From Candidatus Bathyarchaeota archaeon (GTDB taxonomy: Archaea; Thermoproteota; Bathyarchaeia; Bathyarchaeales; Bathycorpusculaceae): DNA of 64,000 bases. This document shows, one piece after another, positions 1 to 64,000 of the stretch (positions are counted from its first letter, which is position 1; every line of letters begins with the position of its first letter). The position numbers were made by a program, and so were the translations under genes. The stretch covers positions 320,001-384,000 of the forward strand of contig CAWABA010000006.1 in the NCBI GenBank assembly GCA_963780185.1, given 5' to 3'. The notes beneath the pieces are model-generated. The model was not told where the DNA came from and made no database searches. It saw only the letters and a program-made list of their open reading frames with translations.

Positions 1-15
1 CTTGCTGAAGACATT

Positions 16-618
16 TTGCGGGGCGTCGACGAAATCGAGTCCCTAAGCAGCAGCGAAAAAGAAAACCGTTGCCAAATTACTCTAAAGACGACCGTGGATT
101 TAGATGAGCGCATGAAGCATTCGCGCCGCAGCACCCGCATTATCCCGCTGATTAAAGCCAGCACATCGCCCTACCAGCATGACGAACGAATTCCCGTCGT
201 GAAGTCGCCGCTGAAAGTGAAGGCACAGGTCATCCTTGACTGCATAGCCCAAATGAACCTCAAAGCCAAGGGCTTCAAAGAAACCGGCGGGCTCCATGAC
301 TCGGGCATTTTCAAGACAGACGGCACAATGGTGGCTTTCTCCGAGGATGTCGGCAGGCACAACACGGTTGACAAAGTCATCGGCGAAGCGTCCCTGAAAA
401 AAGAGGATTTCAGTCAGTGCTTCATGATTATTACGGGGCGGGTTCCTGGCGACATGATTTACAAGGCGGCGAAAGTCGGCTTGCCCATCGTGGCGTCGGT
501 TGCGGCTGTTCTTAACTCGGGAATTTCCTCAGCTGAGAAAGCCAACATCGCGCTGGTGGGCTTTGTTCGCGGAACACGCATGAACGTTTACACGGGTGCA
601 GAAAGGATAGTTCTGTAG
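16..618 (+). CDS. fdhD: Formate dehydrogenase accessory sulfurtransferase FdhD (probably 5'-truncated by the window edge)
   Basis: ETGGLH and EDVGRHNTVDKVIG motifs plus the TGRV...MIYKAA...PIVAS...LVGFVRG C-terminus typical of FdhD/NarQ. Confidence 0.92.
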   Translation: MRGVDEIESLSSSEKENRCQITLKTTVDLDERMKHSRRSTRIIPLIKASTSPYQHDERIPVVKSPLKVKAQVILDCIAQMNLKAKGFKETGGLHDSGIFKTDGTMVAFSEDVGRHNTVDKVIGEASLKKEDFSQCFMIITGRVPGDMIYKAAKVGLPIVASVAAVLNSGISSAEKANIALVGFVRGTRMNVYTGAERIVL

Positions 619-626
619 GTGCCCAA

Positions 627-1898
627 ATGATTAGACCCGACATTAAGAGACTGCCTAAACGCGGAGACCCGCTGGACGCGCAAAAACAGCTCCTAAAAGC
701 CGCCTGCAAAGCCAAACTGCATACGGAAGCTGTCCCACTGATGGAAGCCTTAGGCAGAGTCTTGTCGAAAGACGCATTCTCAGACATTAACATTCCAGCT
801 TACGACAAAACCTTCATAGACGGCTACGCAATCAACCCGCAAAAAACCACAGAAGCCTCCGTTGGCGCACCGGCGGCTTTCAAAGTTGTCGGTAAACTGT
901 TCCCAGCTGACTACCCGACCGCCGTGAAGGTGGGGCGTGGAGAAGCCGTTTACGTTGCCTGTGGAGCCCCAATCCCAAAAGGTGCGGCTGCAACGGTCAA
1001 AGTGGAGGAAACAAGGCTAAACGGCGACCAAATCCAAGTTCTTCGCCCAATCAAGTCTGGCGAAGGCATCATACCTCTAGGCGACGACCTCAAGAAAGGC
1101 ACTTTAATTCTGCGAAAAGGGCAGGTTCTGAGACCGCAAGACATAGGCTTGCTTGCCTCGGTCGGCATGGCTAAGGTTGAAGTTTTCAAGAAGCCAACAG
1201 TAGCCATTCTCTCTGGAGGAGACGAATTAATCAGGCAAACCCAGAAAAACCCCGAAAAAATCGCCAACAACTACGCGCTCGTAGTCTCGGGTTTGGCTTC
1301 TGAACTTGGCGCGTCAGCTTCCATGCTGGGAATTATGCCTGACTCCATGGATAAGGTGCAAGCCAAAATCGGTGAAGCCTTGACGCAGGCGGACATCGTC
1401 GTCACCATCGGCGGCTCTTCGGTCGGGGTGAAGGATTTTGTTCCAGACGCGGTAAATGCGCTTGGAAAACCCGGCGTTGTTGTGCAGGGCGTCTTGCTGC
1501 GTCCTGGCGCGGTTTCAGGCTTCGGCATCGTAGACGGCAAACCCGTCGTCATGTTGCCTGGGCACATCGGCTCATGCATCGCAGGCTTCTACCTCTTCGC
1601 AGCACCCCTAATCAGCATGTACGCGGGCGCAGAGTCAGCTGGGATGCAGCCGCACGTAACTGCCGAGTTAACTGAAGCGTTGGATTCGGGTCCGCAGTTC
1701 AGGTTCCTGCTTCTTCATCTGACACGCGGCGAAGGCAAGTTCTTGGCGGCGCCAGTTGAAGGCGGTTCAAGCGCGCTGTCAACCATCGTAAAATCAAACG
1801 GCTACACAATCGTTCCGCCGCACACGACGTTGCCGAAAGGCAGCAAAGTTGAAGTGCACTTGTTTGGGAAGCTGGAGTTTTCTGCGCTCGGCTTTTAG
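627..1898 (+). CDS. moeA: Molybdopterin molybdenumtransferase MoeA
   Basis: ALGRVL..D, DGYA, GAPIPKGA, SGGDEL, TIGGSSVGVKDFV and VVMLPG motifs; 423 aa. Confidence 0.93.
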   Translation: MIRPDIKRLPKRGDPLDAQKQLLKAACKAKLHTEAVPLMEALGRVLSKDAFSDINIPAYDKTFIDGYAINPQKTTEASVGAPAAFKVVGKLFPADYPTAVKVGRGEAVYVACGAPIPKGAAATVKVEETRLNGDQIQVLRPIKSGEGIIPLGDDLKKGTLILRKGQVLRPQDIGLLASVGMAKVEVFKKPTVAILSGGDELIRQTQKNPEKIANNYALVVSGLASELGASASMLGIMPDSMDKVQAKIGEALTQADIVVTIGGSSVGVKDFVPDAVNALGKPGVVVQGVLLRPGAVSGFGIVDGKPVVMLPGHIGSCIAGFYLFAAPLISMYAGAESAGMQPHVTAELTEALDSGPQFRFLLLHLTRGEGKFLAAPVEGGSSALSTIVKSNGYTIVPPHTTLPKGSKVEVHLFGKLEFSALGF

Positions 1899-2982
1899 GC
1901 TACTTTTGACGGGTAACGGTGGACATGGCTGTGCTTTCCCATAGCCCACGACTCGCACCACGCCTTGTCAGCTAACGCACGCTGAGCCAGCAGCATGCAA
2001 CGGTTCTCCTCAAACAATTCAGCCTCTAACCGATAATCGTCTGCAGCTTTGACAAAAGCGTCTTTGCCGTCAAAATCCACCTCAGCAGCCGCTTGGGGTC
2101 AGATTTTTGTTTGGAAAGTTTCAGCAAAGCTTCTCCTTGGCTTTCCCAACTCACAGCCGCCCAAAAACATGAGCGCGAGGCTTCAAAACTGCTGGCGCAC
2201 GAGGCAAAGGTGCCTGCTGCTTGGGAAAGTTTGTCTTCCTGAGCCATTCTGGCGCCGTCTCGCAAATGCTGCAAATCAGACATTGGAAAACTGCCTAGGT
2301 TCAGTTGCACGTTTTCTTTGACTGGGCCGTGGGCGCGGCGGGTTTGTAGTTGTTTGAGGTCTTCTTTGGAGTTGATGTTGATGAAGCTTCTGAGTTCGGG
2401 GTCAAGCGCCTTGATTTCGTTCACGGTGGAGACGAGCAGGGTTTTGCTGGCGCCTCTTTGGATGTCGTCTGAGCGTGGACGCTTAAGCATGCACAGCGTC
2501 TCGGTGATTTCTAACCCGGCTTTGCGCTCCAGCACTGTGAGCAGGGTTTCAAGGCGTCCGTTGGGCCACATTGGAGTAGCCACCTCAAAACCCTCGGCTT
2601 GCCTAAACAGGTAATCTGCGACTTTAGGCTGCAGAAAAGGCATGTCACAGGGCAAAGTGAGACAATAATCTGCCCCAACCTGCTTGAGCCCCGACATAAT
2701 TGCCACAGTGGGACCGCTGATATCGGCTTTTTCGTCAACCACAACCCGCACGGCTTCAAACCCATGCGCCTTGAGGACTCCAACGTAATTTGCCCCGCGT
2801 TGCCCATCACAAACACTTACCGCAACCTCGTCAACAACCCCCTGCACGTTTTCAACAGCATGAACCAGCAGAGGCTTACCAGAAAGGTTAGCGAGCGCCT
2901 TGTCTTCCCACACGTCTCCGCCTTTAACTTGGAAACGCCGGGCTTTTCCACCCGCCAATATGAGCGCAGCCCGTTTAGTCAA
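1895..2982 (-). CDS. mobA: Mo cofactor guanylyltransferase MobA with a helical C-terminal extension (frameshift near 2090 joins ORFs 2026..2982 and 1895..2080)
   Basis: LILAGGKARRF, DKAL, GKPLL, PCDMPFL and SFININSKEDL motifs; the downstream ORF continues the helical tail. Confidence 0.85.
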
Positions 2983-2994
2983 GCAGTTTTCTCC

Positions 2995-3578
2995 TTAGTC
3001 CGCGGCTTTTGCGGTGGGTTTTGTTTTGGCGAGGTGGTTTTTGATTAGGTCAACGAGTTTTTGTCCGTCTTCCGGAATTTTGATTATGGGTATGCTGCGG
3101 AACGTTGTGCTGGTTGAGTTTTTGGCTGCGACGCCTGCAATCGCGATGATTGGCTCCACGGTGCCTTCTAGCGTCTGCATGAGTCCTTCTTCGTCTTTGG
3201 CAGTGACGATTTTGGGGACGTCTGCTCTTTTGGCGATTAAGCTGTGGAAGCCTTCGATGAAAACCACATCCAGCTTCTCATGTTCAAGCAACGCGATTAT
3301 TTTGTCGAGGTCGTTGAGCGCCATCTGGGTTTTTTTTATGATGTCTATTTCTTCAGGCGAAATGGCGACGATGACTTTGGCTCCTGCCTTGGCGTAGCGC
3401 CACGTGTTCGTGCCCTCCTTATCCATAGTGAAGCCCATGTGATGAACATGCTTAATCGACCCAACCTGATAGCCCTCCGCTGACAGACGAGAAATCAGGT
3501 ACTCTAACGTAACTGTCTTTCCTGAACCGCTTACCCCAACCGCGGCAACAACTAAAACCGTACAACATCACGCTCCAT
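2995..3578 (-). CDS. mobB: Molybdopterin-guanine dinucleotide biosynthesis protein MobB (copy 1; start region frameshifted)
   Basis: Reading upstream of ORF 2995..3438 in frame gives VLVVAAVGVSGSGKTVT...GSIKHVHH (P-loop), then DKEGTNTWR..AGA and IEGF; the ATG at 3578 is one base out of frame. Confidence 0.85.
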
Positions 3579-3662
3579 TTGAAAAAGCTGCCTGCTTGGT
3601 TTTATAAATTGTGCTTGACTTCGCAGTTTTAGGCGCAAACGAAAAAGTACTTCCTCTGAAGT

Positions 3663-4606
3663 TTAGCATACGTATATCTCTGCTACAAACTTAACCCAGT
3701 ATTGCCCCCACTTGTATTCAGGTGTCGGCGCAAAGATTCTGAAAGGTCCGCCTTGACTTGTCGGTAGGTGTTGTCCGTTTTCTTGGTAGCCAAGTAGCAT
3801 TGCTCCGTCTCTAACTTGGGCTAACGTGAAGTTTTGTTCGTAGCCGTCGATGCCGATGAAGCAGACTTTGCTGGCTTGGCTGGAAGCTTTTGCTGCTTGA
3901 AGAATATTTAAGATCGGTATACCCGTCCAGTCTGCGGTCACGTTGGGTGCATCTCCAGGTCTGAATTCTCCGTTCAGCGTTTGTGATTGAAAAGCAGTGA
4001 TGTTTTTCCCAGTAATTACAAGCGGATTCGCTACGTCGCCCGTGACTCGAGACAGTCCACTGGTTACTTTGGATTTTTGCGACTTGCTCAACTTGGAAAT
4101 TGCCTGCAAAGTGTGGCGCGATAAGTTTTACTGGGCCCCCATTTTGACTGGTTATCCATTGACCGTTTTTTATGAATGCAAGCACAATCACATTATAACT
4201 GTAGCTGTAAGGGAAGTAGGTGCTGTTCCATGCTTGAAAAGTGCTTAGGGTTGCCGATTGCCCTTTTGCGCCGATTATGTTTAAGGGTCCAGCATCCCAC
4301 GAAATTCCTGTCTGGTTACAGAACTCGGAGAGCGAAACTCCGCAGTAAGTGGCGTTTTCGCTTTTCACGATTACGTCTGTTAGCGGCATTTTTGATATTT
4401 GGTTTAGCGTCAAAGTTTTTTCTTGGCTGACGTCGCCTGTGACTTCAATTTGCCATTGGGGAATGGCACCCACTGGCAGCGTCAACTCGTTTTTGTTTGA
4501 CTGCGAATTGTTTCCTATTATTTTGCCGTAGTAGAGTGAGGTGAAGGCTGCCTAGGACAATTATTGTGGCTATGGTTATGGTGAGAATTTTTGTTGTTTT
4601 CTTCAT
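3663..4606 (-). CDS. Membrane-anchored protein with two sulfite-oxidase/MsrP-fold (Oxidored_molyb-like) domains lacking the catalytic Cys (frameshifted, 3 ORF pieces)
   Basis: N-terminal MKKTTKILTITIATIIVLGSL anchor; WQIEVTGDV, GGPVKLIAP, WTGIPI..IL, GIDGY, GGPFRIFAP and WVKFVAEI motifs. Confidence 0.75.
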
Positions 4607-4650
4607 TTTTTCGCTTCTTGTTTGTTGCTTAGTTCTTTTTTCTTGGCTAA

Positions 4651-4674
4651 CGATATGATTTAATAGTAACATCG
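4651..4674. promoter_or_regulatory. ModE-like operator palindrome 1 (CGATATGA-TTTAATAG-TAACATCG)
   Basis: 24-bp imperfect palindrome between the divergent starts at 4606(-) and 4732(+); matches three other copies. Confidence 0.8.
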
Positions 4675-4731
4675 GATTGTTAGTTAATTTCAAACTAAAA
4701 AGCCTACCGCTCCAGCTTGGAAGAAGACAAT

Positions 4732-5777
4732 ATGAAAAATCATGCATTAACCTGTATTTCAGTCTTAGTATTAACCACTTTTTTAGCCGCTTCATTCGCC
4801 GCACCATCAGCCCAACCTGCTTTGCCAACGCAGACGCAAATTCAAGTTTTTCAATAGTCTGGATAACCGACACCCAGTACCTTTCAGAAAGCTACCCCGC
4901 ATACTTTGACAATTTATGCCAATGGATCGTTAACAACAAAGAAACCTACAACGTGCAAATGGTGATTCACACAGGCGACATCGTCAACGACGAAGCAAAC
5001 CAAACAGAATGGGCAAACGCGAACGAGTCAATGAGCATACTCCTAAACAACAATGTTCCCTACTGCTGGGACGCTGGAAACCACGATTACGACGTAACAT
5101 GCTGGATAGGCAACCAGTTTACAGCTTTTAACCCACAAGTAATGCAGTCGAAAACGTACTGGGTCGGCGACGACTTCGACGGCATGAACACAGCAGTTCA
5201 CTTTAACGTTAACGGTTGGGATTGCTTAGTAGTAAACATCGCATACCACGCTAACGATTCAGTGCTGGCTTGGGCGAACAACCTCTTGGACGCCTACCCG
5301 CAATCTCATGTCATCGTGGCAACTCATGCATTCATTAATCAACAGTGCAGTTACGATTCTTGGGCGCTAAACTTCAAAAAAACGGTTCTCGATACCCACC
5401 CCAACGTCTTCTTGACCCTAAACGGCCATTATCATCCTGCCGCGGGAAACCGGACAGAAGTCAACGGTCGCTACGAGTTGCTTTTTAACCAGCAGGATGC
5501 CGACGTCGAAAGGGGTGCTGACACCGCGAGAATTCTAACTTTTAACATCGGAACAGGCACAATAAATGTACAAACTTACAACCAACTCACAAACCAGTTT
5601 CTACAAGACCCAACCAACAACTTCACGTTAACGACCAGCTTTCGCGGCAACTCTGAAGGCGGAGGTGTCCCAGAATTTCCAGCTAATACTTTTCTGGTAA
5701 TTCTTTTGTCAGCTTCTGCCCTTTGCCTGGTTGCTGTAGGTGGGAAGCCGAAATTGAAAATCTTGTCAGAGTCATAG
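4732..5777 (+). CDS. Secreted calcineurin-like metallophosphoesterase with a C-terminal PEF-CTERM-type sorting signal (signal peptide frameshifted)
   Basis: DTQ, HTGDIV, AGNHD, ATH and LNGHYH metallophosphoesterase motifs; VPEFP + TM + basic tail; ATG 4732 gives signal peptide MKNHALTCISVLVLTTFLAASFA in another frame. Confidence 0.85.
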
Positions 5778-5860
5778 GCTAGACACCGTTAAAGTTTTTG
5801 GCGATTTGTTTGGCTTTCTTGTTTTTTGGTTTTTGAAATGGATGACTGTCAAACTAACCC

Positions 5861-5884
5861 CGATATGATTATATAGTCATATCG
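5861..5884. promoter_or_regulatory. ModE-like operator palindrome 2 (CGATATGA-TTATATAG-TCATATCG)
   Basis: Perfect 8-bp inverted arms with an 8-bp spacer, 28 bp upstream of ATG 5913. Confidence 0.85.
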
Positions 5885-5912
5885 ATAAAATTCGTGCCTG
5901 AAGGAAAATTAA

Positions 5913-7487
5913 ATGACATCTCAACTCAAAAATAGCAAATTTAACAAAAATATCTTAGCAGCCATAATAATTATAATAATCGTCGTCGCATCGGCATCAG
6001 CAGCGGCAGTATACGTTATATCACAAAAGTCGCCAGCCTCTAAAATTACGCTTCCGTCTATGTCTCTTACAGTTAAAGGCGCTGACGATCAACAAAAAGT
6101 CTTAACCCAAACAGACATTGCAGCCATGCAGCCTTATACAGGTAAAGGCGGATTCGAAACCAGCGGCGGATTGATCTCCGAAACAGGCACCTACACTGGC
6201 GTGCAAATAACAGCCTTTTTGAACCTCGTCGGTGGAATGACAAGTTCTCAAACGTTGAACGTGACGGCTTCAGACGGCTACTCAATTCTTTTCACATACA
6301 ATCAAGTCAACGGACAAGACCTCACCACATTCAGCCCAGTAACAGGAAACGCAGCAAATCCAACGCAATCCTTGGCAATGGTCTTAGCCTATTCGGTAAA
6401 CGGAACACTATTCCCCTCGGATCAAGGGCCACTGCGACTTGTTGTCTTGGGTTCCGAAGGTCTTCTAATTCCAGGCCATTACTCAGTAAAAATGGTAACT
6501 GGATTGCAAGTCAAGGGAACCGCTTCACCGACACCCACCCCCACAAGTTCCCCAACAGCTTCTCCTACACCAACAGCATCGCCTACCCCAACAGCCACCC
6601 CCACAGCTACTCCAACCCCAGCTCCATGGAGCATCGTATTTAACGGCACGGCAGCAGTAGCAATGTCTGAAGCAACATTTGCAACTCAAGTTACCCAGAA
6701 CACCACAACTTACAATGACGGCGTAACCAACTGGAGTGGAACGCCTCTGCAGCAGCTTGTAGTGTGGGCTGAAAACAACGGAGTCATAAGCAGCAGCGCC
6801 TTGGCTCAAGGTTACGTTGTTGAAGTTATAGGTTCAGACGGATACACTAAAGCCTTCAATGAAAGCCGCATAGGCGCAAACAACCTCCTAATCGCAAACA
6901 CCGCCAATGGCTCAGCACTCACAGGCAGCAACGCTCCGTTGACGCTCGCAGGCGCAAGCTTAGCCAATAACGAGAAAGTCGGGAAAATTGCCCAAATCCT
7001 AATCCTGCCTATTCAAGATTGCAGTGTAACTGTTGTTGGCGCCAACGGCAATCAGGTGACGTTGTTCTCAAATGACATTGCGTTGATGCCTTCGGTTACT
7101 TACACGGGCGGCTCTTACAAGAGCAGCTCAGGAGTATTCAACAACGGCAGCTATACAGGCGTGACGCTTCAGTCACTTTGCAACTTGGTCGGCGGAGTCA
7201 CGAGCAGTAACAGCATTAAAATCACGGGTTCTGACGGCTACAATGTTACATACACTTATGCTGAAGTTGCAAGCGGAACTGGCTTCTCTACGTTTGATGG
7301 CTCAGGAAACTCGGCGACTCCAACACAGCCACTATACCTCATATTAGCTTACTGGCTCAACGGCGCAAACTTGCCCGATGGAGTAAACGGCAGCGGACCA
7401 TTGAAGACCATGGTAGTCGGCGCAAACGCATTAAACACACCAGGCAACATCGCAGCAAAATACGTTGTCCTACTAACCATAAGCTAA
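5913..7487 (+). CDS. Membrane-anchored extracellular protein with three Cys-less sulfite-oxidase-fold domains and a Pro/Thr linker
   Basis: N-terminal TM; three repeats of [YW][TS]G...(A/G)SDGY...G..L...(G/A)PL.L; PTPT linker. Confidence 0.78.
   Translation: MTSQLKNSKFNKNILAAIIIIIIVVASASAAAVYVISQKSPASKITLPSMSLTVKGADDQQKVLTQTDIAAMQPYTGKGGFETSGGLISETGTYTGVQITAFLNLVGGMTSSQTLNVTASDGYSILFTYNQVNGQDLTTFSPVTGNAANPTQSLAMVLAYSVNGTLFPSDQGPLRLVVLGSEGLLIPGHYSVKMVTGLQVKGTASPTPTPTSSPTASPTPTASPTPTATPTATPTPAPWSIVFNGTAAVAMSEATFATQVTQNTTTYNDGVTNWSGTPLQQLVVWAENNGVISSSALAQGYVVEVIGSDGYTKAFNESRIGANNLLIANTANGSALTGSNAPLTLAGASLANNEKVGKIAQILILPIQDCSVTVVGANGNQVTLFSNDIALMPSVTYTGGSYKSSSGVFNNGSYTGVTLQSLCNLVGGVTSSNSIKITGSDGYNVTYTYAEVASGTGFSTFDGSGNSATPTQPLYLILAYWLNGANLPDGVNGSGPLKTMVVGANALNTPGNIAAKYVVLLTIS
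6520..6625 (+). repeat. Pro/Thr-rich linker coding repeat (TASPTPTPTSSPTASPTPT...)
   Basis: Degenerate tandem codons encoding PT repeats between domains 1 and 2. Confidence 0.8.
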
Positions 7488-7626
7488 GACAAAACCGTTA
7501 ATTCAGCTTTTAATCGCTGAAACCACCTTTTTTCTTTATTAAAAAACGACTTAAGCAATTCTACAATTGAGTTTGGCAGAAATCGGGTTCAATGGGTTAA
7601 GTTAAGAAAACGGGGATTAACACTTT

Positions 7627-8130
7627 CTAGCTGACTTTTATTACGGCGACGCCTTTGACCCATCTCTGCGCGTACTGGTCGGTGCCTAAGATGAGTCTGA
7701 GTGGTCCTTCTCCGCCGTTTTTGAGCGGCGTCAAAGGTGAGCCGTTTCTGGCGTAGGCGATAAGGGTGGTTTGGTTCATTGCGTCCTGCATTGAGAGGGT
7801 TTCTCCGTAGCCATCTGACGCTTGAATGAAGACTGAAGTGGCGTTAGACGATGCTTTGGCTTGTTTTAGTAGCGTTGAAAGCAGGACTCCTGTGTAGTTG
7901 TAGGCGCCGTTTTGCGAGGGGTCGCCGCTTGAGATGAGCGTGGCTCGAATAGTTAGTGCCGTTTCTGATTTTATTTGGCTCAGGGTAACGTTCATGGGTT
8001 TTTTTACGTTTCCCGTGATTTCTATCGTTCCGAACTGGGTCGCAGGCGGACGCGTGTAGTAGTACAGCGGTATGGATGCGGCGACTAAGATAATCATGGC
8101 TGCAATGGCAATTTTCGTTGCTTTTTTCAT
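7627..8130 (-). CDS. Membrane-anchored single sulfite-oxidase-fold domain protein lacking the catalytic Cys
   Basis: MKKATKIAIAAMIILVAA anchor; IEITGNV, YTGVLLSTLL, QASDGY, GEGPLRLIL and RWVKGV motifs; no Cys in the protein. Confidence 0.8.
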   Translation of the reverse strand: MKKATKIAIAAMIILVAASIPLYYYTRPPATQFGTIEITGNVKKPMNVTLSQIKSETALTIRATLISSGDPSQNGAYNYTGVLLSTLLKQAKASSNATSVFIQASDGYGETLSMQDAMNQTTLIAYARNGSPLTPLKNGGEGPLRLILGTDQYAQRWVKGVAVIKVS

Positions 8131-8738
8131 GTTTTCACCCTGTTAAGATGGTTGTTGCTTTGGTTCAAAGTTGAATTTCCTCCAAAACCGATTTTTCTGA
8201 CTCTGACAAGAAGCATGTTTGCGATGAACCCGCCTACTCCGCCGCTTATCCCTGCAACCACTGCTAAAAACGAAAGTAAAATTAACGGTGAGACAAGGAT
8301 CAACGAGGCAACTAAGACGGTTCCAACGGCGTTGGCAATTGCTGAGGCGCCGATGCAGCAACCCGCGCAGCATGCTTTGTGTCTTGAGAGCAGAAAAAAC
8401 GCGTCTATGGCTAAGCCTGGTCCAAGGTAAATGACGAAAGACAGAAGCCCGAAGTTGCCGAAAGGCATCACTAAACTGATGAAGGCCTGTATAAGCGAAG
8501 TCATCGTTGCAGCCCCAGGTTTGCGCACCAAACCAAACGCCATCACTGGCCACATCATATAGAGTCCGCCTGCAACTGCGCCTGCTGGAATGAAGAATGG
8601 CTCGGTTATGGTGGCGGCGAGGGGGTGAATGATGTTTTTTGTTGCGATTCCTAAGCTTGCAAAAAGCGACATTAGAACAAGGTCAACGGTGGCGATTTTT
8701 AGGTTGGCTCCGTACATGGTTTGGTTTGTTCGTTTCAT
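8127..8738 (-). CDS. ECF transporter S component (YkoE/ABC_cobalt-like)
   Basis: About six TM helices; DLVLMSLFASLG, GLVRKPGAATMTSLIQA and GISGGVGG patterns; overlaps the next gene by 4 bp. Confidence 0.8.
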   Translation of the reverse strand: MKRTNQTMYGANLKIATVDLVLMSLFASLGIATKNIIHPLAATITEPFFIPAGAVAGGLYMMWPVMAFGLVRKPGAATMTSLIQAFISLVMPFGNFGLLSFVIYLGPGLAIDAFFLLSRHKACCAGCCIGASAIANAVGTVLVASLILVSPLILLSFLAVVAGISGGVGGFIANMLLVRVRKIGFGGNSTLNQSNNHLNRVKT

Positions 8739-8748
8739 TCCCTCGCCC

Positions 8749-8772
8749 CGATGTTACCGTATTGTAACATCG
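8749..8772. promoter_or_regulatory. ModE-like operator palindrome 3 (CGATGTTA-CCGTATTG-TAACATCG)
   Basis: Perfect 9-bp inverted arms, about 10 bp upstream of the ECF S-component start. Confidence 0.85.
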
Positions 8773-8935
8773 ACTGAATTAACGCCTTTCCCTAAAAAAC
8801 TTAGCCGCCGAAACTCCTCAAAATACTTGACGAACCATGAAAAGCCGAGCACAGCTTAAACTTTTATCCCTTAACTCAAATTCGCCTGAAGAACTATGAT
8901 TTTGCCATAGTTTTAAATTAAACCCCACCTTAACC

Positions 8936-10354
8936 ATGTTCCAACCCAAACAAACCCAGCTGAATTTAATGACCCACAACCTGCTCAACAAAAGAATTGC
9001 TGCGCCCAAACGTGTCAAGATTGCTAGTCTGAGCGCTATCCCTGAGGTTAATGGGAAAAGTGATTCTTCAAAGCAGAGTCATCTGCATTTTGGCAGAAAA
9101 GCCAAGTTTGCGGTGGCAATCGCTATCGCAGCTATCCTGCTTGTTTCATTTTTTGTTGGGATTTCCAGTTCAAACTCTCAGCTAGGGCGGTGGATGGGAA
9201 TTGACTATGTTCCCGCAGGCTTTCACGAGGGCAATTTAGGTTTCGTTGTTTCGGGTCAACCCGTCAATGAATCCGTTTGGCTCGGGGTAGCGGCAAACGC
9301 GTGGGCGTATTTTCAACCCGGCGTAGGCGTTGACGCAAACACTGGGCTTCCGTATGCTTCAGGCACAAATTTTAAGCCTTTTACCTCTTGGGATTTAGGG
9401 GTTTACATCCAGGCGGTGCTTGACGCTCAGAAACTTGGGCTTATAAAAGCGGGCGGCGCGTGGGGTTCAACTGCGCGGATTGCGAAGGTCATGAGTTTTC
9501 TTGAGAATCGACCCTTGAACCCGAAAACGGGTTACCCCTACTGGTATTACGATGCGACAAACGGGCAAGATTACCCTGCGATGTCGGATAAGGCAACAGG
9601 CATCGTTGACGGGGCTGACACGGGGAGGCTGTTTTTGGCTCTTAGCCATCTCAGAGACTACGACAGCAGTTTAGCGCCAAGGATAGACTACATTGTTTAT
9701 AACCAGAGTGACTACGCGGCGTTGCTGCCAAGCGTCGAGAGAGACACCGCATCAAACAACGTCTACTCCTACTACATAGACAGCGGCTACGCATGCTTTT
9801 GGCCCCAAGTCAGCTACGTTCCAGACCAAACCATGGAAAACCTTGCCCAAATGAACAAAGTCACCACATGCGGCGTCTTATTGCCAAACGCCACAATAAC
9901 CACCGAGCCATTGCTGTGCGCAATCTTCGAAATCAACAACACCAACACCGAACTAAACGCCCTGACGAAGCAAGTTTACCTTGCCCACCAAGCCTACTAC
10001 AACTCAACAGGCAAGTACGTTGCCTTCAGCGAAGGAAACTCCTTTACAAGCCAATACCTCTACGAATGGGTAGTCGCCCCCAACGGCCAGACATGGAAAA
10101 TAACCAGCACCACCCCCAACATATACCTAAACATAAACCCCATAATCTACACCAAAGTAGCCTTCAGCTTCCTCGCACTCTACAACACCACCTTCGCCCA
10201 AAACATAGTTGTCTACCTCCAAAACATGATTCCTAACCCCTCCTCAAACGGGTACAGCGACGGCGCAAACAGCAGCGGACAGTGCATTCCAGGCACAGGC
10301 TGCAACACCAACGGCTTAATTTTAGACGCCGCCCTCTACGCCATTCAGAACTAA
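8936..10354 (+). CDS. DUF3131-domain membrane-anchored protein (putative (alpha/alpha)6 glycoside hydrolase-like)
   Basis: AWAYF...TGLP...TSWDLGVYIQAVLDAQKLGLI and ADTGRLFLAL motifs, NTNGLILDAALY end; N-terminal TM. Confidence 0.7.
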   Translation: MFQPKQTQLNLMTHNLLNKRIAAPKRVKIASLSAIPEVNGKSDSSKQSHLHFGRKAKFAVAIAIAAILLVSFFVGISSSNSQLGRWMGIDYVPAGFHEGNLGFVVSGQPVNESVWLGVAANAWAYFQPGVGVDANTGLPYASGTNFKPFTSWDLGVYIQAVLDAQKLGLIKAGGAWGSTARIAKVMSFLENRPLNPKTGYPYWYYDATNGQDYPAMSDKATGIVDGADTGRLFLALSHLRDYDSSLAPRIDYIVYNQSDYAALLPSVERDTASNNVYSYYIDSGYACFWPQVSYVPDQTMENLAQMNKVTTCGVLLPNATITTEPLLCAIFEINNTNTELNALTKQVYLAHQAYYNSTGKYVAFSEGNSFTSQYLYEWVVAPNGQTWKITSTTPNIYLNINPIIYTKVAFSFLALYNTTFAQNIVVYLQNMIPNPSSNGYSDGANSSGQCIPGTGCNTNGLILDAALYAIQN

Positions 10355-10382
10355 TATATGGCTCGTCCCTGTATGAGGCAGG

Positions 10383-10916
10383 ATGGTGCAGGTTTTGCCA
10401 AAAATGGTTGCGGTCGTCGGCGGGAAACACTCGGGGAAAACCACCGTTATCGAACACTTAATTGCAGAACTGAAAAGCCGTGGATACCGTGTTGGTGCCG
10501 TTAAGGAGATGGTTCGCATCCCAACGTTGGATACGCCTGCCACTGAAACTGACAGGTACACCACTGCGGGGGCAGAAGTCATAGTTGCTGTTCCCAGAGA
10601 CGAAACCGTCGTATTCATCAAAAAACGGCTCAGCATAAAAGAGATTTTGCCCTACCTCAATGGGCTCGACTATGCTCTTTTAGAAGGCTTCGAGCGTGAA
10701 CAAACGCTTCCCAAGATTATTGCTGCAAAAACCGCTGACGAAGTAAAAAGCTACTTGGGCGGGTTGGTCATTGCCGTTTCAGGTCTGATAATGGAGTCCG
10801 CGCCAGAAACAAAGAAAGCCGCCATGTTCAATATTCCAATGTTCAAGATTTCGATGCAGACTGGAGAACTTGCCGATTTAGTCGCCGAAAAAGCGGTAAC
10901 CTGCAGCGGCATCTGA
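10383..10916 (+). CDS. mobB: MobB paralog (copy 2)
   Basis: GGKHSGKTT P-loop, GYRVGAVK, ETDRYTTAGA and LLEGF motifs. Confidence 0.82.
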   Translation: MVQVLPKMVAVVGGKHSGKTTVIEHLIAELKSRGYRVGAVKEMVRIPTLDTPATETDRYTTAGAEVIVAVPRDETVVFIKKRLSIKEILPYLNGLDYALLEGFEREQTLPKIIAAKTADEVKSYLGGLVIAVSGLIMESAPETKKAAMFNIPMFKISMQTGELADLVAEKAVTCSGI

Positions 10917-11168
10917 AGTCTCGTTTACGTAGAAATTAAAACTATGTTTATATCGTTAGTTGCGCTAGGGTTTATCAGGGATTAGCAATTGCCTCGAAAG
11001 AAAAATAAGTTTAAGCTTTTCAGTCTATTCGGTTTACTTGCTGAATTTGAAGATCCAGAAGAGCACAACCATTGCCACTGCGAAGGCAACATTTGAGTGC
11101 CGCTCTTCCCTTTTTGTAAGTGTGAAAAAATGCTATGAACTGCCGGGGATTTCTGCTTCTTGAAATTG

Positions 11169-12290
11169 TTATTCGATGTTGTTGTCTTCAAAGATGTTTA
11201 ATGCGTCAGTGCTGAAACACACGTATACTTTGTCTCCTATGCTGACCCCCAAACTCTTGATTGTGCTTAAAGAAACTCTTGTTTTTACCAAGAAGCCTGC
11301 GTCTATCGTGACTTGGGCGTTTGATCTCATTTGAACCATCTCAGTTATGACTCCTTGAACAGAGTTGCTTGGAGCCCCACCGAAATTGGATTCGGCTGAT
11401 TTGGAAAGTACGATGTCTTCAGGTTTAATTGTGGCGATAACGCTTTTTCCGACGATGTTAGGAGTTTTTGGCGCCAAAATTATCTCGCCATTCACATCGA
11501 TTTCTAAGAGCCCCTCACGGGTTCCCACAGCGCTGCCTTTGAACGTGTTAATTCCCAGAAACTTTGCAACGTACGATGAACTGGGCTTATCAAAAATCTC
11601 GGTTCTGCCGCCGATTTGCTCGATGCGTCCATTGCCCATCACAGCTATCCTGTCTGACATCACAAAAGCTTCAGACAAGTTATGAGTAACATAAACCACA
11701 TCGATTTTTAGTGCCTGAAGGTAGTTTTTGAGTTCCAACCTGAAAGATTCTCTTAGTTGAGGATCAACTGCGGAGACAGGTTCATCTAAAAGCAGCACTT
11801 GCGGTTCAGTTGCCAGAGATCTTGCCAACGCAATCCTTTGTTTCTGCCCGCCGCTAAGTTGACTCGGATAAAACTTTGCATATTCGTGGAGCCCAACGAA
11901 ATCAAGTAGGCTTTCCGTTCTTTTTTTCACTTCCTGTCTGGGTAAGTGCATCGCCTTTAACCCGTATGCTACATTGTCTTGAACGCGCATATGAGGAAAA
12001 AGAGATACCGTTTGGAAGACATAGCCAACTTTACGCTCTGACGGCTTAAGCTGAACCTTTTTTGTGCCCTCTTTTCCGCTCACTAACACATCGTCAATGT
12101 AAATATTGCCTTCATCTTGCCTGGTTAAGCCTGAAAGTATGTTTAACAGCGTTGTTTTTCCACAGCCGTTCGGCCCAAGAAGTGACAAGATTTCCTCGTC
12201 TCTAACTTCGAGACTGAGGTTTTCCAAAACCTTCTTTTCTTTAAAAGATTTTGAAATTGAAGTAATCTTTATCATTTTTTGGCGCCCCAC
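11169..12290 (-). CDS. modC: Molybdate/tungstate ABC transporter ATPase with C-terminal TOBE domain
   Basis: [23 protein letters not shown] and VTH motifs; TOBE-like C-terminus; in operon with modAB. Confidence 0.85.
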
Positions 12291-12308
12291 CTTTTTTGCT
12301 CAAGAAGC

Positions 12309-13094
12309 TTAACGGCTATAAGAATTGAGAATGAAATGATGATTAAAATAATGGATAACATGATTCCTGCTAAGGGCTCGTAATACAGAAACATGTAGAT
12401 TGCCAGAGGCATCGTCTGCGTTATACCTGCAATGTTTCCCGCGAACATGAGGGTTGCGCCAAACTCGCCCATGGCTCTTGCCCACGTCATCATGGTTCCT
12501 GAAATTATAGCCCGTATTGAAAGCGGGAAAGTGATGGTGAAAAATACCCTGAAGGCGAGAACCCGATAACATCTTGGCACTGTTAATTATGTCTTTATCC
12601 ATGTTTTCAAACCCAACTTTGGCAGATCTAAAAAGAAATGGAGATGCTACAAAAGTTTCTGCAATAACGACGGCTATTGTGCTTCCAGGTATAATGAATC
12701 CCGGTTTGTTGAATAGGGGACCCAGTAGTCCTTTCGGCGCGAAAGTGTATAGCAACGCCACACCCGCTACAGCAGGCGGCAAAACTATAGGTAAATCCAT
12801 TATAGTGTCAAGGAATGTTTTTCCAGGAAAATTTCTCGTTACCATGAAATAAGCTGATGGTACCGCTAAAATAAAGGCAATTACAGTCGCTGCGGCTGAT
12901 GTCATTAAGCTGAGTTTAATGGCTTCTATGATTCCAGCGTTACGTATCTGCGCGCTGACTTGGCTAGGCTCGATTTTTAAAAAAACTGCTAAAATTGGTA
13001 TGGTTATGAAAAGAAAGTATGTTACTACGATTAGGGCAACGATTAAAATGATAATTTTGTCTGGATATCGGAGTTGAGCGAACCTATGCTTCAA
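12309..13094 (-). CDS. modB: Molybdate ABC transporter permease (frameshift near 12555)
   Basis: [16 protein letters not shown] motif, and [18 protein letters not shown] in the second frame. Confidence 0.88.
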
Positions 13095-13151
13095 TATGTT
13101 GCACCGTTCGATAACTTAAAAAAAAGATGTGGAAGTGCTTAATATGCACTT

Positions 13152-14178
13152 TTATGACCCGAACCCGAATTCTGTCAGCAGCGCTTGTCCTTGTGCTTGA
13201 AAGCCAGTAATTGTAGAAGTCTTGTGCTACAGCTGATTGAGTTGTTTCGCTAGGTATGCAAATGCCGTAGGTGCCAACAGTGTTTACTGCGGTTAGGTAT
13301 TGGAAGGAATTGTACTGTTTCTCCTATCAGGTTGGCGTAAGCTTCGTCAGAGTAGTACACGATGCCAGCGTCAGCGACTCCTACGTTGAGGTTAACGGCG
13401 CCAACGACTTGTTCATCAGTTGATAACGTGTTAATGACGTTGTTTTGGAAATTCGTGTAGTAGTTAGCGTAAGCTGGGTTGTAGCTTGGAGAGCTTGGGT
13501 TGCCCCATGTGTTAGTTAATTTTTGTCAGGGTTTGGTTTGTGTATGAGCCTACAGGCACTGATGTCTGCGCTATTACGATATGTATCTTGTTAGCGCCTG
13601 TAGCGGTAGAAGCTAAGTCTGCCAGTGATGTAATGTTTTTCGGGTTGCCTTGCGCTATAATGACGCAGAGACTGTTTGTTGTGAAATTGGTGTTGAAGTT
13701 GCTGTATGACGAGGTTTGAGCTGTTTAACGCGTTGGTCCATTTGGTGTCGGCGGACATGAAGACGTCGCATGGTGAGCCTGCAGCGATTTGCGCTTCAAG
13801 TGTACTTGATGAGCCAGAGTTGACTACTATGTTGCAGTTATATTGCTTGTCGAATGCTGCGGTCATGTTTGCGACGACGTTGACTAAGCTTGAAGCAACG
13901 AACACTGTTAGAGTTACAGGTGTTGGGGTTGCTGTCGGAGCAGGTGTTGGAGATCGGTTGAAGGTGATGCTGTTGGGGTAGCGGTGGGTTTTGCGGTGTG
14001 GGTGAGGGCGTTGCGCGTTGCTGTTGGGGTGAGCGTGGGTGATGCGGTCGGTGCGGGTGACGGTGTGGGGGAAATTTTGGAGTTGGGTGAGAGTGTTCCG
14101 TTGTAGGCTAAATAGCCCAGTGCGGAAGCAACTATTATTATGACGTACCATTATTATTGCAAGGTATTTTGTGTTCAT
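13152..14178 (-). CDS. modA: Molybdate-binding protein ModA with N-terminal anchor and Pro/Thr linker (multiple frameshifts)
   Basis: LTVFVASSL...SGSSSTLEAQIAAGSPCDVFMSAD motif; VPVGSY and ADAGIVYYSD pieces in other frames; ends at TAA 13152. Confidence 0.82.
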
Positions 14179-14189
14179 GGAGATTATCT

Positions 14190-14213
14190 CGATGTTATCA
14201 TTTAGTCATATCG
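14190..14213. promoter_or_regulatory. ModE-like operator palindrome 4 (CGATGTTA-TCATTTAG-TCATATCG)
   Basis: About 11 bp upstream of the modA start; same consensus as the other three sites. Confidence 0.85.
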
Positions 14214-14449
14214 AACAATTGTCAAAATATAAACCTTTCCAGACAAAACTTCGCGTTAAGCCGCTTATCATAGACTTGTAGATATCAAAACCCGTAAACT
14301 TTGACGCAAATTGAAAGGACCCAAAACTTTAGTCAGAAACTACCTTCCCTGTACCGTCAAAGCGTATCGTCTTTTCGTAGATACTTTACCCTCCTACCGG
14401 GCACCCTTGCACAAAACCGAAACATCTACCCAAACAAACCGCTCAATCA

Positions 14450-14779
14450 TTACGGCATCTTTTCTAAAAGATTGTTGAGCTCAGCCTGGGTATAACGGTA
14501 CCGCTTAACTAAATCTCTGCCAAAATCCGTAACTTCCGATGAGCCGCCGCCTTTCGATCCGCCACGCACACGTTTCACAAGTGACTGCCCAAGCCGCTCC
14601 TCTGCCAAAGTGATGCGGTGCAGGGCATAGCGGTAGGACATGCCTAGGTTTTTGGTGGTTTCAAGCATCGAGTGGCATTTGTCGATTTCTTCCAAGAGTT
14701 CCGCTAAGCCGTCGCCGAAAACCGCTTCGTCATTCTCGTTAACCATCCAAAGCTTAACTGCGTATTTGAGGGCGCACAT
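14450..14779 (-). CDS. modE: ModE-family winged-HTH regulator (DNA-binding domain only)
   Basis: VFGDGLAELLEEI...LGMSYRYA...LVKRVRGGSKGGGSSEVTDFG motif; 109 aa with no TOBE/mop domain; adjacent to modABC. Confidence 0.85.
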   Translation of the reverse strand: MCALKYAVKLWMVNENDEAVFGDGLAELLEEIDKCHSMLETTKNLGMSYRYALHRITLAEERLGQSLVKRVRGGSKGGGSSEVTDFGRDLVKRYRYTQAELNNLLEKMP

Positions 14780-14954
14780 GACGTTCTCCCGCTTCTATTT
14801 AGATCGTTGAATCCAATTAAGGTTTGGTGTTTCATTTTGTCCGTTTTTGTTGGTTGCGACGTGTTTGTGCATGCATAACGCTTAATTACTTGTACTTATC
14901 GTACTTACGTAGTACAGTAGAGTAATACTTATAATTTAAGAAGGGGAACAAATA

Positions 14955-15818
14955 ATGCAAAAAACCACAACAACCAGCAATACAAAATAACCCAAAAACA
15001 ACAATTAAACCCACAAGTAAAACTACTCAAAATACATGCACCCGACATCGCCCAAAAAGCCAAAGCAGGGCAATTCGTAATATCTCAAAACACATGTGAA
15101 CAGCGAAAGAATACCCCTAACCATAGCTACTTGGGACAAAACGCGTGGCACAATCACCCTCATATTCCAAGAAGTAGGGTTCTCAACAATCGAGCTCGGC
15201 AAGCTCCAAGCAGGCGACAGAAATAGAGAATTTGGCAGGGCCCTTGGGGAACCCAAGTGACATAAAAAACTATGGTAAAGTGGCTGTTGTATGCGGCGGG
15301 GTTGGAACAGCAGCTGCTTACCCGATCGCCCAGGCGTTGAAGGAAGCAGGAAACAACGTAACAACCATCATGGGCGCAAGAAACAAAGACCTGCTAATCT
15401 TGGAAGACGAAATGAAGGAAGTTTCTGACGAGTTTTACGTAGCAACTGACGACGGTTCAAAAGGGCAGAAAGGCTTCGTCACAGACGTACTCAAGATGCA
15501 GATGGCGCAAGGTGCATCAAGTTTCAACGTTGTTTATGCCGTAGGACCTCCCATGATGATGAATGCGGTATCCGAAGCCACACGACCTCACAAAATAAAA
15601 ACGATCGTCAGCCTGAACCCGATCATGGTCGATGGCATGGGTATGTGCGGTGCCTGCCGAGTTTCAGTCGCCGACAAAGTTCGGTTTGCATGCGTTGAAG
15701 GACCCGAATTTGACGCTCACCAAGTCAACTTCAAAGAATTAATGATGCGGCTTAGAAGCTACTCAAACGAGGAAAAACTGAACACGCAAGTCAGCGAGAA
15801 TTTTGGGAGAGCATGCAC

Positions 15819-15834
<16 letters not shown>
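14955..15834 (+). CDS. nfnA: NADH-dependent reduced ferredoxin:NADP oxidoreductase small subunit NfnA/SudB (frameshifted 5' part)
   Basis: AKAGQF and ERIPLTI upstream; GGVGTA, TDDGSKG.KGFVTD and MVDGMGMCGACRV...CVEGPEFDAH motifs. Confidence 0.88.
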
Positions 15835-17288
<1,454 letters not shown>

Positions 17289-17340
17289 AGTCGTCGACTT
17301 AACCCGAGGCTTGCCTGAGCCGTTAGTTTCTGCGCTGTTC

Positions 17341-18380
17341 CTAAGGTTCAGGATTAACCATTTTGAAGGCGCGGTTCACTGCTATCTCGGCGATGCTAAA
17401 GGCGCAGTGCGAGATTCTTTTTATGTTGTCGCGTATGGAGCATATGGCGCAAACTAACTCGGCGCTTTTTGGTGGACCCGGTAAATGATTTGGATGCTAT
17501 TTCCACTTCGAGTTTATCCATTCTCTGCTCTATGCTTCATTATTTCAACTGCGGCAGACACATCTTTCGCGAAGAACGCTGTCAACTGCCTTCACATAAA
17601 GGTCTAGCTGCTTCTGTTCCGCCGTTTATCATAAGCGCCAAGACTTCTTCCGGGATCTTTTGTTCGTGTGCCACTGAGCATTACGATGTGCCTTGCGATG
17701 TCGGCTGCGTAATCTGAGGCGTATTCCATTCGGTAAACAAGCGTTTCGTGATCCATGCAGTCGATGGGTCAACATGTATTTCCTTTGCCAAAATGTGGGT
17801 CTTGTGCGGCGTTGCGTAGGATTCTGAGTATGAAGAAAGCGAAGTGGTCAACATCGTCGTCAAGCGAAAAAATCGATTTCGCCAATGCCACGTCATCATT
17901 TTTTAACGCATTCATAGCTCCTTCGCACATTGAACGTGAAATCATGTGCATTCGTTGTATCGCCTGCTCCAAGCGATGCTATCGATTCATCCATTAAGTT
18001 TTGAATGTACACGCATTTTGAATCTGCTTCCATAACTCTCATGTAGAGCTTTCCAGCCATGTTACGGATAGCTTTGGTTTGAGGTACAGTGAAGATGTTT
18101 CCTGAGGTCAGCATAATTCCAGTGTACCCGTTTAAGAAGGCGCCTAAGGATTTTTTGAGTATATCAAGATTTCTTCGTCGTTTTGGTTTATGCTTAGAGT
18201 TATTTCTTTGGGCGTGGCTTTTTTGATGTTGCTTGGATAAATAACTAAGGCGCGGTCTCGTTGAACGCTGAAGGAAACGGTGTCGCCTTTTTTCAGTTCG
18301 TTTAGCTGCAGCCATTCTTTTGGAAGAGAGACTACGAGTGATGATTTGCCTGCAGACATGATTTTTCTTTCCGATTCCAA
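17341..18380 (-). CDS. phoU: AbrB-domain PhoU-family regulator (multiple frameshifts)
   Basis: ERKIMSAGKSSLVVSLPKEWL AbrB N-terminus; SLDDDVDHFAFFILR and IAEIAVNRA PhoU pieces. Confidence 0.8.
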
Positions 18381-18560
18381 CTTTTTCCCTCAGTAACAAG
18401 TAGAAGTAATAATCAGTTAGTACGTCGCTTAGCCAATATATATTATACTGAATCAAACAGGGTCCGTTGCCGCTGACCAAGAAAATACGCCCCGTAAGTA
18501 TATGCCTCTAAGATTCAAATAGGGGCATACTTTCTGAAAGATGTTTGCTGAATCCCTCTA

Positions 18561-19584
18561 TTATGCCTCGATCACTTTCGCGTCTCTTCGAAACGTTAAC
18601 GTTGCCATTGCCTTCTGTCACATATCCGACTTCGAAATGCCTGACTCTTCGCTTATCCAACTCGCTCAAGCAAGTCGTCTGCGTCTTCTTTGGCCACTGC
18701 AATCAGCATCCCGCCAGCCGTTTCCTTCGCTTCGCCAGTCAACAAGGGGTACCCGAAAAGCTCCGCCAAAACAGGAGTCCCACGAATCACCGCCAACTGT
18801 GTCAATGACGATGTCGACTTTTCCAAGAACCGCCATGTTTGCGGCGTGGCCTTTAAGCCCGAAGCCTGTCACGTCGGTTGCCGCATGAACTGGAACCCTC
18901 TGCATGGCTTCCGCCACGGACTTGTTTGAGGAGTCATTCCATCAACGGCTTCATTAACTGCCGCTTCAACCAGATCTTCTGGGATGTCTTTAAGCAGATC
19001 TTTTCCTTCCTCTTCTTTTCTAAGCCTGTAAGCCGCCATCGCAGGAGCAATCCCCAAGCGGCTTTGGTCAAAAAAAGTCGGTCGCCGACCTTCGCGCCTC
19101 TGGTGTAAACGATTTTTTCGGGTCGCCTACGCCTGTTGCGGCGCCGCCGATGATTGGCCAAGGGTTCCTGAATGGTGTGACCGCCAACTACTGGTGCGCC
19201 CATTTCGCGGCAGAAATCGCCAAACCCTTTGAGCATTCCCACGGCTAACTCGTCAGGCATGTTTTCGGGAAACGCCAAAATCGACAGGACACTTACGATG
19301 TTGGTTACGGCTAAGGCGTAAATGTCGCTTGTTACGTTGCTTCCTGCGATTCTGCCTTGAATTTCGGGTTCATCAACCATCGGCGTAAAAAAATCCAAAG
19401 TGTTCAAAACCGCAATGCCTTCGGCGATTTTTACGACGCTGGAGTTTTCCCATGGACCAGCCAGCACTTCTTCGCCGAAATCGCCTGACAAACCCGCGTT
19501 ATCGAGCAGCCTGCCAAGTTGGTACTGGGGAAGCTTGCAGCTGCATCCGTGAACTGGAACAGCCTTAGTTAATCTGTAAGTCAA
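18561..19584 (-). CDS. selD: Selenide, water dikinase SelD, Cys form (frameshifted)
   Basis: [45 protein letters not shown] and [13 protein letters not shown] motifs; active-site codon is TGC. Confidence 0.9.
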
Positions 19585-19695
19585 CTCGTTTTCCTCCTAA
19601 ACCTCGACCCTGCATGCCATTTCATGAACACAAATGTTCTAGTTTCAATAACTTAAAAATGTTTAAAGGTTAAAAAAATTGGGAAAAGGCTGTGT

Positions 19696-20983
19696 TTACC
19701 TTTTCGCTTGGATGATTTCCATGAATGCTTGGATTCTGGTTTTAATTTGCTCTGAATCGCCCATGGTGTAGTCTGTTTCGATTTTCAGCATCGGTATTCC
19801 TTGTGCTTTGAGTTCTCGCTCCACTTTGACTCCTTCAACGTTGTAGTCATGGCAGTTTTGCAGTGTATAGTATATGACGCCTTCTACGTTGAATTGTTTG
19901 GCAAGTTCTGTAATGCTTTCTATGCGTCTGGTGTTTGGTGTGAAGCATGCGCAGGGTATCTTTGAGTATTTTTCGTCTATTGCCCAAAGCAAATCATACA
20001 GGCTTTCACCTTTCGGTTCTACTAAGTCAGTGAAGTATCTTGTTCCAACGCAGCTTTCTTCAGCGACGACCGTTGCGCCAAGCGACTCAGCGATGCTATG
20101 TACCTTCCAGTTAGGAACAGCCATCGGAGAACCTGAAATCATAATTCTCGGCGCATCCTTGCTCGCGACGCCTTCGCCGTCTTTTACGCGTTGGTCCAGT
20201 TCGTCACAAAGCTCGTTCACTTTTGCGGTGAACCGTTTGACGTCATCCATGAAGCCTATTTGGTCGATAAGCAAGCCGTCTAAGCCGCTGATTGGCGAAG
20301 GCGAATTTGCACGTAAATCAGATAGACGCTTGAGTGCCCTGCGTTTGCCGTTTATTAGTTCTATGGCTTGCTTTCAGTTTTTCAGCGGTTATCTCGTTGC
20401 CTGTAAGCTTCTCCATCTCGCTTTTGAATGCCTCTAACTCGTTAAACCAAAACTCTTTGCCTTGCCGGGTGTCGGGTTTGTGGGGGACTTCAATCACGTA
20501 GGTTGGGACAAGTTCGTTTAGGAGTTCGTAGACTTTCTTTTTGCCGTCGCATGTTGTTTCTCCGACGACGAGATCGCTGGATTGGAAGTAGGGGCAGGTT
20601 CGGTTCAGCTTGAATCCGTAAAATGACTTGATTAGGGGACACAGGTTTCGGGGTAGGACGGTTTCTGCGTCGGGAACTGAGAAGTCTGCGCCTGCGCATA
20701 AGCCAACCATCGTGGCATCTGCCGCGTAGGCTAATTCTTCGGGCGCGTAAATGCAGAATGCGCCGACTACTTTTTTGCCTGCTGCTCTGAGGTCGTTGAG
20801 TTCTTTGATTCTTAAGCCGTGGACTTCAGAGACGACAAAATCGAAGTAATCCATTTTTTTGGGGCGGTTCTTTTGGGACATGACTGCGCTGCCGTAGTAT
20901 TGTCCTAAGCCGTTTAGAAGTTGGTCGTGTTTCTCGATGTCCATGCCGAGTTTTTTCCACATTTCTACGTATTTTTCCGCCAT
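19696..20983 (-). CDS. Double-cubane cluster protein (DCCP; HgdB/FldB 2-hydroxyacyl-CoA dehydratase family), frameshift near 20375
   Basis: FCIYAPEE, GLCAG, PRNLCPLIKS, CPYF, GETTCDGKKK, EESCVG.RYF, CACFTPN and LKIETDY...QIKTRIQAF, recalled as closely resembling Carboxydothermus DCCP. Confidence 0.88.
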
Positions 20984-21065
20984 TAATGGTCACGTGCGGG
21001 AATATGTGAAAAGAGCGACATCTATTAAGATTTTTTGATAAACAATATTAGAAAAATTGATGCAG

Positions 21066-21290
21066 CTAGCGTTTCCTAATCAAAACCCTAAACTCAACAC
21101 CCGACTTAGCCGCCTCAACAACCTCATGCCCATTATTCTTAACCCAACGCTGAACATTATCAAACTCCAACTCGCCCTCCCCGACAACCTCAAGCAACTG
21201 CCCAGAAACCATGCTCTCCAGCTTCCGCTTCGTGAACGCCACTGGCATAGGGCACATTTTTCCTTTAACATCTAATTTTTCGGTTGCCAA
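21066..21290 (-). CDS. TusA/SirA/YedF-family sulfur (selenium) carrier
   Basis: LDVKGKMCPMP motif, 74 aa. Confidence 0.9.
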   Translation of the reverse strand: MATEKLDVKGKMCPMPVAFTKRKLESMVSGQLLEVVGEGELEFDNVQRWVKNNGHEVVEAAKSGVEFRVLIRKR

Positions 21291-21299
21291 TTGGTGCGC

Positions 21300-21665
21300 C
21301 TAGAACGTGATCACTTTGTCACTGTTAGCTGTCCATTCGACAAGCTCATGTACGGTGGCGATTTTGACTCCGTCAAGCAGGTCAGTTTGGGTTAAGCCGC
21401 GGGCTTCGCAGCAGACGATGCAGGCTTTGACTTCTGCCCCGCCTTTGATGAGGTCTTCAAGCATTTGCCCATAGTTGGTTAAGCCTTGAGCAGGTTTTTG
21501 CCCTTTCTTAGCCAAGTAAACGCCGTTTTCGAACAGCCAGATTCTTACTTTGTGCCCTTCTATATCGCAGGTCCATGCAAACCTAAGCGCGGAGAGTGCG
21601 CGTTCTTTTGCGTAAGGCGCCTCATAAATTATTACGGTGAATGTCGCCAAGTTGTTCAACCTCAA
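21300..21665 (-). CDS. DsrE/TusD-family sulfur-relay protein
   Basis: APYAKERALSALRFA, LFENGVYLAKKGQ, ACIVCCEARGL and WTANSDKVITF motifs. Confidence 0.88.
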   Translation of the reverse strand: MRLNNLATFTVIIYEAPYAKERALSALRFAWTCDIEGHKVRIWLFENGVYLAKKGQKPAQGLTNYGQMLEDLIKGGAEVKACIVCCEARGLTQTDLLDGVKIATVHELVEWTANSDKVITF

Positions 21666-21838
21666 ATAACTTAATAATGGATATTAAAAAAAGCTGATAT
21701 AAGGCTTCTTCTAGAAAAACAGTTCCGTCAAGGCTAAAGAAGATATTTGGCTTGAGGCGTTGGTGGAAGAAGAAATGCAACGACACGTTCAGAGTGGTGA
21801 GTAAGCCGAAAAGGTGGTTTCCCACTGCCATTCTTTTT

Positions 21839-22006
21839 TTAGCTGACCCGACTGCCGCACATGGGGCAGAAAAGTTCATGACGGCACATCAGCTCAAACC
21901 AACAAATGTAGCAAAAGTAAATTTGGCATTTTGGGCAGTGCACAAAGAAACCGCCTATGAATTTTCCGCAAGCATCGCAAGGTCGGGTTAGGTCAACGTC
22001 GCTCAT
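21839..22006 (-). CDS. 55-aa Cys-rich zinc-finger microprotein (four CxxC pairs), absent from the ORF track
   Basis: Manual translation: MSDVDLTRPCDACGKFIGGFFVHCPKCQIYFCYICWFELMCRHELFCPMCGSRVS*; TATA-like TTATAAAA about 25 bp upstream. Confidence 0.75.
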   Translation of the reverse strand: MSDVDLTRPCDACGKFIGGFFVHCPKCQIYFCYICWFELMCRHELFCPMCGSRVS

Positions 22007-22175
22007 ATTCTGTTTTGAGGTTTGATCCTTTTATAAGTAAACTGTCGAAGCGACTGTTTTAACTAGTAGAGGATTAACCGAAAGAGAACAATGGCAAAAC
22101 AGCTAGGGCACTGTATAAAGAAAGGCTTAAGGGATAGCTGATACCAAAAGGCTAATTTCAGGAGATGATAACAAG

Positions 22176-22403
22176 ATGGATAATAAAAAATATCTAGATA
22201 AACTTCGAAAAACAATAAATCGGTATTATAAACGTTTTAGACCTGATAAACAACTCGCTGGACGATTGTATGAAGCAAAAGAGCATGTGCATACAATGCC
22301 GGAAGAAGGTTATACGGTACCTGACAGAGTTGACATTTTTTTGAGGCAATTGCACTTGGATAAAGGAACTGCGCCAGAAAAAACAAGTGATGCAAAAGCT
22401 TAA
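22176..22403 (+). CDS. Hypothetical protein (75 aa)
   Basis: Intact ORF with GGAG about 15 bp upstream; no recognised motif. Confidence 0.5.
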   Translation: MDNKKYLDKLRKTINRYYKRFRPDKQLAGRLYEAKEHVHTMPEEGYTVPDRVDIFLRQLHLDKGTAPEKTSDAKA

Positions 22404-22430
22404 AACTTCATAGCGTAGAATAGCGGTAAC

Positions 22431-22958
22431 ATGGCAAAGAAAAAATGGCTGTATATTGGCTGTGCTGCTGCAATAGTTTTCCTTGTAGTTTTTCTTTCAT
22501 TAATCATTTTTTTTGGTGTTCCATTGTGGTGGATAACGCCTAAACAATTATCCGTCATTAACACCGCTGGCGTGAATATTCAAATTTCCCCAGACACGCC
22601 TAAAACCTTTGGTCAGATAGTGACTATCACGGTAACTAATTCAACAGACCAAACCCCTGTTGCAGATATTCAAGTTCTGGTTATGCCTCAAGGAATGGGA
22701 ACCGTTACACTTTACACAAATTCAACAGGTCAAGCATCCTTTCAATATACCTAACAAATTACGGTAGTTCAAGTTAGCGAACCTCAAATAACTGGAGCCA
22801 CTCTTTCAGCCATGTTTGCCGTTCCCTCAAGACCAACAGCGTGGGTTAATGCCGATGGTGAAGCTTTGGGATTGGCAGCGTTTAGTTGTGGTCTAACTGC
22901 TTTTCTCGGATGGTTAATTCCACCACGCAAAGGAAAAATCAAGAGAAGAAAGAAATAA
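22431..22958 (+). pseudogene. Membrane protein with an Ig-like segment, interrupted by an in-frame TAA at 22752-22754
   Basis: The frame stays open after the TAA through a hydrophobic segment and a basic tail (KGKIKRRKK*). Confidence 0.5.
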
Positions 22959-23291
22959 TCTCAATTTGGGCTTATTTTTACGTATATGCGGTTGCAACCC
23001 TAACGGATATACCTCAAGTTGGGGATTTTGGGGATTCATCTTCAAACTTTTCCACGTTGGCTCGCAAGAAAAAGGCTTGAACTCCGACTAATTCGCAGTA
23101 AATGAAGTTTAATTCGTTTCGAAAAGTTAAAATGACGTTTAGTTTAAGGTATTTAGGGAGATAATTCTTTTTAGTTATTTTATTTTGTGTGGTGAGAATT
23201 GTTTCAGCACTACTAATGTTGGGTTATTTTCCACTTTGTTCTAAAAAGATTTATCTCTTTACAAAGAGTATGATGTCTGTCTGTGAATTAG

Positions 23292-23600
23292 ATGGCGAAA
23301 GCCAAACTTGATGAAAATGGCAGAGTGCAGATTCCCATAGAAGAAATTAAGAGACTTGGGTGGAAAAGTGGCACTGAGTTTGAACTTAAACATACAAACG
23401 ATGTTTTAGTTTTAAAGCCCATTCTTCCAAAGAAACCCGCGGTAAAGAGCCCGCCTCTATCCGCATCAGAAAAAATGGAAATAGAAGAAAGCGAAAAAGA
23501 ATTCGCCTCAAACGAAACCAAGGTTTATGACAATTCGTCTGACCTTCTCAATGCTTTGCATGCAGAAAGGCAAGAGCATAAGTTGAAAGGCGCTAAGTAG
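23292..23600 (+). CDS. AbrB/MazE/SpoVT-family antitoxin
   Basis: AKLDENGRVQIP.E.IKRLGWKSG.EFEL...LVLKP motif; acidic C-terminus; directly upstream of a toxin gene. Confidence 0.8.
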   Translation: MAKAKLDENGRVQIPIEEIKRLGWKSGTEFELKHTNDVLVLKPILPKKPAVKSPPLSASEKMEIEESEKEFASNETKVYDNSSDLLNALHAERQEHKLKGAK

Positions 23601-23609
23601 GCTACCGAT

Positions 23610-23876
23610 TTGTGGAAGGCTAAGCCGTCAAACCGTTTTAAGTCGAGTTATCGGAACTTGAGCGATGATATTGCTCAAAGAGTTGATTTGGCCCTCAAAA
23701 GCTTGTTAGAGTCGGAAAAACCTGAACGATTGGGAATCGCCAAAACTGCGAGCCGAAAAGGTTACTTTGCCTATGAGTTGGGAAGAAGCTGCAGGATTAT
23801 TTATTGTCCCGTTTATGAACAAAAAACGATTGAGCTTTTACGGGTGTGCTCGCATAAACAAGCATACAATCCATGA
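23610..23876 (+). CDS. RelE/ParE-superfamily (YafQ-like) toxin
   Basis: 88 aa, basic; SNRFKSSYRNL...CRIIY...IELLRVCSHKQAY pattern. Confidence 0.78.
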   Translation: MWKAKPSNRFKSSYRNLSDDIAQRVDLALKSLLESEKPERLGIAKTASRKGYFAYELGRSCRIIYCPVYEQKTIELLRVCSHKQAYNP

Positions 23877-23930
23877 TTAATCGCTATGTTTTATATTCAA
23901 ACGGGGGGGGGCGGGAGACTGTTTTTGCGT

Positions 23931-24014
23931 CTATTTGGTTCATCTAGATGTCCCTATTTGGATCATCTAGAAAACCGTCGGGGGGCTGGGTACGAAAATT
24001 AAAAACCGACGGGG
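23931..24014. repeat. Short direct repeats at the island edge
   Basis: CTATTTGG(T/A)TCATCTAGA at 23931 and 23954; AAAACCG(T/A)CGGGG at 23971 and 24002. Confidence 0.6.
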
Positions 24015-24161
24015 CGGCAAAGCCACGGGTCAACCTACTTGTTGTTGATGATGATGAACGAGTATTTTCCTTTTCCTAAAATTAACGGTCAGACATAACT
24101 TGACTTTATCAAATTTCTGAGCTGCAATCCAAACCTTAAACGCTCTCAAACAAAAAAGACA

Positions 24162-25163
24162 ATGCGTCAAGCGAACAAAACCCAAATATCCAGCATCAGT
24201 CTTCAAACCTCAACAGAGGCACAAAAACGCGTGGAAACCATCAGGTTTGATTACCTCAAAACATTCCTAACCGTCGCAAGAACCCACAACTTCTCAGCTG
24301 CCGCCAAGGAGCTTGGAACAAGCCAAGGCACCGTAAGCCACCACGTAGCCGCGTTAGAGGAGTACTTTGACGCTGAACTATTCAAACGAACAGCAAACGG
24401 CGTAGAAGTCACCGCCGCAGGGTTGACGTTGAAGGAAACTGCGGAAAAAATGCTTCAAGCAGCCCAAGAAGCAAAAGCCAAAATTTCGTCAGCTAAGCAA
24501 AACCTTTCGGGCACAATTAGAATTGCCGCAAGCACGGTGCCAGAGCAGCATCTGATTCCCAGCTTAATCGCTGGGTTTCAGAAGCGGCATCCTGAAGTGA
24601 AGTTCAAAATAAAAGCTCAAGACAGCCTCACCAGCTTGGGCAGCCTTGAAGCCGACGATGTTGATTTTGCCGCTGTTGGAACAATGCAGGGTTATTCTGA
24701 AAAGTTCGATTTCGTTCAAGTAGGCGAAGAAGAATTGGTCCTTATCGTGCCATGCAACCACGAATTAGCCGACAAAAAAACTGTTAAGCTTTCTGAATTG
24801 GCGAAGTACCCTTTCATGAGCCGTGAAGAGACGTCTGGGACCAGAAAAGAGGTTGAGCGCCTGCTTGAAGAAAGCGGGTTCCCAGTTGAACGGTTGAAGA
24901 TGGGGCTAGAGCTCGGCAGCACGGAATCAATAATAACTGCTGTTTCAGAAGGGCGAGGCATAAGCGTTGTCGGCTCTATCGCGGCGATTAAGGCTCAGTC
25001 TGCGGGTTTGGTGAAAATTGTTAAGATTAAGGAAGCGAAAAACCCAAGAAAGCTCTACATTGTGAGGCCGAAAAGGCCGCTTGTGAAAATCGCTGAAGCC
25101 TTCTGGGATTTTTGCAAAGGCTACACATTCAAAAATGAAGCCGTATCATGCGCCACAAACTAA
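24162..25163 (+). CDS. LysR-family regulator resembling the selenium-metabolism-associated/CysL type (start possibly GTG 24231)
   Basis: YLKTFLTVARTHNFSAAAKELGTSQGTVSHHV HTH; IAASTVP, SREETSGTRK and ELGSTESIITAV motifs. Confidence 0.88.
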   Translation: MRQANKTQISSISLQTSTEAQKRVETIRFDYLKTFLTVARTHNFSAAAKELGTSQGTVSHHVAALEEYFDAELFKRTANGVEVTAAGLTLKETAEKMLQAAQEAKAKISSAKQNLSGTIRIAASTVPEQHLIPSLIAGFQKRHPEVKFKIKAQDSLTSLGSLEADDVDFAAVGTMQGYSEKFDFVQVGEEELVLIVPCNHELADKKTVKLSELAKYPFMSREETSGTRKEVERLLEESGFPVERLKMGLELGSTESIITAVSEGRGISVVGSIAAIKAQSAGLVKIVKIKEAKNPRKLYIVRPKRPLVKIAEAFWDFCKGYTFKNEAVSCATN

Positions 25164-25184
25164 AAAGGCGTAACTGGGCTCTTT

Positions 25185-25505
25185 TTAGTAGTCTAGCTTT
25201 ACCCAGATTTTTCCTTCTTTAATTATCCACTCGTACTTCGTCAGCTTCATCAACGGCTCCTCGTCATATTCGCCTGTTATAAGGTCAAAATGCCAATCGT
25301 GGCAAGGACAAACAATTACCCCGCGCTCCAAGGTTCCTCCGGAGAAGCCGCAGCCTTGATGCGGGCATCGATTATCAATCGCGAAAATTTGACCAGACTG
25401 CTTAATGAGTAGGATTGGTGTGCCTTCAACTGAAACAAGCTTCATCGTGCCCTCTTTGAGTTCTCTTTCATCTAATGCGGGAAAGAAATCCTCCATCTTT
25501 CTCAA
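25185..25505 (-). CDS. Rieske [2Fe-2S] ferredoxin
   Basis: NRCPHQGC and VCPCHDWHFDL motifs. Confidence 0.9.
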   Translation of the reverse strand: MRKMEDFFPALDERELKEGTMKLVSVEGTPILLIKQSGQIFAIDNRCPHQGCGFSGGTLERGVIVCPCHDWHFDLITGEYDEEPLMKLTKYEWIIKEGKIWVKLDY

Positions 25506-25590
25506 CTTCTGCCTTTGTTGAAATGTTACTTGTTAATTATGAGATAAGTTTTGTGGTTTCAGCTTGTACCGCTAAATACTTGTTAAATTC

Positions 25591-26772
25591 TTAAAAGGAC
25601 ATTAGATTCTTGGATACTCCAACAAGCTTAGTAAAGTTACATAGAATGTTTGTGTAGTGAGCGTTTGCAAGCGGGCACCCACAGTTCTTACCTCTAATGT
25701 ACTTTCTAATTTCGTTAGCCCTTTTTGAGTGCCAAATTTTCTTGAATTCGTAATCGACTTCACGGAGATTCCCCATAGGCTTGTCGTATCCAAGGATACA
25801 GCATGGCCATACATCTCCAAACGGAGTAATCTGGCATGACGCATACCCGGCATAACAAGGTATAACTTGCCTGCTTTCCCGAAGTACTTGAGTAGCAACC
25901 TGGTAATATTCAAGACGGAAGCACTGTGTCAACTTTGAAACGTTCTTTTTAGAATGTAGGTAGTCATTCCGAATATGCTTAGACAATTCGTCGGCAAACT
26001 TTGTGTAGGCGTCCGCATCTGGGGTAATGTCATCCTCCAAATTAAAAAGTTCAGTTCTATGCTCAGCAACCTCTGTAATATACGAGTCAGGCTCAAGCGT
26101 TTTAGCAAACTCGTAGACGTCAACTGCATCGCTGATGTTATATTTTGAAATAACAGTGTGAATTCCAACCTGAAAACGCGGAAACTCCTCTTTTAGTTTT
26201 CTTACTCGTTCGTAAGTGTCTAAAACTTTTTCGAAGTTTCCAGGAACACCTCGAATTTTCTCATGCTTTTCTCCCACTCCATCAAGAGAGAGATTCAAAG
26301 TGAGATTCGTGTCGAAACTCTTTTCAAGCATTTTTCTGACTTGACTTTCAATCGTTGAAGAAAGCAAGCCGTTAGATGGAATGTTCACGACGGCTGGGTG
26401 GCAATGTTCACATAGAGCCTCAAATATTTGAGACAAATCTCGTCTCAAGAAGGGCTCGCCGCCACTGATCGTGACCCATAAGACTTTTCCTCCGAAGTTC
26501 TGAAAGGTTTGCTCGAACTCTTCAGTCTTGAACTCTTGAGCCTTTAATTCTTGATGGTTGCTGTAGCGTCTCCAGATTGAGCATGTTTTGCATCTTGAAT
26601 TGCATTGATTCGTAACGCTTACGGTCAAGCTTAAAGGCAAGGCTGGTTTGAAACCAATAAGTCTAGATGACTTATAGTCTACAATTCTCGGGGCCAACTC
26701 AAGTGCAGTTCCAATCATCGTTATCCTCTTTTGAAAGTTAACTTGGGGTTTCCGCTGCCTGCCTAACTGCAA
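25591..26772 (-). CDS. Radical SAM protein with SPASM/twitch domain
   Basis: CNSRCKTC, SGGEPFLR and SLDG motifs; CYAG...GDVWPCC...C.CP C-terminal Cys. Confidence 0.9.
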   Translation of the reverse strand: MQLGRQRKPQVNFQKRITMIGTALELAPRIVDYKSSRLIGFKPALPLSLTVSVTNQCNSRCKTCSIWRRYSNHQELKAQEFKTEEFEQTFQNFGGKVLWVTISGGEPFLRRDLSQIFEALCEHCHPAVVNIPSNGLLSSTIESQVRKMLEKSFDTNLTLNLSLDGVGEKHEKIRGVPGNFEKVLDTYERVRKLKEEFPRFQVGIHTVISKYNISDAVDVYEFAKTLEPDSYITEVAEHRTELFNLEDDITPDADAYTKFADELSKHIRNDYLHSKKNVSKLTQCFRLEYYQVATQVLRESRQVIPCYAGYASCQITPFGDVWPCCILGYDKPMGNLREVDYEFKKIWHSKRANEIRKYIRGKNCGCPLANAHYTNILCNFTKLVGVSKNLMSF

Positions 26773-27772
26773 AGGGTTCTATTTTAGAAAGTAACATACT
26801 TTCAGAAGCGATCTGAAGACTCTTCGTTGTCTTAACCATCTTCCACTTTATAGGCAAATGATGCCTGGCGAAGTCCCATTTGGCTAGTAGAAACGCTATC
26901 CCTTGCAGAAAAATGAAACCCACGGCGTAGGCTCTTCCTTTGACGCCTCTGAAGGGACATGCATTTAATATGTCCTTCCACATAGGCACCTTCATCGTTG
27001 AAATCTTCCTGCCAACTAACAACTCAAGTTGTTTGTACCCGACGAATACCCTTCTTCGTTGAGTGATAAAATCTCGTGCAGTTGAAGGACCCTTCAAAAG
27101 GACCTCTGCTTCGGGGCAATACGCTATTCCACGTTTTTTCATCTCGGCAAGAGTCTGAATGTAAGCATCATCGTTAATAATTGCGGGCGGCAATTCACGT
27201 ATAATTCTTGTTTTGAACGCCATTAATTCTCCGCTTATTTTTGGGACTTCAAGTGAGCTTTGATGATGAAGATTCCAAAGTAGATGCGAGCAGAAACCCA
27301 TGAAATTGTTGGGATCATCAACTGGAATCGGACGTGCTCCCACTATGTCCACGTCTTCTGTCTTTAGCATATTTATGAGACGAACTAACGCCTTTTGACA
27401 TGGAATGTTATCGCCGCCGGTGTAGACTACGCAATCATAGTTTTCCGATTCCGCAAGAAGTATATTCAGCGCCGAAGCTTTTCCGTTTCTTTCCGGTTCA
27501 ATAATAAGTTTGATTCTTGCATCGATCTGAGAATAAGACCTGACAATGTCGTTAGTTCTATCGGTGGAACCCGAAGAAACTATGCATATGGTTTCAATTT
27601 CTTTGGGAGAAGACTTGATCAAGTTTTCTATCAAGTTGCCTATATTCTGCTCTTCGTTGGAGACAGCGATTCCAACCATCATGCTCAAAGTCGGTAAGGC
27701 ATGAATGATTGCCTTCGTTTGCAAACAGGAACCGTTTTCGTCAAAATCCGAAAGTACAGGAATAGCGGTCAT
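26738..27772 (-). CDS. GT2 glycosyltransferase with C-terminal TM (start uncertain, ORF extends to 27847)
   Basis: NEEQNI, GSTDRT, GKASALN, SGELMAF, INDD and QRRR motifs. Confidence 0.85.
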   Translation of the reverse strand: MTAIPVLSDFDENGSCLQTKAIIHALPTLSMMVGIAVSNEEQNIGNLIENLIKSSPKEIETICIVSSGSTDRTNDIVRSYSQIDARIKLIIEPERNGKASALNILLAESENYDCVVYTGGDNIPCQKALVRLINMLKTEDVDIVGARPIPVDDPNNFMGFCSHLLWNLHHQSSLEVPKISGELMAFKTRIIRELPPAIINDDAYIQTLAEMKKRGIAYCPEAEVLLKGPSTARDFITQRRRVFVGYKQLELLVGRKISTMKVPMWKDILNACPFRGVKGRAYAVGFIFLQGIAFLLAKWDFARHHLPIKWKMVKTTKSLQIASESMLLSKIEPFAVRQAAETPS

Positions 27773-27776
27773 TAGG

Positions 27777-28736
27777 TCACCATCTCGAAATATTTTTAAT
27801 ACTTGAACAGTCGTAATTCTGCTCCGCAAACCTTGATGACTCGCCAATATGCCTTGAATTTGCTTCTCTAATTGCTGTGCGAAGAGGTTTTATTCCTATC
27901 CAAAGAGAATTCGTCACCCTAATCGTTGAGGCTTGGCCAACTGACAGAATGGTTAGCCAAATTCTTGCGATGAAGGAGTTTTCCAAAGTTTTGACGAATT
28001 CCAAAATTGCGCAGGAGCCAAGTTTTGATTTTCCATGTTTTCTTTCTTGAAAGATTATTGGGGTTTCAGCTATTTGGCAGCCAGCGTTTCGGCAGTGGTG
28101 AAGCATGTCTATTTGGAATGCATAGTCGTTTGTTCTTATTTTTGAAAGATCAATTGTTCTCAAAGCATATGATTCATAAGCGCGAAACCCACTTGTGGCA
28201 TCTTTGACATTTAGTCCTGCGAAAAGAATTGCCATTGCATTAGCTGATTTGCTAATGAGACGCCTCATTGGAGCCCACTCTTTTCCTACTGCGCCTCCTT
28301 TGATGTAACGTGATCCTATGGCTACGTCAAACCCTTCCTCTATCTTTCTAAGTAGCCTCGGGACATACTCAGGTTCATGCGAAAGGTCTCCGTCCATCTC
28401 CATTACTACGGTGATTTCGGGGTCCTTCAGCAGAAATTGAAAAGCGTCTTTGTAGGCGCTTCCTAACCCAAGTTTTCCTGGTCTGTGAATTACAGAAATG
28501 TTGCTGTTTGATTGTGCGAGGCTATCTGCAAGCTCTCCTGTTCCATCGGTGCTTTTATCGTCAACTATTACTATGCGACCGCAGATTTTGTTGCTGTCGA
28601 AAACTTTAAGCAGACGCTCAATAAGAGGTTGAAGATTTGCTTTTTCATTGTAAGTTGGTATGGCAATGCCAACCTTCATGTGTGGAAACGCTAAATTAAC
28701 TGTAGGTTCTAATTTCATGCCTGAGCTTGTTTGCAT
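27777..28736 (-). CDS. Polyprenol-phosphate glycosyltransferase (Dpm1-like GT2)
   Basis: IPTYNEKANL, VDDKSTDGT, KLGLGSAY, MDGDLSH, GSRY, DATSGFRAY and FQERKHGKSKL motifs. Confidence 0.9.
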   Translation of the reverse strand: MQTSSGMKLEPTVNLAFPHMKVGIAIPTYNEKANLQPLIERLLKVFDSNKICGRIVIVDDKSTDGTGELADSLAQSNSNISVIHRPGKLGLGSAYKDAFQFLLKDPEITVVMEMDGDLSHEPEYVPRLLRKIEEGFDVAIGSRYIKGGAVGKEWAPMRRLISKSANAMAILFAGLNVKDATSGFRAYESYALRTIDLSKIRTNDYAFQIDMLHHCRNAGCQIAETPIIFQERKHGKSKLGSCAILEFVKTLENSFIARIWLTILSVGQASTIRVTNSLWIGIKPLRTAIREANSRHIGESSRFAEQNYDCSSIKNISRW

Positions 28737-28954
28737 TCGTTAGCCTTCTTGCGTGAAGGTCTCTTGTCAAAATTGTTATTAGTGGACTTGTGTGTTATCG
28801 TCTGCGACAGACAAAAGAAAAGACTGGTTAACTCAAACAAGTTATTTACCCGTTTCTTTCAAACACATCATTTTTTGTGAGGCATACACTTACACTCGCG
28901 TTTTTTATGCTTTGAGTTATCTTGTTTCCAAATCAATTGGTTGGCGCATTTTCA

Positions 28955-31742
28955 TCACTTGGTAAATATCGCTGTGTAGCTGAGTGTGTTTCCTTCGGCA
29001 GTGATCAATTCTACTGTGTACTGCGTACCATCAGTGAAATTACCCGAAATGGGCGTAATATCAACGGATAAAGAAGTGCCATGAGCAATGTCAAAACTAC
29101 CGTTTGATACTAAGTTAGCATTGTTTCCATCTATCTTTGCACTTTGTATTGTTAAATTATTTGTTCCGGTATTTTGGACAGTAGCGATAACCCTGTGATT
29201 ATTTGCAAAATTCAGGTTTGTTATTGATGCTTGTTCTGTGGAAATAACGGCGGTGGGTAAACAAGTAACTGCTGTATTATTGTTTGTCATTAGGTAGAAT
29301 GTGTTTTCGCATCTTATGACGGCAAAGCTGCATGAGGTTTCGTAATAGCTTTGGCTTACAATATTGCTAACATCATCTAAAAATGACTTTTCTGAAATAT
29401 TCGTTGTAGATACTTTGCCGTCTGCTAAGACTTGTTTAAACAATGTTTGGTTATTCATGCGTTGGAAATTTAAAGCGATGGACGAATCAGTTGGTACCAT
29501 ATCCCTTATCTGTAACTCGAATGAGTCAGCTGTGGCAGTAGAATTTTGACTACATACGTTGGGGTTTTCGTATATACCATAGTTCCCGTAGGTAGCCACA
29601 AGAATCCAGTTCTGAGTGATCCAGTTTCTTGGAGCGCCAATATCGATATCATAAAATGGATTCAAGTCATATTTTTCCCAAAATGGGTCCGCTACTGCAT
29701 ACTTGGCTTCCTGTACGGTTGCATTGGTAACAAATTGGTCGTCTCTAGGATCGCATTTTAATTGAAATACGAAGATAGATTCGCAATACACAATATCGTT
29801 TTTCTCCACGTGTGCGTTAAGAAAGTTGATAACGCTTCGCTGATTTTGGCTAATGTCTGAAGTTAGCGGTGAATACGCTGTGCCATTTGTTGAGATCATT
29901 TGATAATCCTGATACGCCACCACGCCAGAAACTGCTACTACAAAAATCAAAGCTAAAACTAAAAGTAATGATTTTAAATCCGTGTGAATTTCGAATTTTT
30001 TATTTAGACGCTCCGCGACTAGGGCTAACGATGCGAATAGAACAAGAAGCAACAGAAATGCCTCAAGATCTGTTGTTGGCAATGCGTAGGCGGGATATGC
30101 TTGGTCGTAAAAGAGAATAAAAAACGCAAATAGAAATATCCCGAGTAATCGAGTTCTATTACCTTGAAAAGTTTTGGCCATGAAAAGCCCGGATGCTATT
30201 GCGAGGAAGCCGCATACTGGCAAGAATAAATAACTGCCCGTGTAACCTGAAACATATTGAAGAGATAACATTATTAGAAAAGGCACTAAAATGAAAACGT
30301 ACTTCTTTTCGCGCGAACTAGCGAGGTAAATTAGAGAAATAACCCCTAAAAATGCGAAACTGGCACTCATTTGCCATTGTTGAAGAAATGCCCACGTTAC
30401 ATCTATAAGGGTGCTTAGTGGCGTACTTGTTATTCCAGTGCTTGCAAACGCACGCAGGTTATACTCTTGAACTAAATCTGCTGGATTTAGGTATAAAACA
30501 ATTCCGTACCATCCGAGAGGAAGAAGCATTGAAAAAAACGCAAAACCTAAGATTTTCTTTTTACTTCCCCATTGGTTATAAACAAGTAGAATAATCACTG
30601 CCGCAAACACTATCATGACCGAGGTAATTTTGCACAAAACGCCAAGTCCAAGACTGAGCGCTAAAGCGCCCAGCATTATCTTTGAGGTTTTTTTCTCAAT
30701 AATGACAGTATACAGTAGGAGCATGGATAAAAGGGAAAAAAATTCCACGCCTACGTCAAGAAAAACGCTTCTTTCATAGTAAACGGCGAAGAAAAAGATC
30801 GCATAAAATAGTGAAGACAACGTTCCGGCTGAGTCTGCCAGACATTTTTCTGCCCAGCACATAGACTATTATTGTGCTTCCAACCCCAAATATTGCAGGT
30901 ACAATTCTTGCATTAACTATGTTGTTACCAAAAGTTAGCGATAATCCCACTAAAAATGAGAAAAAGGGGTATAGAGATACGGTTGCCTGTGGGTTTTCTC
31001 TAAAGTTGTCCATTAGAATGTTTTTGCCGAGGGTAGACCAAGTTCCTTCATCGATGTACCATGCGGGAAAACTTCCCAAGTTATACAGCCTGAGAAAAGC
31101 GGCTAAAAATACTATGAAAATGAAAACTAACAGATCCAGTTTTTTATTTTCCTTTAGAAACCTCAAAATAGCATTCGCTTTGTCGTCAAGTGACTTCAAA
31201 AAATCTGCAATTTTCGAAGGCGCGGAACTCAAGGTATTTTTCATGTGTGTTGTGTCACTAAATGTCAGGCGCGGCCCAACCAAATATGCTGCCAAAAGCC
31301 CAACGAAAGCATAAGACAAGCCGCTTATACTGATCAGTTGAATCCCAACAAACTGGGCGCAAGAGTATTCATGCCACTTGTAAATTGGCGACATCACGTC
31401 AGAAGTGTAGGTCCGCATGTAGCCAATTACTATTGGAGTAGAATAAGTCATAATAATGCCAAACAACATGGCGATAAACCCGAAAACGCACCCGATTAAG
31501 CCTCGCAGTTTGCTGTTACCATTGGTTAGGGCGCCGAATCCTAATCCTCCAAGTACCCCGCAAAGGACAAGGGCTGAAAAATAGACGTCGTGTGAAAACG
31601 AAGTAATTGCGCGCATCAGCAAACCCGAAAGAAGCACGCCCAGGGCTCCGCCGAATATGCCCAAATGCAAATATCTGATGTCTTTTTCCTTTTCGGGTGA
31701 ACTTGCGTTCGAAGTTTCAATGTTCGGCATATCATCATGCAA
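28955..31742 (-). CDS. ArnT/PMT-family (GT-C) glycosyltransferase with an extra N-terminal membrane domain and a C-terminal pilin/Ig-like domain (frameshift near 30840)
   Basis: FLRLYNLG...WYIDEG, YPFFS, ARIVPAIFG and LGVLCKIT motifs; many TM helices; C-terminal beta domain. Confidence 0.8.
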
Positions 31743-32110
31743 ATCGTCGTTTTTCGCGTTCGCTGAAAAATCAGCATCTTTTGCTCTACGATTCTTAACT
31801 AAATCGGATTTTTCCGTTTTTATTACTTCCGAACGAAGTCTTCTTGAGTTCCCCTATTCGCATCTGACTTCTATAACAATTAGTGTGTTGGGTAGGATGC
31901 ACACAATTTATTGCTTGTATTTTCCCTGACGAATGAGCCGGTAAACCACGTGGAAACTTGATTCAAGAGCCCAAAAAGTCTCTTAATCACCGCAGTCTTC
32001 CATAAAATAACAAAACATCGTAAATTTCCGTGCACCCGCAAATTAATATCAGAACAAAGAATTCTAGGCTTTTTTACTTGACTCTGAATTCAGTGTTCCG
32101 AACTGTAATG

Positions 32111-32137
32111 TGAATTCTGGATTCATAATTATTATAT
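32111..32137 (+). promoter_or_regulatory. Shared promoter/operator element, copy A (TGAATTCTGGATTCATAATTATTATAT)
   Basis: 24/27 identity with 35529..35555; TGAA-N7-TTCA inverted repeat next to a TATA-like tract. Confidence 0.65.
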
Positions 32138-32181
32138 TCAATTTTAATGTAAAAACTCTAAAATGTCAATAAAGGAGATAG

Positions 32182-33021
32182 GTGTCAAATTTGGAAAAAT
32201 CAAAAGATCATGTTCATGCTTCCCAAGTCGAGGAATTAATGGACAACGAAAAGATTTTGATAACCGTCGGATCAGATTTTGCAAAAAGAAAAATTTCTAG
32301 GAAGATTCCTACTGAGGAACAGATTGCTCTCTGGGAGCTGCAGAAAGGAAAGAGGCCATACAATGGTATGGGAAACCTCTTTCGCCAATACTCTCAATAT
32401 TTACTCATGCAAAAATGGGAAGCCAACTACAATCTTAAATCTGCACTTGAAGTGCCTTTTGACCATGCCACTGATGGAATCGACGGAAACATTCTCTCAT
32501 GCTATCATGACGTCTGTGTAAACGCGGACGAAACCGGCACTCAAGGCATGCTTAAGAGTATGAATAAAATTAAAGCCGAAAGCTATGATTTTGTTTGGAA
32601 CTTTGGGTTCCTTCAGCGAGAACCAATTTTAATTAACGAAATGAAAAGAATTAGCAAAAGATACGTGGCAGCGTTCGTGCCAAACTACGTAAACCCTGGA
32701 ACAATAGTTCATAAGTTTTATCACTCGGTCTATGGTGGCGTTTGTGTTCATCCTGAACGAGGAGATAAACGGTTCATGTGTATTCACGGTTTGGAAGAAT
32801 TTTTTAAGAATGCTGGGATGCGAATCACGGAATCGGGATACGTGGATTTACCTCCCTTCTTCGATACGGTTGTAACCGTCAAAGAACTTTTTGGTTCAAA
32901 GGGGCATAGGGACGTTTTAAAGATTCCAATTAATGTCAAGGGTTTACTTCCATTCGAACGCATTTCGTTCCCGAAGCGGATTCTCGCCCATCACTGCTAT
33001 GTGGTTGCTGAAAAACAATAG
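32182..33021 (+). CDS. Degenerate class I SAM-methyltransferase-like protein
   Basis: SYDFVWNF, INEMKRISKRYVAAFVPN and GYVDLPPF segments; canonical GxGxG motif not evident. Confidence 0.5.
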   Translation: MSNLEKSKDHVHASQVEELMDNEKILITVGSDFAKRKISRKIPTEEQIALWELQKGKRPYNGMGNLFRQYSQYLLMQKWEANYNLKSALEVPFDHATDGIDGNILSCYHDVCVNADETGTQGMLKSMNKIKAESYDFVWNFGFLQREPILINEMKRISKRYVAAFVPNYVNPGTIVHKFYHSVYGGVCVHPERGDKRFMCIHGLEEFFKNAGMRITESGYVDLPPFFDTVVTVKELFGSKGHRDVLKIPINVKGLLPFERISFPKRILAHHCYVVAEKQ

Positions 33022-33039
33022 GCGACGGAAAGACGGAAA

Positions 33040-33972
33040 ATGTCAACGGTATCAATTATAAAAGGCACAGATCCGAGATTAATGGTTAAGGAATCCATAG
33101 ACTTGATCGGCGGCATCGGTTCTTTTGTTAAGCCAAATGACAAAGTTTTGATCAAACCAAATTTATGTACAAACAAAACACCCGAAACTGGCGCCACTAC
33201 GGACCCACGAATAGTTCGCGCTATTATAGAGCTGATAAAACCAATTACCTCAGACATTTCAATTGTCGAATCTAACGTGGCTGGTGTGGATGCCGAATTA
33301 GTGTGGAATTTATGCGGCTATTTTGATTTGGCTCAGGAAACGGGAGTAAAACTAGTTAACTTATCTAAAAATCCCACAACTACACGAAATGGCTATCCTT
33401 TGCCGACATTGCTCTTCGAGGATTATGTGCTTGTAAATGTTCCTAAGATTAAAACCAACGAGATCACGACTATAACTTGCGGGCTAAAAAATGTCTTCGG
33501 GCTAATTGCAAATAGGCATCGGGCCAAGTACCACAAGACCATCGATAAAGTCATCGTTGATTTGAATAAGATGTTTCGATCGCGTCTCACTGTTGTCGAT
33601 GGATTGATGGGCATGGAGGGCAACGGTCCCGTCGCAGGTGACCCAGTAGAAATGAATCTTGTACTTGCTGGAGCTGATGTAGTCGCCGTGGACGCTGTTG
33701 TCTCGACAATCATTGGTGTAAATCCAACTGAAGTCTCTCATATCGTCAAATCAGTTGAAGCGAATCTGGGAACGGCTGATATGTCTCAGATCGTTACGAA
33801 AGGGCAGGACATTGGAAAGGTAAAACGAAGGTTCAAGCTGCCGTCCTCCGTTCCTCGCATGAGGCGCCTAAAATACCGATTAATGGAGCATTCTGAAATG
33901 TTTGGCATCCGCCAAGCTGTCAGCGTATTAAGCTGGTGGCGTCGAAGAAGAAACTTGAAGGAAGGTGTTTGA
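33040..33972 (+). CDS. DUF362 domain-containing protein
   Basis: KVLIKPNL, TTDP, VNVPKIKT, CGLKNVFG, VDGLMGMEGNGP and D.VAVD motifs. Confidence 0.88.
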   Translation: MSTVSIIKGTDPRLMVKESIDLIGGIGSFVKPNDKVLIKPNLCTNKTPETGATTDPRIVRAIIELIKPITSDISIVESNVAGVDAELVWNLCGYFDLAQETGVKLVNLSKNPTTTRNGYPLPTLLFEDYVLVNVPKIKTNEITTITCGLKNVFGLIANRHRAKYHKTIDKVIVDLNKMFRSRLTVVDGLMGMEGNGPVAGDPVEMNLVLAGADVVAVDAVVSTIIGVNPTEVSHIVKSVEANLGTADMSQIVTKGQDIGKVKRRFKLPSSVPRMRRLKYRLMEHSEMFGIRQAVSVLSWWRRRRNLKEGV

Positions 33973-35392
33973 TTTGGACGTGACTCTGATTAATCCGCCT
34001 CACTCATTTATGGAGGCACATCGGGGTGGGAGAAAAAGTCCAAAGGCACTTCTCTCGTATCCTCCGCTTGGATTATTGTACTTAGCTTCAGTGTTGGAGA
34101 AAGAAAATATAAAAGTGAAAGTCATCGATTCTCCAGCCGACGGAAGCAACGTGGAAGACATAATTCACGTAATTGAAAACGAAAAGCCGTCTATCGTTGG
34201 AATGACAGCGACAACGCCCCAAACCCAATCAGCGGTCCATCTGGCAAAGGCTTTGAGAACAAAGTTTGAAAATACTGTGCATGTCGGGTTGGGCGGAGCG
34301 CATATAAGCGCCGATCCGGATTTCATCACGCGTTTTCCTTATTTTGATTTTGGCTTGACAGGTGAAGGGGAAACAACGTTTCTTGAGATCGTGAAGAAAA
34401 TTTTGGGCGGTGAACAAGTAAAAGGGGTTTATCATGGAGAACCATCCTCGAACCTCGACAGTGTGCCTTTTCCCGCTAGGCATCTGATCAATAGTGATCT
34501 CTACTTTATGCCGATTAATGCAAAGAAATTTACCTCTATTATCACTAGTCGAGGCTGTCCGTACGACTGTTTATATTGCAGTCGTCCAGTTATCGGCAAA
34601 AATGTTAGATATCGATCCCCAGAGAACGTAGTTACCGAGATGGAAGAATGCATACAAAAATTCGGAACTGAATGGTTCCAATTTGTCGATGACAGCTCAA
34701 CATTAAATAAAAATCATATGCTTCAGATATGCAAAGAACTGACTGATCGAAGATTAAACGTCAAATGGGGCTGCCAAACAAGAATCGACTTAGTAGATGA
34801 AACATTGCTGAAAATCATGCATGAAGCAGGTTGTCGGGAAATATCTTTCGGAGTTGAATCGGGCAGTAACAGAATCAGAACTATCCTTCGAAAAAGATTC
34901 GGCGATGAGAGCGTTTTTAAGGCCTTTAAACTTTGCCGAAAGATAGGAATCGAAACGACTGCTTTCCTTCTATTGGGGCTTCCAACTGAGACACGAGACG
35001 AGCTATATGAAACGGTGAATTTCGGGAAAAAAATTGACGCCGATTACGTTGAAGTTCATGTAAGCACGCCTTTTCCAGGATCCGACTTGTTTAATCTTGC
35101 GGTTAAGGAAGACGTTATCCCAGCTGATATCTGGGACATATATGTTGAAGGCAAATTAGGAAGCACTCTTCCACTTTATATTCCGAGCTCGCTAACACGT
35201 GAAGAAGTGCAGGAAGCTCAAAAGCAAGCCTACAAAAAATTCTATTTTAGGGCTTCATACATTTTCCGGCGGCTATCACAAGATATACACTCCTTGCAGA
35301 AGTTGAAACGGGATCTGGCAGTGGCCCGCAGTTTGACGGATTGGGGATCAAGCCTGAGAATAAAACCTGCGCACCCTGAAGCAACAAGTTGA
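33965..35392 (+). CDS. Cobalamin-dependent (class B) radical SAM protein
   Basis: PPLGLLYLAS, GGAH and GEGE B12-binding domain; TSRGCPYDCLYC, FGVESG and PFPGS motifs. Confidence 0.92.
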   Translation: MFDLDVTLINPPHSFMEAHRGGRKSPKALLSYPPLGLLYLASVLEKENIKVKVIDSPADGSNVEDIIHVIENEKPSIVGMTATTPQTQSAVHLAKALRTKFENTVHVGLGGAHISADPDFITRFPYFDFGLTGEGETTFLEIVKKILGGEQVKGVYHGEPSSNLDSVPFPARHLINSDLYFMPINAKKFTSIITSRGCPYDCLYCSRPVIGKNVRYRSPENVVTEMEECIQKFGTEWFQFVDDSSTLNKNHMLQICKELTDRRLNVKWGCQTRIDLVDETLLKIMHEAGCREISFGVESGSNRIRTILRKRFGDESVFKAFKLCRKIGIETTAFLLLGLPTETRDELYETVNFGKKIDADYVEVHVSTPFPGSDLFNLAVKEDVIPADIWDIYVEGKLGSTLPLYIPSSLTREEVQEAQKQAYKKFYFRASYIFRRLSQDIHSLQKLKRDLAVARSLTDWGSSLRIKPAHPEATS

Positions 35393-35528
35393 TTGAACCG
35401 AATTTTTTCCTTTTTTTTGCAAACTAACGTTTTCGTAAGTTTATGTCCAAATATCGTTGTGCAAAGACTCCATATATTCGACGTGGCAAACTTCTTTTAA
35501 AGAAGGGTTTCATTAAAATTTTGAAATA

Positions 35529-35555
35529 TGAATTGTGGGTTCATAATTACTATAT
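35529..35555 (+). promoter_or_regulatory. Shared promoter/operator element, copy B (TGAATTGTGGGTTCATAATTACTATAT)
   Basis: 24/27 identity with 32111..32137; upstream of the YfhO-like gene. Confidence 0.65.
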
Positions 35556-35694
35556 AATACGGAAATAGTTATTTGAAATGTTGATTACATGAAGAGAAGG
35601 CTAACTGTTAACGTAGAAGTTAACCCAAATCTGCGGGTAGTTGACTTTGAGTTTTCCTATCGTGCACGGTCGCAATTAACTCTTCCCGGAAAAA

Positions 35695-38600
35695 ATGTTT
35701 TTTGAGGAGCGCCCCGTGAAAAACAAAGAAGTCTTGTTTTACGCTGCGATTTCATTTGCTTTCACACTTTGGTATTGTAGATTTGTTTTTGCCCCAAGTA
35801 GTCAAATGTTGGGTGGCTTGGCATATGTAGACAATTTTGCGAAAACTGATAATTATCAAACTCTTGCAATTATTATGACAAACCTAAAAATTGTGCATTC
35901 GGGGAACTTTCCGTTTGGGAGTTTTTGGCTTTTCAATTATTACGGGGGCGCGATTGCAACCTTCTTCCATGCGAGTTTAATCCCTTATATCGGTGACAGC
36001 TCTCTTCTAGGAATATCACTCATCACAAACAATCCTGTTCTGGGGTTAAAAATTCTTGTATGCGCATTAATTTTTGTCTCCCAATTTTGCGCTTACAAGT
36101 TTGCAAAGTTTCATTTTCATAAAACCTCCATCGCTTGGATATTTTCGTTGGCCTATTCGTTCAGTACTTTTTACTTTACTCACATTAACAACGGAGTAAT
36201 CGATTTCATCGTAGCAGCCGCGGTGCTACCTGGTGTGCTGCTCTTGTTTGAGAAAATGTTTGCCTCTCCAAATAGGACAAACATGGCTTACGCGACCTTT
36301 TCCTTAATCATCTTATTCTTTGGTGATTTACAAATAACTATCTTTTCCCTTTTCTACATCATACTGAGAATAATCTTTTACCTTGCAACGTACCAGAACA
36401 AAGAGAAAACCATCGCCCTTTTAAAGAGACTTGCAGAGGGTACAGCACTATTTGTATTATCCATCGCGCCATTTTTAATCAGTTTCTCGATGCTTCAAGA
36501 CGTCGGCACACTTTCCGTGCCCACGATCCCTTCATATTACCTAATCAATGCTTCGTTGTTCTTCCAAAGAGTCGTCAATATTTCACTGCATGAACCTGCG
36601 TCATACTATATTGGTCTAGTCATGTTAGTCTTTGCATTACTACCAATAATTGTTTATAGAAAACAGAATAAGTCAAACAACCAAAACTATCTTTTTTACT
36701 TAATCAGTTTTGTTTTTTTTCTTTTAATCGCCATAGGAACGCCTTTATCAACATTAGTGACCTCATTGTTTGTTCGAGTCCCAGAGAGAGATCAAATCCT
36801 AATCGATTTATGCATCTACATGTGTGCTGGATATGGACTTTTATCATTAAGCGAGTTAATCAACCAGAAGCTGCCAAAGATCCATTGGATAAGAAAAAGG
36901 AAACTGATTCATACTTTCCTAACTGTAGCCGTAGCAGCCGTCGTGCTTCTCGATCTAACTGCTGGAATAGCGCCAGTTACAAATCCAGTTCCACAGTTCA
37001 CAGGCGGCGACAACTTCATTAAAAATCAAACAGGTGACTTCCGAGTTCTGAGATTACCCTTTGATTTGGGGGTATTCAGATTATGAATCCCAACTCCTTA
37101 ATCATGAAATAATCGGCATGGGGGTGATTGGCCTGAGAGATTACCCTTCAAACAGCGAGCTTTTCACGTCATTATCAAATATGTGGCAAAGTATACCTCA
37201 GCGTTTAGGAGTTAATGCTGCAAACCTAACTTTGTTTTCAACTTTATGCGGCACAAAATATGTCTTAATTAAAACAAACGTTGTCGACGCAAACTATTAT
37301 GTCAATTACTTCAATAACGCATCGCAATATTTCACTCCAGTATACCAGGACAACGATTCAATAGTCTATGAGAATCTCTATTTCCAAGGCATTGCCTTTG
37401 CAGTTAAGGACAATGGAACCATTCCCAATATATCAAATCTAACACTAGACGGCCTTTCAAATATGTCTCTTCCCAACGCTCAAGTTAGCTGCACCGAAAG
37501 CTTCAACAAAATCGAAATGACAGCGGATGTATCTGAACCAGCATATGTAATCCTTAGCCAGTCTTACTATCCATACTGGGTTTTGAACAACACAAAAAAC
37601 TCGTCAGAAAGCTCATCAGCCTTCATACCGTTCCTAGGCGTTTCGGCGCTCCAAGTTGAACCTGGAACAACTACCATAAACGCAGTTTTCTCAGCTGCAG
37701 ACCAAACCTGGAATCTGTACATCTGTTGCTTTGTTCCACTTCTTTTAATCTGTCTAGTCCTTTACGCGGATTCCAAATGCAAGAAGACATTATTCAAACT
37801 TGGTTCGGCTTCATTACTTGTTTCTGGCATTATCATTGCATTTCTGAGTTTTCTGGGAACCAGCTTGGCGCCGTCGTTTTTGCCCGCTTGGACTGGTTTT
37901 GGAGTCTTTAACAAGCTGCTTTTTGGTTTAGGATTCGTGGTTATTTTAGGTGCGGTCCTTATCGTCTTCAAAGACAAAATCTTTGCGCTTCCCGGCTTGT
38001 CCCGGCTAGATAGTAAAAAATCGCTAAAACCTTTGACAAGAATAGACAAGCGGTCAAATCTGGTGTTCGAACGGGTTTCCCAATTTGGTAACCAGGTTAG
38101 CACAACGTTGAAGTCCAAGCTGATGCCTCTAGATGAACTCATCCAGAATTTACTTCGAATCTTGCTAGTTATGTTTTTGTTTTTCGTTTTCTTGGCCAAC
38201 ATTCCTGGACTGTTTTCTGACGCAAGCAGTTGGCTAAATAAAAGCGCTTTGGGCACAATCTTTTGTTTGGCGCTGTTATTCGCCATAAAAGTTTTCGTTA
38301 TAGAGAATGGAAAGAGTGCTTCGCCAACAATCGCTCCCATCAGTGAACCCTCGAAATGCGCCGCCGCAAAGCAGGATAATTTCATCGGACGTTTGCATTT
38401 AGGATTGTTAGGTGGGCTCGCAGGAGTTGTTGTTGCGGGATTGCTCATGCGCGTATTCACAACGTATTCTCATACAGTTTGTTTTCAAGGGTTTTTATTG
38501 TGTGGGTTTCTGTGCTGGGTTAGGGTTTGGGGCCTTGACGAATGGCAATGTGCGGCTGCGCGGTGCGGTTGGCTGCGTTTTCGGTTTTGTCGCCATCATT

Positions 38601-38852
38601 TTTGGGCTTATCATGACGTACACTACTCCAATAATTATTGGTTACATGGGTTCGGTTTCGACCAATTTGTCAACGCCTATTTACTTATGGCATCAGTACA
38701 CTTTCGCCCAATTCGTCGTTATGCAGCTAACGAGCCTGGATGGTTTGTATTACACATTCTTCGGGCTATTAGCGGCGTTCTTGATTGCTTCGAGATTGGC
38801 GATAAAACTCAAACTTAACAAGAAATCTTCCGATCTTACAGCGGCAAAGTGA
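35695..38852 (+). CDS. Large YfhO/PTPS-related-type GT-C membrane protein (frameshifts near 37060 and 38515)
   Basis: FWLFNYYGG, multi-TM, RVPER, GDFRVL, KYVL..., VYEN and LSQSYYPYW YfhO-like motifs; extra C-terminal membrane domain. Confidence 0.7.
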
Positions 38853-39179
38853 TAAAGCCCACGCTTTATCAGATTTTGCGTGTCTCCATTGGTCGCTGGT
38901 TTTTTGCCTTTTTTATTTGGGAGATATCAAATCGGCTTGCCTTTATTTGAACAAAGGCTGCCCGTTTGGCTATTACATTTTGCATCAGCTCTTTGAAGAA
39001 AATGAAAAACTAAACTTTACGAAAAATCGACGCCACTTCGGTGCTTCAGCCAAAATAAACACCAAAAAAATTGACCAAAAAGAGCGTGTGTAATTTTCAA
39101 AGACTAACCAACTTATGTTCCTAAAGATGGATTATATCTTTGTCTCTTAGCTGCTCGTCATTGTTATGACAGTTATCAT

Positions 39180-40853
39180 TTACTTCCTTGACTTTAAGAA
39201 GTAAACTATGCCAATAGCCGCCATGGCACCAAAGAATCCTGCAACAATAAAAAGTGAATATTTGACGTAGAGTGGCTGAGGAATCACAGTTACCACCAGC
39301 TGTTGGCTATCTGCACTGAAAGATGTTTTGGTTTCAAAACAAGTTGCACTAACAACCCACTGTCCACATGATTTAGGTTGGAAGGTTGCCGCAAAAGTAC
39401 CATCACTCTTTACAGCGCAATTTATCGTTTTAGTTGAGTTGACACTGTTGAATTGCACTTGAACTGTGAAGTTATTAAGGCTTGGTTTGAGAACTCCGTC
39501 GATCGTGATGTTTCCGCCAAGGCGAATTTGATCTTTGACCGCCGTTATGTTTAAAATTAACGGCTCTTTTACGGTGTAGTTGCCTGAGACTGCCAAGTTA
39601 TTCTCGAGAACATCAACTGCTTTAATTTCGTAGTTAACCAATGACCCCGTCGGCTGTCCTGGAATTGTGGCATTGCATGCTTGATTGGTGACATTCATAT
39701 TAACATCAGCTTTAGTGATCCAATTGTTGGTTGTGTATGATAGCTGCGCTTTGTCCAAATTAGCGCCGTTTGACCTGTAGGAGATTTCGGTCGGTGCGTT
39801 TGGAGAAACTCTGCTTGGAATAGTCAAGGGCGTCAAGGTGGCTTTTTCAAAATTAGTCTTCAACATAAATGTAACGTTCCCTGAACCCGCCCCGCCCATT
39901 AGCACCATCTGATACAGGTTTGTCCCCGTATTTGGTGAAGTGTAATTTAGAAACATTGATTGTCCCATGCATTCGCCGCTCGCGTAAGCTACGCCAAGGT
40001 CGCTATTAGGCTCAAAGTTGTAGCCGCCGACGGCGCCGCTTAAATTACCATACAAGCCTGGCTCCCATGGCAGTGGAAAAGAGTTTAAGCTCGGAGATCC
40101 TGGGTCATTCATTAAGTAAAGTCTTGCTTGATACATGTCAACCGTTTCTGGAACCTTTACGTATAATTCAACATATGATGCGTTGGTCACAAATTCGTAG
40201 GCCCAGTTTGTGTAGAAACTTGGGCAGCTGTCCTTTAAGCCTTCAACATGACTAGTGTACCAAGTGTCGCACTTAAGGTTCTCAATTATCATAAAGGTAG
40301 CCTGCTGCGCCCCTACACTATCATAAGGATTATTCACTATAACAAAGGAATAGTTGCCTGATTGCGCCGGCACAAAAAGCGGATCATCAACCGTTGTGCC
40401 CAAGTTTGGCGGAAGACCAGCCGACTCCGTGTGCGAACCCACCAAGTTTCCTTGCGGACCATAAACGTAAAAGTTGTAATCTGTCGTCGCCTTGGCTGGA
40501 GGATTTACCCATGATCCATAACAGTAAATATGGTAATTATGGCCTGCTTGCAAGGGGCAGATAATGGTCCAGTTTCCACCGACAGGTATCTGAGAGCCGT
40601 TAACTAGCACTGGGAACATGGGTTTTTCAACGTAAGTAAAGTTTCCTTTAGAGTTGACGTAGGTATGCACGTAGTTGTTATATTCTGAGGTGGTTGTTAA
40701 CTGGAGGCTTGAAGCTGTAGCCATGAATAAGGGACTGGTTATTAAAACTACGATTATTACCAGTGGTGGGATTTTTAGTGGGGGTTTAATTTTTGGGTTC
40801 ATGGCTAACAGCTTGCAAAGCCCGTGGTTCTGTGTATTGTGCGTGCTGGACAA
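39180..40853 (-). CDS. Cell-surface protein with beta-sandwich/Ig-like domains and a C-terminal TM anchor
   Basis: Signal-like N-terminus, many N-x-S/T sequons, YTTNNW...ATIPGQPTGSLVNY module, C-terminal TM + KSRK. Confidence 0.7.
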   Translation of the reverse strand: MSSTHNTQNHGLCKLLAMNPKIKPPLKIPPLVIIVVLITSPLFMATASSLQLTTTSEYNNYVHTYVNSKGNFTYVEKPMFPVLVNGSQIPVGGNWTIICPLQAGHNYHIYCYGSWVNPPAKATTDYNFYVYGPQGNLVGSHTESAGLPPNLGTTVDDPLFVPAQSGNYSFVIVNNPYDSVGAQQATFMIIENLKCDTWYTSHVEGLKDSCPSFYTNWAYEFVTNASYVELYVKVPETVDMYQARLYLMNDPGSPSLNSFPLPWEPGLYGNLSGAVGGYNFEPNSDLGVAYASGECMGQSMFLNYTSPNTGTNLYQMVLMGGAGSGNVTFMLKTNFEKATLTPLTIPSRVSPNAPTEISYRSNGANLDKAQLSYTTNNWITKADVNMNVTNQACNATIPGQPTGSLVNYEIKAVDVLENNLAVSGNYTVKEPLILNITAVKDQIRLGGNITIDGVLKPSLNNFTVQVQFNSVNSTKTINCAVKSDGTFAATFQPKSCGQWVVSATCFETKTSFSADSQQLVVTVIPQPLYVKYSLFIVAGFFGAMAAIGIVYFLKSRK

Positions 40854-41184
40854 TATCTGTTATGAAGGGTGAATCAATATTCTTAAGATACAATTGATTT
40901 CGCAATAGGTTTCTATTGTGTGTTTTGTTGTTTAGAATCTTTGCCGTTTTGGCCCCTTTTTGGGTTAGCAGCGTTTTTGTGTGTCTCTACTGTTTCATAC
41001 AGTTATTCTTAATCAGTAGTTTCAACCAGTATAGTGTGTATTAAATCTCGCTACAGAAGACATTTATAAGAAAAAGCCTAATTGCTAATTCAATACGAGT
41101 GAGCAAAATGATGAACCTAAAAGTTTACTTAAAATTCCCAATAACTCACTCCGTCCATCCCCCAAAACAGGAGGTGAAAACACA

Positions 41185-41823
41185 ATGAATTACAATTCTT
41201 TCCACAAGTTACTAAAAAACAAGTACGCACTAAGCACAGTCGTGACAACGCTTATTATCCTAGTAATTTCAGTGCTATTGGCAAGCGTAGTCACATACTT
41301 CGCCATCAACGTCGTCAGCACAAGAGTCCAAGAAGAAAGCTTATCCTTAACCGATGCACACGTATGGCTTAACCCCAAAGGAACCCCAGGCGACGCAGAC
41401 TACTCAATGGCTTCACTTATGGTCATCAACACTGGCGGTAGAGACGTTGTCATCAACAAACTAGCCATCAGAGGCCAAGATGCACAGTGGACATCTGACG
41501 CACAATTCATAGTCTATTCGGTAACAGATAACCCTGTAGCCACAGACATGTACTTCCAGCCTACCATGCAAGTTGGAGGAGGAGCGGCAACGCAGACCTT
41601 CTATCTGAATCCTTCTGACACAAGCCAGCCTTCATACTCGTTCAGTTACGCTTCGACAGATATGGTCCTTAGATCAGGATATACAATGCTGCTGTACATA
41701 GTGAACCCTGATAGCATCACTATAAACGACATTGGCTTAACTGTAAGCATAACGCTCTACACAGCGCAAGCGATGTACTACCAAGAATGCAACGTACAAG
41801 CATACGCTTCGATATCAACATAG
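41185..41823 (+). CDS. Archaeal type IV pilin (paralog 1)
   Basis: Class III signal KNKYA|LSTVVTTLIILVISVLLA; GGAGGTGA RBS; INTGGRDVVI. Confidence 0.85.
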   Translation: MNYNSFHKLLKNKYALSTVVTTLIILVISVLLASVVTYFAINVVSTRVQEESLSLTDAHVWLNPKGTPGDADYSMASLMVINTGGRDVVINKLAIRGQDAQWTSDAQFIVYSVTDNPVATDMYFQPTMQVGGGAATQTFYLNPSDTSQPSYSFSYASTDMVLRSGYTMLLYIVNPDSITINDIGLTVSITLYTAQAMYYQECNVQAYASIST

Positions 41824-41969
41824 ACGGCGCCTATAAAGCAACGACTAATAACAGGGGATAATGTTAAGAAAACCCCGATTTTTTGTTTTTTTGTTTCTTT
41901 TTGTTATGTGTATTTTTTTGTATGCACAAGTTTACTTATCTTACTTTTGGTGATTTGTTTTCCAGTGAA

Positions 41970-42542
41970 ATGAAAATGAAAATGAAAAATATGCTTAAGA
42001 ATCGTTTGGCTCTAAGTACGGTCGTTACTACGCTGATTGTTCTAGTTGTTTCAGTGCTTCTCGCAGGAGTCGTTACTTACTATGCTATCAACGTTACCAG
42101 CACTCGGGTTCAGGAAGAAAGCCTATCGCTGACATATCTACACGTTTGGTACAATCCAACTTCAAGTACTGCTCAAGGTGCTTTTGCCATAATTAACACT
42201 GGCGGTCGCGACGTAGTGATAAACAAAATCACAGTCAGAGGCCAATCCGCTGACTTCGGCAATGTATATACCGCGGTACAGTCACCCACCAGTGACCTTG
42301 GATACTCATCTGCACTCAGCGATGTCTACTATGGAACTACGTCTTCCTCTGTCGCCTTAACCAAGGGCACCACTGGCAGTGAAATCACCCTCAAATCAGG
42401 TGATACACTGGTCGTTTACATAAGCAGCCCAGATAGCATCACCATTAATGACATAGGCTTAACCGTTGGAATAACGGTGTTCACTTCGCAGGCAATGTAC
42501 TACCAAGAAGCTAACGTTCAAGCTTACCAGGCAAGCACCTAA
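41970..42542 (+). CDS. Archaeal type IV pilin (paralog 2)
   Basis: KNRLA|LSTVVTTLIVLVVSVLLA; shares STRVQEESLSL, INTGGRDVVINK, PDSITINDIGLTV and QAMYYQE with paralog 1. Confidence 0.85.
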   Translation: MKMKMKNMLKNRLALSTVVTTLIVLVVSVLLAGVVTYYAINVTSTRVQEESLSLTYLHVWYNPTSSTAQGAFAIINTGGRDVVINKITVRGQSADFGNVYTAVQSPTSDLGYSSALSDVYYGTTSSSVALTKGTTGSEITLKSGDTLVVYISSPDSITINDIGLTVGITVFTSQAMYYQEANVQAYQAST

Positions 42543-42611
42543 TAAGCTCAATAAGAACCCCCCACACCCCCACATTTCTTTTTCTTTCTCTTTTTTTGTT
42601 CATCAAACCAT

Positions 42612-42718
42612 GTGACCCTGACAAGATCGCCATAAATGCCATTGGCTTAACTGTAAGTAAAACGCTCTGCAAGCTCAGAAGATGCATGAGCATTTTTTGT
42701 ATGCACAAGCTTACTTAT
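42612..42718 (+). repeat. Degenerate duplicate of the pilin-1 3' region and the pilin-2 upstream element
   Basis: CATTGGCTTAACTGTAAG identical to 41730..41747; TTTTTTGTATGCACAAGyTTACTTAT matches 41914..41939. Confidence 0.75.
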
Positions 42719-42839
42719 GGGTTTGATCAGTTTTCCGGCGTTTTTTTTTGCAAGCCATATGTAATTTGTTTATACACACAAACGGCTTAATCCACTCTTC
42801 AAGCTTTTCTATATTAAATATGCTCTTGGGATGATGTGA

Positions 42840-43669
42840 TTGGTTTCAAGCTTGCAAGGTCGACTCTTCAGGAGGTTTGTTCGATCTAAAGTTGCTTTAG
42901 CAATTCCAGTTACATTCCTGATACTTTTGGTTTCAACATTAAGCATTATTTCGGTTACCTATTACTTTTCAGTTGCAAACCTCAACACGCAAAGCAAAGC
43001 TCTTAAAGTTTCGACAGCCCAACAAAACTTTGTGTCTTTGGACAATGTTATTCTTTCAACTTTAGGGCAGCCTGGTTCCTCAGCCACGTTTGACTTAGGA
43101 GATTCAGGCGGAATAACAAACGTTCAACCAACCAGCAATATTCTCACAATCTACGTCAACTATGGTATTGATGAAACTATCTTTAACGCGTCCGTAGGTC
43201 AAGTTGCCTATGAACTTCCGTGTTCAGGCTCAATTGAAACGGGCTTTTACATGGCAGGAGACAGCCAAACAATAACCAAACAAAGCGGCTCTTCGCCAAG
43301 TCAACTTTACATAACAGTGGACTTCATGGGCCTGAGATCCAGTTGCAGTTTCGGCCAACAGTGACGTATGCTGCTGCCGGATTGAAAAATGGTCTAGCCG
43401 TCACCAACATTCGCGTGTATATAGTCAACCTGAACTCTTCAGATCCAATAGCTTTACATGGCGAGCTTCCCCTGCAAATCTTTTGCACGAGTACACAATT
43501 AACAACTGAAACTCTCCAAGTTTCCAATCAACAAAACTTGGTTATAACTTCACAGTTGAACGGTGCCAATGGAAGCGTTTCCATTCCAATCTCAGGCACA
43601 CGTGAAGGCTCAATAATCAACATAGAAACCGTAATTTCTAACATATCAATCGAGAGGCGGATTAGCTAA
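42840..43669 (+). CDS. Minor pilin-like protein (frameshift near 43330)
   Basis: RSKVA|LAIPVTFLILLV class III-like signal; the second ORF continues the beta-rich domain. Confidence 0.65.
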
Positions 43670-43670
43670 A

Positions 43671-44114
43671 ATGGTCTCGATGATTCCAAGTTACGTGTAC
43701 TCACTGCTTGCAACTCTTATCGTTGGCACAATCATAGTTTCCAGTTGCAGCATTTCAATGGTAAGCATAAAGAATGACGCAGAAAGCCAACAGTTAGCCA
43801 ATGTTGACGAATACGTAGCGACACAAAGCCTAACTCTATTAACTCAAACAACTCAAGATAGACAAAATACAACTCAATTCCTGGATCTTCCTTCACAAAT
43901 TGGAAACCAAGAATACTGGGTATGTATAGCAAACGACTCGTCTAGGGCATGGGTTACATCTGGCTTTGGAGCGACTGCTATCCTAAGTCAACCACAAATA
44001 TACTTGCCAGCTAACGTCGTGGCATCAGGAAGCTTCGTTAGCGCTTGGGGAAGAGCTTTTCTACAATGTTGCTACGAGAACCAAACTGTCACTTTAACAT
44101 TAACTAGTGAGTGA
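43671..44114 (+). CDS. Pilus-associated minor pilin-like protein
   Basis: N-terminal hydrophobic helix and LDLPSQIGNQEY motif; translationally coupled to the ATPase. Confidence 0.6.
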   Translation: MVSMIPSYVYSLLATLIVGTIIVSSCSISMVSIKNDAESQQLANVDEYVATQSLTLLTQTTQDRQNTTQFLDLPSQIGNQEYWVCIANDSSRAWVTSGFGATAILSQPQIYLPANVVASGSFVSAWGRAFLQCCYENQTVTLTLTSE

Positions 44115-45697
44115 TTGAATTGAAATTAGGCAAAAAGAAAGAAGAAATTCAAGAAAAGGCAAAGGCCTCAGACGAGGAGATGATAGCTTACTTAGGCATT
44201 CAGGGCTACCAAGTGCCTGAAGGCTTTACGCAAGTTGAAAGTTACCCTCTTCATCCACCGTTCTCTTATGCATGGATATTCCAAGACGACTCTGAAGGAA
44301 GCTTCTTCTATGTTGTTGATGAACTTCCCATGTCGAGGGAGGAACGAGAATCCTACAAGCGTCTAAAGAACATTCTTGAATATGAGCTTAAAGCTCCAAG
44401 GATAGATGAAACGCTTGTTGATTCGTTTCACAGACAGGTTCCAGCTATACTAGAAGAGCACCCGGAAGTTTTTGTAGGAACCGACCAAGTAGGTCAAAGA
44501 AAAATTGTCTACTACCTTGAAAAAGACTTAATCGGTTATGGAAGAATCGAAGGGCTCATAAATGATCCGTTAATTGAAGATATAAGCTGTTTAGGCACAA
44601 ACAAATCCGTTTTCATTTATCATAGAAAATTCGCTAACGCGCGAACCAATATTATTTTTTCCGATGAGGAAGAATTGGACGATTTCATAACAAGAATCGT
44701 TCATAGACAAGGCAAACACGTAAGCATAGCTCACCCTATCGTCGACTTAACCCTTCCGGGGAAACACAGACTTGCAATATCCTTCGGAAAAGAAACAACT
44801 CCAGCCGGAACAAGTTTCACTATAAGAAAATTCAAAGAAGACCCATTGACCATCGTAGATTTGATAATCAACGAAACAATTGACGAGTCGATCGCAGCGT
44901 ATCTTTGGATGCTGATGGAAAATAAAATGTCGGTCATGATTGTAGGACCAACAGGTGCAGGAAAAACAACCGCCTTGAATGCTATTGCATGCTTGGTTCG
45001 ACCGGATTTCAAGATGATCTCGGTTGAAGAAGTTCAAGAAGTTAACTTGCCTCAAGAAAACTGGGTGTCAACTGTTGCACGGACAGGCTTCGGAGGGGAC
45101 AGCACAGGCGAAGTTACACTTTACGATTTGATAAAGTCAGCGGTTAGGCACAGACCAGCATTAATCCTTGTAGGCGAAATCAGGGGCGAAGAGGCGTACG
45201 TTCTTTTTCAGGCATTAGCAACGGGACATGGCGGATTATGTACAATGCACGCAGACGATGTGGAAACGGTTATTAAACGGCTAACACAGCCGCCTATGAA
45301 TATTCCCCAAAACATCTTGTCACTTATGAACTGCGTAATAGTTGTCAAGCAAGTCGACATCTCACGAATCAACTTGCAAGAACGAAAAATGTCCTCCAGA
45401 AAATTTGTTGAAGTCGCCGAAATCGATAACGAAGGTGCTCCGCACGAAGTGTTTTATTGGAACATGTCCTCAGACACTTTCCAACAAGATCTAGAAAAAA
45501 GCCTTTTACTGGCAAAGATAGCCAAAAACCTCAGTGTTCCCCTAAGCGTTGTCCAACAGGAGTTTGAACGAAGAAAACAAATTATGTTAAGCATGGTTGA
45601 GAAAAATCTTCGTGACTTTAAAAGCGTCCACAAAGCACTAAATAGTTTACTTAACCTTGAGGATTTAGCCAACAAAGAACATCCCGAGGCCCAATAA
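44111..45697 (+). CDS. Type IV pilus assembly ATPase (PilB/ArlI/VirB11 family)
   Basis: DPLIEDISC, SFTIRKF, GPTGAGKTT, LVGEIRGEEA and TGHGGLCTMHA motifs. Confidence 0.93.
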   Translation: MIELKLGKKKEEIQEKAKASDEEMIAYLGIQGYQVPEGFTQVESYPLHPPFSYAWIFQDDSEGSFFYVVDELPMSREERESYKRLKNILEYELKAPRIDETLVDSFHRQVPAILEEHPEVFVGTDQVGQRKIVYYLEKDLIGYGRIEGLINDPLIEDISCLGTNKSVFIYHRKFANARTNIIFSDEEELDDFITRIVHRQGKHVSIAHPIVDLTLPGKHRLAISFGKETTPAGTSFTIRKFKEDPLTIVDLIINETIDESIAAYLWMLMENKMSVMIVGPTGAGKTTALNAIACLVRPDFKMISVEEVQEVNLPQENWVSTVARTGFGGDSTGEVTLYDLIKSAVRHRPALILVGEIRGEEAYVLFQALATGHGGLCTMHADDVETVIKRLTQPPMNIPQNILSLMNCVIVVKQVDISRINLQERKMSSRKFVEVAEIDNEGAPHEVFYWNMSSDTFQQDLEKSLLLAKIAKNLSVPLSVVQQEFERRKQIMLSMVEKNLRDFKSVHKALNSLLNLEDLANKEHPEAQ

Positions 45698-45700
45698 CCA

Positions 45701-47215
45701 ATGCCTGCTTTTGGCGGTTTTATCGGCAAAATTTTCGGTTCACTATCTTCTGCTACTAGCGAAGAAAAGGAGAAAACCGAGCAGGAACTGCCATTTGCAG
45801 TAATGATTTTCACGCTTATGGCTGCAAGCGGAATATCCCCTTATGATAGTTGGAAAAAAATGCGAAAGCTTGCTTTCCTTCCAATATTCAAAAAAGAAGC
45901 AGACGAACTTGTTCGTCAGGTTGAAGTTTTGGGCAAGGACCCGTTATCCGTAATGCAGGCGCGTGCAGAAACCACAACCTCCAAGTTATACAGAAATTTT
46001 TTGGGCGGCTTTGTTTCTTCAATTAGAAGTGGCGGACAACTGTTTGACTTCATGAAAAGTCAGCTGAAAGCAATTTTTGAACTGCGATACATTAATCTGA
46101 ATCGGTCAATTGAGAAAGTCGCCACTTTGGTTGAAGCATACTCGGTTATGCTAATTGTCGTATTATGCTCGTATATTCTTTTTGTTGTCTTGGCATCATC
46201 AAATGTTATGTCACTACTGTCAAATAGTTCAGCTTCCACCTCGCCTACACTTTCTTACTTAATAGCGTTTGTTATTATGCCTGTAATGTCAGGGATCTTT
46301 ATTTTGATGGCGCATAATCTTCAAAAAAGCGCTTTTCCCAATCTAAAAGACCTTTATAAAAAAGCTTTAATCCTCGTGCCACCCGCATTCGTCGTAATAG
46401 CCCTCATCGCAATGGTCCCTTCGTTATCTAGAGCAGTTAGCCCCATAGGATTACCTGCTGTTACCACAATAGTTTTAGTCGCTTGTTCATTACCGATTGC
46501 TATTCAGTATCGGCGCATTGCAAAGTTAAACTATAATGCTGAAGAATCACTTCCTAGTTTTATAAGAGAAGTAACCGAATCACAAAAAACAGGGCTTTCA
46601 CCAGAAAAAAGCATAGTGCAAGCTACAAAACGCAAAGATTACGGGCCCTTCTCCAAATTTTTAGATTTAATGCGTAGTCAAATCGAATGGGGCGTACCTT
46701 TACGCAAAACCATTGATAACTTTCGTAAGGAAATTCGAAGTTGGTTTGTCACAATTAACTTTTCTATGCTGGTGGAAACCATTGAAGTCGGCGGTAACTC
46801 AATCCAATCGCTAGAAATACTTTCTGAATATAGTGAAAAAGAACATGAATTACAAATCAATCGGCGTGAACTTTTGAGACCTTACATACTTCTTGCTTCC
46901 ATGTGGAGTGCATTAATAGCTGTCACAACAACCATAGTTGGCTTAACTACTAACTTAACCAATAGCATGATGACAACTATTGACGGTACAGACCTTGGAG
47001 CGGTCGCTTCAATAGCTATGGCTCCTCAGCTTACCCTTTTCTCTGTAGGCATAATCATTCAATGCTGGATCTCAGGGTTCTTCATCGGAAAAATCAGCGA
47101 AGGCAACTTCGGCGCCGGATTTAAACACGCAGCATTGCTTGCAACAATCGCATTCGTGTCTTTGGTTCTCTCTAAACTTCTTCTTTCAGGCATTTTTGGG
47201 AAAATGCTCGGTTAA
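45701..47215 (+). CDS. Type IV pilus platform membrane protein (PilC/TadC, two T2SSF domains)
   Basis: ELPFA...ASGISP, EESLPSFIRE...GLSPEK and GFFIGKISEG..GAGFKH motifs. Confidence 0.9.
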   Translation: MPAFGGFIGKIFGSLSSATSEEKEKTEQELPFAVMIFTLMAASGISPYDSWKKMRKLAFLPIFKKEADELVRQVEVLGKDPLSVMQARAETTTSKLYRNFLGGFVSSIRSGGQLFDFMKSQLKAIFELRYINLNRSIEKVATLVEAYSVMLIVVLCSYILFVVLASSNVMSLLSNSSASTSPTLSYLIAFVIMPVMSGIFILMAHNLQKSAFPNLKDLYKKALILVPPAFVVIALIAMVPSLSRAVSPIGLPAVTTIVLVACSLPIAIQYRRIAKLNYNAEESLPSFIREVTESQKTGLSPEKSIVQATKRKDYGPFSKFLDLMRSQIEWGVPLRKTIDNFRKEIRSWFVTINFSMLVETIEVGGNSIQSLEILSEYSEKEHELQINRRELLRPYILLASMWSALIAVTTTIVGLTTNLTNSMMTTIDGTDLGAVASIAMAPQLTLFSVGIIIQCWISGFFIGKISEGNFGAGFKHAALLATIAFVSLVLSKLLLSGIFGKMLG

Positions 47216-47230
47216 AGGAGAAATAACACA

Positions 47231-48277
47231 TTGCCATCAACCTCTATTGACACTTTCTTCGCTTGTACAATCATTGTAGCCGCTGCTTTGATATCAACTT
47301 CTTTTCTATGTTCAACAATGCAAACCAGTATACACAGCACACAAGACATCAACAAAGAAAGCTATCTACAATCCATAGCCAACTACATCATAACGAACCC
47401 AGGAGCTCCCAATAACTGGGGAACCCGCAACAATGTTCCCGTCGACTTTGGATTAGCAGAGGGCGCCTCAACAATTCCTTATGAACTAGACATAGATAAA
47501 ATCACTCGGTTAAACAATCTAAACAATTTCTCCTTATCCTATCTTGACATGCTCAACGCCGCTAAATTAGACAATATTGCTTTGGGCATAACGGTTTATC
47601 AAGTTATGTCCATAAACATTGAACAAGAAAGCAACTACACAACGGGCAGCAATACTTCTTACAGCTTCGCGATTTTAACAAGCATCGATTCCGAACCCAC
47701 CAGCGCAATTCTAAATTGCTATGTCATAGCAAACAACTATCTGACCAACGTAACCAATAACACTTCAGACGTTGGAGTTGGCAACGTTAACGTTCAAATC
47801 CCAAGCGTAGCATCCAACAACGCCATGCTAATTGTGTTCGCAAGAGCATCTTTTGACGACAGAATAACCTCATACGCCATCTACAACTTCTTCAATTCAG
47901 CCCAAGAATCAGCGCCAAGCAACGACATTTTAACTTTAACTCCCATTAATTCCACGTTAAGCTTCACCACAAATTCAACTGACTTAACTATTCAGAAAGG
48001 CTGCGTTTTTTCCTACGCATATCAGAAGAATCTCACTTCCATGCAAAATTCAACTCAATACTTAATTCCCAAGATTATTGACAAAAGCCCATTTGTCATA
48101 GTTCTGTGCGGTTTCAATAACGGCACTTATTTTCAAGAATGGACCTCTTATCCTCAAGTTCCATTGACAACAGGTTCAACTTTTAAGGGCGAAGAACAAA
48201 ACGTCTTCATCTATATGGTCACGATAAATGGGGTACTCTACAAGGTCGATATCAGTTTAGGAGATGTCGTTTCCTGA
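47231..48277 (+). CDS. Pilus-associated secreted protein
   Basis: N-terminal TM; NPGAPNNWG...DFGLA...LDIDKI motif typical of archaeal pilus-cluster proteins. Confidence 0.65.
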   Translation: MPSTSIDTFFACTIIVAAALISTSFLCSTMQTSIHSTQDINKESYLQSIANYIITNPGAPNNWGTRNNVPVDFGLAEGASTIPYELDIDKITRLNNLNNFSLSYLDMLNAAKLDNIALGITVYQVMSINIEQESNYTTGSNTSYSFAILTSIDSEPTSAILNCYVIANNYLTNVTNNTSDVGVGNVNVQIPSVASNNAMLIVFARASFDDRITSYAIYNFFNSAQESAPSNDILTLTPINSTLSFTTNSTDLTIQKGCVFSYAYQKNLTSMQNSTQYLIPKIIDKSPFVIVLCGFNNGTYFQEWTSYPQVPLTTGSTFKGEEQNVFIYMVTINGVLYKVDISLGDVVS

Positions 48278-48702
48278 ATCTCCTAAAAGACAAAAAAGGG
48301 CAAGTACGTGTAATCGAAGCGTTTTTAGCCTCAATTTTATTGATGTCATGCCTTGCTCTTATTCCTGGATCACCAACCGTGCAGGATTCGACAATAAATC
48401 TTTCTTCAACCGCCCAAAATGTTCTGTTAAGTTTAGACAGCAACGGACACTTGGCAACATTAGTTAATAGCCAGAATTGGAATGAGCTAAAAGATTGCTT
48501 AGAATCTTCTCTTCCGCTTACGGTATGGTTTAACTTAACAGTTTTCGATCCACACATGAATATAATGAACCCATTTCCAATTTGCAATGCGGGCTCTGTA
48601 AGTGATAAAATCTTTTCGGTAGACTATGTTTGCGCAAGCCAAAACAGCACATATACAATCTACATCTTGAGACTTCAACTTTCAGAAGTGGGATTAACAT
48701 GA
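48264..48702 (+). CDS. Minor pilin (frameshift near 48272)
   Basis: Corrected N-terminus reads ..LLKDKKG|QVRVIEAFLASILL (class III signal, E at +6). Confidence 0.65.
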
Positions 48703-49458
48703 AGAAAAGAAACCTAAAAGCCGACAGTTCGGGCCAAGCGATCATAATCACAGCTTTACTGATAACATCGCTTTTATTATCCACCGCCATCTATGTCATT
48801 GAAACGGAAAAAGAAACACCAGTAGTTGGAACCGACCAAAACACTGTTATCCAGTCATATCAGCAAAGCATAAGAAACACTCTGATTAGTGCACTAGGCA
48901 AACTTAACCAACGAGGGTAATCCGGGCGTTTTAACCAAAGACATAAACGAATTAAATGCAGCAATCACTTCAGATTCATACGAAGCTATACTGCAAATGG
49001 ATTATACTCCCCTAAATGTAGCTCCATACCAAAACGGTTTCTGGGTCTCTTGGGGTGCAGATGGTACTGGAATTTCAAGTGCTTGTGTCAGTTTCGTTTT
49101 TAACTCTTCAGGGCATTCCTCATCTTCTAGTTTGCAATATGATGTAAACGTAACTACTGAAGCCGATTTGAATGGCTACCTGCAACTTGAAGGTAACTCC
49201 ACGCGAGTAAACTTAACAATTTACGTGCTCAACGAGGGCAAACCCGCTTTAGCGCAAAACTTTACTTTTTATGTTGAGAATGATACTGATAGTTGGGTAA
49301 AAGTGGATTCTCCAAACATAATTGATTTTGGTAATGGAACATATTCAGTTTCATTTACTACTGGAACATATCAGTCAAACAACCCTCTCCTCGTCTCTAT
49401 GCTTTGCCAAGATCAACGCGGTATTTTCGTTAGAGCGAATGCAACTTGCACAACATAG
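48699..49458 (+). CDS. Minor pilin-like protein (frameshift near 48900)
   Basis: MKKRNLKADSSG|QAIIITALLI signal; ends DQRGIFVRA. Confidence 0.65.
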
Positions 49459-49512
49459 GATAACAAAAATGTTAAAGCTAAAATGTGAGAAACCAAGTTT
49501 AATGTTTAACAA

Positions 49513-50943
49513 ATGGAGCGGCATCAGTACATGACTCATGGTATGGCATTTAAAATTGTGGCTCTATTGTTGGCGGTTTCAATCATATTCACTGCTAGCA
49601 TAAGCGTTATTGAGAATTCTTTCCCAAAGCTTACTGGTACCTCAGTCAGCGTTTCGCCCGCTAATGTTATTTGGAAAAAAGAATACGGCTTTGTAGGAGA
49701 TGACGACCGCGCATATTCTGCGTTGCCCGTTGGTAACGGATATTTGGTTGTCGGTTCATTTGAATCAAATGAGACAGGCGTAACTGTGGGTTGGGCTTTA
49801 AGGCTTGATGCTGATGGCAATGTAATTTGGAATCAAACGTTTCTAGATGGGTCAGGCATTGAACTTAGATGCGCCTTTAATTTGACTGATGGATTCCTGC
49901 TTGTAGGTAACGAATTTTTGCCTTACGGAGATGAAAACGGTTATGCTGCAAAAATAACTAGTCAAGGCGCCTTAATTTGGCAGACTCCCATTGTGGGCGG
50001 AGAAAACGTCAATAAACTCTTTTCAGCAATTGCCACACAAGACGGCTTTGTACTTTTGGGGTTAACATTCTCCAATGCAAATGGAAAATCTAACTCATGG
50101 GTAGTCAAAATTGACACAAAGGGAAATGTTGTTTGGAACAAAAACTACGGAAACACAACCGACACTGCTGCAACAAACGGCGTCTTAGCCCCAGATGGCA
50201 ATTACATGGTGGCAGGTTACGCGAACTCGCGAGGATACAACAACTATGCTTTTCTACTTATGCAAATTAACTCTAATGGGACCATGCTATGGAATAAGAC
50301 CTACGGTGAAACAGGCAGCCAAGAAGCCTCTGCCATGACGAAAGCCCCTGACGGCTACGTAATAGTCGGTGACACTCAAACGGCACATGGCAACATCCAC
50401 GCCTGGGTAATAAAAGTCGATTGGAACGGAACAATGCTTTGGGCGAAAACAGTAGGAGGCAAAAACGCTGATTCGCCATATTTTGTCACTCCCTCTGAAG
50501 ATGGCTGCTACTTAGTCGGTGGCTTCACTTTCTCCTTTGGCTCAGGAAACCGTGATTTTTGGCTCTTCAAAATCGATGATTCTGGACAAGTCTTATGGAG
50601 TTGCACTCAAGGTGACGCGGGTTTCCAAGAAGCTTATAGCGTCATCCAAACCGGAAAAAACCAATATGTTATGGTGGGATGGACGGACCCGCCTGGGCAA
50701 CCCGCTTTAATCGGCAAGGCCCGATACATGTTTTATATTGTAAATCTCAGCTATCCTCAAGATACCGATTGGTTTTCAAGTTTGGAGTTTATCTCTTACG
50801 TCGGCGCAGCTTTCGCGATTTTTCTGGCAGGTTTGCTTGTGGCATTAAAACTTCGCCATCAACCGAATAATGATCAATCTTCGAAAAATAGAAGTGAGAA
50901 TAAACGCAAACGCAAGCGGTTCCAAAGGGGAAAAGAAAGGTAA
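49513..50943 (+). CDS. Membrane-anchored beta-propeller repeat protein
   Basis: About seven repeats of W.K.YG...D...DG.Y...G...W..K.D..G; N- and C-terminal TM segments. Confidence 0.8.
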   Translation: MERHQYMTHGMAFKIVALLLAVSIIFTASISVIENSFPKLTGTSVSVSPANVIWKKEYGFVGDDDRAYSALPVGNGYLVVGSFESNETGVTVGWALRLDADGNVIWNQTFLDGSGIELRCAFNLTDGFLLVGNEFLPYGDENGYAAKITSQGALIWQTPIVGGENVNKLFSAIATQDGFVLLGLTFSNANGKSNSWVVKIDTKGNVVWNKNYGNTTDTAATNGVLAPDGNYMVAGYANSRGYNNYAFLLMQINSNGTMLWNKTYGETGSQEASAMTKAPDGYVIVGDTQTAHGNIHAWVIKVDWNGTMLWAKTVGGKNADSPYFVTPSEDGCYLVGGFTFSFGSGNRDFWLFKIDDSGQVLWSCTQGDAGFQEAYSVIQTGKNQYVMVGWTDPPGQPALIGKARYMFYIVNLSYPQDTDWFSSLEFISYVGAAFAIFLAGLLVALKLRHQPNNDQSSKNRSENKRKRKRFQRGKER

Positions 50944-50978
50944 AGAAAAACTAAAATTCTATTTACTTGAATTTTTGT

Positions 50979-51854
50979 TCAAGTCAGTTTGGAGAATAGC
51001 ATTCGAAGAACTTTAACGAAGGCACTGTAGTTTGTCCATATGGCTGTTGTTTTATCCTTCTTCTTCACATCTTCATCATTCGCTGCGTCTTCATGGAATG
51101 CAATGAGAACTTCTTTATTGTCAGAAATCATAATGCACGGCAAGTTTTGTTCATCCGCAATTCGGAGAGATTCACTTAGCCACTGCAGTTGCCCGATGAA
51201 ATAAGCACTTTTCAATGAGTTATCCGTAACCAACGTAACATTCACTTTGTCAGACCCACTTTTTAGTTTGTCAATGAAATCGCTATAAAACAGCTGGGAA
51301 AGGTAGTCGGCTGAAGCGAACACTTGGAATTCCTTTTCTGTTCTTTCAAGTAATTCATTAGCTTTCATGAGTACCTGCTGTTCACCCTCAAGCATCTGGA
51401 AAAGCTCTTTTTTCGCAGGTGTAGCTTTCGGCTGAGGTATGGATCGCCAAAGTTCTACGAGGCTTGTTTTTTCTTGTTCTAATAACTTGATTTTTATTTT
51501 CTGTGCATCTACAAGTAAATCAATAGCTTTGTCCAATGGCACAGCTGTGAATTTTAGAGGTTTCTCAAAAATGGAAAAAACTACGCCTCTTTTTTCCAGG
51601 TCTCGCAAGATTCTGTAAGTCTCAGTTCGATGAAGCGAAATTGCTTCTGCTATTTCTCCTGCCTTCATGTCACCTACTCTGGCAAGATGCAAGTAAACTT
51701 TAATCTCGTTTTTAAGCAGTCCAAATCTTGAAAGTGTTTCTTCAATGGTTAATAATTGATCATTGTATGATTGATCTTTCTTCACCGTTTTCCAGGATCC
51801 ATTTTGCTTATCGTACACTTTCACTAATTCTTGTTTTTCCATTGTCAACGCCAA
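50979..51854 (-). CDS. TrmB-family transcriptional regulator
   Basis: LSRFGLLKNEIKVYLHL...AGEIAEAISLHRTETYRILRDLEKRG HTH; ISDNKEVL C-terminal domain. Confidence 0.88.
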   Translation of the reverse strand: MALTMEKQELVKVYDKQNGSWKTVKKDQSYNDQLLTIEETLSRFGLLKNEIKVYLHLARVGDMKAGEIAEAISLHRTETYRILRDLEKRGVVFSIFEKPLKFTAVPLDKAIDLLVDAQKIKIKLLEQEKTSLVELWRSIPQPKATPAKKELFQMLEGEQQVLMKANELLERTEKEFQVFASADYLSQLFYSDFIDKLKSGSDKVNVTLVTDNSLKSAYFIGQLQWLSESLRIADEQNLPCIMISDNKEVLIAFHEDAANDEDVKKKDKTTAIWTNYSAFVKVLRMLFSKLT

Positions 51855-52107
51855 TGAGAGGTTCTCCTTGTTTCTCCATATTTGGGGTACTGCTACCCAA
51901 TTCTGACCCTTTATATATAATATGATTACGACTTAGAAATCTGAATCCAAAATCCACATTCGACGACACCCCCTCTCAGCTTACCAGACAAGGTGTCCCT
52001 ACCATTTTTACAGAAAACCGTCTCAAAAGCGCCATCCACAAGCACTCTATCTAGGGGCAAAAAATAATCGCTAGTCTTATAAGTTCAACTTTTGAGAAAT
52101 AGAGAGC

Positions 52108-52893
52108 ATGCAAGCAGAAATCGGAATAATCGGCGGAACAGGTCTGTACGACCCTAAACTTCTCAAGAACATTCAGGAAGTAACGTTGGAAACGCCCTAC
52201 GGCAAACCTTCCGACTCAATAACCGTTGGAGAGTTGGGCAGTAAATGTGTGGCTTTCCTTCCGAGACACGGCAAAAAACACACCATTAGACCAACCGACA
52301 TCAACGTCAGAGCCAACATCTTTGCCCTAAAGAAACTCGGGGTAAAACGCATCATGGCTTCCTCAACCGTTGGATCATTGCGGGAGGAGTATCATCCAGG
52401 CGAAATCGTCCTCTGCGACCAATTCATCGACCGTACAACAAGACGCGAAGAATCCTTCTATACACAGGACAGGGTTTGCCACATAAGCGTCGCCGAACCA
52501 ATGTGCCCCGAACTCAGAGAAAACATAATCTCAGTTGCCAAAACCTTGGGCACTAAAATGCATCCAACGGGGACATATATCTGCATCGAAGGACCACGCT
52601 TCTCCACTAAGGCTGAATCAAAAATGTATCGGCAGTGGGGAGCAGACGTCGTCGGCATGACCTTGGTTCCCGAATGCGTGCTGGCTAGAGAAGCAGAAAT
52701 ATGCTACGCATCCATATCAACCGTGACCGACTACGATGTTTGGAAAGACCACCCAGTCTGCGTAGACGACATCGTCAAAATAATGAAGGCAAATACCGAA
52801 AACGTCAAACGCGTAATCGCCGAAACCGTCGCCAAACTGCCCAGCGAACCTGCCTGCAAATGCGGAGAAGCCCTCAAAGGAGCCTTCGCCTAA
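52108..52893 (+). CDS. mtnP: S-methyl-5'-thioadenosine phosphorylase
   Basis: IGIIGGTG, FLPRHG, EGPRFSTKAES, VVGMT..PE..LARE and VTDYDVW motifs. Confidence 0.95.
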   Translation: MQAEIGIIGGTGLYDPKLLKNIQEVTLETPYGKPSDSITVGELGSKCVAFLPRHGKKHTIRPTDINVRANIFALKKLGVKRIMASSTVGSLREEYHPGEIVLCDQFIDRTTRREESFYTQDRVCHISVAEPMCPELRENIISVAKTLGTKMHPTGTYICIEGPRFSTKAESKMYRQWGADVVGMTLVPECVLAREAEICYASISTVTDYDVWKDHPVCVDDIVKIMKANTENVKRVIAETVAKLPSEPACKCGEALKGAFA

Positions 52894-52907
52894 AAGGAGA
52901 ACTTAAC

Positions 52908-53453
52908 ATGAGCAAATCTAAAAAGAAGATAGACTTGAAATCGAAGGTTAGAAGGATCTCGCAGTTTAAAGGCGTGGTTTTCTGGGATATAACGCCGCTT
53001 CTAAAAGACAAGGATGCGCTGCGTGAAAGCATTAAGCAGATTGCGGATCATTTCAGGGGCGAACCGATAGATTTGGTTGTTTCAAACGAGGCTAGAGGCT
53101 TCATCGTGGGCGCAGCTGTGGCTTACGAGTTAGGCGTGGGCTTTGTGCCTATACGAAAAAAAGGAAAATTGCCCTCTAAATGCGTGGAGCTTGTTTACAA
53201 GAAAGAATACGAGTCTGACATTATCGAGATGCATGAAGACGCAATTGAGAAGGGACAAAAAATCTTAATCATCGACGACTTGTTAGCGACCGGCGGCACC
53301 ATCAAAGCAAATATTGATCTGGTCGAAAAACTCGGCGGCAAAGTCGTGGGCTTAGGCTTCCTCATCGAACTCTGCTACCTTGACGGCAGAAAACTAATAG
53401 GCGGCAAATACGACACGTACTCGTTGATTGAAATTCAAACCACAAACGGCTAA
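52908..53453 (+). CDS. apt: Adenine phosphoribosyltransferase
   Basis: FWDITPLL, EARGFI, RKKGKLP and IIDDLLATGGT motifs; GGAG RBS before ATG 52908. Confidence 0.93.
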   Translation: MSKSKKKIDLKSKVRRISQFKGVVFWDITPLLKDKDALRESIKQIADHFRGEPIDLVVSNEARGFIVGAAVAYELGVGFVPIRKKGKLPSKCVELVYKKEYESDIIEMHEDAIEKGQKILIIDDLLATGGTIKANIDLVEKLGGKVVGLGFLIELCYLDGRKLIGGKYDTYSLIEIQTTNG

Positions 53454-53500
53454 AAACAACACCCATAGCCAAGATGAACCCGAGCTTCAAACCTGAGGTT

Positions 53501-53932
53501 TTAGGCTTTGGGCTCTAGACGGCTTTGCAGACAGGTAAGATATGCGACGAAATCTAACTCTCCGTTTTTCGGAGCAAACCGGAAATCCCTGAATTGGGAA
53601 TGCAGTTTTTCAATTATTTTTATTTCAATCAGCTTGCCAACTGTGCCGAAAGTTTGTTCAATGGCGTTCGCGAAAGCTTCAATTTTACTTGGAATATCGT
53701 CTTTGTTTATTCCGTACGCGTTTTTGAGGTGGCTGTAAATGGCTTGTTTTGTGTTTTCTCCTAAACCGGCGAGAATGTCGTTTACCGCCTGCGTCACTGC
53801 AGCTTCAAAATTGGCTTCAGCGTGTTCGTTTCTTAACGAAAACGGGGAAGACTGACTTAACATAGTTTCAGATTGACTCATCGTATCATCTTTTTTATTG
53901 AAGCGCTCAAACCAGCATATCGCAATACTCAA
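53501..53932 (-). CDS. Small archaeal domain protein (DUF3227/NitrOD5-like; start probably 53881)
   Basis: AVNDILAGLGE..KQAIY.HL...IP.KIE.F..AIE..FG..GKLIEIKI pattern. Confidence 0.6.
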   Translation of the reverse strand: MSIAICWFERFNKKDDTMSQSETMLSQSSPFSLRNEHAEANFEAAVTQAVNDILAGLGENTKQAIYSHLKNAYGINKDDIPSKIEAFANAIEQTFGTVGKLIEIKIIEKLHSQFRDFRFAPKNGELDFVAYLTCLQSRLEPKA

Positions 53933-54319
53933 TATATAAACGTATTCAAAAAGCCGATTCCCCTCTCAATTGTCGAACAAAACAAATCGTCAAAACCCAC
54001 TGAGTAGCTAAGGCGCCGAAATCTTCCAGTTGGGTTTCCTCATCTTTTTATGAGACTTGGTTTAGGGTTGAATTCTTGGTTTTTTCATACATTCATGCAT
54101 GTGTACCCAGAGCATGTAGCGGCTCCGCCACGGCGGGGCATCGCAGAATGGACAAGCGAACATTGGCTCTCTCACTCTTCAATCACCCTTAACCACAAAA
54201 AGGCACCCTGATTGATTAATACATATGTGACTGCAACAAATCAACAACAGAAAACCCGCCGCAGAGGCTCCGAAATAGTTTTTAAAATGCTGCATCAATA
54301 GTATATTGGATTTGATTTT

Positions 54320-54577
54320 ATGCCCAAGTACATTGTGAATTCAGCTATTTTGCGCAAGGATCCGAAGGCTTGCGCGGAAGGAGCAGCGAAAAATCTTGCG
54401 TCTGGAAAATTTAAAGATGTAGCAGCGAGAGCGTGTTATTGCTGCGGCTCCGAAGGCAGAGTTGCATTCGTCATTGAAGGAGCAAGCAGGGACGCAGTGC
54501 TTCAGGCAATGGAGAAACTCGACATTCCAGTCGCGTCAATAATGGAAACTGAAGAAATAAACCTCAAAAATAGTTAA
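54320..54577 (+). CDS. Small ferredoxin-like-fold protein (DUF4242/DUF3303-like) with CYCC
   Basis: MPKYIV...GRVAFVIEGASRDAV...IPVASIME pattern. Confidence 0.5.
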   Translation: MPKYIVNSAILRKDPKACAEGAAKNLASGKFKDVAARACYCCGSEGRVAFVIEGASRDAVLQAMEKLDIPVASIMETEEINLKNS

Positions 54578-55128
54578 CCAGCCAAAATCGACTTCGCAGA
54601 TTCCGCGTACGTTTGGAAGTCGCCTTCAGAAAACAAAACCAAAATAACCTTTTCAAGCTTGTCTTCTTTTTCCAGAAAAGCCTTCACCGTTTTCACAGCA
54701 ACGCGGCTGGCTTCTTCAATAGGGTAACCGTACGCCCCCGTGCTGATGGATGGAAAAGCGATTGTTTTGAGACCTTTTGCAGTGGCAAGCTTCAGCGAGT
54801 TTCTGTATGCTTGCTTGAGCAGCTCAGATTCAACATGGAAGCCGCCAAGCCAAACAGGCCCAACCGTGTGAATCACATGCTTAGCCTTTAAGTTGCCGCC
54901 TGACGTTATAACGGCTTTCCCAGTTGGAAGACCCTCAGGCCACTCCGTCTCCCTAATCCGCCTGCATTCCTCATCGATTTGAGGTCCGCCTCTGCGGTGT
55001 ATTGCGCCGTCCACTCCGCCCCCTCCCATCAACGACGAATTCGCCGCATTCACAATCGCGTCTGCCTCAACATCCGTTATGTCTCCTCGGATTATCTGCA
55101 AGACAGCGTTTCCAACTTTAAACTCCAT
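54574..55128 (-). CDS. Macro-domain O-acetyl-ADP-ribose deacetylase (YmdB-like)
   Basis: GDIT, AIVNAANSSLMGGGGVDGAIH, VIHTVGP and FPSISTGAYGYP motifs. Confidence 0.93.
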   Translation of the reverse strand: MEFKVGNAVLQIIRGDITDVEADAIVNAANSSLMGGGGVDGAIHRRGGPQIDEECRRIRETEWPEGLPTGKAVITSGGNLKAKHVIHTVGPVWLGGFHVESELLKQAYRNSLKLATAKGLKTIAFPSISTGAYGYPIEEASRVAVKTVKAFLEKEDKLEKVILVLFSEGDFQTYAESAKSILAG

Positions 55129-55158
55129 AACTATCAGTAACCCTCAAATGCTATATAA

Positions 55159-55863
55159 CTATGCAAGGATCGCCCACAGCGCAGAACCCACAAAGTAAGC
55201 TCCGAAGCCGATGAAGACAGCCACGCAGAAAAGCGTTATCCCCCTCCTCACCTGCTGATTCCAACGTTGAGACCACAGCTGCTGAGACCTAAAAATCCCC
55301 AACGCTATAACAGTGTAAAAAGAGAAATCGCAAAGCCAATGCACCCCCGCAAACAGGGAAAAGCCAATTATGCCGAACAGTTGAGCGTTAAGAATCAAGG
55401 TTGTGCCGATGGTCAGCCACCAAAGGATGAAACCAGCGTTCACGGCAGTTGTGTAAACGCCTGCGAGAATCGAATCCCGATTGGAACTCACAAATGCATC
55501 GTCGGCTTTGTTTCGGTTCCTAAACGTTTGAGTACCCATCAAAACCATCAAGGAGCCGCCGACTAACCCGACGGCAATTTGGATAAAGCTCGGAATCTTA
55601 AATTGCCTTAAGACGAAAAAGATGGCAAACATCAAAGGAAACTCGACGATTCCGTGGCCAATCGCAACCAATGCGCCTGCAGCCTTTCGTTTTGTTGCTT
55701 TCTGAATGGTGACGGCGAACAAGGGTCCAGGCATCAGAACACCCGAAAGCGAAATCAGTACGACTGAGGCAAAGAACAGGTATTCGTAGTGATAAACGCC
55801 GTGGCTGAGAAAAACCTCCTTTACTTCTTCGCACCCCTGGTTATCAGGAGAACCCGTGACCAT
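55159..55863 (-). CDS. LysE-family exporter (true start probably downstream of 55863)
   Basis: SLSGVLMPGPL, GHGIVE and N..FILWWLTIG motifs; HWLCD. Confidence 0.85.
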   Translation of the reverse strand: MVTGSPDNQGCEEVKEVFLSHGVYHYEYLFFASVVLISLSGVLMPGPLFAVTIQKATKRKAAGALVAIGHGIVEFPLMFAIFFVLRQFKIPSFIQIAVGLVGGSLMVLMGTQTFRNRNKADDAFVSSNRDSILAGVYTTAVNAGFILWWLTIGTTLILNAQLFGIIGFSLFAGVHWLCDFSFYTVIALGIFRSQQLWSQRWNQQVRRGITLFCVAVFIGFGAYFVGSALWAILA

Positions 55864-56438
55864 CGCAATGGCTGCTGCTGAAGCTCCACAGTTAACCCCG
55901 CTTGGGTAAACATGTCTCGTATCTCGGCTGGGCTGTTATACCTAAAGTTTCTAACAAAAGCTGACATCCAACGCGGTATAACAATGTCTGCCAGCAAGAA
56001 TCTTCCCTGAGGTCTCAAAACACGGGCAACTTCACTGATTCCTTTGGCTTGATCTGCCCAGTGATGAAATGACAGCGTGCTAAAGGCAAGGTCAACCGAG
56101 GCTTCAGGCAGAGGCAAAAATTCAGCCATAGCAACATGAAATTCTGCCTCTGGAAACAACTGAGTTGCTTGATCTATCATCTTCTCAGCTGCGTCAACAC
56201 CCACTAACCTTGCATTGGGCCACTGCTGCTTTGCCTTTCTAAGTAATCGACCCGTGCCGCAGCCAACGTCCATAACGACTTCTGGGTTACATTGGTCCTT
56301 GGCTAATTGTAGAACTCTTCTCTGAACCCTGTCAAAAAAGTAGCCCTGACTACTTGCAGTTTCATAGGTTGCCGCCCTGCGATTGAAACGTTCCACATCA
56401 GCCTCTTTACTCATGTATCCCCCTGCCTTTGTTTCCAT
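55821..56438 (-). CDS. Class I SAM-dependent methyltransferase
   Basis: MDVGCGTG, GVD, SFHHWAD and RVLRPQG motifs. Confidence 0.9.
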   Translation of the reverse strand: METKAGGYMSKEADVERFNRRAATYETASSQGYFFDRVQRRVLQLAKDQCNPEVVMDVGCGTGRLLRKAKQQWPNARLVGVDAAEKMIDQATQLFPEAEFHVAMAEFLPLPEASVDLAFSTLSFHHWADQAKGISEVARVLRPQGRFLLADIVIPRWMSAFVRNFRYNSPAEIRDMFTQAGLTVELQQQPLRWSRVLLITRGAKK

Positions 56439-56773
56439 GACAATCGAGCATTAATTGGTTAACCTGTTTAAGCGCAGGTAGTTAATAGCTATTTTTCGGC
56501 TTAAAGCAGTTTTAAAATTTCAATCTCACCTTTTGAAGGTAACTATTTTCTCAGAGATGTGATTAACGTGTATTTAGGCTTAATTCTGTATAAGGGCGTT
56601 AGGTCTTTATGGGGCAATTGAGCGATTTGTGTTCGCAATGCCTAAATTCTTCTTAAACACTAGTGTATCACCAGTGACATAACTTCCTAATCGGGTCGAT
56701 GTGTCACCAGATTTCCTTTCGCCGCCTTAGAGTGGTGTTAGACGTTATTTTGATTGATAAAGAGTGAGTTTGG

Positions 56774-57364
56774 ATGGTTCTCGATAAGTTGTGGACAGAG
56801 GATGAAGTTAATGATCTTAGAGCGATGTGTAGCCAGGGTAAAAATCTTGAAGAGATGGCTGAGCACTTTCATAGAAGCCAAGAGGGCGTTAGACTTAAGC
56901 TCTATCGTCTAGGTTTTGTAGTCTCCGCGGAAACAATTGTGTCATCATCTTCATCATCAACAACAAGCTGTGAAACCGTTAAATCCGCTGAACAAAGGCA
57001 AAATGATCTGTGCTCGAATGCTTCTGCTTTAATAACGAGGGGACTTGAACCCATCAAGCCAGCTGAACAACTTATAACTGTTGAAGACGATGCAAAAATG
57101 ACGCTTGGATGCATCCAGCGGTTAAACGAAAAAGGCTTAACCGCACTCGATATCCGACGCATAAAATTGATGATACCCGCATTAAAAAGCTACATCATCT
57201 TGCAAACTGACTATATCCAGAAGTTGGCAATGGTTGAACGACACGTTGCAGAGTTGGATAGGGTTGTGCTTGCCCAGTTAGAGGACAAAGTTGCTAAAGC
57301 GCAAACCGACCAAGAGCGCAAGGTTTGGGAAGAGCAAGTTGATGCTTTGAAAGAAAAAATGTAA
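56774..57364 (+). CDS. HTH/Myb-like protein with coiled coil, possible terminase small subunit
   Basis: WTEDEVNDLRAM...LEEMAEHFHRSQEGVRLKLYRLG; directly upstream of terL. Confidence 0.6.
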   Translation: MVLDKLWTEDEVNDLRAMCSQGKNLEEMAEHFHRSQEGVRLKLYRLGFVVSAETIVSSSSSSTTSCETVKSAEQRQNDLCSNASALITRGLEPIKPAEQLITVEDDAKMTLGCIQRLNEKGLTALDIRRIKLMIPALKSYIILQTDYIQKLAMVERHVAELDRVVLAQLEDKVAKAQTDQERKVWEEQVDALKEKM

Positions 57365-57409
57365 GCAAAGCGCTGTTTTCAGGGAAAGGCAAGATTAGAG
57401 GGGCGAAGT

Positions 57410-58804
57410 TTGGGACGCAGATTGGAAAATTTGCCACTTTGGCGGGGTCACAAGTATCGACGGGCTTTTAGGAGGCTTCCGCAAATCGATAAAGCAATCA
57501 GGCGACTGCAAGTTCAAGAAGCCATCGAAATCAAGGGTCCCGTGGATTTTGCAGAGAAAATCTTGGATACAAAGCCTTTCCTGTATCAGGCTGCCCTGCT
57601 TGAAGACTCAAGTAAACGAATCGTCGCCTGCATGGGTCGCCAAACAGGCAAAACCACAACCATAGCCCTAAAAGCCATCTACTTTGCCCACGCCAACAAG
57701 GGCGTCACCGTTCTAATTACGAGTCCCTCGCTGCGGCAATCAGTGATAATGTTCGACCACATCATGTCTTTTGTCTACTCCAGCTTTTACCTCCGCAGCA
57801 AAATCCTTAGGGCAACGGGAACGCTCATCCAGTTTGATAACAAAAGTAAAATAATCGCCTTGCCATGCTCCGAGCACCTGCTAAGAGGCTACACGGCAAA
57901 CATGATTATTCTGGATGAAGCCTCATGGATCCCCGAAAAAGTCATCACCCAAATTCTCTTCCCAATGCTAACAACAACCGACGGCTACGCAATACTTCTA
58001 AGCACACCTTGGGACAAAAACCATTTCTTCTACCGAGCCTTCGTAAACCCCGCCTATAGCGTGCACAAAGTAAAATCCAGCGAGTGCCCACTCGTAACCC
58101 AGCATATTCTGGATGAAAACCGCCAAAACATGACCCAGGAAGAGTACCTCATGGAGTACGAAGCCGAATTCGTCGAAGCTCTCAACAGCTATTTCTCGCA
58201 GGCACTTATTCGTTCATCGGTTGAGTTAGCCCAAAAGCTCGGCGTTGAGCTTCACAACAACCTTGAAGGTTCCATTCCAAGCGGAGACTACTACGCGGGC
58301 TTAGACTTCGGTAAATTGCAAGATTACAGCGTCCTCACCGTTTTGAAACGGGAAAGCGAAACCCTCAAACTCGTTTACATGTATCAATTCCCACTCGAAA
58401 CCCCATACACGCAGGTAATTGGGCACCTGATAAGAGCCAACCAAAAATTTCAGTTCAGAAACGTGCTGGTTGATCAAACGGGCGTGGGTGAGCCTGTGCT
58501 TGAGGAGATTCGCAACCAAGGCTTGAGAGTTGCCGATGGTCTTACGTTCACTTTGCAGTCGAAAGAGGAGCTGCTTACGGGACTGAAAATGGCTTTGGAG
58601 CAGAACCGCTTAGCGATCCCGTACGATAGGTTGCTTTGCCAGCAGATCAATGAGCAACAGTACGGGTACAGCAAAAGCGAGCACCTGCAATTCAACCATC
58701 CACAACACTGTCACGACGACATGCTATGGGCACTAGCTTTGGCAACCGCAGTAACGATGCGAACGCCTCCACCTGGCAAAGGCGCTATGATGCTTCCACA
58801 TTGA
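57410..58804 (+). CDS. Phage terminase large subunit (Terminase_6 type)
   Basis: GRQTGKT Walker A, IILDEA Walker B, LSTP coupling motif, EYEAEF, GLDFG, VDQTGVG and HDDMLWALALA nuclease motifs. Confidence 0.92.
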   Translation: MGRRLENLPLWRGHKYRRAFRRLPQIDKAIRRLQVQEAIEIKGPVDFAEKILDTKPFLYQAALLEDSSKRIVACMGRQTGKTTTIALKAIYFAHANKGVTVLITSPSLRQSVIMFDHIMSFVYSSFYLRSKILRATGTLIQFDNKSKIIALPCSEHLLRGYTANMIILDEASWIPEKVITQILFPMLTTTDGYAILLSTPWDKNHFFYRAFVNPAYSVHKVKSSECPLVTQHILDENRQNMTQEEYLMEYEAEFVEALNSYFSQALIRSSVELAQKLGVELHNNLEGSIPSGDYYAGLDFGKLQDYSVLTVLKRESETLKLVYMYQFPLETPYTQVIGHLIRANQKFQFRNVLVDQTGVGEPVLEEIRNQGLRVADGLTFTLQSKEELLTGLKMALEQNRLAIPYDRLLCQQINEQQYGYSKSEHLQFNHPQHCHDDMLWALALATAVTMRTPPPGKGAMMLPH

Positions 58805-59182
58805 AAGAACGAAACGAAGTCTCCCCAACTATTCAATAACTCTGAATGCTAAACATAGCATCAACGATGTGATAACCCCAAGGTTACACTACAATAACCA
58901 ATCAATTAAAAGTTGATTTCGAAAATGCAAGCAATCCCTAAAAAGTTGAGTTTGTTTATAACATCGGACTTTTTTTCGTTTTGCCCGTTTACACGAAAGT
59001 TACTGAGACATGAAAATGGTTTAAGTCGTTTATAAAAAGAGTGGAATTTTTTACTTTATTTCAACACTTAGCGGGTATTTTATTGAGCCTTTTTTTAAAG
59101 CAGTGTAAGAAATTTCATTTTAAGTCTCTTCTGTTTTACCTTTAAGTTTTGCTATCGCAATGCTAACATTTAATTGATTTTT

Positions 59183-59698
59183 TTAGCAAAGGTTTTTTCT
59201 TCTGCTATAACTTCCGCGTGCTTTTTCTTTTCCTAAGCTTAATGTAACTAGTTCCATTGTTCTCAGGATATCATCTCTTGAGCCACAAGTCGGTTTTGTA
59301 TTTATGAGAGCACTGATAATACCCATTAAGCTCTGAATTTCTATTTTGTAGTCTCTCCGAGCAATTTCATATACTCTATCTTCGATATTCCATACAAAAA
59401 GAATCTTGGTATAAGGTTGGTTACTAAAAACTTCGTTAATAACTTGCTTAACGAATTGATTCTCAAATTTGTGTTTTTGATAGTAGTCTAAACTGTTTTT
59501 GACGTTTGAAAATTTTGCTTTGCTTGTAAGTTTAGAAGTGGTGTGAATACTTGACTCAACATGATAACGCTCTAACGTTTTTGGGTCAATGGCTAAGAGG
59601 TCAATCTCAAATTTGCGTTCACACTTTATATTGGTCATCGTAAAACAATGAAGAATCTCTTGGAAATATTTCTCTATTATGTGAACTTCTGGTTCCAT
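59183..59698 (-). CDS. PD-(D/E)xK nuclease-like protein
   Basis: FEIDLLAID...HVESS motif; AT-rich coding. Confidence 0.55.
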   Translation of the reverse strand: MEPEVHIIEKYFQEILHCFTMTNIKCERKFEIDLLAIDPKTLERYHVESSIHTTSKLTSKAKFSNVKNSLDYYQKHKFENQFVKQVINEVFSNQPYTKILFVWNIEDRVYEIARRDYKIEIQSLMGIISALINTKPTCGSRDDILRTMELVTLSLGKEKARGSYSRRKNLC

Positions 59699-60033
59699 AT
59701 GAATTACCCAGAAGTATCACAAGCTCTTTTTGCTTTTAGTTTTTGCTCTCCTGCTAATTTCCGTCAAAGCCCATTCGATGTATTTCGATAAAAGTCAATA
59801 AAAACCAGTTTGCGCTTCCAACGGGAGGTTTATTGTAATTTCTGCTCATTTAGGTCAGAAAAGAAATTATTAACTCCTTCCCGAATTGTCGCGGACATAC
59901 TTCAAGTGGCTTAGATGAACCTTGGCGTTCTTTTTAAAGAAGAAAACAATAGAATGGGAAAAGAAGCCCAAAATTTTTCAGCAAAAAAATCATTATAGCT
60001 GATAATTCTTGTGAGCCTCCAAAGGATATTTTA

Positions 60034-60592
60034 TTAGCCGCATTTTTTGCCTTTGAAAAGTCTTGTCTGCATCTCCACGATTTCAGCGCTATCTTTCGCC
60101 GTGACGTAGTTGTCAAGCAGCATGCCGTTTAACTCGAAAAAACGTGTGTCCCCACGTGAAAATCGACAAAAGCTCCTCCGACTCCTCTTTGAATCCTGCT
60201 ATATAGAGGGCTGCAGCGATGGCTTCTGCCGTTGTAAGCTTCGTTAGTTTGCCGAAGTTGACTGGGTTGCCTGCGATAAGGATGGGTAGGCATCGGCTGG
60301 TTCCTTTAACGTGTTTTCCCATAACTTTCTGGGCATGCTCCCAGCTACAATCCAATGCGGCCAACCCAAACTGCGAAAGCCTCTCCCTGTCTGCAGGAGA
60401 AAACGCGATTTCGCCAAAAGGATTCAGCACGATGGCTCGCTTTGGCAGAAACCTTGCTTTGGTAACTATCCTTGCGTAGCCTCGACGTTTAAGTCGCAGG
60501 GCAGTGTTTTTTTTAGGGTCATCCTGTGCCGCATGGTAAATGGTTATCCTCACTGGCAAAGCGGGCTTTGGAGGTTCCGGGTCAGGTTCCAA
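60034..60592 (-). CDS. tsr3: rRNA aminocarboxypropyltransferase Tsr3 (DUF367; frameshift near 60137)
   Basis: QDDPKKNTA, LDCSW, LPILIAGNPVNFGK..KLTTAEA and FTWGHTF motifs; the corrected frame continues ELN... Confidence 0.9.
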
Positions 60593-62118
60593 GTTGATTG
60601 CGCACCTTTACGTGACTCATCGGGTCATCAAAAACCTTCGGGATCCAATCAATAATGTCCGTCGCCACCATGTGAAAGCCAAGTTCGCTTGCGGCAAAAT
60701 CGCCTGCTGCCCCGTTGACGAAGGCTCCAGCCGCCGCAGCTTCAAACGGGTCAACACTCTGAGCCATTAAACCGCTGACGATGCCGCTGAGAACATCACC
60801 TGTGCCGCCCACAGTCATACCTGGGTTCCCCGTGAAATTCAACTTGATGCGTTCGGGACTGCAAATGTAGTCGACCTTGCCTTTCACAAGCACAACGGCG
60901 CCAAGTTTCATCGCAGTTTTTTGAATTGCCAAGGCGCGTTCTTCTTGGTTTTCAGGCAAAGTTTCACCTGTGAGTATCGTGTATTCGCCAGCGTGAGGCG
61001 TAAGAACAAGCGGCACCTTTAGGGGTCTTTTGAACTTGGCAAATGCCTTAAGTCCATCGGCGTCTAAAAGCAAAGGTTTCCCAGCCTTCTCAACCTCTTC
61101 CACGCAGAGCTTCACGAACTCGGCAGTTTCCGACTTCAAACCTAAACCGGGACCCAACGCAACCGCGTTAACCATGCCCAAGTACGGCTTGAGCGTTTCC
61201 ATGTTGCTTGGCTTCAGGCTGGTGCCTTCAAGCTTTACCGTTATCAAGTCAGGAGACATTGAGGAAATCGCGTAAGCTGTCTGCGTGGGCGCTGCAAGAT
61301 AAACAATGTCGACTCCAGTGCGCATGGCGCCCAGCGAAACCAAGGTGGGGGCTCCCGAATACACTTCGCTTCCGCCGATGACGAGCAGCCGCCCAAAATC
61401 GCCCTTGTGAGCTGTGGGGCTACGCGGAACCTTCGCAAGGTAAACGTCGCCTGGACCCGTGTACCCTTCCATCTCCATGGGCAAGCCAATTGGTTTCACC
61501 ACGAGTTCGCCGACGTATTTTTTGGCTTTTTCCAACCCTGGCTTTGACCTGTGGAAAGTGACGGTTAAATCGGCTTTAACCGCGGCGCCCAAGACTTCGC
61601 CAGTATCCGAATCTATACCCGTCGGCACATCCACTGCGATTTTGAAAGCCTCCGAAGTCGTTGATGCAGTCAACTATCTGGCTTATCGGCGGCTTAATTT
61701 TTCCTTTGGTGCCCGTTCCCAGCAAAGCGTCAATGATTACGTCGGCGGATACTTGTGGAATAGCTGAACTGTCAGTCACTTCAATGAAGGCAATTTTGTC
61801 CTGCATTGACTCAAGGATAGCATAGTTTCTTCGGGCTGCCTCATGGTTGACGTCCCTGCTTCTGCCTGCAAGAACAACAGCTACTTTGTAGCCAGCTGAC
61901 AAAAGATGCCGTGCTACGACAAATCCGTCGCCTCCGTTTCCGCCTAAACCGCAGAAAACAGCCACCTTTTTGCCTTCGGGAAACCGTGCAGTCACTTCTT
62001 GGGCAACGCTGCCTCCAGCGTTCTCCATTAGCTGAAGCAGGCTTACGCCGTAGTATTCAGCGTTGGCTTCCAGGGCTCGCATTTCCCTGCTTGTAATCGG
62101 CTTGTTTTTGGTACGCAT
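60582..62118 (-). CDS. nnr: Bifunctional NAD(P)H-hydrate epimerase/dehydratase (frameshift near 61670)
   Basis: LMENAG, GNGGDG, DALLGTG, VDVPTG, HKGDFG, GPGLG, LDADGL, LTPHAGE and GGTGDVL motifs. Confidence 0.92.
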
Positions 62119-62331
62119 TTTGACGCCACTAAGGTATTTGAGTGCAAATTAAAAGATAAGGCTTGCTAAACCGTATACAAAAGCATCACCAAAACACATA
62201 AAAAACCTGAAAACTCAACGCTGACGCCTGTGCCCTCCAAATTTTGAAGGGCTGAAGGGTTCGCAAAAGGTTTATCCAATAGTTTCACGCTAGATAATTT
62301 AATTCTAAAAAAATGTTTTAAAACAGCCATT

Positions 62332-63075
62332 ATGAGGTATGTGTGTTTGAACAAAACCTACAGCATAACAAGTTCCGATGCCCTTTTGATAACAGACATC
62401 CAAAACGATTTTCTCCCCGGCGGAGCCCTGCCTGTTCCCGGAGGCGACGAAATTATTCCCGTCTTAAACGAGTTTGCAAGGGTTTTTGCCGACGCCAAAG
62501 CCTACGTTTTTGCTTCCCGAGATTGGCATCCTGCGAATCATTGCTCGTTTAAGCAGCAGGGCGGTCCTTGGCCCGCGCATTGTGTGCAAGACACGAAAGG
62601 CGCAAACTTCAGCCCCATACTTAAACTGCCCAAAAACGCAGTTGTCGTGTTCAAAGCCACGGATCCAATGCGGGAAAGCTACTCGGTTTTTGACGGAAGC
62701 ACCTTCGCCAAGGAACTCAAAGAACGCAAAATACAACGTCTATTCGTGGGCGGACTTGCAACGGACTACTGCGTTTTGAACACGGTTCTTGACGCTCGCA
62801 AACTTGGCTATGAAACGGTGGTTCTTATGGATGCAACCCGAGGCATTGACACGGCTCCTGGAGATGTTGATAGAGCTGTGGAGTCGATGCTTAAATGTGG
62901 CGCTTTGCAGGCGACAACCGCTGACTTTCCAGATGGAGTTGAAACTTTGTCGGTGGATGAGACTGAAGCTGATGCTATGGGAGACAAGCCTACTGATAGA
63001 GCTGTTGTGAATAGGAAGGCTCGAATGCGATCGCGTGGGTCCTCAAAGAGGCTTCCGACTGAGCGGAAAGGCTGA
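62332..63075 (+). CDS. pncA: Nicotinamidase/pyrazinamidase
   Basis: DIQNDFLPGGAL, SRDWHP..H.SF, WPAHCVQ.T.GA and GLATDYCV motifs. Confidence 0.92.
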   Translation: MRYVCLNKTYSITSSDALLITDIQNDFLPGGALPVPGGDEIIPVLNEFARVFADAKAYVFASRDWHPANHCSFKQQGGPWPAHCVQDTKGANFSPILKLPKNAVVVFKATDPMRESYSVFDGSTFAKELKERKIQRLFVGGLATDYCVLNTVLDARKLGYETVVLMDATRGIDTAPGDVDRAVESMLKCGALQATTADFPDGVETLSVDETEADAMGDKPTDRAVVNRKARMRSRGSSKRLPTERKG

Positions 63076-63634
63076 TTTTCTTCGAACTGCATCGAACCTT
63101 AAATAACCATAGTGCAGAATTCTGCACAACAACGCTAGATTCGGCCTCGACCAGAGGGTTAATCTGAAAGCGGAGCAAACATGGGTTAACTCTAATCCAA
63201 AAGACGCAGCAAATGCTTTGCTAAAGTTTGAAAACGGGAAAAAACGTCTGCATTTAACTCCGCTTCAGCAGTCAGTCAGGAAAGGGCACAAACAATGGTT
63301 GGTTTAGACGCCAAAAACGTGGCAGGAGTCCTGATAACGCTTCCAAACGGCAGCTCTTTGTCTGTTTTTTGATTGACTGAGAAATGCCTTTTCGCCAGTG
63401 TACGCTCACTGCGGTAACCTTTTTTCTCAAACATGTTTCCGAAAAATTCTCGAATGGTAAATATTTACATTAAATAGTTAAATAATTGGAGGCTGAACGC
63501 TACTCAATTAACATTAAATGATTAAAAACGCATGAACAGGAGTCTTTTTCAAAGCATACGGCGGGCGAACAAAGCAGAAACGTTGGAATTGGCGCATCAG
63601 CCGGAATTAATCGTAGAGACGCCTTGTCCCGAGC

Positions 63635-64000
63635 TTATTGTTCGCCTATGACTTGGATGATGATTGTTCTTTTGCGCGGATAAACGTCGGTTTCCACAAA
63701 GAACAGCGACTGCCAGGTTCCAAACGTGACTTGCCCGTTAACTATCGGCAGAGTCTTGTCAGGCGGAAGCAGCATGGACCGCAAATGCGAATGGGCGTTG
63801 GAGGGGTGCTGGTAGGTTTTGTTTTTCGGTGCAAGTTCTTCGAGCTACTCTTTGATGTCGTTTAGCAAGGCGTCGTCGTTTTCTGTCAGAATTAGTATGC
63901 CTGTGGCGTGTGGGGCAAACACGTGGACAACCCCGTTTCTTACGCCTGACGCAAAGACTTCTTCCTGAACTTTTTCAGACAAATCGACGAAGTCTATTTC
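63635..64000 (-). CDS. yjbQ: YjbQ/UPF0047 protein, 5'-truncated by the window, with an in-frame TAG at 63845-63847
   Basis: Manual translation: ...VFAPHATGILILTEND...IKE*LEELAP...NAHSHLRS...FGTWQSLFFVETD...VIGEQ*. Confidence 0.8.

Follow-up and report, generated by a model that had tools for sequence, protein, structure and literature searches.

A probable ECF-type importer of molybdopterin-type cofactor with cysteine-less sulfite-oxidase-fold surface proteins in Bathyarchaeia

Results

The window studied here, the whole 64,000-nucleotide stretch of DNA that was analysed from a sediment archaeon of the Bathyarchaeia, holds a gene cassette that on computational grounds probably encodes an ECF-type importer of a cofactor of the molybdopterin type, either molybdopterin carrying Mo or W or the pterin moiety alone. 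A first-pass annotation had already read the region as a cofactor import system, and this interpretation is supported, the cross-genome tests that it proposed being favourable in all but one, the expected absence of moa genes here. The features that we computed were the fold of the surface proteins, their lack of Cys, gene linkage, gene fusion, regulatory elements and phyletic pattern.

Cysteine-less surface proteins

Six sulfite-oxidase-fold (SUOX) domains are spread, as first proposed, over three membrane-anchored proteins: a two-domain protein (3663..4606, minus strand), a three-domain protein with an N-terminal anchor and a Thr/Pro linker (5913..7487, plus strand) and SUOX1, a 167-aa protein with an N-terminal anchor and a single domain (7627..8130, minus strand). 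Pfam family PF00174 matched both halves of the first, the first domain of the second (1.6e-12) and SUOX1 (6e-19), the E-values ranging from 1e-12 to 6e-19, and a profile built from the 167-aa SUOX1 family (A1) detected one domain in each half of the two-domain protein and three in the three-domain protein (i-E 6e-9, 5e-5 and 2e-7). Fold and Pfam family are common to MsrP/YedY and SorA-type enzymes, from which the six domains differ in having neither the Cys nor a dimerisation or haem domain. In alignments that included PruR, the Mo-ligating Cys of SorA and of the three canonical PF00174 proteins of the same genome (motifs CVEGWS and CVAS) falls on SUOX1 residues 66-72 (LISSGDPS), and the 29-sequence alignment of the SUOX1 family (153 proteins at E<=1e-3) has no Cys anywhere, in agreement with the earlier claim about the Mo-ligand position. 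The first half of the two-domain protein has a Cys within a Y-C-G motif, away from the ligand position, and all three domains of the three-domain protein retain a D-G-Y motif. A twin-arginine signal is indeed absent from all three N-termini; this discriminates little, since the canonical Cys-bearing copies of this genome also lack it wherever their N-terminus is readable.

The segment 3663-4606 is not the single open frame that had been described. As assembled here it contains two breaks, near 4039-4046 and at about 4540-4551; the intact L001 orthologue maps to it in two frames, switching at 4039-4046, with the N-terminal anchor, read from ATG 4606, in a third frame. A secreted calcineurin-like metallophosphoesterase with a C-terminal anchor (4732..5777, plus strand; PF00149 8.6e-9) has a body (frame of 4677) that is out of frame with its signal peptide, read from ATG 4732, and is 81% identical to the L001 orthologue across 4815-5762. 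That this gene, modB, modA and the first mobB are frame-broken too counts against the importer reading.

The AF2 model of SUOX1 (pLDDT 85.5) gave 46 Foldseek matches at E<=1e-3, solely SUOX enzymes and PruR (including SorA at 1.4e-10, YedY, and PruR at 2e-8), and the best PDB profile match of the family was At PruR (7kos, 8.9e-8). The Cys-less domains are relatives of PruR and of the sulfite-oxidase Moco pocket. As described in PMC11194511, PruR (7kos, 7kou, 7kom, 7kp2, 7rkb) works in the periplasm of Agrobacterium and further Proteobacteria, where it binds monapterin/neopterin-type small pterins in a cleft too short for Moco, and its N102 and Y104 touch the pterin. The invariant D106 and Y108 of SUOX1 align to these two residues, so the suggested check for a pterin pocket retained without Cys found the pterin-contacting residues kept. 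Like PruR, SUOX1 is a small secreted or anchored protein made almost wholly of the SUOX fold, has no Mo-ligating Cys, and the hairpin that bears the Cys in SUOX enzymes is equally short; this short hairpin and W157, the putative counterpart of PruR W160, are weak points of the importer reading. The two differ at the Cys position, a conserved P-W in PruR and a variable P-S here, and in the enzyme-type PLRL...WVK motif that SUOX1 retains in its C-terminal half and the multi-domain paralogues found here.

PruR acts in the periplasm as a sensor that governs a membrane protein (PMC11194511); its partners are DcpA-type signalling proteins, and its output is control of c-di-GMP. Five bacterial-type cassettes hold FMN-binding lipoproteins. 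That the cassette is a PruR-like pterin sensor with a membrane partner, or a surface electron-transfer module, nevertheless seems very improbable: here an ECF S-component takes the partner's place, it is regulated with the Mo/W cofactor and EcfA-EcfA'-EcfT come after it in one operon, it has no signalling output domain, and a chosen query set revealed no DcpA-type gene in the mapped loci.

The S-component and its transporter

SUOX1 is the conserved partner of an ECF transporter S-component of the YkoE-type family (8127..8738, minus strand; PF09819 1.6e-15). The S-component stop overlaps the SUOX1 ATG by 4 nt, which bears out the translational coupling noted at first, and the two genes are adjacent in 34/34 related archaeal loci. 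The S-component is fused to a SUOX domain in eight and to a nucleotide pyrophosphatase (NPP) in three of 150 family representatives, and the predicted co-occurrence of this subfamily with Cys-less PF00174 genes thus holds in adjacency and fusion alike. Complex prediction for the pair lends weak support (score 0.37, best of three controls 0.00; at least 91% of contacts shared between runs, partner pLDDT at least 77). Of 80 solved complexes, 58 reach the mark used, as do 2 of 110 mismatched pairs; when only scores up to 0.60 are counted, just seven of the 80 solved complexes reach it, and both mismatches.

At locus L033, EcfA-EcfA'-EcfT follows the cassette in the same operon; among 69 distinct bacterial-type metagenome loci, 48 have EcfA and 22 have EcfT, and the genome of the window has two EcfT genes. 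In PF09819 membership, in the downstream EcfA-EcfA'-EcfT (L033 and bacterial-type loci) and in cofactor riboswitch control, the system resembles YkoE-type or group I vitamin ECF transporters. It departs from them in the extracytoplasmic SUOX-fold binding domain fused or coupled to the S-component and in the surface phosphoesterase and MobB-like NTPase of the operon. Group I ECF systems with extra membrane subunits are known.

Regulation

The first-pass annotation placed the same 24-bp palindrome before each SUOX/S-component unit and modABC, and exact sites (consensus CGATRTNAY-N6-RTNAYATCG) were found at 4651..4674, between the divergent two-domain SUOX and phosphoesterase genes, at 5861..5884, 29 nt before the three-domain SUOX gene, at 8749..8772, 11 nt before the S-component start, and at 14190..14213, 12 nt before modA. 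These four sites (0.09 expected in the window; 0/100 shuffles reach four) are the only exact ones in the 2.75-Mb genome. In 33 of the 34 related archaeal loci the palindrome precedes the S-component gene, and in 28 of the 34 a ModE-like gene is found within 400 nt upstream of the S-component gene. The 109-aa protein of the window (14450..14779, minus strand) has a ModE N-terminal, DNA-binding domain (TIGR00637 3.1e-16; 59 bits, under the cut-off of 98.5), is without a Mop domain and presumably binds the palindrome; the system would be induced under Mo/W limitation. The low score and the missing Mop domain count against the importer reading, as does the finding that M. acetivorans ModE was unresponsive to molybdate in vitro (PMC12327845). 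In the window the cassette and modABC have operator and presumed repressor in common; the ModABC/WtpABC systems under ModE are another transporter class, one with a periplasmic oxyanion-binding protein. Among SUOX/NPP-type bacterial loci, a Moco/Tuco riboswitch (RF01055) lies upstream on the same strand in 8 of the 28 scanned; the other 20, which count against the importer reading, showed none on that strand. The expected link of the S-component to Mo regulation appears in archaea and in bacterial homologues.

JGI and Pfam assign the S-component to the thiamine/HMP (YkoE) family, and PF09819 does include thiamine-related S-components; PruR, with its equally short hairpin, takes monapterin/neopterin-type pterins. 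An importer of another small molecule (a non-Moco pterin, cPMP, or thiamine/HMP), with the Mo link as mere neighbourhood, would fit these facts, but we regard it as decidedly unlikely. No thiamine signal was found and no NCBIfam model matched the S-component; a scan of 39 loci (570 kb) revealed neither TPP (thiamine) nor cobalamin riboswitches. Moco/Tuco riboswitches and a ModE-type site common to modA point instead to a Mo/W cofactor, the linkage to MobB recurs in archaea and bacteria, cPMP would be of no use to carriers without MoaE, and the surplus loss of MoaC/MoaE in carriers, described below, would go unexplained.

Neighbouring genes

The remaining annotated neighbours were confirmed, as was the ModE-domain protein. 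They are FdhD sulfurtransferase (1..618, plus strand, 5' end beyond the window; TIGR00129 7e-44, above cut-off), MoeA molybdopterin molybdo/tungsto-transferase (627..1898, plus strand; NCBIfam MoeA-type models, E down to 9.5e-93), a MobA-like guanylyltransferase (2026..2982, minus strand; PF12804 4e-29, MobA models 5e-21, under their cut-offs), two MobB paralogues and a ModC/WtpC-type ABC ATPase (11169..12290, minus strand; WtpC model 5.6e-86, under cut-off). MobB paralogue 1 (2995..3438, minus strand; TIGR00176 8.5e-13, model positions 40-133 only) is probably frame-broken, since its N-terminal part is missing from the open frame. The ModB permease (12272..13094, minus strand) has one break, the L009 ModB mapping in two frames, and the ModA-type binding protein (13155..14178, minus strand) has at least four, the L009 ModA mapping as five pieces in three frames. 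MobB paralogue 2 (10383..10916, plus strand; PF03205 5.9e-21) adjoins the cassette in 29/34 archaeal and 9/69 distinct bacterial-type loci and is the copy that travels with it in archaea and bacteria. A DUF3131 membrane protein whose gene diverges from that of the S-component (8936..10354, plus strand; PF11329 3.5e-31) had no tblastn match in the 34 loci and is not conserved with the system.

Cofactor synthesis in carriers

MoaA, MoaC and MoaE are encoded elsewhere in the genome of the window, contrary to the prediction that all three would be missing. The idea of moa loss stands for other carriers: among 32 cassette-bearing species (completeness unstated) MoaC and MoaE were both found in 19, neither in 11, about a third, and two were discordant. 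The system is therefore not tied to auxotrophy. Among 151 genomes sampled from the class and sorted by cassette and by AOR (tungsten-pterin aldehyde oxidoreductase), both proteins were unfound in 4/5 genomes with cassette and AOR versus 6/136 with AOR only; these six imply another route or incomplete assemblies. Four well-assembled carriers (G135, G141, G081 and G087; G081 is one contig, 97% complete) retain full-length AOR (229-245 bits), and MoaA C-domain, MoaC, MoaE and PF13531 (ModA-type binding protein) were not found in them, nor was MoeA_N in G135, G081 and G087; G141 has one MoeA_N copy. All five cassette-free congeners tested (G038, G090, G111, G132, G144) have MoaC and 2-3 MoeA, and PF13531 was present in the four examined for it (G111 left out). 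Auxotrophs having quality data belong to only two genera.

The missing PF13531 would be expected if the cassette had replaced ModABC and brought in molybdate, tungstate or, in sulfidic sediment, their thio-forms by an ECF-type mechanism, with the oxyanion bound by the Cys-less SUOX domain and the metal by the CC-x2-CC motif of the S-component. ECF systems are known for Ni and Co, the S-component has an invariant H-x2-CC-x2-CC motif (H120, C123, C124, C127, C128), and the palindrome co-regulates modABC. Mo/W transporters are also under Moco riboswitches (Regulski 2008, in the part accessible) and ModE (PMC12327845). We still hold this reading to be unlikely: it leaves unexplained how AOR is loaded in carriers without MoaA/C/E, three of four also without MoeA, why surface phosphoesterases of two unrelated families recur, S-component fusions included, and why the pterin-contact residues D106 and Y108 are conserved. 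From the sequence, moreover, the Cys motif would lie at the cytoplasmic end of TM4-TM5, away from the outer binding site.

Discussion

In the cofactor importer that we favour, the anchored Cys-less SUOX domains would capture pterin cofactor set free by other cells, and a co-regulated surface phosphoesterase, calcineurin-like in this archaeon and NPP in bacterial versions, might trim nucleotide or phosphate groups. SUOX1 would pass the ligand to the S-component, with uptake driven by a shared or dedicated EcfA-EcfA'-EcfT module; the cassette-linked MobB-like NTPase may act on the cytoplasmic side, as may the APH-type kinase that some bacterial cassettes also hold. A ModE-type repressor in Bathyarchaeia and Moco/Tuco riboswitches in bacteria would switch expression off. 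Free Moco is labile, which counts against the importer.

Part of this is not new, since a Cys-less SUOX-fold pterin binder, PruR, has already been described and solved. A 2021 review presents, in its accessible part, dietary uptake by C. elegans as the only known case of acquiring finished Moco (PMC9026282). That case is eukaryotic and draws on protein-bound Moco, whereas here there is a defined prokaryotic transporter candidate; in both, finished Moco from other organisms would replace synthesis. Because several carriers have lost genes for cofactor synthesis, the cofactor is probably imported ready-made, a process for which we found no microbial description in the literature searched, and within that literature the role in transport and salvage would be new.

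Gene organization of the regulon

The region 1-14779 of the window opens with genes for FdhD, MoeA, MobA and a first MobB, in that order. Next come a gene of the sulfite-oxidase (SUOX) fold with two domains (3663-4606, minus strand), the gene of a secreted metallophosphoesterase (4732-5777), a SUOX-fold gene with three domains (5913-7487) and the pair formed by SUOX1 (7627-8130), an anchored single-domain protein, and an ECF S-component (8127-8738). The system holds six SUOX-fold domains. After the pair lie genes for a DUF3131 protein and another MobB, and modC, modB, modA and a gene for a 109-aa ModE N-domain close the region. The DUF3131 membrane protein gene (8936-10354) is divergent from the S-component and has an operator copy (palindrome 3) in common with it. 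We rejected it as a member of the system because it has no counterpart in 34 related loci, and it probably entered the regulon by a local insertion.

The window's genome (2.75 Mb, 13 contigs, 93% complete), which the names of close homologues mark as one of Bathyarchaeia, shows at least nine frame breaks across about 11 kb of this region (3663-4606, 4732-5777, 12272-14178 and 2995-3570): two fall within the two-domain SUOX gene, at least four within modA, and one each within the esterase, modB and the first mobB. No break affects the S-component, SUOX1, the three-domain gene, modC or modE. Orthologues of the split genes are intact in two homologous loci (L001 and L009), and breaks of a like kind occur in four loci from long-read MAGs (L012, L023, L024, L034). 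One DNA sequencing run with 8% of the stretch's words yielded short low-depth contigs from relatives that did not bridge the breaks, and no RNA sequencing run containing the stretch was found among those searched. The breaks may be either sequencing error or decay. Further frame breaks, fewer per kb, are suggested by ORF pairs that overlap on one strand in other parts of the window (e.g. 25591-28736, 52108-53453, 55159-56438 and 60582-62118). Just past the regulon (14957-15834) lies an apparently frame-split gene for a FAD/NAD-binding Fe-S electron-transfer subunit, similar by eye to dihydroorotate dehydrogenase B / sulfide dehydrogenase proteins.

SUOX-fold domains without the Mo-ligating Cys

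The system's SUOX-fold proteins match PF00174 over its cut-off. SUOX1 belongs to a tight family of 153 proteins (E<=1e-3), nearly all 167 aa long. The first-pass annotation had reported that the Cys is missing from the Mo-ligand position, and the family bears this out: an alignment of 29 members contains no Cys at all, and S67/I66 is where the Mo-Cys of SorA, like that of the CVEGWS proteins encoded in this genome, falls in alignments. Residues invariant among the 29 include S67, D106, Y108, G140-P143, R145, R156 and W157. As three other PF00174 genes in the same genome keep the canonical Cys (CVEGWS or CVAS), its loss is specific to the six regulon domains, which share the SUOX fold with the catalytic PF00174 molybdoenzymes but not their metal ligand. 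The absence of a twin-arginine signal, also offered as an argument, was given little weight.

The AF2 model of SUOX1 (pLDDT 85.5, pTM 0.76) resembles SorA (Foldseek 1.4e-10, TM 0.69), and at E<=1e-3 its matches are SUOX enzymes (YedY, nitrate reductase and sulfite oxidases besides SorA), one integrative model and the four PruR proteins. Searching the PDB with the family profile placed At PruR first (7kos, 8.9e-8) and SorA second (1.5e-6). For the whole three-domain protein, the sole solved structure matched by phmmer was a low-complexity hit. According to PMC11194511 and a 2026 review (PMC13259868), PruR is a Cys-less SUOX-fold protein of the periplasm, which holds reduced pterins in a site between Y104 and W160, with N102 taking part. 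Like PruR, SUOX1 is small (167 aa), has a Cys-less SUOX fold and would be secreted or anchored through an N-terminal TM helix; the hairpin that bears the Cys in the enzymes is short in both. In the profile alignment the pterin-contact residues N102 and Y104 of PruR (At numbering) pair with D106 and Y108 of SUOX1, both invariant, and the D-G-Y motif is present in five of the six window domains; all alignments stop short of W160, the third contact residue. The C-terminal half of SUOX1 aligns better to SorA (motif PLRL...WVK), with the invariant W157 on the W of WVK. SUOX1 differs from PruR in two further respects: the P-W motif of PruR, with Trp at the Cys position, is replaced by P71-S72, variable within the family, and in all 34 loci the gene's operon partner encodes a PF09819 S-component instead of a DcpA-type periplasmic-domain protein. 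Sensing, not import, would explain part of the data.

Coupling to an ECF S-component

The S-component is a 203-aa membrane protein of the PF09819 family. No NCBIfam model matched it, and source records name it ECF S-component or thiamin/HMP permease. The proposed translational coupling to a SUOX protein is seen as a 4-nt stop/start overlap in the window. The two genes keep together in all 34 archaeal loci (contigs of one genome per species, nearly all titled Bathyarchaeia or Bathyarchaeota): in 18 of them SUOX1 comes immediately after the S-component gene, and a two-domain SUOX gene alone intervenes in the other 16. Complex prediction for the two proteins gave weak support (score 0.37, best of three controls 0.00), scores of 0.60 or less being more often wrong than right unless the pairing is likely beforehand; contact agreement between runs was at least 91%, with partner pLDDT of at least 77. 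Fusions occur within the S-component family: of 150 representatives at 50% identity, eight join the S-component to a seventh helix and one or two SUOX-like domains, and three join it to a type I phosphodiesterase/nucleotide pyrophosphatase.

An energizing module occurs beside the pair in one archaeal locus (L033), where S-component and SUOX1 are followed by EcfA, EcfA' and EcfT; two EcfT genes are found elsewhere in the window's genome. This association with EcfA, EcfA' and EcfT is as in ECF transporters; ATP-dependent uptake of a bound micronutrient is predicted. The L033 stretch (L033:1278-4860), from one Bathyarchaeia lineage, has this dedicated EcfA-EcfA'-EcfT set and neither a ModE gene nor the palindrome, and in its genome (G181) MoaC and MoaE were both not found.

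The S-component also carries a motif R-H-K-A-C-C-x-x-C-C (residues 119-128: H120, C123, C124, C127, C128), invariant in 30 members, retained in many bacterial homologues and absent from some (P0269, P0313, P0259). By helix reading it is placed at the cytoplasmic end of TM4-TM5, where it might hold a thiophilic Mo/W centre at release.

A putative ModE-type operator in the archaeal loci

The same 24-bp palindrome had been noted before each transcription unit and modABC. Four mismatch-free copies of CGATRTNAY-N6-RTNAYATCG, against 0.09 expected per window, lie between 11 and 45 nt upstream of where the SUOX units, the S-component and modA begin, and these are all the exact sites of the 2.75-Mb genome: no further one was found there, the next best having two or three mismatches, and six sites occur at two mismatches or fewer. 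The best near-palindrome outside the window is G000:C6:721076-721099, with two mismatches (CGATACGAC...GTCATATTG). Across genomes the link of the S-component subfamily to ModE-type sites holds in 33 of the 34 loci, with the palindrome just upstream of the S-component (25 mismatch-free, six with one mismatch, two with two; none in L033). In L001, L009, L018 and L020 extra copies also stand ahead of the three-domain gene, the esterase and modA. In 28 of the 34 loci a ModE-like gene ends no more than 400 nt upstream of the S-component. The ModE-like protein matches TIGR00637 at 3.1e-16, with 59 bits against a cut-off of 98.5; it has 109 aa and no Mop domain.

According to PMC12327845, ModE of M. 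acetivorans binds the palindrome RTTATGT-N8-RCATAAY, represses Mo-related genes and does not respond to molybdate in vitro. The window palindrome differs in sequence from this motif; as in a ModE regulon, one palindromic operator is common to modA and the co-regulated genes, and Mo/W-dependent repression is predicted. Uptake of an oxyanion by the ECF system would explain part of the data.

Bacterial-type cassettes and Moco riboswitches

Scanning metagenome contigs with four fused proteins gave 80 bacterial-type loci with 69 distinct S-component genes (GC 0.32-0.71). Of the 69, 43 have a SUOX-like gene or domain within 6 kb of the S-component, 22 a pyrophosphatase, 48 EcfA, 22 EcfT and nine MobB, all nine with a SUOX-like gene as well; many contigs are short, so these counts are lower bounds. 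One operon (L094) runs from a Moco riboswitch through an FMN-binding lipoprotein, a two-domain SUOX lipoprotein, DUF364/DUF4213 and the S-component to a pyrophosphatase, SUOX, EcfA, EcfA', a CbiQ-type EcfT, MobB with an Fe-S motif and an APH-like kinase, and is followed by a GntR-like gene (by reading alone) and a MOT1-type molybdate transporter. The extra recurrent genes lie at L094:7272-7925, 8963-9787, 15203-15934 and 16697-17845. The FMN-binding lipoprotein recurs right behind the riboswitch in five loci, the DUF364/DUF4213 'heavy-metal chelation' gene in seven, and the MOT1-type transporter is found once. An APH-like kinase after MobB recurs in about five to six loci (among them L071, L094, L096, L103 and L097), and re-phosphorylation of an imported dephospho-pterin would fit.

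An Rfam scan at gathering thresholds, covering 39 of the 80 loci (570 kb), found the Moco/Tuco riboswitch RF01055 upstream on the coding strand in eight of 28 loci with SUOX or pyrophosphatase genes (L103, L094, L110, L118, L068, L072, L071, L067), with scores of 44-73 bits where the gathering score is 36. Among the 11 loci without SUOX or pyrophosphatase genes, RF01055 lies on the opposite strand in two (L077, L087). The L103 aptamer ends 84 nt ahead of the fused gene and is missing stem P3; eight of the ten RF01055 matches are 119-128 nt long (the alignment inspected is that of L103). According to Regulski et al. (PMC2408646), the P3-less variant is associated with tungsten-cofactor genes.

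Uptake of another pterin or of thiamine would explain part of the data. A clustering with thiamine or cobalamin transporters, which would count against a molybdopterin-type substrate, finds no echo in the riboswitches: the same 39 loci and 570 kb gave no TPP, cobalamin or any cofactor riboswitch other than RF01055, and the others present (one Mg, two c-di-GMP) are each far from the cassette. In contrast to YkoE thiamine/HMP S-components, the contexts here are Mo-related and RF00059 is absent from the loci scanned.

Cofactor genes in carriers and non-carriers

We sampled 151 Bathyarchaeia genomes evenly, each at least 80% complete. MoaC was found in 124 and the tungsten-pterin aldehyde oxidoreductase (AOR) in 141; six have a strong S-component match (G000, G135, G141, G081, G087, G007). 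MoaC, the MoaA C-domain and MoaE were all not found in four of the five AOR-bearing carriers: G135 (90% complete), G141 (99%), G081 (97%, one contig) and G087 (95%), each with a full-length AOR. MoeA_N was not found in G135, G081 and G087 and is single-copy in G141, against two to three copies in each of five cassette-free congeners; ModA-type binding proteins (PF13531) are lacking in all four and present in 4/4 congeners tested. In genus g19 MoaC is missing in both carriers and found in both non-carriers; in genus g1 it is missing in two of three carriers and found in all five non-carriers. Among 136 cassette-free genomes with AOR, MoaC was not found in 15, and MoaE too was not found in six of these, three belonging to one genus with 200-280 contigs each. 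The related genomes behind the carrier counts are not independent, and no p-value is given.

Thirty-two cassette-bearing species, of completeness not given, had both MoaC and MoaE in 19 cases, neither in 11 and MoaC alone missing in two; this set probably includes the five AOR-bearing carriers, and the counts are not additive. L014 and L021, from records titled Saccharibacteria and Methanocella, were left out as contigs probably mis-binned. We argue that the absences are real, since the near-perfect agreement is between unlinked genes.

Two weaker PF09819 matches were set aside. The divergent gene of G083 has a peptidase and succinyl-CoA synthetase as neighbours and is a different S-component; that of G036 (30% identical) was dropped on the same grounds. 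The cassette-free genus g41 (G083, G107, G128) shows no MoaC or MoaE match, yet 7-14 AOR matches, which reflects either fragmented assemblies or a second, unrelated cofactor route.

A candidate importer of molybdopterin-type cofactor

The simplest account of these observations is an importer of molybdopterin-type cofactor. Nucleotide-free Moco has its natural pocket in the SUOX fold, and Sec-type export delivers proteins without cofactor; anchoring or Sec-type export would bring the window's domains out cofactor-free. Surface phosphoesterases of two unrelated types recur beside or fused to the system and would suit a trimming step ahead of uptake, acting on dinucleotide or phosphorylated forms, of the kind found in other vitamin salvage routes. 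Expression would be tied to Mo/W-cofactor status, through the riboswitch in bacteria and the ModE-type operator in archaea. Carriers that keep AOR without molybdopterin synthesis or ModA-type uptake, three of the four also without metal insertion, would obtain finished cofactor from outside. The window's organism was suspected of lacking moaA, moaC and moaE; it still has all three, and there the system would be a supplement. Neither oxyanion uptake, nor uptake of another pterin or thiamine, nor sensing covers the gene-loss pattern, the esterases and the Ecf module together.

Taken further, the import reading suggests that some anaerobic archaea and bacteria are true Mo/W-cofactor auxotrophs that import the finished metal-pterin via an ECF system, with surface phosphoesterases trimming dinucleotides and a MobB-like NTPase receiving the cofactor inside. 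Moco/Wco would then be a public good traded within anoxic communities, and this the first Moco transporter known in any organism. We hold this larger claim tentatively, at a confidence somewhat short of even.

Cys-less SUOX-fold pterin binders (PruR) and ECF transporters are already known separately. Literature joining PruR-type domains to ECF, or on prokaryotic Moco uptake or auxotrophy, was not found in a search whose scope left aside the supplementary riboswitch regulon tables (PMC3766115, PMC2408646), the 2009 ECF census and the SUOX-fold review, which may list the cassette; on Moco uptake, salvage or exogenous Moco it returned nematode work, reviews and one speculative T11SS remark. According to a 2021 review (PMC9026282), almost every organism has to make Moco de novo, the sole known exception being C. 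elegans, with its uptake route unknown.

If true, a defined prokaryotic Moco importer would overturn that view for microbes. The system is compact (S-component, one 140-aa ectodomain and EcfAA'T), amenable to E. coli moa mutants, and would offer a genetic handle for bringing the labile cofactor into cells. Transport would join signalling as a role of the PruR class. Such an importer would also explain how genomes with W or Mo enzymes but no MoaA, MoaC or MoaE function, and add Moco/Wco to the cofactors cross-fed in sediments, digesters and guts.
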